NCBI RefSeq assembly: GCF_963921235.1
Contig: NC_086107.1
Location: forward strand, 105,712,001 to 105,776,000
Length of the DNA: 64,000 nucleotides
Direction: 5' to 3'
From: Mobula hypostoma
Lineage: Eukaryota
In this document: positions 1-64,000 of the stretch, one piece after another
Position numbering within the stretch: the first letter of the stretch is position 1
How the letters are laid out: each line of letters starts with the position of its first letter
The notes under the pieces: model-generated
Database searches by the model: none
Told to the model about the DNA's origin: nothing
Seen by the model: the letters and a program-made list of their open reading frames with translations, nothing else
Position numbers and translations under genes: made by a program

Positions 1-339
1 ACGGCAAACCAAACAGAATTGCCATATTGGTAGCCAGCACAAGACCATTTAAATCTCCAAAATGGTTTCCATTGGGAATGAAGTGTTGAGTACTAGAACA
101 GCTACATCCTTTGCTGTTCCATCATGTAATTACTTGCAGGTGTCGTGGTTAGTTTGAGGTTGTTCCTGGGACTGGAGTCTCATAGCAGCCCATTAAGCAC
201 AAGATTAGGTAAACCATTAGCCAAGGTTGCAGTGCGCGTTGAGAGAACCTGTTCCAGTGAGTGACAGCAGCGTTGACTGCCCCCCCACCCCCCAGCACAC
301 AGCTGACATGCTCCTGCTTCAGTGATTGACAGTTATCTC

Positions 340-555
340 AGCCTCTCAGCTAAGTCCATCACAGGCAAAGTCTTCCCACCACTGAGTACATCCACAAGAA
401 AGCAGCAGCCATCATCAAAGATCTCCACCACCCAGGCCACGCCCTCTTCTTGTTAGTACTGTACCATCAGGCAGAAGACAGAATAGCCTTAGGTCCCACA
501 CCACCAGGTTCAGGAACAGTTACCACCCTACGAACATCAGGCTTCTGAACAAATT
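340..555 (+). mobile_element. Rex1/Babar-like LINE 3' remnant
   Basis: aaagcagcagccatcatcaaagatctccaccacccaggccacgccctcttc ... accaggttcaggaacagttac, same motif family as 3547-3744. Confidence 0.72.
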
Positions 556-688
556 GGTTCATTCACTGTGGCCCGGCCTAACTTGAAAGTCCACCTCAGA
601 GTGAACCACCTCGAGTCAGAAGTACAGATCGGTGTGAAGGACCCCCATCACCCAGGACATGACCTCTTGTTGATGGCATCAAGGGAGA

Positions 689-1300
689 GGTCTCCTCTAC
701 ACTGGTGAGACCCCTCGTAAACTGGGGTACCGCTACATCGAGCACCTCCACACCACCCGCCACAAGCAGGACTTCTCGGTGACCAAACATTTTAATTCCG
801 GTTCCCATTCCATCTCCGATGTGTCGATACATAGCCTCCTCTTGTGCCAAGATGAGGCCACCCTCAGAGTGGAGGAGCAACACCTTATATTCCATCTGGA
901 AAGCCTCCAGCTAGGTGGCATGAGTGTTGATTTCTCCTGCTGATAAACAAATTCCACCCCCCCTCCATTCCCTACTCTGACATTCTACCTGCCTTTTGCT
1001 TCCCCATGGGTCCCCTCCTCCTTCCCTTTCTCCTATAGTCCACTCTCCTCTGGAATCGGATTCTTTCTTCTCCAGCCCTTGGCCTTTCCCACCCACCTGG
1101 CTTCACCTATCACCTTCTTTCCTCTCCCCCCACCTTTTTATTCTGACACGCTTCCCCTTCCCTCTCAGTCCTGGAGAAGGGTCTCGGCCCGAAATGTCGA
1201 CTGTTTACTCTTTTCCATAGCTTCCGCCTGGCCTGCTGGGTTCCTCCAGTATGTTGTGTGGGCTGCTTTGGATTTCCGGTGTCTGCAGACTTTCTCATGT
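689..1300 (+). mobile_element. Degenerate Penelope-like 3' fragment (GIY-YIG C-terminus + terminal repeat with mutated hammerhead at 1166-1203)
   Basis: LLYTGET... and EATLRVEEQHLIFHLESLQ-like translation; CAGTC-CTGGAGA-AGGG-TCTCGG-CCC-GAAA-TGTC-GACTG. Splits a Rex1-like 3' end (636-688 and 1301 onward). Confidence 0.8.
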
Positions 1301-1637
1301 CTGGGAGGTACAGAAAGCAGAAGATACATAGTCAACGTTTTAGAAACAGCTTCCTCCCCACCGCCATCACATTTCTGAACAGACAATGAACCCAAGTACA
1401 ATAACTCACTTTTTTTTGCTACCTTTTTGCACTTTTTACCTAATTTTATATACATATAGTCCTGTACAAAAGTCTCAGGCATATACATATTACTAGGGTG
1501 CACAAGACTTTTGCACAGTACTTTATTTTACATCTTTCCAGTTACCAAATAACACCTAACACGACTGAGTTAATACAAAGCTAAGTACTCTTGTTTCTGA
1601 ACGCAGGAGGCCAGGCAGCATCTATAGAAAGAGGTAC

Positions 1638-1673
1638 AGTCGACGTTTCGGGCCGAGACCCTTCGTCAGGACT
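1638..1673 (-). ncRNA. Minimal hammerhead ribozyme motif in Penelope-like terminal repeat
   Basis: Minus strand AGTC-CTGACGA-A-GGG-TCTCGG-CCC-GAAA-C-GTC-GACT. CUGANGA and GAAA boxes, stem I AGTC/GACT, stem II GGG/CCC, GUC triplet, palindromic ACGT in place of stem III. Confidence 0.8.
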
Positions 1674-1932
1674 AACTGAAAGAAGAGCTAGTGAGAGATT
1701 TGAAAGTGGGAGGGAGAGGGGGAGATCGGAAATGATAGGAGATGACAGGAGGGGGAGGGATGGAGCCAAGAGCTGGACAGTTGATTGGCAAAAGGGATAC
1801 CAGGCTGCAGAAGGGAGAGGATCATGGGATGGGAGGCCTAGGGAGAAAGAAAGGGGGGGGGATCCTAGAGGATGGGCAAGGAGTTATAGTGAGAGGGAGA
1901 GAAGGAGAAAAAAGAGAGAAAGAAAGGGAAAA

Positions 1933-1978
1933 GAATAAACAAACAAACAAACAAACAAACAAATAAATAAATAAATAA
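1933..1978. repeat. (AAAC)n(AAAT)n microsatellite inside the Penelope-like element
   Basis: aataaacaaacaaacaaacaaacaaacaaataaataaataaataa. Confidence 0.9.
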
Positions 1979-2988
1979 GGGATGGGGTACGAGGGGGAGG
2001 TGGGGCATTAACGGAAGTTTGAGAAGTCAATGTTCATGCCATCAGGTTGGAGGCTACCCAGACAGAATACAAGGTGTTGTTCCTCCAACCTGAATGTGGC
2101 TTCATCTTGACAGTAGAGGAGGCTGTGGATGGACATATCAGAATGGGAATGGGACGTGGAATTCAAATGTGTGGCCACTGGGAGATTCTGCTTTCTCTGG
2201 CGGACAGAGCGTAGGTGTTCAGCGAAACGGTCTCCCAGTCTGCGTCAGGTCTCGCCAATATATAGAAGGCCACATCGGGAGCACCGGACGCAGTATTATC
2301 ACCTCAGTGGATTCACAGGTGAAGTGTCGCCTCACCTGGAAGGACTGTCTGGGGCCCTGAATGGTGGTAAGGGAGGAAGTGTAAGGGCATGTGTAGCACT
2401 TGCTCCGCTTACAAGGATAAGTGCCAGGAGGGAGATCAGTGGGGAGGGATGGGGGAGACGAATGGACAAGGGAGTTGCGTAGGGAGCGATCCCTGCAGAA
2501 AGCAGAAAGAAGAGGGGAGGGAAGGATGTACATGCCAATCCATTCCCTTTCTGATATGTCTATCCACGGCCTCCTTTACTGTCAAGACGAAGCCACACTC
2601 AGGTTGGAGAAACAACACCTTATGTTCCACCTGGGTAGCCTCCAACCTGATGGCATGAACATTGACTTCTCTAACTTCCATCAATGCCCCACCTCCCCTT
2701 CGTACCCCATCCCTTATTTTTTCTTTTTTATTTTTTTTCTTTCCCCTTTTTTTCCTCTCTTTTTTCTCCCTTTGTCCCTCTGACTATACCCCTTGCCCAT
2801 CCTCTGGGCTTCCCCCCTCTCCCTTTCTTTCTCCCTAGGCCTCCTGTCCCATGATCCTCTCATATCCCTTTTGCCAATCACCTGTCCAGCTCTTGGCTCC
2901 ATCCCTCCCCCTCCTGTCTTCTCCTATCATTTTGGATCTCCCCCTCCCCCTCCCACTTTCAAATCTCTTACTATCTCTTCTTTCAGTT

Positions 2989-3024
2989 AGTCCTGACGAA
3001 GGGTCTTGGCCCGAAACGTCGACT
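2989..3024 (+). ncRNA. Minimal hammerhead ribozyme motif in Penelope-like terminal repeat
   Basis: AGTC-CTGACGA-A-GGG-TCTTGG-CCC-GAAA-C-GTC-GACT. Intact core; differs from the 1638-1673 copy only in loop II. Confidence 0.8.
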
Positions 3025-3329
3025 GTACCTCTTCCTATAGATGCTGCCTGGCCTGCTGCATTCACCAGCATTTCTTATGTGTGTGGCTTGAATTTCCTGC
3101 ATCTGCAGAATTCCTCGTGTTTGAGTACTCTTGTTTCTGTTTCCCAACCACCTTCCTACTTTAACCAATATTCAGAACAATGCTAAAGTCTTAGGCACCC
3201 TAGCTATATATGTGTCTGAGACTTTTGCACAGAACTGTATGTATAGTAATTGTAACTTATAGTTTATTTATTGTGTAATGCAATATACTGATGCTGCAAA
3301 ACCACATATTTCATGACAAACTGTTTGCC

Positions 3330-3750
3330 AGAATCAGAATCAGAATCAGGTTTAATATCACTGGCATATGTCTTGAAATTTGTTGTCTTTGCGGCAGCAG
3401 TACAATGAAATGGATAATAATAGAAAACAACTGTGAATTAAAGCATATATATATATATATATATATATATAATTGTTAAATTAAGTAAGTGGTGCAAAAA
3501 TAGAAATAAAAAAGTAGGTGATAGAGTTCATGGGTTCAATGTCCATTCAGAAATCTGATGCAGAGGGGAAGAAGCTGTTCCTGAATCGTTGAGTGTGTGT
3601 CTTCAGGCTCCTGTACCTCCTTCCCGATGGTAGCCATGAGGAGAGGGCATGTCCTGGATTGATGGGGTCCTTAATGATGGATGCTGCCTTTTTGAGGTAC
3701 TGCTCTTTGAAGATGTTGTGGATACTACGGAGGCTAGTACCCATTATGAA
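3330..3750 (-). mobile_element. Rex1/Babar-like LINE 3' fragment with (CTGATT)n tail
   Basis: ORF 3547-3744 KKAASIIKDPINPGHALSSWLPSGRRYRSLKTHTQRFRNSFFPSA; (AGAATC)3 at the left end; internal (TA)n at ~3445-3471. Confidence 0.8.
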
Positions 3751-4064
3751 TTTACAAGTCTCTGCATATTATTTCAATCCTATGCAGTAGCCCCCCTCAC
3801 CCCTCCATACCAGACAGTGATGCAGACAGTTAAAGTACTTCATGACATACCTGTATGACAGCGATATTAAATCTGATCCTGATCTTAAAGTGGCTGCAGG
3901 TTTTCAACAGACGCATTGTTTTACAGTGACCAGTCGTGATCTCCAACTTCTAACAACAGGTTTGTTTAAATAAACTTATTTTGATTCCTTGTGGTGGGAT
4001 TTGGACTCACCTTTTAAGGCCAGGCTTCTGTACACACTGCAGTTCTCACAGAGAAATCAGAACA

Positions 4065-4720
4065 TACACCAGTCCCCATAAAGGGATCAGGAGTAGGAAG
4101 AGTGAGCAATTTCAGGTTCTCGGGTGTCAATATCTCTGAGGGTCTAACCTGGGCTCAATATGTTGATGCAGTTACAAAGAAGGCAGGACAAGTCATTAGG
4201 AGTTTGAGGAGATTTGGTATGTCACCAAAGACACTCGCAAATTTCTACAGATGTACCATGAAGAGCATTCTAACGGGCTGCATCGCTGGTATGGGTGGGC
4301 ACTAGACTGGATTAAAATAAGCTGCAGGAAGTTGTGAACTCAGCCAGCTCCATCATGGGCACCAGCCTCTGTAGTATCCAAGACATCTTCAAGGAACAAT
4401 GTCTCAAAAAGGCAGTATCCATCATTAAGGACCCCATCACTCAGGACACGCCCTCTCCTCATTGCTACCATCAGGGAGGAGTTACAGGAGCCTGAAGACA
4501 CACACTCAATGATTCATCTCTTCCCCTCTGCCATCCAATTTCTGAACGGACATTGAATCTATGAACACTACCTCACTACTTTTTTGCACTACCTACTTAA
4601 TTTAACTATTTTATATATATACTGTAATTCACAGTTGTTAATATTATTGTACTGCTGCACCAAAAACAACAAATTTTATGACATATGCCAATGATATTAA
4701 ACTTGATTTTGACTTCTGAC
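4065..4720 (+). mobile_element. Degenerate Rex1/Babar-like LINE 3' fragment
   Basis: FRFSGVNISEGLTW...KKA...LRRFGMSPKTLANFYRCT..SILTGCI, then IKDPH..GHAL..LLPSGR.YRSLKTHT with frameshifts, then an AT-rich 3' UTR. Confidence 0.8.
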
Positions 4721-4734
4721 AAATACTTGTCCAA

Positions 4735-5017
4735 GTTTGAGTTGAGAGTTAAAGGGCAAAAGTTTAAGGGTAACGTGGGGGAACTTCTTTACTCAGAGAG
4801 TGGTGGCTGTGTGGAACGAGCTTCCAGCAGAAGTGGTTGAAGCAGGTTCGATGTTGTCGTTTAAAGTTAAATTGGATAGATATATGGACAGGAAAGGAAT
4901 GGAGGGTTATGGGCTGAGTGCGGGTCGGTGGGACTAGGTGAGAGTAAGAGTTCGGCACGGACTAGAAGGGCCGAGATGGCCTGTTTTCCGTGCTGTAATT
5001 GTTATATGGTTATATAA
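4735..5017 (+). mobile_element. CR1 LINE 3' end
   Basis: Translates FFTQRVVAVWNELPAEVVEAGSMLSFKVKLDRYMD; tail gggccgagatggcctgttttccgtgctgtaa followed by a short ttatat repeat. Confidence 0.85.
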
Positions 5018-5263
5018 TTTCAGAACAGAGTGGTCGGGAAGGGGGGCAAAGTTCTCAGCCACATTGTGTTTATTGTTACCTCCCGAGAAATGGAGGTTGC
5101 TGGCAAAGTTTGTGGCTTAGAGAGAGACACAACACAGAAACAGGCCCCTCAGCCACAGTTGCCATCGAAACCCCATTTACACCACGGCAATCACTACTCC
5201 ACCTCACCCGTTCAACCTTACAGCAAAAAGTAGACGGGCACAGAGAGAAACTTTCAATATTTC

Positions 5264-5269
5264 TTTATT
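5264..5269 (-). terminator. Candidate polyadenylation signal AATAAA (possible distal mgp 3' end)
   Basis: Minus strand AATAAAgaaatattgaaagtttctctctgtgcccgtctactttttg: hexamer followed by a U/GU-rich tract, preceded by AT-rich non-repeat sequence. A nearer AATAAA (7316-7311) lies inside a repeat. Confidence 0.4.
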
Positions 5270-5729
5270 ATATATTCCTGTAAATGCCATTGAAAGTTTC
5301 AGTTACACTCTGCACCTATAATGATTAGGTTGTAAGCTTCAAACAGAGGTTGATAAGAAGCTCTTACAGGTTCAAGTCGCAAACAGGATGTATTTACAAG
5401 GTTTATGTGTATAATATACAGCATATGTTGCAGACTATAATTTTATTTCTCTCTGCTGATATGGTTTACACTGCGTTGGTTACTAATATTGTTAACTGGA
5501 GTACACTCTACTGAGTTTGGGCAGTCTGGAACAGGTGCTGGGCAGTCCTGCCCAGAGGCTGCAAACTCTACCCACCTCCCTCAAAAAAAAGCACCTTGTT
5601 GCTCTTGAGCTGAAATTGCTTTCCCTTTGCCGCTGGCTCTGAGGAAGTTCTTAGCCTCACTGTAGTGGAGAGAAGTCAGTGGTCTGGTCTGCTTTGTACC
5701 TGGCTGTACATATTCTCTGTCACTTGTGT

Positions 5730-6042
5730 CAGGCTCTTGAACCAAAGTGGATAACTTCACTCAACTTCACTTGCCCCATCACTGAAAAGTTCCCGCAACC
5801 TATGGACTCACTTTCAAGGACTCTTCATCTCGTGTTCTCAATATTTATTGCCTGTTTATTTATTATTGTCCTTCCTTATTTTTGTATTTGTGCAACTTGG
5901 TGTCTTCTGCAGTCTGGTTGAACTCTCAGACTGTGTGGTCTTTCATTGATTCTGTTACGCTTATTATTCTATAGACCTATCGAGTATGCCCACAAGAAAG
6001 TGAATCTCTGGGGTATATGGTGACATTCACTTTGAACTTTAA
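5730..6042 (+). mobile_element. LINE 3' UTR remnant (same family as 13970-14345)
   Basis: Shares cctatggactcactttcaagga, aagaaagtgaatctc and a tttgaacttt tail with 13970-14345. Confidence 0.6.
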
Positions 6043-7482
6043 TTAACTCTTACCATTTTTCCCCTCTTCCCAGTCCATCATCTGTCCAATGTCACCTTCC
6101 TGCCACCACTTCTCTCCCTTTCTGCATCGCTTGATAATTGGATCTCTTCAGTCAGTGAGAAAGGTATCCACCCAAAAAGGCTGGGACATTAAGTTCCCCT
6201 GTTAAGGGGCGGAGACACCTCTCTTCCTCATCCCAGTTGGGCTGAGGTAGAGGACGCCCCCAACCCTGAATGGGTCACCTCCATGGGAACCCTCTCGCTC
6301 CACAGAATGAGGGGCAGATGATTGCGTTCCTCTGGCCCCAAATCCCATGGTAAATGAGAGCTGACTTCTCTCTGACCTTTTCCCGTGGCACCTTACTGTG
6401 AGAAAGCCCAAGTCAGTAACCGTCTCCAGTGAGAGTATGAGTAGGAGAAAGAGTGGAGCTTGTAGTGTTAGCAATGATTTGGTGAGTGAATAGAGGGAGA
6501 TTGGCTGAAGGCAAAGCCTCAGTGCTTTGTGGAGATCCTTCCAGGAGTGAAAGAAAATGTGAAATAAAATCAGAAAATGGCGGAAATGCTCAGCTGGTCA
6601 GGTAGCATATGTGGGGAGAGAAGCAGAGTTGACATTTCAGGTTGATGACCTTTCATCAAAGACCTTCTGATCTGTAGTGCAAACAGTTCTCCTTCCACAG
6701 ATACTGGCTGAATGCTCCCGGCATTTTCTCTGCCTGATCCCTTTAGGAGCAAGCTGCGGAACACGGAGTTCGGTCTGAGACCCTTTTCCCGGCACTCCCC
6801 TCGGGAATGAGGTAACATCGCCACTGGGAAAAGCAACTGGCCCCCCCCCCCCACACACACAACTGGGCTACAGGCCCCAAGGCAGGATGTGAATGGCTTG
6901 GATGCCAGGGAAAGTTCTGTCGCTTTTCCTCCCGGTAACATTACTCGGCTGAAAAATTTTTTAAAAACTGCAGATGCTGGAAGTCTGAAATGAAAAGACA
7001 ATACTGGAAACACTCAGCAGGTCAAGGAATGAGAAGCATTTAGGGGAGATACTGGAATCGATAGGTCCAGGGGCAATGAGGAAGGTTACTGGGGTGAACA
7101 GAAGTTGTTACACTGAGACACCCTGGGGCAGGTACACCAGAAACCTGTGGGTCCATGCCAGATATTGAGGTGCATTCAGGGTGTGTTGGAGGGTTATCAT
7201 CTATAGAAGAGACGCAGGAGATTCTGGAAATCTTGAGCAACACACACAAAATGCTAGAGGGACTCAGCAGGTCAGGCAGCATCTATGGAGGGAGCCCAAC
7301 ACGTTGACTGTTTATTCCCCTCCATAGATGTTGCCTGACCTGCGGCGTAGCTCCTGCATTGTGTGTGTGTGTGTGTTACATCATTAATGGAACATCCCTC
7401 ACTACAGATGCTGCCTGACCAGCTGAGTCTTTCCAACACGTCCTGCTTCTATTTGACACTGTCCTGCCAACCACAGATTCCT

Positions 7483-7546
7483 GTGTGAGTCTGTGTGCGT
7501 GCGTGCGTGTGTGTGTGTGTGTGTCCGTGCGTGCGTGCATGCGTGC
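7483..7546. repeat. Compound (GT)n/(GCGT)n microsatellite in the mgp 3' UTR
   Basis: gtgtgcgtgcgtgcgtgtgtgtgtgtgtgtgtccgtgcgtgcgtgcatgcgtg, about 20 nt past the stop codon. Confidence 0.9.
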
Positions 7547-7566
7547 TCATCTTGCTGTTGCAGCCC

Positions 7567-7771
7567 CTAGTACCCGTAGTACTGTTTCCTGCTCCGATAG
7601 CCTCTCTGTCGGTGAGGCCGCAGCTGGCCGTGGCTCCCGGGGCGCATCCAGCCACCACCAAAGCGCCTGCTCTGAGCGTACCTGCCGTTGACCTGTCTTG
7701 TCAGGTGATCGCACAGCGGGTACTCCTCGCACTGCTCCCTGTTCACCTCGTATATGGGCTTGACTCGCGCC
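7567..7771 (-). CDS. mgp: Matrix Gla protein, coding part of last exon (Gla domain plus basic C-terminal extension)
   Basis: Minus strand: gttggttctccag|G GCG CGA GTC AAG CCC..., giving ARVKPIYEVNREQCEEYPLCDHLTRQVNGRYAQSRRFGGGWMRPGSHGQLRPHRQRGYRSRKQYYGY*. ExxxExC Gla motif with the CxxxxxC loop. Exons sum to 55+30+70+205=360 nt (119 aa + TAG). Confidence 0.95.
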
Positions 7772-7829
7772 CTGGAGAACCAACACAGGAAGCAGATAAC
7801 TGTTCAAGCATTTTGCAGAGAGTAATGTT

Positions 7830-8262
7830 GAATTTATAAACAGGCTCTTTGGCCCATCTAGTTTGTGCAGGCCGCTTTAGAACGTAGAACAGTACAGCAG
7901 TACAGTACCCACAGTGCTTTGTCGGAGTTTCAAAGAGTCGTAGAAAAGTAAGGCACAGAAACAGGCCCTTCAGCCCATCTAGTCTGTGCTGAACCATTTA
8001 ATCTACTTACTCCCATCAGCCTCCACCTGGCCTCCATACCCCTACCATCCATGAACTGATCTTAACTTCTCTTAAACGTTGAAATCAATCTTGTATGTAC
8101 GACTTATGCTGGCAGTTCTTTCCACACGCTCACCAGCCTATGAGTGAAGAAGTTTCTCCTCATGTTCCCCTTAAACTTTCTACCTTTCATCCTTAACCCT
8201 TGGTTGTAGTCCCACCCAACCTCCGTGGAAAAAGCCAGCTTGCATTTACCCTATATATATCC
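7830..8262 (-). mobile_element. CR1 LINE 3' fragments (continuing at ~9011-9075 after the Rex1 insertion)
   Basis: Minus strand ggggaacatgaggagaaacttcttcactcataggctggtgagcgtgtggaaagaactgccag (FFT.R.V..W..LP motif) and a CR1-type 3' tail gatgggctgaagggcctgtttctgtg. Confidence 0.75.
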
Positions 8263-8274
8263 CTATATATATCC

Positions 8275-9010
8275 AGACTAAGGAGCTGGTGGTAGACCTG
8301 AGGAGAGCTAAGGTACCGGTGACCCCTGTTTCTATCCAGGGGGTCAGTGTGGACATGGTGGAGGATTACAAATACCTGGGGATACAAATTGACAATAAAC
8401 TGGACAGGTCAAAGAACACTGAGGCTGTCTACAAGAAGGGTCAGAGCCGTCTCTATTTCCTGAGGAGACTGAGGTCCTTTAACATCTGCCGGACGATGCT
8501 GAGGATGTTCTACGAGTCTGTGGCGGCTAGTGCTATCATGTTTGCTGTTGTGTGCTGGGGCAGCAGGCTGAGGGTAGCAGACACCAACAGAATCAACAAA
8601 CTCATTCGTAAGGCCAGTGATGTTGTGGGGATGGAACTGGACTCTCTGACGGTGATATCTGAAAAGAGGATGCTGTCTAAGTTGCATGCCATCTTGGACA
8701 ATGTCTCCCATCCACTACATAATGTACTGGGTGGGTACAGGAGTACATTCAGCCAGAGACTCATTCCACCGAGATGCAACACAGAGCGTCATAGGAAGTC
8801 ATTCCTGCCTGTGGCCATCAAACTTTACAACTCCTCCCTTGGAGGGTCAGACACCCTGAGCCGATAGGCTGGTCCTGGACTTATTTCCTGGCATAATTTA
8901 CATATTACTATTTAACTATTTATGGTTTTATTACTATTTATTATTTATGGTGCAACTGTAACGAAAACCAATTTCCCCCAGGATCAATAAAGTATGGCTA
9001 TGACTATGAC
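8275..9010 (+). mobile_element. Rex1/Babar LINE, 5'-truncated, uninterrupted ORF C-terminus (in mgp intron 3, antisense)
   Basis: ORF 8289-8867 with YKYLG, KKGQSRLYFLRRLRSF, HPLH and SFLPVAIKLYN motifs; short 3' UTR ending ATCAATAAAG plus a (TATGAC)n-like tail. Confidence 0.88.
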
Positions 9011-9079
9011 CCTCATAATTTTGTATACCTCTATCAAATCTCCTCTAAGTTCTAAGGAGTAACGTCCTAACCTATCTTA

Positions 9080-9500
9080 CCGATAGTCCACTGAAAGCAT
9101 CTTGTCCAGATGCATCACGGCGTTGTACGGCAACTGCTCGGCATGTGAAAGCAAATAACTTCAGAGAGCTCAGCACGTCATGGAAGCCAGCCTCTGCTCT
9201 ACGGATTCTGTCTATACTTCTTGCTGCCTTGGCAAAGCAGCCAGCATTAATCAAAGACCCCAACCACCCTGCACGTTCTCTCTTCTCCTCTCTCCCATTA
9301 GGCAGAAGATACAAAAACCGGAAAGCATACACCACCAGGCTAAAGGACAGCTCCTACCTCCTTGTTATATGACTATTGAAAGTTTCACTGGAACAGTAAC
9401 TTGGGCACTTGACCTCACAATCAACCTTGCATCTTATTGTTTACCAACACTGCACTTGCTCTGCAGTTGTTAAACTTTATTCTGCATTCTGTAGTTGCTC
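9080..9500 (+). mobile_element. Rex1/Babar-like LINE 3' remnant
   Basis: IKDPNHPARSLFSSLPLGRRYK....TTRLKDS in ORF 9145-9372. Confidence 0.72.
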
Positions 9501-9687
9501 TACACGTGTGTATTCTGGCATGTCGGTCCATGGGCTCCTCTTGTGCCAAAATGAGGCCACCCTCAGGGAGGACGGAGCAATGCCTTATATTCCGTCTGGA
9601 TTCTATTTCTCATGCATCCCTTTGTACTGCTGCCGCACAACGACAAATTTCACGACACACGGCAGCGATATTAAACCCGATCACAAA

Positions 9688-9885
9688 CAAGAGGAAACCT
9701 GCAGAAGCTGGAAATCTGAGCAGCTCACACAAAACGCTGGAGGAACTCAGCAGGCCGGGCAGTGTCTATGGAGAAGAGTGAACAGTCGACATTTCGGGCT
9801 GAGACCTCCGTCAGGACTGCAGGAGAAAAGCCAGTCCTGCTGAAGGGTTTTGGCCCAGCATGCCTACTGTACTTTTCCCCATATT
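9688..9885. mobile_element. Short fold-back element made of two inverted Penelope-like termini with decayed hammerhead motifs
   Basis: ...aacagtcgacatttcgggctgagacctccgtcaggactg-caggagaaaagc-cagtcctgctgaagggttttggcccagcatgcctactgt... Confidence 0.72.
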
Positions 9886-9904
9886 AAACCTGATTCTGAT
9901 AATG

Positions 9905-10285
9905 AATGTAGAGCACAAAACGTAGAACGGAGAACAGTTGTGGACTGGAATGGTCCCTCAACCCATGAAGCTATGCCAAACTAATTAATTCAGAAATTAA
10001 ATGAATAACGAAACTAATTCCTGCCTCCGCACTGTCCACATCCCTCCATCTCCTGGACGTTAACGTTCCTTTCCAACTGCCTCTTAGCCACCTCTGTCGT
10101 ATTTGCCTCCACTACCAAGCCTGCAAGTGCATTCCAGACACCCACAACTCTCCAAAAATGCTTGGCACATCTCCTTATCCCCGCTGAACTAAAATGCATG
10201 CCCTCTAGTATTAGAACTATCAACCCTGGGAGAAAGATACCAGCTGTTAACTCTTACCTATGTTCCGTATGACCTTATAAGGAAT
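9905..10285 (-). mobile_element. Degenerate CR1 LINE 3' end
   Basis: ORF 10014-10223 contains FWRVVGVWNALAGLVVEANT, homologous to the 4735-5017 copy. Confidence 0.72.
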
Positions 10286-10979
10286 TCAATGGGCTGGTTT
10301 GGAGAATCCCAAGGTCGCGCACTGGCAGCACGTAGAATCCTTGCGTAAGTGGCAGAAAGAGCCCTCCGCACCCCCCACCACCCCAAACACGCGCACACAC
10401 ACACTCACAAAATTCCAACCCTCTGCTTTAGCCCTCTCCTGCTCTATCGGTGGAAGAGTCCGGATTCACACACTGGTCTTACCAGCCACTTCAGAACCCT
10501 TTTCAGCAACACTCTCAATCCTAGGGACAGAAGAGGTCCCGCAGATGCTGGAAATCCAGAATAACAAGCACAAGATTCTGCAGTCAGGCAGCATCTATAG
10601 AGGGGAATAAGTAGTTGGCGTTTCAGGCTGAGACCATTGTGCCTTGGCTGGAAACACCAAATGTTTGTTCCTCTCCGTAGATGCTGCCTGACCTGCCGAG
10701 TTCCTCCAGAATTTTGGGTTTGCTCCTCTCAATCCTGGGGTCTGCCTAAGGAGGAGAATGTAGGAAAAGGTGGCAGCTAATTTGTGTACAATACTCCGAG
10801 AGGGAAGGGGGAAGCATGTGTGATTTCTTAACCCTTACCGTCAGATATCTTCCCAGCCCAGAAGAAAGACCAATATCCCAATGCTCAGATGACTACCAAA
10901 GGCCAGTCCAGAATTAAACCACAGAACTATCTGGTGCCCCATGTGACTTTATAAAGACAGAATGGCTCTCTGAACAAAC

Positions 10980-11049
10980 CTTTCCCATGGATACCATCGA
11001 CTTGCAGGTCTCATAAAGGAATACGCATCTCCCCTCCCAAGGAACAGCA
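10980..11049 (-). CDS. mgp: Matrix Gla protein, exon 3 (gamma-carboxylase recognition region VLFLGRGDAYSFMRPASRWYPWER)
   Basis: Minus strand: cctttctcttgtag|TG CTG TTC CTT GGG AGG GGA GAT GCG TAT TCC TTT ATG AGA ... TGG GAA AG|gtttgt. 70 nt, phase 1-2. Resembles shark MGP VLFLGRQDANSFMR (recalled). Confidence 0.95.
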
Positions 11050-11419
11050 CTACAAGAGAAAGGAATTACATCAATGAAAGTTGTCCGGTCTTCACAAGAA
11101 AATCGTTCCTTCAAAATACACTCAGTGATATCTTAATGCACACCACATCTCTCAGTGCAGCACCTTTAGCTTACAATTATAGCCTCAGTATGGTTCTCAG
11201 GGTACCACCCCCACTCCCGTGTCACAGGTTCTGCTGCTGGTTTTAGTCTCCCTGACTCAATGTGTTTCATTATCTCTGTCCCAGTAAACCTGCCCCAGCA
11301 TGTCACAGTGCCTCTGGATCAGTGGGTCCTAGTGTCCGTCTTCCACTTGGATGTCCCTGCCACAGTTCACCCCGGGGATTCCAGAATTCCTGCCTTGCAC
11401 TGCTTCCGAGTTCCTATAG

Positions 11420-12185
11420 CAGTGTGTCTGTGACACAGTTTCTATTTGTCTCAGAGTCTCTGACCCCCTGTGTCTCAACGTCTGACCCACTGTGTCTCAG
11501 TGTTCCTGACCCTCTGTGTCACAGAGTCCCTGACCCTCTGTGTCTCAAAGTCTGACCCATTGTGTCTCAGTGTCCCTGATCCTCTGTGTCTCGATGTCTG
11601 ACCCATTGTGTCTCAGTATCTCCGACCCTCTGTGTCAGAGTTCCTGACCCTCTGTGTCTCGATGTCTGACCCATTATGTCTCAGTGTCCCTGATACATTA
11701 TGTCACAGTGTCCCTGACCCTCTGTGTCTCAATGTCTGACCTATTATGTCTCAGTGTCCCTGACCCTCTTGTTCACAGTGTCCCTGACCCTCTGTGTCTC
11801 AAAGTCTGACCCATTGTGTCTCAGTATTTCCGACCCTCTCTGTCAGTGTCCCTGACCCTCTGTGTCTCGATGTCTGATCCATTATGTCTCAGTGTCCCTG
11901 ACCCATTATGTCACAGCGTCCCTGACCCTCTGTGTCTCGATGTTTCTGACTCACTGTGTCATGGTGTTCTTGACCCATTGTGTCTCAGTGTCCGTGACCC
12001 TCCATGTCCCAGTGTCCGTGACCCTCTGTGTCCCAGTGTTCCTGACTCACTGTGTCATAGTGTTCTTGACCCATTGTGTCTCAGTGTCCACGACCCTCCG
12101 TGTCTCAGTGTCCGTGACCCTCTGTGTCCCTGTGTCCATGACCCTCTGCATCTCAGTATCCGTGACCCTCTGTGGTGTGACAGTT
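11420..12185. repeat. Degenerate 22/24-bp minisatellite in mgp intron 2
   Basis: Interspersed units TGTGTCTCAGTGTCCCTGACCCTC (24 bp) and TGTGTCTCGATGTCTGACCCAT (22 bp). Confidence 0.92.
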
Positions 12186-12342
12186 GTCCCACAGTGTACT
12201 GACAGTAATCCCACCTTCCTCTCTTTGTGTGTCTCTGTGTCGTTGCCTCACTGTGAATTCCAATATCCTGGCTCCAATGTGAGACCTCCTGCCCTACCCA
12301 TCACATGATTATGTGAAAGCCCGTTAATAAATTCTAACATAC

Positions 12343-12372
12343 CATCATCAATCTCATTGGACTCTGAGGAAT
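12343..12372 (-). CDS. mgp: Matrix Gla protein, exon 2 (phosphoserine domain DSSESNEIDD)
   Basis: Minus strand: ttttttctctttgcag|AT TCC TCA GAG TCC AAT GAG ATT GAT GAT G|gtatgt. 30 nt, phase 1-1, two S-x-E motifs. Matches the shark MGP N-terminus DSSESNEIED as I recall it. Confidence 0.95.
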
Positions 12373-12821
12373 CTGCAAAGAGAAAAAACTCTCATTAGTA
12401 ACATTAACAAATACAACCAACAACTATGAAAATTAATTTTCTTTAAATAGCAAAACCAATTAAAAACACAATATTCAGTGAGTGAGAGCAATCCCTCTGG
12501 AATATAGCCTTATGGTCTCAGAGGGTTAAGATGTTAATTGGTCTGTGGTGTTTCTTGTATTTGTGCAGGAAATGGTTTCAGGGGATTTGCACTCCCCAAC
12601 TTGGCAAAGCCTGAAAATGAAAAGACAGTTCCTTAGAAGGGAGTGTAAATGAAAAGAAAACTTCAGATGAAGTGAAAACAGCGAATGCTGGAAACACTCA
12701 GCGGGTCAGGCAGCATCTGTGGGGGAGAAACAGTTCATGTTTCAGGCCCAGGATCTTTACAGATTGTTCTGAGGAAGGGAAGGGCCTCAGACTTGAAACA
12801 ATAATTGTTTCTCTTCAACGG

Positions 12822-13037
12822 TTCAAAGATCCAATTTAACGTCAGAGAAATTTATACAATATACATCCTGAAATGCTTTTTCTTCGCAAACATCCACAAA
12901 AACAGAGAAGTGCCCCAAAGAATGAACGACAGATAAACACAAGAACCCCACATTACCCCAGCTCCCCTCCCTCCTGCGCGTAAGCGGCAGCGAGCAGCAA
13001 TACCCCCTCCCCCCCACCAGCAAAAAAATGCAAGCAC
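12822..13037 (-). mobile_element. Probable LINE 3' tail inserted into a Penelope-derived element
   Basis: Minus strand ends ...tatacatttctctgac.ttaaa..ggatctttgaac-like; it abruptly truncates the fold-back element at 12680-12815. Confidence 0.45.
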
Positions 13038-13969
13038 TTGAGGAGATGTTGCCCGAGAAGGAGCCTCCTGATTACTGATGGAATGAGTGATGCGAATCCC
13101 TCTCTACTGTGAGTCATGGTGGACTTGGGGAAAATGGGCAAATCCCTCTCTACAGTGAGCCAAGGTAGACCCTGAAACCCTACTGAAAAGACTCAACATA
13201 AGCTCAAGGAACAGCTCCTCATCTTCTTTCGGCTGATGTTCCAACATTTCGAATTCAACCATTATAATTAACTGACTTCCTCCGTCTGAACCAGATCTTT
13301 GAACTCATTTCAAATCTTTTACATAATACTTTACTTCTTCCTCCTCTCTCTCCAACCTCCCTTGATAACCTGTCACCACGGCAACCCTAACCTCACCCTA
13401 TCAGAGATATCCATCCTCCAAACCTCTGCAAAACTTAACTCTCTACCCTTTGACTGGAAACATTAGCACTGTGTTTTTTCTACAGCTGCTGCCTGACCCG
13501 ATGAGTATTTTCAACTTTTATTTCAGATTTCCAGCATCTGCAGTTGCTTTCGATGTTGAAATGTCTGATACTGCAAAGGCACCTTCACAGCCTCAGGGTG
13601 CCCTGAGGCATGCGACAGTTAGTGAGGTGCTGTTCTGGAAGTTCAACGACTAGTTTGTCCCTGCAACTCCAGGCTGAGATGGTACAAAAAGGATCAGACT
13701 CCCAGGGATTGAGCACCACGTTATCTCAAGGGAGTGGCGTTATATTTGTCTGTGATGCACTCCACAGGGATATCTCTTGGCATCTGCAGCTGGGTGTCCC
13801 TCTGTCTGCCAAAGGAAAATTACATGGGTATCACCTTCCACAACACAAAATGCGCAGAGAAAACCATTCCTTGAAAACATCCATCGGTGGAACAAATTAG
13901 GATTCACAGACCTACTCTACCGATAACTAAGGGGTTAATGGAGTTCTCGAGCCCTCCACTGCTTTAAGA

Positions 13970-14345
13970 AGTCTACACTTTCAGGAGCAGTTATTCCCCC
14001 TCAACCGTCAATCTCTTAAACCTGAGGGGATATCTTAACTCAACTTAACCCACCTCATCGCTGAAGTGTTCCCACAACCTATTGACTTGCTTTCAAGGAC
14101 AGTTTGCCTCATCTTCTTGATATTTATTGCTTATTTATTTAGTTATTATTATTATTTCCTTTAGTATTTGCACAGCTTCTGGTCTTTTGCACATTGGTTA
14201 GTTGTCCATCCTGTTGGGTGTGGCTGTTCATTGATACTATTGTGTTCCTTGCACTTACTGTGAACGCACAAAAGAAAATGAATCTCAGGGTTACATATAG
14301 TGACTTAAAAGTACTTTGATAATAAATCTACTTTGAACTTTGAAA
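13970..14345 (+). mobile_element. LINE 3' UTR remnant (Rex1-like) in mgp intron 1
   Basis: ttcaggagcagttattcccc start, and ends gataataaatctactttgaactttgaa; homologous to 5730-6042. Confidence 0.6.
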
Positions 14346-14883
14346 ACTTGTCCTTCTGATTAATGGTCACCTCTCTGCTGTTTGTGGCTGTTGGCGAGGA
14401 TGCCCGGGGTGAAGTTGTAGCTGCCTCAGCTCCACAGCCCCCTGGGTGAGTGTGTCCGAGCTCAGCACGCTGAACTGCAGATATCAAAGCCAAACCACCA
14501 GATCCAAGGCATGGACGTTACCCATAGCTTGTACAATCTGTCGGCTGCTGGACGTGGAAATAACTATCTAGGAAACAGCCAGCACAAAATTAAAAAACTG
14601 ACGCAGATACTTCTCGAGTAGCGATAGTCTGCACCCAGTCCTGTGGTTCTTCCGACAGAGAGCAACCAGTAACTGACCCCTGACATTAGATGACACCCAT
14701 GGAGGGACGCAGTTCAGCCCCAGTTACCTTCCCCAACCGTGAGAAAGGCTAGACAGCCTGCTGTAGGACTGCAAACTGTGGCATTCAAATTGACACTATG
14801 TCTAATTGAAATGTTCGACACTGGCTCTTCCAAGTCCACCTGAGTCTGAGAAAATATTGACGTCACCTTGAAATAAGGTGTGG

Positions 14884-16284
14884 CACTCCCTCAGTACTGT
14901 CCCTCCGATAGTGAGACACTCCCTCAGTACTGTCCCTCCGACAGTGAGACACTCCCTCAGTACTGTCCCTCCGATAGTGAGACACTCCCTCAGTACTGTC
15001 CCTCCGACAGTGAGACACTCCCTCAGTACCGTCCCTCTGACCGTGTGACACTCCCTCAGTACCGTCCCTCCGACAGTGAGACACTCCCTCAGTACCGTCC
15101 CTCTGACAGTGTGACACTCCCTCAGTACCGTCCCTCTGACAGTGAGACGCTCCCTCAGTACCGTCCCTCTGACAGTGAGACACTCCCTCGGTACTGTCCC
15201 TCTGACAGTGAGGCACTCCCCCAGTACCGTCCCTCTGACAGTGAGGCACTCCCCCGGTACCGTCCCTCTGACAGTGAGATGCTCCCTCAGTACCGTCCCT
15301 CTGACAGTGAGATGCTCCCTCAGTACCGTCCCTCTGACAGTGAGACACTCCCTTGGTACTGTCCCTCTGACAGTGAGACACTCCCTCAGTACCGTCCCTC
15401 TGACAGTGAGACACTCCCTCAGTACTGTCCCTCCGACAGTGAGACACTCCCTCAGTACCGTCCCTCTGACCGTGTGACACTCCCTCAGTACCGTCCCTCC
15501 GACAGTGAGACACTCCCTCAGTACCGTCCCTCTGACAGTGTGACACTCCCTCAGTACCGTCCCTCTGACAGTGAGACGCTCCCTCAGTACCGTCCCTCTG
15601 ACAGTGAGACACTCCCTCGGTACTGTCCCTCTGACAGTGAGGCACTCCCCCAGTACCGTCCCTCTGACAGTGAGGCACTCCCCCGGTACCGTCCCTCTGA
15701 CAGTGAGATGCTCCCTCAGTACCGTCCCTCTGACAGTGAGATGCTCCCTCAGTACCGTCCCTCTGACAGTGAGACACTCCCTCAGTACAGTCCCTTTGAC
15801 AGTGAGACACTCCTTCGGTACCGTCCCTCCGACAGTGTGACACTCCCTCAGTACTGTCCCTCTGACAGTGAGGCACTCCCTTGGTACTGTCCCTCCGACA
15901 GTGAGACACTCCCTCAGTACCGTCCCTCTGACAGTGAGACGCTCCCTCAGTACCGTCCCTCTGACAGTGAGACACTCCCTCAGTACCGTCCCTCTGACAG
16001 TGAGACACTCCCTCAGTACCGTCCCTCTGACAGTGAGACACTCCCTCGGTACCGTCCCTCTGACAGTGAGATGCTCCCTCAGTACTGTCCCTCTGACAGT
16101 GAGACACTCCCTCAGTACCGTCCCTCTGACAGTGAGACGCTCCCTCAGTACCGTCCCTCTGACAGTGAGACGCTCCCTCAGTACCGTCCCTCTGACAGTG
16201 AGACACTCCCTCAGTACCGTCCCTCTGACAGTGAGACGCTCCCTCAGTACCGTCCCTCTGACAGTGAGATGCTCCCTCAGTACT
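14884..16284. repeat. 33-bp tandem array (~42 monomers) in mgp intron 1
   Basis: Same monomer and orientation as the large array, but mostly the CAGTACCGT variant. Internal 429-bp (13-monomer) duplication. Confidence 0.98.
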
Positions 16285-16458
16285 TCTCATCTAAAATAAA
16301 CACAGTACTGAAAAGCCTCAGTGTTTCTTAAAAATATACATAAAAATCCTGATTATGTTCCAATCCTTTGTATTAAAAGTTGCACCCAGCCAAACAAAAT
16401 CTCCTTATTCTCTCCGTCTGGGATTAGGAAAGCAGCAGGGGTTAAGGCCGGGTCCTAC

Positions 16459-16513
16459 CTGCGTTGCAGACCGCAGCAAGGACAGAGAGTCCGAGGAGAA
16501 TCAGGATCCTCAT
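16459..16513 (-). CDS. mgp: Matrix Gla protein, coding exon 1 (signal peptide MRILILLGLSVLAAVCNA + first base of Asp)
   Basis: Minus strand: ccaag ATG AGG ATC CTG ATT CTC CTC GGA CTC TCT GTC CTT GCT GCG GTC TGC AAC GCA G|gtagga. 55 nt, hydrophobic signal peptide, phase-1 GT donor, joins in frame to exon 2. Confidence 0.93.
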
Positions 16514-16599
16514 CTTGGTTCAGCTCTTGGTCACTCGGCGTCTCTGTACACCAACCAGCTGGCCTTGTGTGTGTCTGAGCAGAGCTTGGCTCCAGAGAC

Positions 16600-16628
16600 C
16601 CTTATAAGAGGAGGCTTATTTACTCAGC
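16600..16628 (-). promoter_or_regulatory. Putative mgp core promoter (TATA-like TTATAA plus adjacent AP-1/forkhead-like TGAGTAAATAA)
   Basis: Minus strand ctTATAAggg at 16607-16602, ~90 nt upstream of the ATG. ctgagtaaataag lies just upstream. Support is position and motif only. Confidence 0.55.
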
Positions 16629-17259
16629 CGAGCGAGGTCTGACTAATGCTCTGGTTTAGGGGTGTGGGCACATTTTTGGCAAATGGTCCCGAAGGACAGA
16701 GGAACTATTATGAAAGCATCGTCTATAGCCAAGCTGGCTCTGTTCAAGGCTTTCTTTTTTTTTCGGGGAAGTATTTTTCCAGGTAACAAGAAGGGCTGAA
16801 TTCATTGACTATTGAAGGTGTGGGTTTATTGAAGGGTGGGGAGTGAGGGGGAGGGTATGGTGGGCAGGAGTTAGTGTTTGGGACTGGGATATGCAGGAGG
16901 GAGATTTTAACTCTTTGAAACGGTTGTGGCATGTACATAGGATCACACTCACAACCCAAGGTGTCAGCTGAGTTCACGGAGTGAGAGGGGGATGAGATGG
17001 AGGGTGCTGTGTGTGGGATGGGGTGGGGGAAGTCTGGGGAACTGAAGCCCAACAGCATCACACAAAAAAATACTGGGCAAGTATCCAGGAACAGATCTCC
17101 GGGCAAAAATTCTACATAGAGAATTGATATTGAATAGATCTAGAATTCTTGTTTCTGCAATGCCTCAGGGTGAAGGAAGATGCTGGAAGTGTCATCACGG
17201 TTGTAGGAAAGGAGGCAGAATGGTGTGCATAGAAAGATATCGCAAGCAACAATGATATA

Positions 17260-17800
17260 CACTTAGTAACCACTTTAATAGGTATATCTGTACACTTGCT
17301 CATTAATGCAAATACTTAATCAACCAATCACATGGCAGCAACTCACTGTGTGAAAGCATGCAGACATGGTCAAGAGGTTCAGTCGTTGCCCAGACCTAAC
17401 ATCGGAATGAGGAAGAAATGTATTCTAAATGGTTTTGACTATGGAATGATTGTTGGTGCCAGATGGGGTGGTCTGAGTATCTCAGAAACTGCGGATCTCC
17501 TGGGATTTTCATTCACAACAGCATTCAGAGTTTGCAGAGAATGGTGCGAGAAACAAAAAAGAATCTGCCTTGTTAGTGAGAGAGGTCAGAGGAGAATGGC
17601 CAGACTGGTTCAAGGTGACAGTAACTCAAATAACCAGACATTACAACAGTGGTGTGCAGAAGAGCATCTCTGAATGCACAACCAGTCATACCTTTAAGTG
17701 GATAGGCTACAGCAGCAGAAGACCTCAATCACCGGTACCCCCAGTAGCCACTTTATTGGGTACAGGAATTACCAAATTCGGTGGGCAGCGGTCACTGACC
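17260..17800 (+). mobile_element. Tc1-like DNA transposon, internally deleted remnant, ~650 bp upstream of the mgp TATA-like box
   Basis: TA|CACTTAGTAACCACTTTAATAGGTA terminal motif, repeated degenerately near 17741 (ccagtagccactttattgggtac). Transposase N-terminal HTH GMIVGARWGGLSISETADLLGFSFTTAFRVCREW, then ERGQRRMARLV. Confidence 0.82.
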
Positions 17801-18626
17801 AGTTAACCTGCTTTTGCATTCAGCCACGCTGTTCGATCGTTCTGTGACGCCGCCGGAAACTGGGCTGAAGATAAAAAAATGAAATCGAAAAATGGGGGAT
17901 GCTGGAAACCGAAAATTAGACAGACAAAATGCTGGAAACACTCAGCTGCTGGGACAGCCTCTCTCTCCATAGGAGCTACCTGACCTGACGGGCATTCACA
18001 GCATTGGAGTGGGGTTGGGGCTGGTTTCCTGCCTCGAATCATTGGAAACCGAGGAGTCTTTTACATCCTCAAGTGGGCCCGAAATAAACAGCGTAATAAA
18101 CAGTCACGATACTGTAGGATTCCTGTGAACCCGTCACTCCCGTCCTTAATAGTGCAGCACCCCACAGTACGGCCCCTGAGATAGTCCCCGAACCTCTTAG
18201 GTTGGATAGCATGGCATTTTGCCTTTTCCTGAAGAGGTTTATTCAGGGTTACAGCATTGTCTCATTAGAATGCTACAGTGTTCCAAGATTCACACTACTT
18301 ACTCAATAGTTTCAAATTGCAAAGCGTCATCGCAATCCAGAACACGCTCGAGCCCCTACAGTGCTTACCAGTCTTGGTAATCCTCCATTGTATTTATCGA
18401 CACTGCGTGTTCCTTCTCCAGGGTCACACAGGCGCGAACATAACCATGACAGAGGGGCAGGAAATTGACCTGGGCAGAATCTCTGACTGCCGGTTGCCTG
18501 GTCCTATGAATAGCCACCTTGGCCAGGTCCAGCAGCAAACTGACCCTGGTGAACCCACTCCTGACCCTGCCAACTGCCAACTGGGTGACAGAACATCAGG
18601 AAGGTGTAGCTGAAGTTCCGCTAAAT

Positions 18627-21600
18627 TCCCTCAGTACCTCTCCTCTGACAGTGAGACACTCCCTCAGTACCGTCCCTCTGACACTGAGATACTCCCTCGG
18701 TACTGTCCCTCTGACAGTGAGACACTCCCTCAGTACTGTCCCTCTGACAGTGAGACACTCCCTCAGTACTGTCCCTCCGACAGTGAGACACTCCCTCAGT
18801 ACTGTCCCTCCGACAGTGCGACACTCCCTCAGTACTGTCCCTCTGACAGTGAGACACTCCCTCAGTACCTCCCCTCTGACGGTGTGATACTCCTTCAGTA
18901 CTGTCCCTCTGACAGTGAGATACTTCCTCAGTACTGTCCCTCTGACGGTGTGATACTCCCTCAGTACTGTCCCTCTGACGGTGTGATACTCCCTCAGTAC
19001 TGTCCCTCTGACGGTGTGATACTCCCTCAGTACTGTCCCTCTGACAATGAGATACTCCCTCAGTACTGTCCCTCCGACAGTGAGATACTCCCTCAGTACT
19101 GTCCCTCTGACAGTGAGATACTCCCTCAGTACTGTCCCTCTGACAGTGAGACACGCCCTCAGTACTGTCCCTCTGACAGTGAGACACTCCCACAGTACTG
19201 TCCCTCCAACAGTGAGACACTCCCTCAGTACTGTCCTTCCGAGAGTGAGATACTCCCTCAGTACTGTCCCTCTGACAGTGAGACACTCCCTCAGTACTGT
19301 CCCTCTGACAGTGAGACACTCCCTCAGTACTGTCCCTCCGACAGTGAGACACTCCCTCAGTACTGTCCCTCTGACAGTGAGACACTCCCTCAGGACTGTC
19401 CCTCTGACAGTGAGACACTCCCTCAGTACTGTCCCTCCGACAGTGAGATACTCCCTCAGTACTGTCCCTCTGACAGTGAGACACTCGCTCAGTACTGTCC
19501 CTCCGACAGTGAGACACTCCCTCAGTACTGTCCCTCCGACAGTGAGACACTCTCTCAGTACTGTCCCTCTGACGGTGTTATACTCCCTCAGTACTGTCCC
19601 TCTGACAGGGTGACACTCCCTCAGTACCGTCCCTATGACAGTGAAACACTCCCTCAGTACTGTCACTCAGACAGTGAGATACTCCCACAGAACTGTCCCT
19701 CTGACAGTGAGACACCCCCTCAGTACTGTCCCTCTGACAGTGAGACACTCCCTCAGTACTGTCCCTCTGACAGTGTGACACTCCCTCAGTCCCGTCCCTC
19801 TGACAGTGAGACGCTCCCTCAGGACTGTCCCTCCGACAGTGAGATACTCCCTCAGCACTGTCCCTCCGACAGTGCGACACTCACTCAGTACTGTCCCTCT
19901 GATGGTAGGGCACTCCCTCAGCACTGTCCCTCCGACAGTGAGGCATTCCCTCAGTACTGTCCCTCCGACAGTGAGACACTCCCTCAGTACTGTCCCTCCG
20001 ACAGTGTGACACTCGCTCAGTACTGTCCCTCCGACAGTGAGAAACCCCCTCAGTACTGTCCCTCTGACAGTGAGACACTCCCTCAGTATTGTCCCTCCGA
20101 CAGTGAGATACTCCCTCAGTTCTGTCCAGCTGACAGTGAGACACTCCCTCAGTACTGTCCCTCTGACAGTGAGACACTCTCTCTGTACTGTCCCTCTGAC
20201 AGTGAGACACTCCCTCAGTACTGTCCCTCCGACAGTGAGATACTTCCTCAGTACTGTCCCTCTGACAGTGAGAAAATCCCTCAGTACTGTCCCTCTGATG
20301 GTAGATCAATCCCTCAGTACTGTCCCTCCGACAGTGAGACACTCCCTCAGTACTGTCCCGCTGACAGTGAGACACCCCCTCAGTACTGTCCCTCTGACAG
20401 TGAGACACTCCCTGAGTACTGTCCCTCCGACAGTGAGACACTCCCTCAGTACTGTCCCTCCGACAGTGAGACACTCCCTTAGAACTGTCCCTCCGATAGT
20501 GAGACACTCCCTCAGTACTGTCCCTCTGACAATGAGACTCTCCCTCAGTACCTCCCCTCTGACGGTGTGATACTCCTTCAGTACTGTCCCTCTGACAGTG
20601 TGACACTCCCTCAGTACTGTCCCTCTGACGGTGTGATACTCCCTCAGTACTGTCCCTCTGACAGTGTGATACTCCCTCAGTACCGTCCCTCCGACAGTGA
20701 GATACTCCCTCAGTACCTCCACTCTGACAGTGAGACACTCCCTCAGTACTGTCCCTCCGACAGTGAGATACTCCCTCAGAACTGTCCCTCTGACAGTGAG
20801 ACACTCCCTCAGTACTGTCCCTCTGACAGTGTGACACTCCCTCAGTACTGTCCCTCTGACAGTGAGACACTCCCTCAGTACTGTCCCTCCGACAGTGAGA
20901 TACTCCCTCAGCACTGTCCCTCCGACAGTGCGACACTCCCTCAGTACTGTCCCTCCGACAGTGTCAGTACTGTCCCTCTGACAGTGAGACACTCCCTCAG
21001 TACTGTCCCTCTGACAGTGAGACACTCCCTCAGTACTGTCCCTCTGATGGTAGGGCACTCCCTCAGTACTGTCCCTCCGACAGTGAGACACTCCCTCAGT
21101 ACCTCCCCTCTGACGGTGTGATACTCCTTCAGTACTGTCCCTCTGACAGTGAGATACTTCCTCAGTACTGTCCCTCTGACGGTGTGATACTCCCTCAGTA
21201 CTGTCCCTCTGACAGTGTGATACTCCCTCAGTACCGTCCCTCCGACAGTGAGATACTGGCTCAGTACCTCCCCTCTGACAGTGAGACACTGCCTCAGTAC
21301 TGTCCCTCTGACAGTGAGATACTCCCTCAGTACTGTCCCTCTGACAGTGAGATACTCCCTCAGTACTGTCCCTCTGACAGTGAGACACGCCCTCAGTACT
21401 GTCCCTCTGACAGTGAGACACTCCCACAGTACTGTCCCTCTGACAGTGAGACACTCCCTCAGTACTGTCCCTCCGACAGTGAGATACTCCCTCAGTACTG
21501 TCCCTCTGACAGTGAGATACTCCCTCAGTACTGTCCCTCTGACAGTGAGACACGCCCTCAGTACTGTCCCTCTGACAGTGAGACACTCCCACAGTACTGT

Positions 21601-24600
21601 CCCTCCAACAGTGAGACACTCCCTCAGTACTGTCCCTCCGACAGTGAGACACTCCCTCAGTACTGTCCCACCGACAGTGAGACACTCCCTCAGTACCTCC
21701 CCTCTGACGGTGTGATACTCCTTCAGTACTGTCCCTCTGACGGTGTGATACTCTCTCAGTACTGTCCCTCTGACAGTGCGATACTCCCTCAGTACCGTCC
21801 CTCCGACAGTGAGATACTCCCTCAGTACCTCCCCTCTGACAGTGAGACACTCCCTCAGTACTGTCCCTCTGACAGTGAGACACTCCCTCAGTACTGTCCC
21901 TCCGACATGAGATACTTCCTCAGTACTGTCCCTCTGACAGTGAGACACTCCCTCAGTACTGTCCCTCTGACAGTGAGACACTCCCTCAGTACGGTCCCTG
22001 CGACAGTGAGACACTCCCTCAGTACTGTCCCTCCGACATTGAGACACTCCCTTAGTACTGTCCCTCCGACAGTGAGACACTCTCTCAGTACTGTCCCTCT
22101 GACGGTGTGATACTCCCTCAGTACTGTCCCTCTGACAGGGTGACACTCCCTCAGTACCGTCCCTCTGACAGTGAGACACTCCCTCAGTACTGTACCTCCG
22201 ACCGTACGATACTCCCTCAGTACCTCCCCTCTGACAGTGAGACACACCCTCAGTACTGTCCCTCTGACAGTGAGACAATCCCTCAGAATTGTCCTTCCGA
22301 GAGTGAGATACTCCCTCAGTACTGTCCCTCTGACAGTGAGACACTCCCTCAGTACTGTCCCTCCGACAGTGAGACACTCCCTCAGTACTGTCCCTCTGAC
22401 AGTGAGACACTCCCTCAGTACTGTCCCTCCGACAGTGAGATACTCCCTCAGTACTGTCCCTCTGACAGTGAAACACTCCCTCAGTACTGTCACTCAGACA
22501 GTGAGATACTCCCACAGAACTGTCCCTCTGACAGTGAGACACCCCCTCAGTACTGTCCCTCTGACAGTGAGACACTCCCTCAGTACTGTCCCTCTGACAG
22601 TGTGACACTCCCTCAGTCCCGTCCCTCTGACAGTGAGACGCTCCCTCAGTACTGTCCCTCTGACAGTGAGACACGCCCTCAGTACTGTCCCTCTGACAGT
22701 GAGACACTCCCACAGTACTGTCCCTCCAACAGTGAGACACTCCCTCAGTACTGTCCTTCCGAGAGTGAGATACTCCCTCAGTACTGTCCCTCTGACAGTG
22801 AGACACTCCCTCAGTACTGTCCCTCTGACAGTGAGACACTCCCTCAGTACTGTCCCTCCGACAGTGAGACACTCCCTCAGTACTGTCCCTCTGACAGTGA
22901 GACACTCCCTCAGGACTGTCCCTCTGACAGTGAGACACTCCCTCAGTACTGTCCCTCCGACAGTGAGATACTCCCTCAGTACTGTCCCTCTGACAGTGAG
23001 ACACTCGCTCAGTACTGTCCCTCCGACAGTGAGACACTCCCTCAGTACTGTCCCTCCGACAGTGAGACACTCTCTCAGTACTGTCCCTCTGACGGTGTTA
23101 TACTCCCTCAGTACTGTCCCTCTGACAGGGTAACACTCCCTCAGTACCGTCCCTATGACAGTGAAACACTCCCTCAGTACTGTCACTCAGACAGTGAGAT
23201 ACTCCCACAGAACTGTCCCTCTGACAGTGAGACACCCCCTCAGTACTGTCCCTCTGACAGTGAGACACTCCCTCAGTACTGTCCCTCTGACAGTGTGACA
23301 CTCCCTCAGTCCCGTCCCTCTGACAGTGAGACGCTCCCTCAGGACTGTCCCTCCGACAGTGAGATACTCCCTCAGCACTGTCCCTCCGACAGTGCGACAC
23401 TCACTCAGTACTGTCCCTCTGATGGTAGGGCACTCCCTCAGCACTGTCCCTCCGACAGTGAGGCATTCCCTCAGTACTGTCCCTCCGACAGTGAGACACT
23501 CCCTCAGTACTGTCCCTCCGACAGTGTGACACTCGCTCAGTACTGTCCCTCCGACAGTGAGAAACCCCCTCAGTACTGTCCCTCTGACAGTGAGACACTC
23601 CCTCAGTATTGTCCCTCCGACAGTGAGATACTCCCTCAGTTCTGTCCAGCTGACAGTGAGACACTCCCTCAGTACTGTCCCTCTGACAGTGAGACACTCT
23701 CTCTGTACTGTCCCTCTGACAGTGAGACACTCCCTCAGTACTGTCCCTCCGACAGTGAGATACTTCCTCAGTACTGTCCCTCTGACAGTGAGAAAATCCC
23801 TCAGTACTGTCCCTCTGATGGTAGATCAATCCCTCAGTACTGTCCCTCCGACAGTGAGACACTCCCTCAGTACTGTCCCGCTGACAGTGAGACACCCCCT
23901 CAGTACTGTCCCTCTGACAGTGAGACACTCCCTGAGTACTGTCCCTCCGACAGTGAGACACTCCCTCAGTACTGTCCCTCCGACAGTGAGACACTCCCTT
24001 AGAACTGTCCCTCCGATAGTGAGACACTCCCTCAGTACTGTCCCTCTGACAATGAGACTCTCCCTCAGTACCTCCCCTCTGACGGTGTGATACTCCTTCA
24101 GTACTGTCCCTCTGACAGTGTGACACTCCCTCAGTACTGTCCCTCTGACGGTGTGATACTCCCTCAGTACTGTCCCTCTGACAGTGTGATACTCCCTCAG
24201 TACCGTCCCTCCGACAGTGAGATACTCCCTCAGTACCTCCACTCTGACAGTGAGACACTCCCTCAGTACTGTCCCTCCGACAGTGAGATACTCCCTCAGA
24301 ACTGTCCCTCTGACAGTGAGACACTCCCTCAGTACTGTCCCTCTGACAGTGTGACACTCCCTCAGTACTGTCCCTCTGACAGTGAGACACTCCCTCAGTA
24401 CTGTCCCTCCGACAGTGAGATACTCCCTCAGCACTGTCCCTCCGACAGTGCGACACTCCCTCAGTACTGTCCCTCCGACAGTGTCAGTACTGTCCCTCTG
24501 ACAGTGAGACACTCCCTCAGTACTGTCCCTCTGACAGTGAGACACTCCCTCAGTACTGTCCCTCTGATGGTAGGGCACTCCCTCAGTACTGTCCCTCCGA

Positions 24601-27600
24601 CAGTGAGACACTCCCTCAGTACCTCCCCTCTGACGGTGTGATACTCCTTCAGTACTGTCCCTCTGACAGTGAGATACTTCCTCAGTACTGTCCCTCTGAC
24701 GGTGTGATACTCCCTCAGTACTGTCCCTCTGACAGTGTGATACTCCCTCAGTACCGTCCCTCCGACAGTGAGATACTGGCTCAGTACCTCCCCTCTGACA
24801 GTGAGACACTGCCTCAGTACTGTCCCTCTGACAGTGAGATACTCCCTCAGTACTGTCCCTCTGACAGTGAGATACTCCCTCAGTACTGTCCCTCTGACAG
24901 TGAGACACGCCCTCAGTACTGTCCCTCTGACAGTGAGACACTCCCACAGTACTGTCCCTCTGACAGTGAGACACTCCCTCAGTACTGTCCCTCCGACAGT
25001 GTGATACTCCCTCAGTACTGTCCCTCTGACAGTGAGATACTCCCTCAGTACTGTCCCTCTGACAGTGAGACACGCCCTCAGTACTGTCCCTCTGACAGTG
25101 AGACACTCCCACAGTACTGTCCCTCCAATAGTGAGACACTCCCTCAGTACTGTCCCTCCGACAGTGAGACACTCCCTCAGTACTGTCCCACCGACAGTGA
25201 GACACTCCCTCAGTACCTCCCCTCTGACGGTGTGATACTCCTTCAGTACTGTCCCTCTGACGGTGTGATACTCTCTCAGTACTGTCCCTCTGACAGTGCG
25301 ATACTCCCTCAGTACCGTCCCTCCGACAGTGAGATACTCCCTCAGTACCTCCCCTCTGACAGTGAGACACTCCCTCAGTACTGTCCCTCTGACAGTGAGA
25401 CACTCCCTCAGTACTGTCCCTCCGACAGTGAGATACTTCCTCAGTACTGTCCCTCTGACAGTGAGACACTCCCTCAGTACTGTCCCTCTGACAGTGAGAC
25501 ACTCCCTCAGTACGGTCCCTGCGACAGTGAGACACTCCCTCAGTACTGTCCCTCCGACATTGAGACACTCCCTTAGTACTGTCCCTCCGACAGTGAACAC
25601 TCTCTCAGTACTGTCCCTCTGACGGTGTGATACTCCCTCAGTACTGTCCCTCTGACAGGGTGACACTCCCTCAGTACCGTCCCTCTGACAGTGAGACACT
25701 CCCTCAGTACTGTACCTCCGACCGTACGATACTCCCTCAGTACCTCCCCTCTGACAGTGAGACACACCCTCAGTACTGTCCCTCTGACAGTGAGACAATC
25801 CCTCAGAATTGTCCTTCCGAGAGTGAGATACTCCCTCAGTACTGTCCCTCTGACAGTGAGACACTCCCTCAGTACTGTCCCTCCGACAGTGAGACACTCC
25901 CTCAGTACTGTCCCTCTGACAGTGAGACACTCCCTCAGGACTGTCCCTCTGACAGTGAGACACTCCCTCAGTACTGTCCCTCCGACAGTGAGATACTCCC
26001 TCAGTACTGTCCCTCTGACAGTGAAACACTCCCTCAGTACTGTCACTCAGACAGTGAGATACTCCCACAGAACTGTCCCTCTGACAGTGAGACACCCCCT
26101 CAGTACTGTCCCTCTGACAGTGAGACACTCCCTCAGTACTGTCCCTCTGACAGTGTGACACTCCCTCAGTCCCGTCCCTCTGACAGTGAGACGCTCCCTC
26201 AGTACTGTCCCTCCGACAGTGAGATACTCCCTCAGCACTGTCCCTCCGACAGTGCGACACTCACTCAGTACTGTCCCTCTGATGGTAGGGCACTCCCTCA
26301 GCACTGTCCCTCCGACAGTGAGGCATTCCCTCAGTACTGTCCCTCCGACAGTGAGACACTCCCTCAGTACTGTCCCTCCGACAGTGTGACACTCGCTCAG
26401 TACTGTCCCTCCGATAGTGAGAAACCCCCTCAGTACTGTCCCTCTGACAGTGAGACACTCCCTCAGTATTGTCCCTCCGACAGTGAGATACTCCCTCAGT
26501 TCTGTCCAGCTGACAGTGAGACACTCCCTCAGTACTGTCCCTCTGACAGTGAGACACTCTCTCTGTACTGTCCCTCTGACAGTGAGACACTCCCTCAGTA
26601 CTGTCCCTCCGACAGTGAGATACTTCCTCAGTACTGTCCCTCTGACAGTGAGAAAATCCCTCAGTACTGTCCCTCTGATGGTAGATCAATCCCTCAGTAC
26701 TGTCCCTCCGACAGTGAGACACTCCCTCAGTACTGTCCCGCTGACAGTGAGACACCCCCTCAGTACTGTCCCTCTGACAGTGAGACACTCCCTGAGTACT
26801 GTCCCTCCGACAGTGAGACACTCCCTCAGTACTGTCCCTCCGACAGTGAGACACTCCCTTAGAACTGTCCCTCCGATAGTGAGACACTCCCTCAGTACTG
26901 TCCCTCTGACAATGAGACTCTCCCTCAGTACCTCCCCTCTGACGGTGTGATACTCCTTCAGTACTGTCCCTCTGACAGTGTGACACTCCCTCAGTACTGT
27001 CCCTCTGACGGTGTGATACTCCCTCAGTACTGTCCCTCTGACAGTGTGATACTCCCTCAGTACCGTCCCTCCGACAGTGAGATACTCCCTCAGTACCTCC
27101 ACTCTGACAGTGAGACACTCCCTCAGTACTGTCCCTCCGACAGTGAGATACTCCCTCAGAACTGTCCCTCTGACAGTGAGACACTCCCTCAGTACTGTCC
27201 CTCTGACAGTGTGACACTCCCTCAGTACTGTCCCTCTGACAGTGAGACACTCCCTCAGTACTGTCCCTCCGACAGTGAGATACTCCCTCAGCACTGTCCC
27301 TCCGACAGTGCGACACTCCCTCAGTACTGTCCCTCCGACAGTGTCAGTACTGTCCCTCTGACAGTGAGACACTCCCTCAGTACTGTCCCTCTGACAGTGA
27401 GACACTCCCTCAGTACTGTCCCTCTGATGGTAGGGCACTCCCTCAGTACTGTCCCTCCGACAGTGAGACACTCCCTCAGTACCTCCCCTCTGACGGTGTG
27501 ATACTCCTTCAGTACTGTCCCTCTGACAGTGAGATACTTCCTCAGTACTGTCCCTCTGACGGTGTGATACTCCCTCAGTACTGTCCCTCTGACAGTGTGA

Positions 27601-30600
27601 TACTCCCTCAGTACCGTCCCTCCGACAGTGAGATACTGGCTCAGTACCTCCCCTCTGACAGTGAGACACTGCCTCAGTACTGTCCCTCTGACAGTGAGAT
27701 ACTCCCTCAGTACTGTCCCTCTGACAGTGAGATACTCCCTCAGTACTGTCCCTCAGACAGTGAGACACGCCCTCAGTACTGTCCCTCTGACAGTGAGACA
27801 CTCCCACAGTACTGTCCCTCTGACAGTGAGACACTCCCTCAGTACTGTCCCTCCGACAGTGAGATACTCCCTCAGTACTGTCCCTCTGACAGTGAGATAC
27901 TCCCTCAGTACTGTCCCTCTGACAGTGAGACACGCCCTCAGTACTGTCCCTCTGACAGTGAGACACTCCCACAGTACTGTCCCTCCAACAGTGAGACACT
28001 CCCTCAGTACTGTCCCTCCGACAGTGAGACACTCCCTCAGTACTGTCCCACCGACAGTGAGACACTCCCTCAGTACCTCCCCTCTGACGGTGTGATACTC
28101 CTTCAGTACTCTCCCTCTGACGGTGTGATACTCTCTCAGTACTGTCCCTCTGACAGTGCGATACTCCCTCAGTATCGTCCCTCCGACAGTGAGATACTCC
28201 CTCAGTACCTCCCCTCTGACAGTGAGACACTCCCTCAGTACTGTCCCTCTGACAGTGAGACACTCCCTCAGTACTGTCCCTCCGACATGAGATACTTCCT
28301 CAGTACTGTCCCTCTGACAGTGAGACACTCCCTCAGTACTGTCCCTCTGACAGTGAGACACTCCCTCAGTACGGTCCCTGCGACAGTGAGACACTCCCTC
28401 AGTACTGTCCCTCCGACATTGAGACACTCCCTTAGTACTGTCCCTCCGACAGTGAACACTCTCTCAGTACTGTCCCTCTGACGGTGTGATACTCCCTCAG
28501 TACTGTCCCTCTGACAGGGTGACACTCCCTCAGCACCGTCCCTCTGACAGTGAGACACTCCCTCAGTACTGTACCTCCGACCGTACGATACTCCCTCAGT
28601 ACCTATCCTCTGACAGTGAGACACACCCTCAGTACTGTCCCTCTGACAGTGAGACAATCCCTCAGAATTGTCCTTCCGAGAGTGAGATACTCCCTCAGTA
28701 CTGTCCCTCTGACAGTGAGACACTCCCTCAGTACTGTCCCTCCGACAGTGAGACACTCCCTCAGTACTGTCCCTCTGACAGTGAGACACTCCCTCAGGAC
28801 TGTCCCTCTGACAGTGAGACACTCCCTCAGTACTGTCCCTCCGACAGTGAGATACTCCCTCAGTACTGTCCCTCTGACAGTGAAACACTCCCTCAGTACT
28901 GTCACTCAGACAGTGAGATACTCCCACAGAACTGTCCCTCTGACAGTGAGACACCCCCTCAGTACTGTCCCTCTGACAGTGAGACACTCCCTCAGTACTG
29001 TCCCTCTGACAGTGTGACACTCCCTCAGTCCCGTCCCTCTGACAGTGAGACGCTCCCTCAGTACTGTCCCTCCGACAGTGAGATACTCCCTCAGCACTGT
29101 CCCTCCGACAGTGCGACACTCACTCAGTACTGTCCCTCTGATGGTAGGGCACTCCCTCAGCACTGTCCCTCCGACAGTGAGGCATTCCCTCAGTAGTGTC
29201 CCTCCGACAGTGAGACACTCCCTCAGTACTGTCCCTCCGACAGTGTGACACTCGCTCAGTACTGTCCCTCCGACAGTGAGAAACCCCCTCAGTACTGTCC
29301 CTCTGACAGTGAGACACTCCCTCAGTATTGTCCCTCCGACAGTGAGATACTCCCTCAGTTCTGTCCAGCTGACAGTGAGACACTCCCTCAGTACTGTCCC
29401 TCTGACAGTGAGACACTCTCTCTGTACTGTCCCTCTGACAGTGAGACACTCCCTCAGTACTGTCCCTCCGACAGTGAGATACTTCCTCAGTACTGTCCCT
29501 CTGACAGTGAGAAAATCCCTCAGTACTGTCCCTCTGATGGCAGAGCAATCCCTCAGTACTGTCCCTCCGACAGTGAGACACTCCCTCAGTACTGTCCTGC
29601 TGACAGTGAGACACTCCCTCAGTACTGTCCCTCTGACAGTGAGACACTCCCTGAGTACTGTCCCTCCGACAGTGAGACACTCCCTCAGTACTGTCCCTCC
29701 GACAGTGAGACACTCCCTTAGAACTGTCCCTCCGATAGTGAGACACTCCCTCAGTACTGTCCCTCTGACAATGAGACTCTCCCTCAATACCTCCCCTCTG
29801 ACGGTGTGATACTCCTTCAGTACTGTCCCTCTGACAGTGTGACACTCCCTCAGTACTGTCCCTCTGACGGTGTGATACTCCCTCAGTACTGTCCCTCTGA
29901 CAGTGTGATACTCCCTCAGTACCGTCCCTCCGACAGTGAGATACTCCCTCAGTACCTCCACTCTGACAGTGAGACACTCCCTCAGTACTGTCCCTCCGAC
30001 AGTGAGATACTCCCTCAGAACTGTCCCTCTGACAGTGAGACACTCCCTCAGTACTGTCCCTCTGACAGTGTGACACTCCCTCAGTCCCGTCCCTCTGACA
30101 GTGAGACACTCCCTCAGTACTGTCCCTCCGACAGTGAGATACTCCCTCAGCACTGTCCCTCCGACAGTGCGACACTCCCTCAGTACTGTCCCTCCGACAG
30201 TGTCAGTACTGTCCCTCTGACAGTGAGACACTCCCTCAGTACTGTCCCTCTGACAGTGAGACACTCCCTCAGTACTGTCCCTCTGATGGTAGGGCACTCC
30301 CTCAGTACTGTCCCTCCGACAGTGAGACACTCCCTCAGTACCTCCCCTCTGACGGTGTGATACTCCTTCAGTACTGTCCCTCTGACAGTGAGATACTTCC
30401 TCAGTACTGTCCCTCTGACGGTGTGATACTCCCTCAGTACTGTCCCTCTGACAGTGTGATACTCCCTCAGTACCGTCCCTCCGACAGTGAGATACTGGCT
30501 CAGTACCTCCCCTCTGACAGTGAGACACTGCCTCAGTACTGTCCCTCTGACAGTGAGACACTCCCTCAGTACTGTCCCTCCGACAGTGAGATACTCCCTC

Positions 30601-33600
30601 AGTACTGTCCCTCTGACAGTGAGATACTCCCTCAGTACTGTCCCTCTGACAGTGAGACACGCCCTCAGTACTGTCCCTCTGACAGTGAGACACTCCCACA
30701 GTACTGTCCCTCCAACAGTGAGACACTCCCTCAGTACTGTCCCTCCGACAGTGAGACACTCCCTCAGTACTGTCCCACCGACAGTGAGACACTCCCTCAG
30801 TACCTCCCCTCTGACGGTGTGATACTCCTTCAATACTGTCCCTCTGACGGTGTGATACTCTCTCAGTACTGTCCCTCTGACAGTGCGATACTCCCTCAGT
30901 ACCGTCCCTCCGACAGTGAGATACTCCCTCAGTACCTCCCCTCTGACAGTGAGACACTCCCTCAGTACTGTCCCTCTGACAGTGAGACACTCCCTCAGTA
31001 CTGTCCCTCCGACATGAGATACTTCCTCAGTACTGTCCCTCTGACAGTGAGACACTCCCTCAGTACTGTCCCTCTGACAGTGAGACACTCCCTCAGTACT
31101 GTCCCTCCGACAGTGAGACACTCCCTCAGTACTGTCCCTCTGACAGTGAGACACTCCCTCAGGACTGTCCCTCTGACAGTGAGACATTCCCTCAGTACTG
31201 TCCCTCCGACAGTGAGATACTCCCTCAGTACTGTCCCTCTGACAGTGAAACACTCCCTCAGTACTGTCACTCAGACAGTGAGATACTCCCACAGAACTGT
31301 CCCTCTGACAGTGAGACACCCCCTCAGTACTGTCCCTCTGACAGTGAGACACTCCCTCAGTACTGTCCCTCTGACAGTGTGACACTCCCTCAGTCCCGTC
31401 CCTCTGACAGTGAGACGCTCCCTCAGTACTGTCCCTCCGACAGTGAGATACTCCCTCAGCACTGTCCCTCCGACAGTGCGACACTCACTCAGTACTGTCC
31501 CTCTGATGGTAGGGCACTCCCTCAGCACTGTCCCTCCGACAGTGAGGCATTCCCTCAGTACTGTCCCTCCGACAGTGAGACACTCCGTCAGTACTGTCCC
31601 TCCGACAGTGTGACACTCGCTCAGTACTGTCCCTCCGACAGTGAGAAACCCCCTCAGTACTGTCCCTCTGACAGTGAGACACTCCCTCAGTATTGTCCCT
31701 CCGACAGTGAGATACTCCCTCAGTTCTGTCCAGCTGACAGTGAGACACTCCCTCAGTACTGTCCCTCTGACAGTGAGACACTCCCTCAGTACTGTCCCTC
31801 CGACAGTGAGATACTTCCTCAGTACTGTCCCTCTGACAGTGAGAAAATCCCTCAGTACTGTCCCTCTGATGGCAGAGCAATCCCTCAGTACTGTCCCTCC
31901 GACAGTGAGACACTCCCTCAGTGCTGTCCCTCTGACAGTGAGACACTCCCTCAGTACTGTCCCTCTGACAGTGAGACACTCCCTCAGTACTGTCCCTCCG
32001 ACAGTGAGACACTCCCTCAGTACTGTCCCTCCGACAGTGAGACACTCCCTTAGAACTGTCCCTCCGATAGTGAGACACTCCCTCAGTACTGTCCCTCTGA
32101 CAATGAGACTCTCCCTCAGTACCTCCCCTCTGACGGTGTGATACTCCTTCAGTACTGTCCCTCTGACAGTGTGACACTCCCTCAGTACTGTCCCTCTGAC
32201 GGTGTGATACTCCCTCAGTACTGTCCCTCTGACAGTGTGATACTCCCTCAGTACCGTCCCTCCGACAGTGAGATACTCCCTCAGTACCTCCACTCTGACA
32301 GTGAGACACTCCCTCAGTACTGTCCCTCTGACAGTGTGACACTCCCTCAGTCCCGTCCCTCTGACAGTGAGACACTCCCTCAGTACTGTCCCTCCGACAG
32401 TGAGATACTACCTCAGCACTGTCCCTCCGACAGTGCGACACTCCCTCAGTACTGACCCTCCGACAGTGTCAGTACTGTCCCTCTGACAGTGAGACACTCC
32501 CTCAGTACTGTCCCTCTGACAGTGAGACACTCCCTCAGTACTGTCCCTCTGATGGTAGGGCACTCCCTCAGTACTGTCCCTCCGACAGTGAGACACTCCC
32601 TCAGTACCTCCCCTCTGACGGTGTGATACTCCTTCAGTACTGTCCCTCTGACAGTGAGATACTTCCTCAGTACTGTCCCTCTGACGGTGTGATACTCCCT
32701 CAGTACTGTCCCTCTGACAGTGTGATACTCCCTCAGTACCGTCCCTCCGACAGTGAGATACTGGCTCAGTACCTCCCCTCTGACAGTGAGACACTGCCTC
32801 AGTACTGTCCCTCTGACAGTGAGACACTCCCTCAGTACTGTCCCTCCGACAGTGAGATACTCCCTCAGTACTGTCCCTCTGACAGTGAGATACTCCCTCA
32901 GTACTGTCCCTCTGACAGTGAGACACTCCCTCAGTACTGTCCCTCTGACAGTGAGACACTCCCTCAGTACTGTCCCTCCGACAGTGAGACACTCCCTCAG
33001 TACTGTCCCTCCGACAGTGAGACACTCCCTCAGTACTGTCCCACCGACAGTGAGACACTCCCTCAGTACCTCCCCTCTGACGGTGTGATACTCCTTCAGT
33101 ACTGTCCCTCTGACGGTGTGATACTCTCTCAGTACTGTCCCTCTGACAGTGCGATACTCCCTCAGTACCGTCCCTCCGACAGTGAGATACTCCCTCAGTA
33201 CCTCCCCTCTGACAGTGAGACACTCCCTCAGTACTGTCCCTCTGACAGTGAGACACTCCCTCAGTACTGTCCCTCCGACATGAGATACTTCCTCAGTACT
33301 GTCCCTCTGACAGTGAGACACTCCCTCAGTACTGTCCCTCTGACAGTGAGACACTCCCTCAGTACGGTCCCTGCGACAGTGAGACACTCCCTCAGTACTG
33401 TCCCTCCGACATTGAGACACTCCCTTAGTACTGTCCCTCTGTCAGTGAACACTCTCTCAGTACTGTCCCTCTGACGGTGTGATACTCCCTCAGTACTGTC
33501 CCTCTGACAGGGTGACACTCCCTCAGTACCGTCCCTCTGACAGTGAGACACTCCCTCAGTACTGTACCTCCGACCGTACGATACTCCCTCAGTACCTCCC

Positions 33601-36600
33601 CTCTGACAGTGAGACACACCCTCAGTACTGTCCCTCTGACAGTGAGACAATCCCTCAGAATTGTCCTTCCGAGAGTGAGATACTCCCTCAGTACTGTCCC
33701 TCTGACAGTGAGACACTCCCTCAGTACTGTCCCTCTGACAGTGAGACACTCCCTCAGTACTGTCCCTCTGACAGTGAGACACTCCCTCAGGACTGTCCCT
33801 CTGACAGTGAGACACTCCCTCAGTACTGTCCCTCCGACAGTGAGATACTCCCTCAGTACTGTCCCTCTGACAGTGAGACACTCCCTCAGTACTGTCCCTC
33901 CGACAGTGAGACACTCCCTCAGTACTGTCCCTCCGACAGTGAGATACTCCCTCAGTACTGTCCCTCTGACAGGGTGACACTCCCTCAGTACCGTCCCTCT
34001 GACAGTGAAACACTCCCTCAGTACAGTCACTCCGACAGTGAGATACTCCCACAGAACTGTCCCTCTGACAGTGAGTCACCCCCTCTCTACTGTCCCTCTG
34101 ACAGTGAGACACTCCCTCAGTACTGTCCCTCTGACAGTGTGACACTCCCTCAGTCCCGTCCCTCTGACAGTGAGACGCTCCCTCAGTACTGTCCCTCCGA
34201 CAGTGAGATACTCCCTCAGCACTGTCCCTCCGACAGTGCGACACTCACTCAGTACTGTCCCTCTGATGGTAGGGCAATCCCTCAGCACTGTCCCTCCGAC
34301 AGTGAGGCATTCCCTCAGTACTGTCCCTCCGACAGTGAGACACTCCCTCAGTACTGTCCCTCCGACAGTGTGACACTCGCTCAGTACTGTCCCTCCGACA
34401 GTGAGACACTCCCTCAGTACTGTCCCTCTGACAGTGAGACACTCCCTCAGTATTGTCCCTCCGACAGTGAGATACTCCCTCAGTACTGTCCCTCTGACAG
34501 TGAGACACGCCCTCAGTACTGTCCCTCTGACAGTGAGACACTCTCTCTGTACTGTCCCTCTGACAGTGAGACACTCCCTCAGTACTGTCCCTCCGACAGT
34601 GAGATACTTCCTCAGTACTGTCCCTCTGACAGTGAGAAAATCCCTCAGTACTGTCCCTCTGATGGCAGAGCAATCCCTCAGTACTGTCCCTCCGACAGTG
34701 AGACACTCCCTCAGTACTGTCCCGCTGACAGTGAGACACTCCCTCAGTACTGTCCCTCTGACAGTGAGACACTCCCTGAGTACTGACCCTCCGACAGTGA
34801 GACACTCCCTCAGTACTGTCCCTCCGACAGTGAGACACTCCCTTAGAACTGTCCCTCCGATAGTGAGACACTCCCTCAGTACTGTCCCTCTGACAATGAG
34901 ACTCTCCCTCAGTACCTCCCGTCTGATGGTGTGATACTCCTTCAGTACTGTCCCTCTGACAGTGTGACACTCCCTCAGTACTGTCCCTCTGACGGTGTGA
35001 TACTCCCTCAGTACTGTCCCTCTGACAGTGTGATACTCCCTCAGTACCGTCCCTCCGACAGTGAGATACTCCCTCAGTACCTCCCCTCTGACAGTGAGAC
35101 ACTCCCTCAGTACTGTCCCTCCGACAGTGAGATACTCCCTCAGCACTGTCCCTCCGACAGTGCGACACTCCCTCAGTACTGTCCCTCCGACAGTGTCAGT
35201 ACTGTCCCTCTGACAGTGAGACACTCCCTCAGTACTGTCCCTCTGACAGTGAGACACTCCCTCAGTACTGTCCCACTGATGGTAGGGCACTCCCTCAGTA
35301 CTGTCCCTCCGACAGTGAGACACTCCCTCAGTACTGTCCCTCTGACAGTGAGACACTCCCTCAGTACTGTCCCTCCGACAGTGAGATACTCCCTCAGTAC
35401 TGTCCCTCCGACAGTGAGATACTCCCTCAGAACTGTCCCTCTGACAGTGAGACACTCCCTCAGTACTGTCCCTCTGACAGTGAGACACTCCCTCAGTACT
35501 GTCCCTCTGACAGTGTGACACTCCCTCAGTCCCATCCCTCTGACAGTGAGACACTCCCTCAGTACTGTCCCTCCGACAGTGAGATACTTCCTCAGCATTG
35601 TCCCTCCGACAGTGCGACACTCGCTCAGTACTGTCCCTCCGACAGTGTCAGTACTGTCCCTCCGACAGTGTCAGTACTGTCCCTCTGACAGTGAGACACT
35701 CCCTCAGTACTGTCCCTCTGACAGTGAGACACTCCCTCAGTACTGTCCCTCCGACAGTGAGACACTCCCTCAGTACTGTCCCTCTGACAGTGAGACACTT
35801 CCTCAGAACTGTCCCTCCGACAGTGAGATACTCCCTCAGTACTGTCCCTCCGACAGTGAGATACTCCCTCAGTACTGTCCCTCTCTCAGTGTGACACTCC
35901 CTCAGTACTGTCCCTCTGACGGTGTGATACTCCCTCAGTACTGTCCCTCTGACAGTGTGATACTCCCTCAGTACCGTCCCACCGACAGTGAGATACTCCC
36001 TCAGTACATCCCCTCTGACAGTGAGACACCCCCTCAGTACTAGCCCTCCGACAGTGAGATACTCCCTCAGAACTGTCCCTCTGAGAGTGAGACACTCCCT
36101 CAGTACTGTCCCTCTGACAGTGAGACACTCCCTCAGTATTGTCCCTCTGATGGTAGGGCACTCCCTCAGTACTGTCCCTCCGACAGTGAGACACTCCCTC
36201 AGTACTGTCCCTCTGACAGTGAGACACTCTCTCAGTACTGTCCCTCGACAGTGAGATACTCCCTCAGTACTGTCCCTCTGACGGTGTGATACTCCCTCAG
36301 TACTGTCCCTCTGACAGTGTGACACTCCCTCAGTACCGTCCCTCTGACAGTGAGACACTCCCTCAGTACTTTTCCTCCGACAGTGAGATACTCCCTCAGT
36401 ACTTCCCCTCTGACAGTGAGACACTCACTCAGTACTGTCCCTCTGACAGTGAGACTCGTCCTCATTACTGTACTTCTGACAGTGAGACACTCCCTCAGTA
36501 CTGTCCCTCTGATGGTAGGGCACTCCCTCAGTACTGTCCCTCCGACACTGAGACACTCCCTCAATACTGTCCCTCTGACAGTGAGACACTCCCTCAGTAC

Positions 36601-39600
36601 TGTCCCTCCGACAGTGAGATACTCCCTCAGTACTGTCCCTCTGACAGTGAGACACTCCCTCAGTACTGTCCCTCTGATGGTAGGGCACTCCGTCAGTACT
36701 GTCCCTCCGACAGTGAGGCACTCCCTCAGTACTGTCCCTCCGACAGTGAGACACTCCCTCAGTACTGTCCCTCTGACAGTGAGACACTCCCTCAGTACTG
36801 TCCGTCTGATGGTAGGGCACTCCCTCAGCACTGTCCCTCCGACATTGAGGCACTCCCTCAGCACTGTCCCTCCGACAGTGAGACACTCCCTCAGTACTGT
36901 CCCTCCGACAGTGTGACACTCCCTCAGTACTATGCCTCCGACACTGAGACACTCCCTCAGTACTGTCCCTCTGACAGTGAGACACTCCCTCAGTACTGTC
37001 CCTCCGACAGTGAGTTACTCCCTCAGTACTGTCCCTCTGACAGTGAGACACTCCCTCAGTACTGTCCGTCTGACAGTGAGACATTCCCTCAGTACTGTCC
37101 CCCTGATGGTAGGGCACTCCCTCAGTACTGTCCCTCCGACAGTGAGACACTCCCTCAGTACTGTCCCTCCGACAGTGAGATACTCCCTCAGTACTGTCCC
37201 TCTGACAGTGAGACACTCCCTCAGAACTGTCCGTCTGACAGTGAGACACTCCCTCAGTACTGTCCCTCTGATGGTAGGGCACTCCCTCAGTACTGTCCCT
37301 CCGACAGTGAGATACTTCCTCAGTACTGTCCCTCTGACAGTGCGAAAATCCCTCAGTACTGTCCCTCTGATGGCAGAGCAATCCCTCAGTACTGTCCCTC
37401 CGACAGTGAGACACTCCCTCAGTACTGTCCCTCTGACAGTGAGACACTCCCTCAGTACTGTCCCTCTGACAGTGAGACACTCCCTCAGTACTGTCCCTCC
37501 GACAGTGAGACACTCCCTCAGTACTGTCCCTCCGACAGTGAGACACTCCCTTAGAACTGTCCCTCCGATAGTGAGACACTCCCTCAGTACTGTCCCTCTG
37601 ACAATGAGACTCTCCCTCAGTACCTCCCGTCTGATGGTGTGATACTCCTTCAGTACTGTCCCTCTGACAGTGTGACACTCCCTCAGTACTGTCCCTCTGA
37701 CGGTGTGATACTCCCTCAGTACTGTCCCTCTGACAGTGTGATACTCCCTCAGTACCGTCCCTCCGACAGTGAGATACTCCCTCAGTACCTCCCCTCTGAC
37801 AGTGAGACACTCCCTCAGTACTGTCCCTCCGACAGTGAGATACTCCCTCAGCACTGTCCCTCCGACAGTGCGACACTCCCTCAGTACTGTCCCTCCGACA
37901 GTGTCAGTACTGTCCCTCTGACAGTGAGACACTCCCTCAGTACTGTCCCTCTGACAGTGAGACACTCCCTCAGTACTGTCCCTCTGATGGTAGGGCACTC
38001 CCTCAGTACTGTCCCTCCGACAGTGAGACACTCCCTCAGTACTGTCCCTCTGACAGTGAGACACTCCCTCAGTACTGTCCCTCCGACAGTGAGATACTCC
38101 CTCAGTACTGTCCCTCCGACAGTGAGATACTCCCTCAGAACTGTCCCTCTGACAGTGAGACACTCCCTCAGTACTGTCCCTCTGACAGTGAGACACTCCC
38201 TCAGTACTGTCCCTCTGACAGTGTGACACTCCCTCAGTCCCATCCCTCTGACAGTGAGACACTCCCTCAGTACTGTCCCTCCGACAGTGAGATACTTCCT
38301 CAGCATTGTCCCTCCGACAGTGCGACACTCGCTCAGTACTGTCCCTCCGACAGTGTAAGTACTGTCCCTCCGACAGTGTCAGTACTGTCCCTCTGACAGT
38401 GAGACACTCCCTCAGTACTGTCCCTCTGACAGTGAGACACTCCCTCAGTACTGTCCCTCCGACAGTGAGACACTCCCTCAGTACTGTCCCTCTGACAGTG
38501 AGACACTCCCTCAGAACTGTCCCTCCGACAGTGAGATACTCCCTCAGTACTGTCCCTCCGACAGTGAGATACTCCCTCAGTACTGTCCCTCTCTCAGTGT
38601 GACACTCCCTCAGTACTGTCCCTCTGACGGTGTGATACTCCCTCAGTACTGTCCCTCTGACAGTGTGATACTCCCTCAGTACCGTCCCACCGACAGTGAG
38701 ATACTCCCTCAGTACATCCCCTCTGACAGTGAGACACTCCCTCAGTACTGGCCCTCCGACAGTGAGATACTCCCTCAGAACTGTCCCTCTGAGAGTGAGA
38801 CACTCCCTCAGTACTGTCCCTCTGACAGTGAGACACTCCCTCAGTATTGTCCCTCTGATGGTAGGGCACTCCCTCAGTACTGTCCCTCCGACAGTGAGAC
38901 ACTCCCTCAGTACTGTCCCTCTGACAGTGAGACACTCTCTCAGTACTGTCCCTCGACAGTGAGATACTCCCTCAGTACTGTCCCTCTGACGGTGTGATAC
39001 TCCCTCAGTACTGTCCCTCTGACAGTGTGACACTCCCTCAGTACCGTCCCTCTGACAGTGAGACACTCCCTCAGTACTGTCCCTCCGACAGTGAGATACT
39101 CCCTCAGTACTTCCCCTCTGACAGTGAGACACTCACTCAGTACTGTCCCTCTGACAGTGAGACTCGTCCTCATTACTGTACTTCTGACAGTGAGACACTC
39201 CCTCAGTACTGTCCCTCTGATGGTAGGGCACTCCCTCAGTACTGTCCCTCCGACACTGAGACACTCCCTCAATACTGTCCCTCTGACAGTGAGACACTCC
39301 CTCAGTACTGTCCCTCCGACAGTGAGATAATCCCTCAGTACTGTCCCTCTGACAGTTAGACACTCCCTCAGTACTGTCCCTCTGATGGTAGGGCACTCCC
39401 TCAGTACTGTCCCTCCGACAGTGAGGCACTCCCTCAGTACTGTCCCTCCGACAGTGAGACACTCCCTCAGTACTGTCCCTCTGACAGTGAGACACTCCCT
39501 CAGTACTGTCCGTCTGATGGTAGGGCACTCCCTCAGCACTGTCCCTCCGACATTGAGGCACTCCCTCAGCACTGTCCCTCCGACAGTGAGACACTCCCTC

Positions 39601-42600
39601 AGTACTGTCCCTCCGACAGTGTGACACTCCCTCAGTACTATGCCTCCGACACTGAGACACTCCCTCAGTACTGTCCCTCTGACAGTGAGACACTCCCTCA
39701 GTACTGTCCCTCCGACAGTGAGTTACTCCCTCAGTACTGTCCCTCTGACAGTGAGACACTCCCTCAGTACTGTCCGTCTGACAGTGAGACATTCCCTCAG
39801 TACTGTCCCCCTGATGGTAGGGCACTCCCTCAGTACTGTCCCTCCGACAGTGAGACACTCCCTCAGTACTGTCCCTCCGACAGTGAGATACTCCCTCAGT
39901 ACTGTCCCTCTGACAGTGAGACACTCCCTCAGAACTGTCCGTCTGACAGTGAGACACTCCCTCAGTACTGTCCCTCTGATGGTAGGGCACTCCCTCAGTA
40001 CTGTCCCTCCGACAGTGAGATACTTCCTCAGTACTGTCTCTCTGACAGTGCGAAAATCCCTCAGTACTGTCCCTCTGATGGCAGAGCAATCCCTCAGTAC
40101 TGTCCCTCCGACAGTGAGACACTCCCTCAGTACTGTCCCGCTGACAGTGAGACACTCCCTCAGTACTGTCCCTCTGACAGTGAGACACTCCCTGAGTACT
40201 GTCCCTCCGACAGTGAGACACTCCCTCAGTACTGTCCCTCCGACAGTGAGACACTCCCTTAGAACTGTCCCTCCGATAGTGAGACACTCCCTCAGTACTG
40301 TCCCTCTGACAATGAGACTCTCCCTCAGTACCTCCCGTCTGATGGTGTGATACTCCTTCAGTACTGTCCCTCTGACAGTGTGACACTCCCTCAGTACTGT
40401 CCCTCTGACGGTGTGATACTCCCTCAGTACTGTCCCTCTGACAGGGTGACACTCCCTCAGTACTGTCCCTCCGACAGTGAGATACTCCCTCAGTACCTCC
40501 CCTCTGACAGTGAGACACTCCCTCAGTACTGTCCCTCCGACAGTGAGATACTCCCTCAGCACTGTCCCTCCGACAGTGCGACACTCCCTCAGTACTGTCC
40601 CTCCGACAGTGTCAGTACTGTCCCTCTGACAGTGAGATACTCCCTCAGTACTGTCCCTCTGACAGTGAGACACTCCCTCAGTACTGTCCCTCTGATGGTA
40701 GGGCACTCCCTCAGTACTGTCCCTCCGACAGTGAGACACTCCCTCAGTACTGTCCCTCTGACAGTGAGACACTCCCTCAGTACTGTCCCTCCGACAGTGA
40801 GATACTCCCTCAGTACTGTCCCTCCGACAGTGAGATACTCCCTCAGTACTGTCCCTCTGACAGTGAGACACTCCCTCAGTACTGTCCCTCTGACAGTGAG
40901 ACACTCCCTCAGTACTGTCCCTCTGACAGTGAGACACTCCCTCAGTACTGTCCCTCTGACAGTGAGACACTCCCTCAGTACTGTCCCTCCGACAGTGAGA
41001 TACTTCCTCAGCATTGTCCCTCCGACAGTGCGACACTCGCTCAGTACTGTCCCTCCGACAGTGTCAGTACTGTCCCTCTGACAGTGAGACACTCCCTCAG
41101 TACTGTCCCTCTGACAGTGAGACACTCCCTCAGTACTGTCCCTCTGACAGTGAGACACTCCCTCAGTACTGTCCCTCTGACAGTGAGACACTCCCTCAGT
41201 ACTGTCCCTCCGACAGTGAGACACTCCCTCAGTACTGTCCCTCCGACAGTGAGATACTCCCTCAGTACTGTCCCTCTGACAGTGAGACACTCCCTCAGTA
41301 CTGTCCCTCTGACGGTGTGATACTCCCTCAGTACTGTCCCTCTGACAGTGTGATACTCCCTCAGTACCGTCCCACCGACAGTGAGATACTCCCTCAGTAC
41401 ATCCCCTCTGACAGTGAGACACCCCCTCAGTACTGGCCCTCCGACAGTGAGATACTCCCTCAAAACTGTCCCTCTGAGAGTGAGACACTCCCTCAGTACT
41501 GTCCCTCTGACTGTGAGACACTCCCTCAGTATTGTCCCTCTGATGGTAGGGCACTCCCTCAGTACTGTCCCTCCGACAGTGAGACACTCCCTCAGTACTG
41601 TCCCTCTGACAGTGAGACACTCTCTCAGTACTGTCCCTCGACAGTGAGATACTCCCTCAGTACTGTCCCTCTGACGGTGTGATACTCCCTCAGTACTGTC
41701 CCTCTGACAGTGTGACACTCCCTCAGTACCGTCCCTCTGACAGTGAGACACTCCCTCAGTACTGTCCCTCCGACAGTGAGATACTCCCTCAGTACTTCCC
41801 CTCTGACAGTGAGACACTCCCTCAGTACTGTCCCTCTGACAGTGAGACTCGTCCTCATTACTGTCCCTCTGACAGTGAGACACTCCCTCAGTACTGTCCC
41901 TCTGATGGTAGGGCACTCCCTCAGTACTGTCCCTCCGACACTGAGACACTCCCTCAATACTGTCCCTCTGACAGTGAGACACTCCCTCAGTACTGTCCCT
42001 CCGACAGTGAGATACTCCCTCAGTACTGTCCCTCTGACAGTGAGACACTCCCTCAGTACTGTCCCTCTGATGGTAGGGCACTCCCTCAGTACTGTCCCTC
42101 CGACAGTGAGGCACTCCCTCAGTACTGTCCCTCCGACAGTGAGACACTCCCTCAGTACTGTCCCTCTGACAGTGAGACACTCCCTCAGTACTGTCCGTCT
42201 GATGGTAGGGCACTCCCTCAGCACTGTCCCTCCGACATTGAGGCACTCCCTCAGTACTGTCCCTCCGACAGTGAGACACTCCCTCAGTACTGTCCCTCCG
42301 ACAGTGTGACACTCCCTCAGTACTATGCCTCCGACACTGAGACACTCCCTCAGTACTGTCCCTCTGACAGTGAGACACTCCCTCAGTACTGTCCCTCCGA
42401 CAGTGAGATACTCCCTCAGTACTGTCCCTCTGACAGTGAGACACTCCCTCAGTACTGTCCGTCTGACAGTGAGACACTCCCTCAGTACTGTCCCCCTGAT
42501 GGTAGGGCACTCCCTCAGTACTGTCCCTCCGACAGTGAGACACTCCCTCAGTACTGTCCCTCCGACAGTGAGATACTCCCTCAGTACTGTCCCTCTGACA

Positions 42601-45600
42601 GTGAGACACTCCCTCAGAACTGTCCGTCTGACAGTGAGACACTCCCTCAGTACTGTCCCTCTGATGGTAGGGCACTCCCTCAGTACTGTCCCTCCGACAG
42701 TGAGACACTCCCTCAGTACTGTCCCTCCGACATTGAGACACTCCCTTAGTACTGTGCCTCCGACAGTGAGACACTCTCTCAGTACTGTCCCTCTGACGGT
42801 GTGATACTCCCTCACTACTGTCCCTCTGACAGGGTGACACTCCCTCAGTACCGTCCCTCTGACAGTGAGACACTCCCTGAGTACTGTCCCTCCGACAGTG
42901 AGATACTCCCACAGTACCTCCGCTCTGACAGTGAGACACACCCTCAGTACTGTCCCTCTGACAGTGAGACAATCCCTCAGAATTGTCCTTCCGAGAGTGA
43001 GATACTCCCTCAGTACTGTCCCTCTGACAGTGAGACACTCCCTCAGTACTGTCCCTCTGACAGTGAGACACTCCCTCAGTACTGTCCCTCTGACAGTGAG
43101 ACACTCCCTCAGTACTGTCCCTCCGACAGTGAGACACTCCCTCAGTACTGTCCCTCTGACAGTGAGACACTCCCTCAGGACTGTCCCTCTGACAGTGAGA
43201 CACTCCCTCAGTACTGTCCCTCCGACAGTGAGATACTCCCTCAGTACTGTCCCTCCGACAGTGAGATACTCCCTCAGTACTGTCCCTCTCACAGTGAGAC
43301 ACTCCCTCAGTACTGTCCCTCTGACAGTGAGACACTCCCTCAGTACTGTCCCTCTGACAGTGAGGCACTCCCTCAGTACTGTCCCTCCGACAGTGAGACA
43401 CTCCCTCAGTACTGTCCCTCCAACAGTGAAATACTCCCTCAGTACTGTCCCTCTGACAGTGAGACACTCCCTCAGTACTGTCCCTCTGACAGTGAGACAC
43501 TCCCTCAGTACTGTCCCTCTGACAGTGAGACACTCCCTCAGTACTGTCCCTCTGACAGTGAGACACTCCCTCAGTACTGTCCCTCTGACAGTGAGATACT
43601 CCCTCAGTACTGTCCCTCTGACAGTGAGACACTCCCTCAGTACTGTCCCTCTGACAGTGAGATACTCCCTCAGTACTGTCCCTCTGACAGTGAGACACTC
43701 CCTCAGTACTGTCCCTCTGACAGTGAAACACTCCCTCAGTACTGTCCCTCCGATAGTGAGACACTCCCTCAGTACTGTCCCTCTGACAGTGAGACACTCC
43801 CTCAGTACCACCCCTCTGACGGTGTGATACTCCTTCAGTACTGTCCCTCTGACAGTGTGACACTCCCTCAGTACTGTCCCTCTGACGGTGTGATACTCCC
43901 TCAGTACTGTCCCTCTGACAGTGTGATACTCCCTCAGTACCGTCCCACCGACAGTGAGATACTCCCTCAGTACATCCCCTCTGACAGTGAGACACCCCCT
44001 CAGTACTGGCCCTCCGACAGTGAGATACTCCCTCAGTACTGTCCCTCTGAGAGTGAGACACTCCCTCAGTACTGTCCCTCTGACAGTGAGACACTCCCTC
44101 AGTATTGTCCCTCTGATGGTAGGGCACTCCCTCAGTACTGTCCCTCTGACAGTGAGACACTCTCTCAGTACTGTCCCTCCGACAGTGAGATACTCCCTCA
44201 GTACTGTCCCTCTGACGGTGTGATACTCCCTCAGTACTGTCCCTCTGACAGTGAGACACTCCCTCAGTACTGTCCCTCTGACAGTGAGACACTCCCTCAG
44301 TACTGTCCCTCCGACAGTGAGATACTCCCTCAGTACTTCCCCTCTGACAGTGAGACACTCCCTCAGTACTGTCCCTCTGACAGTGAGACTCGTCCTCATT
44401 ACTGTCCCTCTGACAGTGAGACACTCCCTCAGCACTGTCCCTCTGATGGTTGGGCACTCCCTCAGTACTGTCCCTCCGACACTGAGACACTCCCTCAGTA
44501 CTGTCCCTCTGACAGTGAGACACTCCCTCAGTACTGTCCCTCCGACAGTGAGATACTCCCTCAGTACTGTCCCTCTGACAGTGAGACACTCCCTCAGTAC
44601 TGTCCGTCTGATGGTAGGGCACTCCCTCAGCACTGTCCCTCCGACATTGAGGCACTCCCTCAGTACTGTCCCTCCGACAGTGAGGCACTCCCTCAGTACT
44701 GTCCCTCTGACAGTGAGACACTCCCTCAGTACTGTCCCTCCGACAGTGTGACACTCCCTCAGTACTGTCCCTCCGACAGTGAGACACTCCCTCAGTACTG
44801 TCCCTCCGACAGTGAGACACTCCCTCAGTACTGTCCCTCCGACAGTGAGATACTCCCTCAGTACTGTCCCTCTGACAGTGAGACACTCCCTCAGTACTGT
44901 CCCTCTGACAGTGAGACACTCCCTCAGTACTGTCCCTCTGATGGTAGGGCACTCCCTCAGTACTGTCCCTCTGACAGTGAGACACTCCCTCAGTACTGTC
45001 CCTCCGACAGTGAGACACTCCCTCAGTACTGTCCCTCTGACAGTGAGACACTCCCTCAGTACTGTCCCTCTGACAGTGAGACACTCCCTCAGTACTGTCC
45101 CTCTGACAGTGAGACACTCCCTCAGTACTGTCCCTCCGACAGTGAGACACTCCCTCAGTACTGTCCCTCTGAGAGTGAGACACTCCCTCAGTACTGTCCC
45201 TCTGACAGAGAGACACACCCTCAGTACTGTCCCTCCGACAGTGAGACACTCCCTCAGTAGTGTCCCTCTGACAGTGAGACACTCTCTCAGTACTGTCCCT
45301 CTGACAGGGTGACACTCCCTCAGTACCGTCCCTCTGACAGTGAAACACTCCCTCAGTACTGTCCCTCCGACAGTGAGATACTCCCTCAGAACCTCCCCTC
45401 TGACAGTGAGACACTCCCTCAGTACTGTCCTTCCGACAGTGAGATACTCCCTCAGAACTGTCCCTCTGACAGTGAGACACCCCCTCAGTACTGTCCCTCT
45501 GACAGTGAGACACTCCCTCAGTACTGTCCCTCCGACAGTGAGATACTCCCTCAGTACTGTCCCTCTGACAGTGAGACACTCCCTCAGTACTGTCCCTCCG

Positions 45601-48600
45601 ACAGTGAGACACTCCCTCAGTACTGTCCCTCCGACAGTGAGACACTCTCTCAGTACTGTCCCTCTGACGGTGTTATACTCCCTCAGTACTGTCCCTCTGA
45701 CAGGGTGACACTCCCTCAGTACCGTCCCTCTGACAGTGAAACACTCCCTCAGTACTGTCACTCCGACAGTGAGATACTCCCACAGAACTGTCCCTCTGAC
45801 AGTGAGACACCCCCTCAGTACTGTCCCTCTGACAGTGAGACACTCCCTCAGTACTGTCCCTCTGACAGTGTGACACTCCCTCAGTCCCGTCCCTCTGACA
45901 GTGAGACACTCCCTCAGTACTGTCCCTCCGACAGTGAGATACTCCCTCAGCACTGTCCCTCCGACAGTGCGACACTCACTCAGTACTGTCCCTCTGATGG
46001 TAGGGCACTCCCTCAGCACTGTCCCTCCGACAGTGAGGCATTCCCTCAGTACTGTCCCTCCGACAGTGAGACACTCCCTCAGTACTGTCCCTCCGACAGT
46101 GTGACACTCGCTCAGTACTGTCCCTCCGACAGTGAGACACCCCCTCAGTACTGTCCCTCTGACAGTGAGACACTCCCTCAGTATTGTCCCTCCGACAGTG
46201 AGATACTCCCTCAGTACTGTCCCTCAGACAGTGAGACACTCCCTCAGTACTGTCCCTCTGACAGTGAGACACTCTCTCTGTACTGTCCCTCTGACAGTGA
46301 GACACTCCCTCAGTACTGTCCCTCCGACAGTGAGATACTTCCTCAGTACTGTCCCTCAGACAGTGAGAAAATCCCTCAGTACTGTCCCTCTGATGGCAGA
46401 GCAATCCCTCAGTACTGTCCCTCCGACAGTGAGACACTCCCTCAGTACTGTCCCGCTGACAGTGAGACACTCCCTCAGTACTGTCCCTCTGACAGTGAGA
46501 CACTCCCTGAGTACTGTCCCTCCGACAGTGAGACACTCCCTCAGTACTGTCCCTCCGACAGTGAGACACTCCCTTAGAACTGTCCCTCCGATAGTGAGAC
46601 ACTCCCTCAGTACTGTCCCTCTGACAATGAGACTCTCCCTCAGTACCTCCCCTCTGACGGTGTGATACTCCTTCAGTACTGTCCCTCTGACAGTGTGACA
46701 CTCCCTCAGTACTGTCCCTCTGACGGTGTGATACTCCCTCAGTACTGTCCCTCTGACAGTGTGATACTCCCTCAGTACCGTCCCTCCGACAGTGAGATAC
46801 TCCCTCAGTACCTCCCCTCTGACAGTGAGACACTCCCTCAGTACTGTCCCTCCGACAGTGAGATACTCCCTCAGAACTGTCCCTCTGACAGTGAGACACT
46901 CCCTCAGTACTGTCCCTCTGACAGTGTGACACTCCCTCAATCCCGTCCGTCTGACAGTGAGACACTCCCTCAGTACTGTCCCTCCGACAGTGAGATACTC
47001 CCTCAGCACTGTCCCTCCGACAGTGCGACACTCCCTCAGTACTGTCCCTCCGAGAGTGTCAGTACTGTCCCTCTGACAGTGAGACACTCCCTCAGTACTG
47101 TCCCTCTTACAGTGAGACACTCCCTCAGTACTGTCCCTCTGATGGTAGGGCACTCCCTCAGTACTGTCCCTCCGACAGTGAGACACTCCCTCAGTACAGT
47201 CCCTCTGACAGTGAGACACTCCCTCAGTACTGTCCCTCCGACAGTGAGATACTCCCTCAGTACTGTCCCTCCGACAGTGAGATACTCCCTCAGAACTGTC
47301 CCTCTGACAGTGAGACACTCCCTCAGTACTGTCCCTCTGACAGTGAGACACTCCCTCAGTACTGTCCCTCTGACAGTGTGACACTCCCTCAGTCCCGTCC
47401 CTCTGACAGTGAGACACTCCCTCAGTACTGTCCCTCCGACAGTGAGATACTCCCTCAGCACTGTCCCTCCGACAGTGCGACACTCCCTCAGTACTGTCCC
47501 TCCGACAGTGTCAGTACTGTCCCTCTGACAGTGAGATACTCCCTCAGTACTGTCCCTCTGACAGTGAGACACTCCCTCAGTACTGTCCCTCTGATGGTAG
47601 GGCACTCCCTCAGTACTGTCCCTCCGACAGTGAGACACTCCCTCAGTACTGTCCCTCTGACAGTGAGACACTCCCTCAGTACTGTCCCTCCGACAGTGAG
47701 ATACTCCCTCAGTACTGTCCCTCCGACAGTGAGATACTCCCTCAGTACTGTCCCTCTGACAGTGAGACACTCCCTCAGTACTGTCCCTCTGACAGTGAGA
47801 CACTCCCTCACTACTATCCCTCTGACATTGAGGCACTCCCTCAGTACTGTGCCTCCGACAGTGAGACACTCCCTCAGTACTGTCCCTCCAACAGTGAGAT
47901 ACTCCCTCAGTACTGTCCCTCTGACAGTGAGACACTCCCTCAGTACTGTCCCTCTGACAGTGAGACACTCCCTCAGTACTGTCCCTCTGACAGTGAGATA
48001 CTCTCTCAGTACTGTCCCTCTGATAGTGAGACACTCCCTCAGTACTGTCCCTCTGACAGTGAGACACTCCCTCAGTACCACCCCTCTGACGGTGTGATAC
48101 TCCTTCAGTACTGTCCCTCTGACAGTGTGACACTCCCTCAGTACTGTCCCTCTGACGGTGTGATACTCCCTCAGTACTGTCCCTCTTACAGTGTGATACT
48201 CCCACAGTACCGTCCCACCGACAGTGAGATACTCCCTCAGTACATCCCCTCTGACAGTGAGACACCCCCTCAGTACTAGCCCTCCGACAGTGAGATACTC
48301 CCTCAGAACTGTCCCTCTGAGAGTGAGACACTCCCTCAGTACTGTCCCTCTGACAGTGAGACACTCCCTCAGTATTGTCCCTCTGATGGTAGGGCACTCC
48401 CTCAGTACTGTCCCTCCGACAGTGAGACACTCCCTCAGTACTGTCCCTCTGACAGTGAGACACTCTCTCAGTACTGTCCCTCGACAGTGAGATACTCCCT
48501 CAGTACTGTCCCTCTGACAGTGTGACACTCCCTCAGTACCGTCCCTCTGACAGTGAGACTCGTCCTCATTACTGTCCCTCTGACAGTGAGACACTCCCTC

Positions 48601-51600
48601 AGTACTGTCCCTCTGATGGCAGGGCACTCCCTCAGTACTGTCCCTCCGACACTGAGACACTCCCTTAATACTGTCCCTCTGACAGTGAGACACTCCCTCA
48701 GTACTGTCCCTCCGACAGTGAGATACTCCCTCAGTACTGTCCCTCTGACAGTGAGACACTCCCTCAGTACTGTCCCTCTGATGGTAGGGCACTCCCTCAG
48801 TACTGTCCCTCCGACAGTGAGGCACTCCCTCAGTACTGTCCCTCCGACAGTGAGACACTCCCTCAGTACTGTCCCTCTGACAGTGAGACACTCCCTCAGT
48901 ACTGTCCGTCTGATGGTAGGGCACTCCCTCAGCACTGTCCCTCCGACATTGAGGCACTCCCTCAGCACTGTCCCTCCGACATTGAGGCACTCCCTCAGTA
49001 CTGTCCCTCCGACAGTGAGACACTCCCTCAGTACTGTCCCTCCGACAGTGTGACACTCCCTCAGTACTATGCCTCCGACACTTTGACACTCCCTCAGTTC
49101 TGTCCCTCTGACAGTGAGACACTCCCTCAGTATTGTCCCTCCGACAGTGAGTTACTCCCTCAGTACTGTCCCTCTGACAGTGAGACACTCCCTCAGTACT
49201 GTCCGTCTGACAGTGAGACACTCCCTCAGTACTGTCCCCCTGATGGTAGGGCACTCCCTCAGTACTGTCCCTCCGACAGTGAGACACTCCCTCAGTACTG
49301 TCCCTCCGACAGTGAGATACTCCCTCAGTACTGTCCCTCTGACAGTGAGACACTCCCTCAGAACTGTCCGTCTGACAGTGAGACACTCCCTCAGTACTGT
49401 CCCTCTGATGGCAGGGCACTCCCTCAGTACTGTCCCTCCGACAGTGAGACACTCCCTCAGTACTGTCCCTCCGACATTGAGACACTCCCTTAGTACTGTG
49501 CCTCCGACAGTGAGACACTCTCTCAGTACTGTCCCTCTGACGGTGTGATACTCCCTCAGTACTGTCCCTCTGACAGGGTGACACTCCCTCAGTACTGTCC
49601 CTCTGACAGTGAGACACTCCCTCAGTACTGTCCCTCTGACAGTGAGATACTCCCTCAGTACTGTCCCTCTGACAGTGAGACACTCCCTCAGTACTGTCCC
49701 TCTGACAGTGAGACACTCCCTCAGAACTGTCCCTCCGACAGTGAGATACTCCCTCAGTACTGTCCCTCTGACAGTGAGACACTCCCTCAGTACTGTCCCT
49801 CTGACAGTGAGACACTCCCTCAGTACTGTCCCTCTGACAGTGAGACACTCCCTCAGTACTGTCCCTCCGACAGTGAGACACTCCCTCAGTACTGTCCCTC
49901 TGACAGTGAGACACTCCCTCAGTACTGTCCCTCTGACAGTGAGACACTCCCTCAGTACTGTCCCTCCGACAGTGAGATACTCCCTCAGTACTGTCCCTCC
50001 GACAGTGAGATACTCCCTCAGTACTGTCCCTCTCACAGTGTGACACTCCCTCAGTACTGTCCCTCCGACAGTGAGAAACCCCCTCAGTACTGTCCCTCTG
50101 ACAGTGAGACACTCCCTCAGTACTGTCCCTCCGACAGTGAGATACTCCCTCAGTACTGTCCCTCTGACAGTGAGACACTCCCTCAGTACTGTCCCTCTGA
50201 CAGTGAGACACTCCCTCAGTACTGTCCCTCTGACAGTGAGACACTCCCTCAGTACTGTCCCTCCGACAGTGAGATACTCCCTCAGTACTGTCCCTCTGAC
50301 AGTGAGACACTCCCTCAGTACTGTCCCTCAGATGGCAGAGCAATCCCTCAGTACTGTCCCTCCGACAGTGAGACACTCCCTCAGTACTGTCCTGCTGACA
50401 GTGAGACACTCCCTCAGTACTGTCCCTCTGACAGTGAGACACTCCCTCAGTACTGTCCCTCCGACAGTGAGACACTCCCTCAGTACTGTCCCTCCGACAG
50501 TGAGACACTCCCTCAGTACTGTCCCTCCGATAGTGAGACACTCCCTCAGTACTGTCCCTCTGACAGTGAGACACTCCCTCAGTACCTCCCCTCTGACGGT
50601 GTGATACTCCTTCAGTACTGTCCCTCTGACAGTGTGACACTCCCTCAGTACTGTCCCTCTGACAGTGTGACACTCCCTCAGTACTGTCCCTCTGACAGTG
50701 TGATACTCCCTCAGTACCGTCCCTCCGACAGTGAGATACTCCCTCAGTACCTCCCCTCTGACAGTGAGACACTCCCTCAGTACTGTCCCTCCGACAGTGA
50801 GATACTCCCTCAGAACTGTCCCTCTGACAGTGAGACACTCCCTCAGTACTGTCCCTCTGACAGTGAGACACTCCCTCAGTCCTGTCCCTCTGACAGTGAG
50901 ACACTCCCTCAGTACTGTCCCTCCGACAGTGAGATACTCCCTCAGCACTGTCCCTCCGACAGTGAGACACTCCCTCAGTACTGTCCCTCCGACAGTGTGA
51001 CACTCGCTCAGTACTGTCCCTCTGACAGTGAGACACTCCCTCAGTACTGTCCCTCTGACAGTGAGACACTCCCTCAGTACTGTCCCTCTGATGGTAGGGC
51101 ACTCCCTCAGTACTGTCCCTCCGACAGTGAGACACTCCCTCAGTACCTCCCCTCTGACGGTGAGATACTCCTTCAGTACTGTCCCTCTGACAGTGAGATA
51201 CTTCCTCAGTACTGTCCCTCTGACGGTGTGATACTCCCTCAGTACTGTCCCTCTGACAGTGTGATACTCCCTCAGTACCGTCCCTCCGACAGTGAGATAC
51301 TGGCTCAGTATCTCCCCTCTGACAGTGAGACACTCCCTCAGTACTGTCCCTCTGACAGTGAGACACTCCCTCAGTACTGTCCCTCCGACAGTGAGATACT
51401 CCCTCAGTACTGTCCCTCTGACAGTGAGACACTCCCTCAGTACTGTCCCTCTGACAGTGAGACACTCCCTCAGTACTGTCCCTCTGACAGTGAGACACTC
51501 CCTCAGTACTGTCCCTCAGACAGTGAGACACTCCCTCAGTACTGTCCCTCCGACAGTGAGACACTCCCTCAGTACTGTCCCTCCGACAGTGAGACACTCC

Positions 51601-54600
51601 CTCAGTACCTCCCCTCTGACGGTGTGATACTCCTTCAGTACTGTCCCTCTGACGGTGTGATACTCTCTCAGTACCTCCCCTCTGACAGTGAGACACTCCC
51701 TCAGTACTGTCCCTCTGACAGTGAGACACTCCCTCAGTACTGTCCCTCCGACATGAGATACTCCCTCAGTACTGTCCCTCTGACAGTGAGACACTCCCTC
51801 AGTACTGTCCCTCTGACAGTGAGACACTCCCTCAGTACTGTCCCTCTGACAGTGAGACACTCCCTCAGTACTGTCCCTCCGACATTGAGACACTCCCTTA
51901 GTACTGTCCCTCCGACAGTGAGACACTCTCTCAGTACTGTCCCTCTGACGGTGTGATACTCCCTCAGTACTGTCCCTCTGACAGGGTGACACTCCCTCAG
52001 TACCGTCCCTCTGACAGTGAGACACTCCCTCAGTACTGTCCCTCCGACAGTGAGATACTCCCTCAGTACCTCCCCTCTGACAGTGAGACACACCCTCAGT
52101 ACTGTCCCTCTGACAGTGAGACAATCCCTCAGAATTGTCCTTCCGAGAGTGAGATACTCCCTCAGTACTGTCCCTCTGACAGTGAGACACTCCCTCAGTA
52201 CTGTCCCTCTGACAGTGAGACACTCCCTCAGTACTGTCCCTCCGACAGTGAGACACTCGCTCAGTACTGTCCGTCTGATGGTAGGGCACTCCCTCAGCAC
52301 TGTCCCTCCGACATTGAGGCACTCCCTCAGTACTGTCCCTCCGACAGTGAGACACTCCCTCAGTACTGTCCCTCCGACAGTGTGACACTCCCTCAGTACT
52401 GTCCCTCCGACACTGAGACACTCCCTCAGTACTGTCCCTCTGACAGTGAGACACTCCCTCAGTACTGTCCCTCCGACAGTGAGATACTCCCTCAGTACTG
52501 TCCCTCTGACAGTGAGACACTCCCTCAGTACTGTCCCTCTGACAGTGAGACACTCCCTCAGTACTGTCCCCCTGATGGTAGGGCACTCCCTCAGTACTCT
52601 CCCTCCGACAGTGAGACACTCCCTCAGTACTGTCCCTCCGACAGTGAGATACTCCCTCAGTACTGTCCCTCTGACAGTGAGACACTCCCTCAGTACTGTC
52701 CGTCTGACAGTGAGACACTCCCTCAGTACTGTCCCTCTGATGGTAGGGCACTCCCTCAGTACTGTCCCTCCGACAGTGAGACACTCCCTCAGTACTGTCC
52801 CTCCGACAGTGAGACACTCCCTCAGTACTGTCCCTCCGACAGTGAGACACTCTCTCAGTACTGTCCCTCTGACGGTGTGATACTCCCTCAGTACTGTCCC
52901 TCTGACAGGGTGACACTCCCTCAGTACCGTCCCTCTGACAGTGAGACACTCCCTCAGTACTGTCCCTCCGACAGTGAGATACTCCCTCAGTACCTCCCCT
53001 CTGACAGTGAGACACACCCTCAGTACTGTCCCTCTGACAGTGAGACAATCCCTCAGAATTGTCCTTCCGAGAGTGAGATACTCCCTCAGTACTGTCCCTC
53101 TGACAGTGAGACACTCCCTCAGTACTGTCCCTCTGACAGTGAGACACTCCCTCAGTACTGTCCCTCTGACAGTGAGACACTCCCTCAGTACTGTCCCTCT
53201 GACAGTGAGACACTCCCTCAGTACTGTCCCTCCGACAGTGAGACACTCCCTCAGTACTGTCCCTCCGACAGTGAGACACTCCCTCAGTACTGTCCCTCCG
53301 ACAGTGAGACACTCCCTCAGTACTGTCCCTCTGACAGTGAGACACTCCCTCAGTACTGTCCCTCTGACAGTGAGACACTCCCTCAGTACTGTCCCTCTGA
53401 CAGTGAGACACTCCCTCAGTACTGTCCCTCTGACAGTGAGATACTCTCTCAGTACTGTCCCTCTGACAGTGAGACACTCCCTCAGTACTGTCCCTCTGAC
53501 AGTGAGATACTCCCTCAGTACTGTCCCTCTGACAGTGAGACACTCCCTCAGTACTGTCCCTCCGACAGTGAGATACTCCCTCAGTACTGTCCCTCTGACA
53601 GTGAGACACTCCCTCAGTACTGTCCCTCCGACAGTGAGATACTCCCTCAGTACTGTCCCTCCGACAGTGAGACACTCCCTCAGTACTGTCCCTCCGACAG
53701 TGAGACACTCCCTCAGTACTGTCCCTCTGACAGTGAGACACTCCCTCAGTACTGTCCCTCCGACAGTGAGACACTCCCTCAGTACTGTCCCTCTGACAGT
53801 GAGACACTCCCTCAGTACTGTCCCTCCGACAGTGAGATACTCCCTCAGTACTGTCCCTCCGACAGTGAGACACTCCCTCAGTACTGTCCCTCTGACAGTG
53901 AGACACTCCCTCAGTACTGTCCCTCCGACAGTGAGACACTCCCTCAGTACTGTCCCTCTGACAGTGAGACACTCCCTCAGTACTGTCCCTCTGACAGTGA
54001 GACACTCCCTCAGTACTGTCCCTCCGACAGTGAGACACTCCCTCAGTACTGTCCCTCCGACAGTGAGACACTCCCTCAGTACTGTCCCTCCGACAGTGAG
54101 ATACTCCCTCAGCACTGTCCCTCCGACAGTGGACACTCCTCAGTACTGTCCCTCCGACAGTGTCAGTACTGTCCCTCTGACAGTGAGACACTCCCTCAGT
54201 ACTGTCCCTCTGACAGTGAGACACTCCCTCAGTACTGTCCCTCTGACAGTGAGACACTCCCTCAGTACTGTCCCTCCGACAGTGAGACACTCCCTCAGTA
54301 CTGTCCCTCCGACAGTGAGATACTCCCTCAGTACTGTCCCTCTGACAGTGAGACACTCCCTCAGTACTGTCCCTCTGACAGTGAGACACTCCCTCAGTAC
54401 TGTCCCTCTCACAGTGTGACACTCCCTCAGTACTGTTCCTCTGACAGTGATACTCTCCCTCACTACTGTCCCTCTGACAGTGAGGCACTCCCTCAGTACT
54501 GTGCCTCCGACAGTGAGACACTCCCTCAGTACTGTCCCTCCGACAGTGAGATACTCCCTCAGTACTGTCCCTCTGACAGTGAGACACTCCCTCAGTACTG

Positions 54601-57600
54601 TCCCTCTGACAGTGAGACACTCCCTCAGTACTGTCCCTCTGACAGTGAGATACTCCCTCAGTACTGTCCCTCTGACAGTGAGACACTCCCTCAGTACTGT
54701 CCCTCTGACAGTGAAACACTCCCTCAGTACTGTCCCTCTGACAGTGTGACACTCCCTCAGTACTGTCCCTCTGACAGTGAGACACTCCCTCAGTACTGTC
54801 CCTCCGATAGTGAGACACTCCCTCAGTACTGTCCCTCTGACAGTGAGACACTCCCTCAGTACTGTCCCTCTGACGGTGTGATACTCCTTCAGTACTGTCC
54901 CTCTGACAGTGTGACACTCCCTCAGTACTGTCCCTCTGACGGTGTGATACTCCCTCAGTACTGTCCCTCTGACAGTGAGATACTCCCTCAGTACCGTCCC
55001 ACCGACAGTGAGATACTCCCTCAGTACTGTCCCTCTGACAGTGAGACACTCCCTCAGTACTGTCCCTCTGACAGTGAGACACTCCCTCAGTACTGTCCCT
55101 CTGAGAGTGAGACACTCCCTCAGTACTGTCCCTCTGACAGTGAGACACTCCCTCAGTACTGTCCCTCTGATGGTAGGGCACTCCCTCAGTACTGTCCCTC
55201 CGACAGTGAGACACTCCCTCAGTACTGTCCCTCTGACAGTGAGACACTCCCTCAGTACTGTCCCTCTGACAGTGAGATACTCCCTCAGTACTGTCCCTCT
55301 GACAGTGAGATACTCCCTCAGTACTGTCCCTCTGACAGTGAGACACTCCCTCAGTACTGTCCCTCTGACAGTGAGACACTCCCTCAGTACTGTCCCTCCG
55401 ACAGTGAGACACTCCCTCAGTACTTCCCCTCTGACAGTGAGACACTCACTCAGTACTGTCCCTCTGACAGTGAGACTCGTCCTCATTACTGTACTTCTGA
55501 CAGTGAGACACTCCCTCAGTACTGTCCCTCTGATGGTAGGGCACTCCCTCAGTACTGTCCCTCCGACAGTGAGACACTCCCTCAGTACTGTCCCTCTGAC
55601 AGTGAGACACTCCCTCAGTACTGTCCCTCCGACAGTGAGATACTCCCTCAGTACTGTCCCTCTGACAGTGAGACACTCCCTCAGTACTGTCCCTCTGACA
55701 GTGAGACACTCCCTCAGTACTGTCCCTCTGACAGTGAGACACTCCCTCAGTACTGTCCCTCTGACAGTGAGGCACTCCCTCAGTACTGTCCCTCCGACAG
55801 TGAGACACTCCCTCAGTACTGTCCCTCTGACAGTGAGACACTCCCTCAGTACTGTCCCTCTGACAGTGAGACACTCCCTCAGTACTGTCCCTCTGACAGT
55901 GAGACACTCCCTCAGTACTGTCCCTCTGACAGTGAGATACTCCCTCAGTACTGTCCCTCTGACAGTGAGACACTCCCTCAGTACTGTCCCTCTGACAGTG
56001 AAACACTCCCTCAGTACTGTCCCTCTGACAGTGTGACACTCCCTCAGTACTGTCCCTCTGACAGTGAGACACTCCCTCAGTACTGTCCCTCCGATAGTGA
56101 GACACTCCCTCAGTACTGTCCCTCTGATGGCAGGGCACTCCCTCAGTACTGTCCCTCCGACAGTGAGACACTCCCTCAGTACTGTCCCTCCGACAGTGAG
56201 ACACTCCCTCAGTACTGTCCCTCTGACAGTGAGACACTCCCTCAGTACTGTCCCTCCGACAGTGAGACACTCCCTCAGTACTGTCCCTCCGACAGTGAGA
56301 CACTCCCTCAGTACTGTCCCTCCGACAGTGAGACACTCCCTCAGTACTGTCCCTCTGACAGTGAGATACTCCCTCAGTACTGTCCCTCTGACAGTGAGAC
56401 ACTCCCTCAGTACTGTCCCTCCGACAGTGAGATACTCCCTCAGTACCTCCCCTCTGACAGTGAGACACACCCTCAGTACTGTCCCTCTGACAGTGAGACA
56501 CTCCCTCAGTACTGTCCCTCCGACAGTGAGATACTCCCTCAGTACTGTCCCTCTGACAGTGAGACACTCCCTCAGTACTGTCCCTCTGACAGTGAGACAC
56601 TCCCTCAGTACTGTCCCTCTGACAGTGAGACACTCCCTCAGTACTGTCCCTCCGACAGTGAGACACTCCCTCAGTACTGTCCCTCTGACAGTGAGACACT
56701 CCCTCAGGACTGTCCCTCTGACAGTGAGACACTCCCTCAGTACTGTCCCTCCGACAGTGAGACACTCCCTCAGTACTGTCCCTCCAACAGTGAAATACTC
56801 CCTCACTACTGTCCCTCTGACAGTGAGACACTCCCTCAGTACTGTCCCTCTGACAGTGAGACACTCCCTCAGTACTGTCCCTCTGACAGTGAGACACTCC
56901 CTCAGTACTGTCCCTCTGACAGTGAGACACTCCCTCAGTACTGTCCCTCTGACAGTGAGACACTCCCTCAGTACTGTCCCTCCGACAGTGAGATACTCCC
57001 TCAGTACTGTCCCTCTGACAGTGAGACACTCCCTCAGTACTGTCCCTCCGACAGTGAGATACTCCCTCAGTACTGTCCCTCTGACAGTGAGACACTCCCT
57101 CAGTACTGTCCCTCTGACAGTGAGACACTCCCTCAGTACTGTCCCTCTGACAGTGAGACACTCCCTCAGTACTGTCCCTCTGACAGTGAGATACTCTCTC
57201 AGTACTGTCCCTCTGACAGTGAGACACTCACTCAGTACTGTCCCTCTGACAGTGAGACTCGTCCTCATTACTGTACCTCTGACAGTGAGACACTCCCTCA
57301 GTACTGTCCCTCTGATGGTAGGGCACTCCCTCAGTACTGTCCCTCCGACAGTGAGACACTCCCTCAGTACTGTCCCTCTGACAGTGAGACACTCCCTCAG
57401 TACTGTCCCTCCGACAGTGAGATACTCCCTCAGTACTGTCCCTCTGACAGTGAGACACTCCCTCAGTACTGTCCCTCTGACAGTGAGACACTCCCTCAGT
57501 ACTGTCCCTCCGACAGTGAGGCACTCCCTCAGTACTGTCCCTCCGACAGTGAGACACTCCCTCAGTACTGTCCCTCTGACAGTGAGACACTCCCTCAGTA

Positions 57601-60600
57601 CTGTCCCTCTGATGGTAGGGCACTCCCTCAGTACTGTCCCTCCGACAGTGAGACACTCCCTCAGTACTGTCCCTCTGACAGTGAGACACTCCCTCAGTAC
57701 TGTCCCTCTGACAGTGAGACACTCCCTCAGTACTGTCCCTCTGACAGTGTGACACTCCCTCAGTACCGTCCCTCTGACAGTGAGACACTCCCTCAGTACT
57801 GTCCCTCCGACAGTGAGATACTCCCTCAGTACTTCCCCTCTGACAGTGAGACACTCCCTCATTACTGTCCCTCTGACAGTGAGACACTCCCTCAGTACTG
57901 TCCCTCTGACAGTGAGACACTCCCTCAGTACTGTCCCTCTGACACTGAGACACTCCCTCAGTACTGTCCCTCTGACAGTGAGACACTCCCTCAGTACTGT
58001 CCCTCCGACAGTGAGATACTCCCTCAGTACTGTCCCTCTGACAGTGAGACACTCCCTCAGTACTGTCCCTCTGATGGTAGGGCACTCCCTCAGTACTGTC
58101 CCTCCGACAGTGAGGCACTCCCTCAGTACTGTCCCTCCGACAGTGAGACACTCCCTCAGTACTGTCCCTCTGACAGTGAGACACTCCCTCAGTACTGTCC
58201 GTCTGATGGTAGGGCACTCCCTCAGCACTGTCCCTCCGACATTGAGGCACTCCCTCAGTACTGTCCCTCCGACAGTGAGACACTCCCTCAGTACTGTCCC
58301 TCCGACAGTGTGACACTCCCTCAGTACTATGCCTCCGACACTGAGACACTCCCTCAGTACTGTCCCTCTGACAGTGAGACACTCCCTCAGTACTGTCCCT
58401 CCGACAGTGAGATACTCCCTCAGTACTGTCCCTCTGACAGTGAGACACTCCCTCAGTACTGTCCGTCTGACAGTGAGACACTCCCTCAGTACTGTCCCCC
58501 TGATGGTAGGGCACTCCCTCAGTACTGTCCCTCCGACAGTGAGACACTCCCTCAGTACTGTCCCTCCGACAGTGAGATACTCCCTCAGTACTGTCCCTCT
58601 GACAGTGAGACACTCCCTCAGAACTGTCCGTCTGACAGTGAGACACTCCCTCAGTACTGTCCCTCTGATGGCAGGGCACTCCCTCAGTACTGTCCCTCCG
58701 ACAGTGAGACACTCCCTCAGTACTGTCCCTCCGACAGTGAGACACTCCCTCAGTACTGTCCCTCTGACAGTGAGACACTCCCTCAGTACTGTCCCTCCGA
58801 CAGTGAGACACTCCCTCAGTACTGTCCCTCCGACAGTGAGACACTCCCTTAGTACTGTCCCTCCGACAGTGAGACACTCCCTCAGTACTGTCCCTCTGAC
58901 AGTGAGACACTCCCTCAGTACTGTCCCTCTGACAGTGAGACACTCCCTCAGTACTGTCCCTCCGACAGTGAGATACTCCCTCAGTACTGTCCCTCTGACA
59001 GTGAGACACTCCCTCAGTACTGTCCCTCTGACAGTGAGACACTCCCTCAGTACTGTCCCTCCGACAGTGAGATACTCCCTCAGTACTGTCCCTCTGACAG
59101 TGAGACACTCCCTCAGTACTGTCCCTCTGACAGTGAGACACTCCCTCAGTACTGTCCCTCTGACAGTGAGACACTCCCTCAGTACTGTCCCTCCGACAGT
59201 GAGACACTCCCTCAGTACTGTCCCTCTGACAGTGAGACACTCCCTCAGTACTGTCCCTCTGACAGTGAGACACTCCCTCAGTACTGTCCCTCCGACAGTG
59301 AGATACTCCCTCAGTACTGTCCCTCCGACAGTGAGACACTCCCTCAGTACTGTCCCTCCAACAGTGAAATACTCCCTCACTACTGTCCCTCTGACAGTGA
59401 GACACTCCCTCAGTACTGTCCCTCTGACAGTGAGACACTCCCTCAGTACTGTCCCTCTGACAGTGAGACACTCCCTCAGTACTGTCCCTCTGACAGTGAG
59501 ACACTCCCTCAGTACTGTCCCTCTGACAGTGAGACACTCCCTCAGTACTGTCCCTCTGACAGTGAGATACTCTCTCAGTACTGTCCCTCTGACAGTGAGA
59601 CACTCCCTCAGTACTGTCCCTCTGACAGTGAGACACTCCCTCAGTACTGTCCCTCCGACAGTGAGACACTCCCTCAGTACTGTCCCTCTGACAGTGAGAC
59701 ACTCCCTCAGTACTGTCCCTCTGATGGTAGGGCACTCCCTCAGTACTGTCCCTCCGACAGTGAGACACTCCCTCAGTACTGTCCCTCTGACAGTGAGACA
59801 CTCTCTCAGTACTGTCCCTCGACAGTGAAATACTCCCTCAGTACTGTCCCTCTGACGGTGTGATACTCCCTCAGTACCGTCCCTCTGACAGTGAGACACT
59901 CCCTCAGTACTTTCCCTCCGACAGTGAGATACTCCCTCAGTACTTCCCCTCTGACAGTGAGACACTCCCTCAGTACTGTCCCTCTGACAGTGAGACTCGT
60001 CCTCATTACTGTCCCTCTGACAGTGAGACACTCCCTCAGTACTGTCCCTCTGATGGTAGGGCACTCCCTCAGTACTGTCCCTCCGACAGTGAGACACTCC
60101 CTCAGTACTGTCCCTCTGACAGTGAGACACTCCCTCAGTACTGTCCCTCCGACAGTGAGATACTCCCTCAGTACTGTCCCTCTGACAGTGAGACACTCCC
60201 TCAGTACTGTCCCTCTGATGGTAGGGCACTCCCTCAGTACTGTCCCTCCGACAGTGAGGCACTCCCTCAGTACTGTCCCTCCGACAGTGAGACACTCCCT
60301 CAGTACTGTCCCTCTGACAGTGAGACACTCCCTCAGTACTGTCCGTCTGATGGTAGGGCACTCCCTCAGCACTGTCCCTCCGACATTGAGGCACTCCCTC
60401 AGTACTGTCCCTCCGACAGTGAGACACTCCCTCAGTACTGTCCCTCCGACAGTGTGACACTCCCTCAGTACTATGCCTCCGACACTGAGACACTCCCTCA
60501 GTACTGTCCCTCTGACAGTGAGACACTCCCTCAGTACTGTCCCTCCGACAGTGAGATACTCCCTCAGTACTTCCCCTCTGACAGTGAGACACTCCCTCAT

Positions 60601-63600
60601 TACTGTCCCTCTGACAGTGAGACACTCCCTCAGTACTGTCCCTCTGATGGTAGGGCACTCCCTCAGTACTGTCCCTCCGACAGTGAGACACTCCCTCAGT
60701 ACTGTCCCTCCGACAGTGAGATACTCCCTCAGTACTGTCCCTCTGACAGTGAGACACTCCCTCAGTACTGTCCGTCTGACAGTGAGACACTCCCTCAGTA
60801 CTGTCCCTCTGATGGTAGGGCACTCCCTCAGTACTGTCCCTCCGACAGTGAGACACTCCCTCAGTACTGTCCCTCCGACAGTGAGATACTCCCTCAGTAC
60901 TGTCCCTCTGACAGTGAGACACTCCCTCAGTACTGTCCCTCCGACAGTGAGACACTCCCTCAGTACTGTCCCTCTGACAGTGAGACACTCCCTCAGTACT
61001 GTCCCTCTGACAGTGAGACACTCCCTCAGTACTGTCCCTCTGACAGTGAGACACTCCCTCAGTACTGTCCCTCTGACAGTGAGACACTCCCTCAGTACTG
61101 TCCCTCTGACAGTGAGACACTCCCTCAGTACTGTCCCTCTGACAGTGAGACACTCCCTCAGTACTGTCCCTCTGACAGTGAGACACTCCCTCAGTACTGT
61201 CCCTCTGATGGTAGGGCACTCCCTCAGTACTGTCCCTCCGACAGTGAGACACTCCCTCAGTACTGTCCCTCTGACAGTGAGACACTCCCTCAGTACTGTC
61301 CCTCCGACAGTGAGATACTCCCTCAGTACTGTCCCTCTGACAGTGAGACACTCCCTCAGTACTGTCCCTCTGATGGTAGGGCACTCCCTCAGTACTGTCC
61401 CTCCGACAGTGAGGCACTCCCTCAGTACTGTCCCTCCGACAGTGAGACACTCCCTCAGTACTGTCCCTCTGACAGTGAGACACTCCCTCAGTACTGTCCC
61501 TCTGATGGTAGGGCACTCCCTCAGTACTGTCCCTCCGACAGTGAGACACTCCCTCAGTACTGTCCCTCTGACAGTGAGACACTCTCTCAGTACTGTCCCT
61601 CGACAGTGAAATACTCCCTCAGTACTGTCCCTCTGACGGTGTGATACTCCATCAGTACCGTCCCTCTGACAGTGAGACACTCCCTCAGTACTGTCCCTCC
61701 GACAGTGAGATACTCCCTCAGTACTGTCCCTCTGACAGTGAGACACTCCCTCAGTACTGTCCCTCTGACAGTGAGACTCGTCCTCAGTACTGTCCCTCTG
61801 ACAGTGAGACACTCCCTCAGTACTGTCCCTCTGATGGTAGGGCACTCCCTCAGTACTGTCCCTCCGACAGTGAGACACTCCCTCAGTACTGTCCCTCTGA
61901 CAGTGAGACACTCTCTCAGTACTGTCCCTCCGACAGTGAGATACTCCCTCAGTACTGTCCCTCTGACAGTGAGACACTCCCTCAGTACTGTCCCTCTGAT
62001 GGTAGGGCACTCCCTCAGTACTGTCCCTCCGACAGTGAGGCACTCCCTCAGTACTGTCCCTCCGACAGTGAGACACTCCCTCAGTACTGTCCCTCTGACA
62101 GTGAGACACTCCCTCAGTACTGTCCGTCTGATGGTAGGGCACTCCCTCAGCACTGTCCCTCCGACATTGAGGCACTCCCTCAGTACTGTCCCACCGACAG
62201 TGAGACACTCCCTCAGTACTGTCCCTCCGACAGTGTGACACTCCCTCAGTACTATGCCTCCGACACTGAGACACTCCCTCAGTACTGTCCCTCTGACAGT
62301 GAGACACTCCCTCAGTACTGTCCCTCCGACAGTGAGATACTCCCTCAGTACTGTCCCTCTGACAGTGAGACACTCCCTCAGTACTGTCCCTCTGACAGTG
62401 AGACACTCCCTCAGTACTGTCCCCCTGATGGTAGGGCACTCCCTCAGTACTGTCCCTCCGACAGTGAGACACTCCCTCAGTACTGTCCCTCCGACAGTGA
62501 GACACTCCCTCAGTACTGTCCCTCTGACAGTGAGACACTCCCTCAGTACTGTCCCTCTGACAGTGAGACACTCCCTCAGTACTGTCCCTCTGATGGTAGG
62601 GCACTCCCTCAGTACTGTCCCTCCGACAGTGAGACACTCCCTCAGTACTGTCCCTCCGACAGTGAGACACTCCCTCAGTACTGTCCCTCTGACAGTGAGA
62701 CACTCCCTCAGTACTGTCCCTCCGACAGTGAGACACTCCCTCAGTACTGTCCCTCCGACAGTGAGACACTCCCTCAGTACTGTCCCTCCGACAGTGAGAC
62801 ACTCCCTCAGTACTGTCCCTCTGACAGTGTGACACTCCCTCAGTACTGTCCCTCTGACAGTGTGATACTCCCTCAGTACTGTCCCTCCGACAGTGAGATA
62901 CTCCCTCAGTACCTCCCCTCTGACAGTGAGACACTCCCTCAGTACTGTCCCTCCGACAGTGAGATACTCCCTCAGAACTGTCCCTCTGACAGTGAGACAC
63001 TCCCTCAGTACTGTCCCTCTGACAGTGAGACACTCCCTCAGTACTGTCCCTCTGACAGTGTGACACTCCCTCAGTACTGTCCCTCTGACAGTGAGACACT
63101 CCCTCAGTACTGTCCCTCCGACAGTGAGATACTCCCTCAGTACTGTCCCTCTGACAGTGAGACACTCCCTCAGTACTGTCCCTCTGACAGTGAGACACTC
63201 CCTCAGTACTGTCCCTCTGATGGTATGGCACTCCCTCAGTACTGTCCCACTGACAGTGAGACACTCCCTCAGTACTGTCCCTCTGACAGTGAGACACTCC
63301 CTCAGTACTGTCCCTCCGACAGTGAGATACTCCCTCAGTACTGTCCCTCTGACAGTGAGACACTCCCTCAGTACTGTCCCTCTGATGGTAGGGCACTCCC
63401 TCAGTACTGTCCCTCCGACAGTGAGGCACTCCCTCAGTACTGTCCCTCCGACAGTGAGACACTCCCTCAGTACTGTCCCTCTGACAGTGAGACACTCCCT
63501 CAGTACTGTCCCTCCGACAGTGAGATACTCCCTCAGTACTGTCCCTCTGACAGTGAGACACTCCCTCAGTACTGTCCCTCTGATGGTAGGGCACTCCCTC

Positions 63601-64000
63601 AGTACTGTCCCTCCGACAGTGAGGCACTCCCTCAGTACTGTCCCTCCGACAGTGAGACACTCCCTCAGTACTGTCCCTCTGACAGTGAGACACTCCCTCA
63701 GTACTGTCCGTCTGATGGTAGGGCACTCCCTCAGCACTGTCCCTCCGACATTGAGGCATTCCCTCAGTACTGTCCCTCCGACAGTGAGACACTCCCTCAG
63801 TACTGTCCCTCCGACAGTGTGACACTCCCTCAGTACTATGCCTCCGACACTGAGACACTCCCTCAGTACTGTCCCTCTGACAGTGAGACACTCCCTCAGT
63901 ACTGTCCCTCCGACAGTGAGATACTCCCTCAGTACTGTCCCTCTGACAGTGAGACACTCCCTCAGTACTGTCCGTCTGACAGTGAGACACTCCCTCAGTA
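18627..64000. repeat. Large 33-bp tandem satellite/minisatellite array (~1,375 monomers, runs off the window end)
   Basis: Uninterrupted head-to-tail consensus CAGTACTGTCCCTCYGACAGTGAGAYACTCCCT. 45,374 bp / 33. No non-repeat insertion noticed. Confidence 0.99.

Follow-up and report, generated by a model that had tools for sequence, protein, structure and literature searches.

A four-exon matrix Gla protein gene of the devil ray Mobula hypostoma, very probably Mgp1

Matrix Gla protein (MGP), a protein that depends on vitamin K, prevents premature calcification of cartilage and blood vessels, and the Mgp locus has the order Erp27-Mgp-Bgp-Ddx47. Cartilaginous fishes carry three genes of this family, Mgp1, Mgp2 and Bgp (Leurs et al. 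2021, PMC8006282). The same study gives a four-exon plan with the docking site in exon 3 and the Gla domain in exon 4, and its Mgp1 set comprises Raja, Amblyraja, Leucoraja, Scyliorhinus, Prionace, Galeorhinus, Rhincodon and Callorhinchus. Catshark Mgp1 is expressed in pre-mineralising chondrocytes and in gill vessels (PMC8006282). In Amblyraja, Leurs et al. located Mgp1 on a scaffold other than that of Mgp2/Bgp, and in Pristis they did not find it; in 2021 they proposed a batoid translocation of Mgp1 and requested more batoid data (PMC8006282).

We analysed a 64-kb stretch of Mobula hypostoma DNA, hereafter the window. The initial annotation had placed four minus-strand exons there, with GT-AG boundaries and intron phases 1, 1 and 2, and this model proved exact (Table 1). 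All three introns begin with GT and end with AG behind pyrimidine tracts, and the joined coding sequence of 360 nt is open without an internal stop; re-translation gave the claimed 119 residues letter for letter. The ORF track does miss the gene, as had been remarked, but this is trivial, none of the 34 ORFs of at least 60 aa between 7500 and 16600 lying in a coding frame by coordinates. The product is identical over 119/119 residues to RefSeq XP_062919450.1 (UniRef100_UPI002FC3088C), "matrix Gla protein-like" of Mobula hypostoma, a record whose name gives no paralogue. Because the product equals this RefSeq/UniRef protein and has end-to-end orthologues in three other rays and two sharks, the gene model is not a chance construct. 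The gene is thus already known, since RefSeq contains the same protein and a 2021 study described the paralogue. What was achieved is that a gene with small exons was annotated correctly by hand; as gene discovery, this offers nothing new.

Table 1. Features of the Mgp1 locus and its surroundings (positions in the window).
Feature	Position	Strand	Remarks
Exon 1, coding part	16459..16513	-	55 nt; ATG plus signal peptide of 18 aa, donor in phase 1
Intron 1	12373..16458	-	4086 nt; contains a 42-copy array of the 33-bp repeat at 14884-16283
Exon 2	12343..12372	-	30 nt; phosphorylation domain
Intron 2	11050..12342	-	1293 nt; degenerate 46/70-bp repeat at 11447-12174
Exon 3	10980..11049	-	70 nt; internal gamma-carboxylase recognition site
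Intron 3	7772..10979	-	3208 nt; antisense LINE-like frame at 8175-8867
Exon 4, coding part	7567..7771	-	205 nt with TAG; Gla core, then the divergent residues 73-90 and a tail rich in Arg and Tyr
Probable 5' untranslated part of exon 1	16514..16621	-	length inferred from contigs
TATAA box-like word	16602..16606	-	93 nt before ATG, motif scan; within inferred 5' extent of contigs
Probable long 3' UTR	5252..7566	-	~2.3 kb, repeat-interrupted; inferred from contigs
Candidate poly(A) signal AATAAA	5264..5269	-	motif scan
Second candidate AATAAA	5447-5442	-	motif scan
Neighbouring 33-bp satellite array	18627..64000	.	at least 45 kb, outside the gene; begins 2.1 kb upstream of ATG

The initial annotation had expected best matches within the MGP/osteocalcin family, and this was borne out by the identical RefSeq protein and by structure databases. 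A PDB search returned five sequences at E<=10, with matrix Gla protein 9NUB_A in front (E=1.3e-7) and osteocalcin behind it (3.5e-4); MGP also led osteocalcin in a PDB search with a 6-sequence profile. In the ESM Atlas, the first three matches were MGP clusters (0.91, 0.90 and 0.89). The Mobula hypostoma protein carries a precomputed domain assignment, PF25890 (BGLAP_C). Neither exon 3 nor exon 4 nor the complete protein matched a Gla family in local Pfam searches, and three orthologues including shark MGP did not either; this blank is uninformative, since a known shark MGP is blank as well. Among protein searches, a full-length word search yielded 2 proteins from 12 candidates and the HMMER library 1; the exon-4 search returned none among proteins of near length and the identical protein at longer lengths. 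The resulting comparison set consisted of six Mgp1 proteins, four from rays (including Mobula hypostoma) and two from lamniform sharks. Their tree separates sharks from rays only, and two of its three inner branches are open.

The SxE phospho-domain, carboxylase recognition site and ExxxExC motif that had been claimed for the protein are intact by sequence in the 6-protein alignment, and the Mgp1 order of signal peptide, phospho-domain, docking site and Gla domain over four exons is present. Residues 3-16 form a hydrophobic stretch (N-terminal hydropathy 2.4-2.9), and residues 1-18 match those of the other ray Mgp1 proteins at 16-17 of 18 positions. The predicted mature chain begins with DSSE, the Galeorhinus Mgp1 entry starting at the same D. 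Residues 19-28 are identical in 6/6 sequences and contain two S-x-E sites (S20 and S23) and, as a sequence motif, a possible S-x-pS site at S21. The recognition site runs L30-F31 ... A37 ... F40-M41. PMC12647623 names F-16, A-10 and hydrophobic residues at -7/-6 as carboxylase anchors; F-16, A-10, F-7 and M-6 are intact in Mobula, and the anchors are present in 6/6 sequences. The Gla core reads E60-x3-E64-x-C66-x5-C72, with E60, E64, C66 and C72 invariant in 6/6. The literal ANxF motif does not occur, AYSF standing in its place in all four ray proteins. At this position catshark has AHSF, a variant questioned by Leurs et al., Raja has AHFF and Amblyraja ANFF (PMC8006282). As the accepted Mgp1 proteins of catshark, Raja and Leucoraja (supplement 7, PMC8006282) also deviate from ANxF, it is not a strict Mgp1 criterion; read against GGCX structures, AYSF looks harmless.

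In common with chondrichthyan Mgp1 (PMC8006282), the Mobula gene has four exons, a signal peptide, the DSSESNEI phospho-domain, an internal docking site, ExxxExC and a long basic tail ending in Tyr. Such a tail had been called typical of shark MGP: it is indeed present, and in all six chondrichthyan Mgp1 of supplement 7, whereas the source of this DNA is a myliobatiform ray. Human MGP (9NUB chain A; P08493) matches over residues 19-86 with the carboxylase anchors kept. According to the Gla positions given in PMC3827180, Mobula E51, E60 and E64 align with human Gla37, Gla48 and Gla52, and C66 and C72 with both human cysteines; in contrast to human MGP, Mobula has no Glu at the Gla2 and Gla41 positions. 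The mature chain has 101 residues against 84 in human MGP, whose segment 61-77 is poorly kept in Mobula. Osteocalcin (Bgp) is homologous in its Gla core and propeptide-like site, but the Mobula docking site is internal, has A at -10, is preceded by the phospho-domain and is accompanied by no furin site.

Splicing was evaluated with read contigs from 4 of 10 candidate runs, presumed to be RNA and drawn from 3 studies, which were placed on positions 4000-11400 only. Of the RNA check suggested for three junctions, this range allowed junction 3, which was spliced in three of the four runs: the contigs of X1, X3 and X5, from 2 of the 3 studies, contain the intron-3 joint (a 3208-nt skip, CT..AC on the + strand), with 72 letters on the exon-3 side of the joint. 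Run X10, with little exon cover and no joint, says nothing either way, and low or absent cover of unique intron stretches was excluded as evidence. The X1 and X3 contigs cover the coding part of exon 4 with no differing letter and extend 264 letters each before position 7770; given junctions 1 and 2 as modelled, 108 letters, themselves unseen, would precede the ATG. On the 3' side, contigs span 5252/5278-7253 (X1 and X3) and 5426-7253 (X5) at depth figures resembling that of the spliced contig, and none joining this region (to 7253) with the coding part was found among the runs examined. From these contig extents, the gene probably reaches past its coding exons, to about 5250 (3') and about 16620 (5'). 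The X3 contig ends 12 nt past the first AATAAA and that of X5 16 nt past the second, a weak hint of transcript ends at these candidate signals, contigs being unable to prove an end.

The LINE-like frame in intron 3 matches Pfam PF09004 (E=2.7e-10). The 33-bp satellite comprises about 1369 copies in recurring blocks of 2708, 2860 and 3520 nt, and nothing relevant to it was seen among the literature matches listed. Long frames of 475-622 aa in the 33-bp arrays were rejected as genes; they are repeat artefacts, because several reading frames of the 33-bp unit contain no stop. The view that this is the only host gene in the window went uncontradicted in a spot check of 12 of 126 stop-to-stop frames and in an Rfam search of positions 1-20000, which gave no matches.

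By analogy with the family, Mgp1 of Mobula would be secreted after cleavage of the signal peptide behind A18. In the ER, F31, A37, F40 and M41 would dock on gamma-glutamyl carboxylase, which would convert E60, E64 and probably E51, E67 and E68 to Gla in a vitamin K-dependent manner; C66 and C72 may form a disulfide, and S20, S21 and S23 may be phosphorylated. The secreted protein would bind calcium-phosphate nuclei via phosphoserines and Gla residues and restrain mineralisation in vessel walls and in cartilage on the verge of calcifying, its basic C-terminal half, under weaker constraint, probably tethering it to the matrix. PMC3827180 assigns mineral inhibition to the phosphorylated N-terminus and the central Gla peptide, and the same two regions are the best kept in the Mobula protein. 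Carboxylation, phosphorylation and mineral inhibition by Mobula Mgp1 are thus predicted from sequence. An AlphaFold2 model on the 6-sequence alignment was unusable (pLDDT 48.5, pTM 0.12).

The assignment to Mgp1 is based on the diagnostic motifs and on a hand comparison with supplement 7 of PMC8006282. There, Raja clavata Mgp1 is of equal length and colinear with the Mobula protein, 71/119 residues being identical by ungapped hand count. Three observations could point to Mgp2, to osteocalcin (Bgp) or to a fourth, new paralogue: the RefSeq name reads only "MGP-like", the osteocalcin match spans nearly all of the N-terminal 90 residues, and the Mobula protein and shark MGP are only 53-54% identical. 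Such an origin is nevertheless very improbable: the Mobula protein has the Mgp1 phospho-domain that Mgp2 lacks, its mature part lacks the R-x-[RK]-R furin site that Bgp and elephant-shark Mgp2 possess, and MGP scores above osteocalcin in the PDB searches. The hallmarks of Mgp2, loss of the phospho-domain and a divergent Gly/Tyr-rich C-terminus of the Gla domain, are not seen, and the protein resembles the Mgp2 sequences in supplement 7 (PMC8006282) in the Gla core only. Sequence searches with Mobula Mgp1 yielded neither an Mgp2 nor a Bgp protein. Still less credible is an unexpressed or decaying copy, with spliced contigs stemming from a retrocopy or another paralogue. Repeats crowd the locus, the runs are only presumed RNA and X10 has no joint; yet the frame is open, the splice sites are canonical, the X1 and X3 contigs agree with exon 4 throughout, and intact orthologues of the same length exist in a congener (Mobula) and in Hypanus. 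We are therefore highly confident that the locus is the intact, spliced Mgp1 gene of the devil ray. The initial reading as a functional chondrichthyan mgp is supported, as far as sequence goes, by RefSeq identity, MGP-best matches and intact motifs, and can be refined to the Mgp1 paralogue.

Beyond residue 42 ray Mgp1 evolves rapidly, and this part includes the counterpart of the human peptide that binds fibronectin and vitronectin (MGP 61-77, as reported in PMC4158265). Compared with both stingray proteins, Mobula is identical at 24/24 positions in residues 19-42 and at 7/18 in residues 73-90. In the latter segment A84, F89 and G90 are kept in the 6-protein alignment, while Gly and Tyr are replaced by N80 and Q85, where the six Mgp1 of supplement 7 (PMC8006282) have Gly and Tyr/Phe/Ile. 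A GGGWM segment was observed only in Mobula and the other myliobatiform rays examined. Pairwise differences amount to 12/119 between the two Mobula proteins and 12/113 between the two stingrays, against 3/120 between the two lamniform sharks. Run X5 differs at 16/220 letters in its exon-4 piece versus 36/1430 in its 3' piece (Fisher P=7e-4). These observations would fit an Mgp1 by descent whose function has shifted in myliobatiform rays, the mineral-binding half being kept while residues 73-90 (human 61-77) and the tail changed partner or lost binding; we regard this as unlikely. A rough count in X5 gave at least 9 amino-acid-changing letters in 157 sites (~6%) versus at most 7 others in about 60 silent or UTR sites (~11%), a ratio of changing to other letters below 1 for a set in which 6 of the 16 differences were listed individually; a lineage-wide rate effect could also contribute to the divergence. 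Exon 4 is moreover CpG-rich (0.073 versus 0.016 per nt), and segment 73-90 also varies among sharks and skates (supplement 7, PMC8006282). Positive selection on ray Mgp1 was considered and is unsupported, the rough ratio being below 1 and the exon CpG-rich. It is an equally tentative proposal that, in stingrays and devil rays, a near-unchanged mineral-binding front half and a rapidly remodelled fibronectin/vitronectin-anchoring segment have shifted the inhibitor's place in tessellated cartilage.

In a literature search whose coverage excluded most subscription journals, we found no later treatment of batoid Mgp1 location, of AYSF or of the ray divergence. As an intact Mgp1 locus, which we consider it very likely to be, the Mobula gene bears on the question of batoid location raised by Leurs et al. 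Its value for the evolution of skeletal mineralisation is minor, and the uneven divergence of ray Mgp1 marks parts of the protein that are perhaps free to change.

The minus strand of the window was read directly and the exons were then joined by coordinates. The 360 spliced nucleotides encode a 119-aa protein, and the three introns (4086, 1293 and 3208 nt; phases 1, 1 and 2) all begin with GT and end with AG after a pyrimidine tract. Coordinate splicing reproduced the four exons, boundaries, phases and product claimed in the initial annotation. The claimed invisibility of Mgp1 to the ORF track was also found: none of the 34 ORFs of at least 60 aa within 7500-16600 lies in a coding frame (coordinate check), as is expected of short eukaryotic exons.

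Coordinates of the Mgp1 coding exons and of neighbouring repeat features in the window
Feature	Position	Strand	Details
Exon 1, coding part	16513-16459	-	55 nt; spliced by coordinates
Exon 2	12372-12343	-	30 nt; spliced by coordinates
Exon 3	11049-10980	-	70 nt; spliced by coordinates
Exon 4, coding part	7771-7567	-	205 nt; spliced by coordinates
Antisense frame in Mgp1 intron 3	8175-8867	+	230 codons; PF09004 E=2.7e-10
33-bp satellite array	18627-64000		about 1369 copies, at least 45 kb; begins 2.1 kb upstream of Mgp1 start codon
Intron-1 array of same 33-bp unit	14884-16283		42 copies; orientation as in large array

The spliced product (P0003) is identical to RefSeq XP_062919450.1, 'matrix Gla protein-like [Mobula hypostoma]', and the Mgp1 gene of this species is already annotated. 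Exon 4 alone matched one PDB chain at E<=10, the matrix Gla protein 9NUB_A (E=0.0011), and one longer protein, P0003 itself, with 100% identity. When the whole protein was searched, MGP (E=1.3e-7) ranked above osteocalcin (E=3.5e-4) among 5 PDB sequences, and it still did so in a profile search, among 12. Identity to the window protein is 90% in Mobula birostris, 74% in Hemitrygon akajei, 73% in Hypanus sabinus, 54% in Cetorhinus maximus and 53% in Carcharodon carcharias. The three rows listed in the Atlas were all MGP clusters with PF25890 BGLAP_C. Local Pfam gave no Gla family for the window protein and equally none for shark MGP proteins. Membership of the MGP family, as first claimed, agrees with the PDB and protein matches, with MGP first and osteocalcin behind.

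Chondrichthyes possess three genes of this family, described in passages of Leurs et al. (2021, PMC8006282): Mgp1; Mgp2, in which there is no phosphorylation domain and the Gla end is divergent; and Bgp, with a propeptide and, in elephant shark, a furin site. The phospho-domain of Mgp1, which Mgp2 lacks, is present in the window protein; a furin site, as in Bgp, is absent. Phosphorylation of shark MGP was reportedly described by Price et al. in 1994. Raja clavata Mgp1 aligned to the window protein without gaps, with 71/119 identical residues (hand count, supplement 7 of PMC8006282), and the exon plan is that outlined for catshark Mgp1 (same source). Together, motifs, Raja match and exon plan argue that the gene is Mgp1 among the three paralogues, which refines the earlier call of a chondrichthyan mgp to a ray Mgp1.

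Ten sequencing runs, all RNA by guess, were on the list, and contigs of four (X1, X3, X5 and X10) were placed on window positions 4000-11400. X1, X3 and X5 (3/4 runs, 2/3 studies) each have one contig that leaves out 3208 nt bounded by GT..AG; the short side of this joint, 72 letters, matches the exon 3 prediction. X10 contigs held no intron-3 joint in this region. X1 and X3 contigs show 0 other letters against exon 4. Among the three junctions proposed initially, the third was thus recovered; junctions 1 and 2 lie outside 4000-11400 and are predicted from the RefSeq model and colinearity with orthologues.

Ahead of position 7770, the X1 and X3 contigs each carry 264 letters, 156 of which are explained by modelled exons 1-3. 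The remaining 108 would extend Mgp1 to 16621, 15 nt past a TATAA at 16606. This excess (16514-16621, two runs) may come from a start site further upstream, from one more non-coding exon or from contig building. Downstream of the coding part, contigs that show neither ends nor strand cover about 5250-7250 and suggest a 3' UTR of ~2.3 kb (5252-7566), partly made of repeats; no contig spans 7253-7551, where a microsatellite and a SINE-like repeat lie. The X3 contig ends 12 nt beyond an AATAAA at 5269-5264, the X1 contig at 5278, before reaching this signal, and the X5 contig 16 nt beyond an AATAAA at 5447-5442. Contigs of organisms A and B end near different candidate poly(A) signals.

In the large satellite array, 125 distinct types occur among 1068 scored units, and exact long-range recurrences at 2708, 2860, 3520 and 16004 nt are higher-order blocks or collapsed duplications. 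The intron-1 array contains an internal duplication of 429 nt (13 units), shares 5 unit types with the large array and differs from its consensus by 1 letter. A Pfam scan of 12 of the 126 stop-to-stop frames gave one match, PF09004 in intron 3, a domain of LINE reverse-transcriptase tails. The matching frame has very high repeat cover in 4/4 runs and probably represents a young LINE's tail. By eye, positions 1-5200 presumably represent transposon debris, and short frames upstream of Mgp1 (17320-17806, +) look to us like a decayed Tc1-type transposase; 17320-17670 gave no Pfam match.

In excerpts of PMC8006282, the Amblyraja gene lies apart, on a short scaffold, and no Mgp1 was found in Pristis; Leurs et al. 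there propose a batoid translocation, allowing for an assembly artefact. The papers searched yielded no later literature on ray Mgp1 location or rate of change. Mgp1-bearing sequences measure 117-118 Mb in both Mobula species versus 26-43 Mb in two stingrays and two sharks, a hint that chromosomes fused in the lineage of Mobula.

By family resemblance, the signal peptide would be cleaved after A18; the Galeorhinus Mgp1 entry begins at D, the following residue (PMC8006282). GGCX structures, as summarised in parts of PMC12647623, show docking through F-16, A-10 and hydrophobic -7/-6, A at -10 being the mark of high-affinity substrates such as MGP. Correctly spaced anchors F31, A37, F40 and M41 are present in 6/6 aligned proteins, and through them the window protein may likewise dock on GGCX. 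Leurs et al. raised doubts, in a passage of PMC8006282, over the catshark AHSF docking motif; since the anchors are kept in 6/6, AYSF, like AHSF, alters a position outside them. Predicted Gla sites are E51, E60 and E64, opposite human Gla37, 48 and 52 in the alignment, with E67/E68 as additional candidates; counterparts of human Gla2 and Gla41 are missing (Gla positions from a section of PMC3827180). According to the same section, hydroxyapatite inhibition resides in the N-terminus in its phosphorylated form and in the central Gla peptide. Catshark Mgp1 is expressed in chondrocytes shortly before mineralisation and in gill vessels (passages of PMC8006282 and PMC13188829).

Conservation is uneven: residues 19-42 are identical in both stingrays (24/24), versus 7/18 for residues 73-90. 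In the alignment the latter correspond to human MGP 61-77, a segment to which fibronectin and vitronectin bind (PMC4158265, in part). Compared with the six Mgp1 of supplement 7 (PMC8006282), N80 replaces Gly and Q85 a hydrophobic residue; Q85 is unique to the window protein among the six aligned proteins. Ray pairs differ at 12/119 and 12/113 residues, the shark pair at 3/120. Both stingray proteins (P0004 and P0007) carry an R-G-R-R furin-type site at residues 80-83, directly past the Gla core; it is missing from both Mobula proteins, and the two sharks carry a furin-type site in the tail instead.

The uneven change along ray Mgp1 is slightly unusual, but selection as its cause is not supported. 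Run X5 diverges more in exon 4 (16/220 letters) than in the 3' piece (36/1430; P=7e-4); 4/6 listed differences alter a residue, 4/4 yielding that of the Mobula birostris protein (P0005). Against selection, exon 4 is CpG-rich and the rough replacement-to-silent ratio is about 0.5; 6/16 differences were listed, and the comparison had no background control. Our boldest reading, which we hold to be rather unlikely, is that Mgp1 of stingrays and devil rays kept its mineral-binding front and remodelled the fibronectin/vitronectin segment, which would shift the inhibitor's place in cartilage.

Follow-up and report, generated by a model that had tools for sequence, protein, structure and literature searches.

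In the window analyzed here (a 64,000-bp stretch of Mobula hypostoma contig NC_086107.1), exon 1 of mgp1, an intact gene for a cartilage-calcification inhibitor, lies between two arrays of one 33-bp unit that likely grew separately. The gene likely tolerates these arrays as bystanders; no sign of an effect on mgp1 was seen, and it is from this absence that we infer their neutrality. We assign this reading a probability of roughly three in four. The two blocks appear to have had separate histories and a related species has the same layout, so that an ordinary repeat-rich neighbourhood is likely, rather than a regulatory switch.

Exon 1 of mgp1 lies on an island between two 33-bp arrays

Tandem Repeats Finder identified one array of the 33-bp unit in intron 1 (14884–16283, 42.4 copies, 42 full units) and a large array upstream of mgp1 (18627–64000, at least 45,374 bp, 1369 copies) that runs off the window. 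The island between them (16284–18626, 2,343 bp) takes in the start of intron 1, exon 1 and the 5′ region, followed by some 2 kb of DNA further upstream. Between the intronic array and the exon-1 donor lie 175 bp, and the large array begins 2,021 bp from a TATA-like hexamer, TATAAG (16601–16606, minus strand), located 93 bp upstream of the ATG. The 2.3-kb island described in the first-pass annotation was thus borne out. Its claim of a TATA-like box about 2.0 kb from the large array held for the presence and position of the hexamer, which is no more than a candidate promoter element: the one probable RNA contig already covers sequence from 16615, 9 nt beyond TATAAG on the upstream side, although contigs cannot fix a start site.

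Both arrays show the same consensus unit in the same orientation, as that annotation had noted, although agreement in orientation has by itself a one-in-two chance and the variant sets of the two arrays differ. The intronic array has its own variants and an internal 13-unit (429-bp) duplication. The large array contains 198 distinct unit types, nested and partly diverged duplications at lags of 83–194 units, and nested duplicated blocks of 2.4–4.5 kb that are recognisable by shortened units of 23 and 32 bp; at the megablast settings used, it contained no inverted match. A long head-to-tail array, higher-order blocks and homogenisation within the array are all present, as in satellite DNA. The CpG observed/expected ratio was 0.24 in the large array, 0.49 in the intronic array, 0.40 in the island and 0.35 in the background. 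The unit carries one TGACAG motif, its sole match among the four motif classes scanned, which we take to be a TALE/Meis motif.

Two repeated elements lie within the island. One (17216–17782, plus strand), about a quarter of the island, is a very high-copy interspersed element by summed contig depth, which reached 6 × 10^5 compared with 9 for single-copy DNA. It gave weak HTH_23 and HTH_28 matches below the cut-off (E = 0.036 and 0.066), and is presumably a remnant of a Tc1-like DNA transposon. The other (18350–18626) adjoins the large array and is moderately repeated, with summed depth climbing from 8 to 112 in sequencing run X1 and likewise in runs X5 and X9. An Rfam scan of 13500–19000 gave three sub-threshold matches, which were judged to be chance.

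mgp1 is an intact Mgp1 gene

The gene comprises four exons on the minus strand with AG/GT ends and encodes a product of 119 aa. Exon 1 (16459–16615), whose extent follows probable RNA contig cover with 0 differences, contains the ATG and signal peptide in its coding part (16513–16459), with a GT donor at 16458. Exon 2 (12372–12343, 30 bp) encodes the SSES phosphorylation motif, which stands after the signal peptide as DSSESNE; exon 3 (11049–10980, 70 bp) encodes the carboxylase docking-site region, DAYSF; and the coding part of exon 4 (7771–7567) encodes the Gla core EVNREQC (ExxxExC), a basic C-terminus and the stop. The product is identical to XP_062919450.1, the Mobula hypostoma MGP-like protein, and the protein is conserved and intact in four named myliobatiform records. 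A shark MGP was the best of the 12 listed matches to the product (E = 2.7e-33), which places shark and skate Mgp1 closest by search rank rather than by a tree; the identity with catshark Mgp1 was 50%. As the Pfam scans gave no Gla-family match at the thresholds used, mgp1 was identified from its exon structure and from sequence searches.

The product also agrees by eye with the skate Mgp1 rows in the supplement of PMC8006282. Four exons, the exon-1 signal peptide, the SSES motif, the exon-3 docking site and the exon-4 ExxxExC core are common to the ray gene and to Mgp1 of Leurs et al. (2021, PMC8006282), and the serine phosphorylation site is absent from Mgp2 (PMC8006282). In contrast, the docking site reads AYSF in the ray, whereas the signature named in that paper, and carried by the catshark protein, is AHSF. 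The earlier assignment of the gene as mgp was therefore confirmed and narrowed to Mgp1 by the exon layout, the motifs and the sequence searches. No ray Mgp2 or Bgp appeared among the 35 profile-search matches, and 'mgp' is absent from the main text of a manta/devil-ray genome preprint.

Evidence for transcription came from one contig of 534 nt in run X10, a run classed as RNA by guess with no record as such. It matches 16615–16459 with 0 differences, departs at the exon-1 donor and runs 377 further letters off the stretch. Exons 2–4 hold 305 coding letters; the remaining letters of the contig would end in the 3′ microsatellite. A single contig indicates neither level nor tissue. Given this probable RNA with exon 1 leaving at the donor, mgp1 is apparently spliced and silencing is not evident.

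The two arrays appear to have separate histories

The differentiation statistic between the intronic and large arrays was 0.155, whereas same-sized blocks of the large array gave −0.007 to 0.022 (32 of 32). An exact copy in the large array was found for 14 of 42 intronic units, against a block median of 95%, and for only 2 of 41 adjacent unit pairs, against a block median of 84%. Moreover, G at unit position 2 occurs in 11/42 intronic but 7/1346 large-array units, and TA at positions 1–2 in 0/42 and 341/1346, respectively. The longest exact match between the arrays was 95 bp, compared with 378 bp inside the intronic array and 324–813 bp in all 12 control slices of the large array. Similarly, the best full-length megablast alignment between the arrays was 92.1% identical, compared with 94.5–99.9% for large-array control slices (10 of 10). 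These comparisons suggest that the two arrays have had no recent exchange.

This bears on the proposal of the first-pass annotation that unequal recombination between the two direct arrays would cleanly delete the promoter and exon 1. The arrays do share a unit in direct orientation, lie 2.3 kb apart and align at up to 92.1% identity over full-length alignments, so that they could form a recombination substrate recurrently losing this segment. Efficient homologous recombination in mammals needs a minimum of roughly 130–230 bp, and the longest perfect match of 95 bp falls below it, which counts against such deletions. Long near-identical homology and signs of exchange were not seen between the arrays, far better partners exist inside each array, the variant profiles show no gene-conversion footprint, both junctions persist in a second organism (organism B, below), and loss of exon 1 would remove the signal peptide and start codon and give a null allele. 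Recurrent deletion by this route is consequently disfavoured, and we consider it very improbable.

That the unit and its orientation agree across the island could also reflect one ancestral array split by a move or insertion of the promoter/exon-1 island, and a translocation of Mgp1 in batoids has been proposed by Leurs et al. (PMC8006282). However, exons 1–4 stand in normal order and phase in the conserved four-exon layout, indicating that exon 1 has kept its place with respect to exons 2–4. Furthermore, the variant sets differ between the units adjoining the island on its two sides, and beyond its far end the intronic array gives way to unique intron sequence. A split array is extremely unlikely.

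The layout is seen in a related organism and the unit is abundant

Contigs from 4 of 23 listed runs were compared with the window; for organism A, a single sample underlies all high-share DNA runs, and X1 may be the source sample. Contigs of organism B (about 96–97% identity over the island) cross both array junctions, by 39 and 40 bases, and contigs orthologous to the island are present in organism C at about 91–96% identity. The large-array junction is crossed by 40 bases in X1, with 0 differences, and in X5. Under a 31-letter rule the intronic-array junction is bridged only in X5, with X1 and X9 reaching 29 bases; the missing cover of X9 at 16568–16648 and beyond 18538 was not counted as evidence. 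From these contigs, the layout appears to be shared with a related species; each array is entered by only about 40 bases, so that the contigs attest the junctions and not the array lengths. Joints of 16283/16284 to 18642 also occurred in X1, X5 and X9, where one side has 21–25 letters and the depth exceeds that of single-copy DNA; they were rejected as evidence of deletion, since any satellite contig would give such joints.

The placement of the large array was also considered, as the assembler may have misplaced or inflated it, in which case the 45-kb displacement of upstream DNA would be an artefact. Two stretches of 1.3–1.9 kb near the array start are perfectly duplicated (19613 versus 23133, 1,869 bp), no contig record spans the whole island or reaches far into the array, and Mgp1 lies on a short scaffold in Amblyraja and was not found in Pristis, which suggests a region that is hard to assemble (PMC8006282). 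Nevertheless, contigs cross the large-array junction in X1 and in organism B, and 198 unit types with nested, partly diverged duplications are what a real evolving satellite would give. An artefact is therefore quite unlikely.

Over the 40 array bases, all 3 of the DNA-type runs compared had a summed contig depth some four orders of magnitude higher than that of single-copy DNA, a measure that is not a copy number. The unit is thus very abundant in three organisms. Within the window, stray units outside the arrays amounted to two windows at 18/26 matches, barely above shuffles (4–6 windows from 17/26), and were left out of the count. A degenerate unit pattern had 0 matches in metagenome, viral and prokaryote genome collections, which hold little or no elasmobranch DNA; the short motifs of the unit had no match in the literature, and no publication on an elasmobranch 33-bp satellite was found. 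The unit may resemble SacSINE1/Deu and could be a piece of a Deu-type SINE; no matching SINE sequence was found in the collections or in the searched supplements of SINE papers. The left flanks of the two arrays are not significantly alike (p = 0.05 for a 34-bp match; p = 0.14–0.73 in the other comparisons), so that they do not both represent recognisable copies of a single element. SINE-derived satellites of squamates (sSats) occur at many loci with a unit in common, in arrays of a few to more than 1,000 copies and with locus-specific subvariants as in the two ray arrays (Vassetzky et al., 2023, PMC10702118). They differ in unit length (70–290 nt versus 33 nt) and favour subtelomeres (PMC10702118).

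Discussion

The bystander reading would fit the following course of events. Each array may have been seeded from a genome-wide repeat family and expanded by local unequal exchange; since an array finds its best recombination partners among its own copies, it would have become homogenised internally. An allele lacking exon 1 would be null and would be removed by selection. The keeping of both junctions in organism B could equally reflect a selected function. Under this reading, mgp1 would be driven by sequences in the island, the introns or downstream DNA, or by contacts looping over the large array. Repeats make up 61–66% of batoid genomes (10.64898/2026.10.27.761883), and in stingray genomes tandem repeats dominate many regions, introns and intergenic DNA being affected without bias (10.1101/2025.06.08.657570).

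A regulatory role, the main idea of the first-pass annotation, would place mgp1 output, and hence cartilage mineralisation, under the control of array length or heterochromatin. The displacement of distal enhancers and the spread of satellite chromatin onto the promoter, also put forward there, are likewise conjectural. Promoter and intronic VNTRs that alter expression are known, such as the human insulin VNTR. The ray arrays likewise place tandem repeats within about 2 kb of the transcription start and in intron 1, their distances from the exon-1 donor (175 bp) and the TATA-like box (2,021 bp) are short, both junctions are kept in organism B, and the unit carries TGACAG. Euchromatic satellite repeats occur near genes (PMC7348797, 10.1101/2023.04.24.538079), satellites in gene neighbourhoods are discussed as modulating expression in other animals (PMC7348797, PMC12653875), and Xenopus Mgp has a distal promoter (PMC11641715). 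However, the known cases rest on length polymorphism or on chromatin and expression data, and a typical promoter VNTR is shorter than the upstream ray array by two orders of magnitude. In addition, mgp1 is intact and its transcript is apparently spliced; an unrelated 24/46/70-bp tandem array in intron 2 (11447–12174) comes just as near to exon 2, ending 168 bp from the exon-2 donor; the 33-bp family is abundant genome-wide, so that proximity to some gene is expected; and no upstream enhancer is known that the arrays could displace. Such tuning of mgp1 is unlikely. A broader conjecture, decidedly improbable, is that the arrays have boxed in exon 1 since before two devil-ray-like lineages split and were kept for tuning or insulating mgp1, with their length a heritable dial for mineralisation; they might then also be why Mgp1 is missing from skate and sawfish assemblies and seemed translocated.

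Leurs et al. (2021, PMC8006282) left two options for batoid Mgp1, a move away from the Mgp/Bgp cluster or a misassembly, and the sections of that paper considered here describe no flanking satellite for Mgp1. Mgp1 lies on a short, separate scaffold in Amblyraja (PMC8006282), in contrast to the 41–118-Mb sequences of the Mobula and stingray records. A ray Mgp1 beside a very large satellite on chromosome-scale sequence is both a caution and a lead for the question of batoid translocation. If array length did control mgp1, cartilage calcification in sharks and rays would have a natural regulator open to testing. If the arrays are bystanders, as we consider likely, mgp1 adds one more case of a gene lying within the repeat-rich DNA that is typical for rays, and the locus would show cleanly, on a small scale, how two arrays of one family can evolve independently at a distance of only 2.3 kb.

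Arrays of one 33-bp unit flank mgp1 exon 1

Tandem Repeats Finder placed 42.4 copies of a 33-bp unit at 14884–16283, in intron 1 of mgp1, and 1,369 copies, spanning at least 45,374 bp, from 18627 to the window end, upstream of the gene. The island separating the two arrays measures 2,343 bp; the intronic array ends 175 bp from the exon-1 donor, and the large array is 2,021 bp away from a TATAAG hexamer (minus strand, 16606–16601). These results confirmed the coordinates of the first-pass annotation for the arrays, the island, and the donor and TATA-like distances, together with its description of one unit in one orientation on both sides of exon 1. The exon-1 island between two 33-bp arrays is a genuine feature.

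The junctions were further examined in four of 23 listed sequencing runs, all four being contigs, which were compared with 16244–18666; bridging was defined by a 31-letter rule. Run X1, from organism A and possibly from the source sample itself, contained contigs at 16255–17376 and 17698–18666 with 0 differences, and run X5 (organism B, 96–97% identical) contained contigs at 16245–17312 and 18090–18666. The large-array junction was bridged in both runs and the intronic-array junction in X5. In addition, contigs of X1 and of X9 (organism C, 91–96% identical) enter the intronic array by 29 bases; none of the listed X9 pieces reached the large array. Array length aside, both junctions are real and predate the split between organisms A and B, with contigs entering each array by only ~40 bases. 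The bridged large-array junction argues against misplacement of that array by assembly; a misplaced or inflated array is an improbable explanation that could apply to its length, not to its junction. Summed depth over 40 array bases, which is not a copy number, was ~10^4 times single-copy in X1, X5 and X9, and the 33-bp unit is an abundant family. Contig joints linking the two array ends were rejected as deletion evidence, because an overlap of 21–25 letters on one side and a depth above single-copy mark them as satellite contigs.

The flanked gene is Mgp1 and is probably transcribed and spliced

The minus-strand coding exons (16513–16459, 12372–12343, 11049–10980 and 7771–7567) have AG acceptors and GT donors, and the joined product is an intact protein of 119 aa, letter for letter XP_062919450.1 (Mobula hypostoma 'matrix Gla protein-like'; 117-Mb sequence). 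Relatives occur in M. birostris (90% identity; 118-Mb sequence), Hemitrygon akajei (74%; 41-Mb sequence) and Hypanus sabinus (73%; 43-Mb sequence). Judged from its sequence, the gene is Mgp1, not Mgp2 or Bgp, because the SSES motif and exon layout are those of chondrichthyan Mgp1 in the available text of Leurs et al. (PMC8006282), and because the product is 50% identical to a catshark protein bearing AHSF. The same text places catshark Mgp1 expression in chondrocytes before mineralisation, in the notochord and around gill vessels. The carboxylase docking site reads AYSF in myliobatiform Mgp1, ANAF in basking and white sharks, and AHSF in catshark. A possible extra 3′ exon lies at 5264–5660 (minus strand), where an acceptor-like site near 5657 is followed by non-repetitive-looking sequence and AATAAA (5269–5264); exon 4 also contains a donor-like site.

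A 534-nt contig from X10, presumed to be an RNA run, matched 16615–16459 with 0 differences and departed exactly at the exon-1 donor. Exons 2–4 account for 305 of the 377 letters beyond exon 1, and the remainder would stop inside a 3′ microsatellite; for these reasons the contig is consistent with a spliced mgp1 mRNA as its probable source. Because the contig extends 9 nt past the TATA-like box on the upstream side, the box does not fix the start site. The box is immediately preceded by an AP-1-like TGAGTAA (both within 16601–16625, minus strand), and the contig start, 16615, falls between the two. The suggestion that the arrays act on mgp1 as a regulatory VNTR or through chromatin is possible at a low probability; far-upstream elements are compatible with, but not called for by, work on the human MGP promoter and the distal promoter of Xenopus in the available parts of PMC11641715.

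The two arrays have separate histories

The arrays were cut into full 33-bp units (42 intronic and 1,346 large-array). Of 18 intronic unit types, 4 were common to both arrays, and the large array has 198 types. CG at unit positions 15–16 was present in 30/42 intronic versus 58/1,346 large-array units, G at position 2 in 11/42 versus 7/1,346, G at position 10 in 8/42 versus 1/1,346, and TA at positions 1–2 in 0/42 versus 341/1,346; three other variants showed weak or no difference (p 0.02–0.76). The differentiation statistic was 0.155 between the arrays versus −0.007 to 0.022 in 32/32 same-sized large-array blocks, three island-adjacent blocks included. Moreover, only 2/41 adjacent intronic unit pairs had an exact large-array copy, as against a median of 84% (51–100%) for large-array blocks. 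The longest exact match was 95 bp between the arrays, 378 bp inside the intronic array (a 13-unit duplication) and 324–813 bp in 12/12 random large-array slices, and the best full-length identity was 92.1% between the arrays and 94.5–99.9% in 10/10 control slices. The unit, pair, exact-match and identity comparisons therefore indicated that each array was homogenised within itself, with no sign of recent conversion or crossover between them. The large array also holds nested duplicated blocks of 2.4–4.5 kb at lags of 83–194 units. Close to its start (19613–26416), stretches of 1,869 and 1,339 bp are perfectly duplicated, through either very recent expansion or assembly duplication.

Recombination between the two direct arrays, earlier proposed as a route to deletion of the promoter and exon 1, is disfavoured and very unlikely: perfect homology between them is short, measured against the length threshold for recombination, and exchange between them is absent. 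A single ancestral array split by the island is hardly credible, since the mgp1 exons are in normal order and the arrays differ in their variant sets. The structure, the separate variant sets, the conserved junctions and the contig of probable spliced RNA best support, at a probability of roughly three in four, the reading that two arrays of a common family expanded separately next to a gene that works. Such arrays would originate from dispersed seeds, would grow by unequal exchange within each array and would have no regulatory effect on mgp1.

The locus lies in repeat-rich surroundings

Some 600 bp upstream of the TATA-like box is a very high-copy element (17216–17782), presumably Tc1-like, that takes up about a quarter of the island and shows weak helix-turn-helix matches in a broken frame. 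A moderately repeated element (18350–18626) directly adjoins the large array and could be its seed or host. An unrelated tandem array in intron 2 (11447–12174; 24/46/70-bp periods) stops 168 bp short of the exon-2 donor, and exon 2 (30 bp) is thus also boxed between arrays, on its own 2.7-kb island. Flank comparison revealed no resemblance between the flanks of the intronic and large arrays. The 33-bp unit and the flank below 14884 may resemble SacSINE1. This Deu-SINE is found in sharks and the little skate, according to the accessible part of PMC5499810. Repeats make up 61–66% of batoid genomes in the excerpt available of 10.64898/2026.10.27.761883, and that of 10.1101/2025.06.08.657570 describes many simple-tandem-repeat-dominated regions in the red stingray, with no intron/intergenic bias. 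The mgp1 locus is a further instance of a known pattern, in which locus-specific arrays of an abundant satellite lie on both sides of a gene start; no published account of the unit or the locus was found in the literature searched, which lacks most subscription papers.

Mgp1 placement in batoids

In the sections available of Leurs et al. (PMC8006282), Amblyraja Mgp1 lies on a short separate scaffold, Pristis Mgp1 was not found, and the choice between translocation and assembly artefact is left undecided. Mgp1 was on chromosome-scale sequences in 4 myliobatiform records, and a profile search yielded no ray Mgp2 or Bgp among 35 matches. If Mgp1 of this ray is still part of the Mgp/Bgp cluster, that would count against the translocation suggested for batoids in PMC8006282, and the large satellite beside Mgp1 could plausibly explain the earlier difficulties with assembly.
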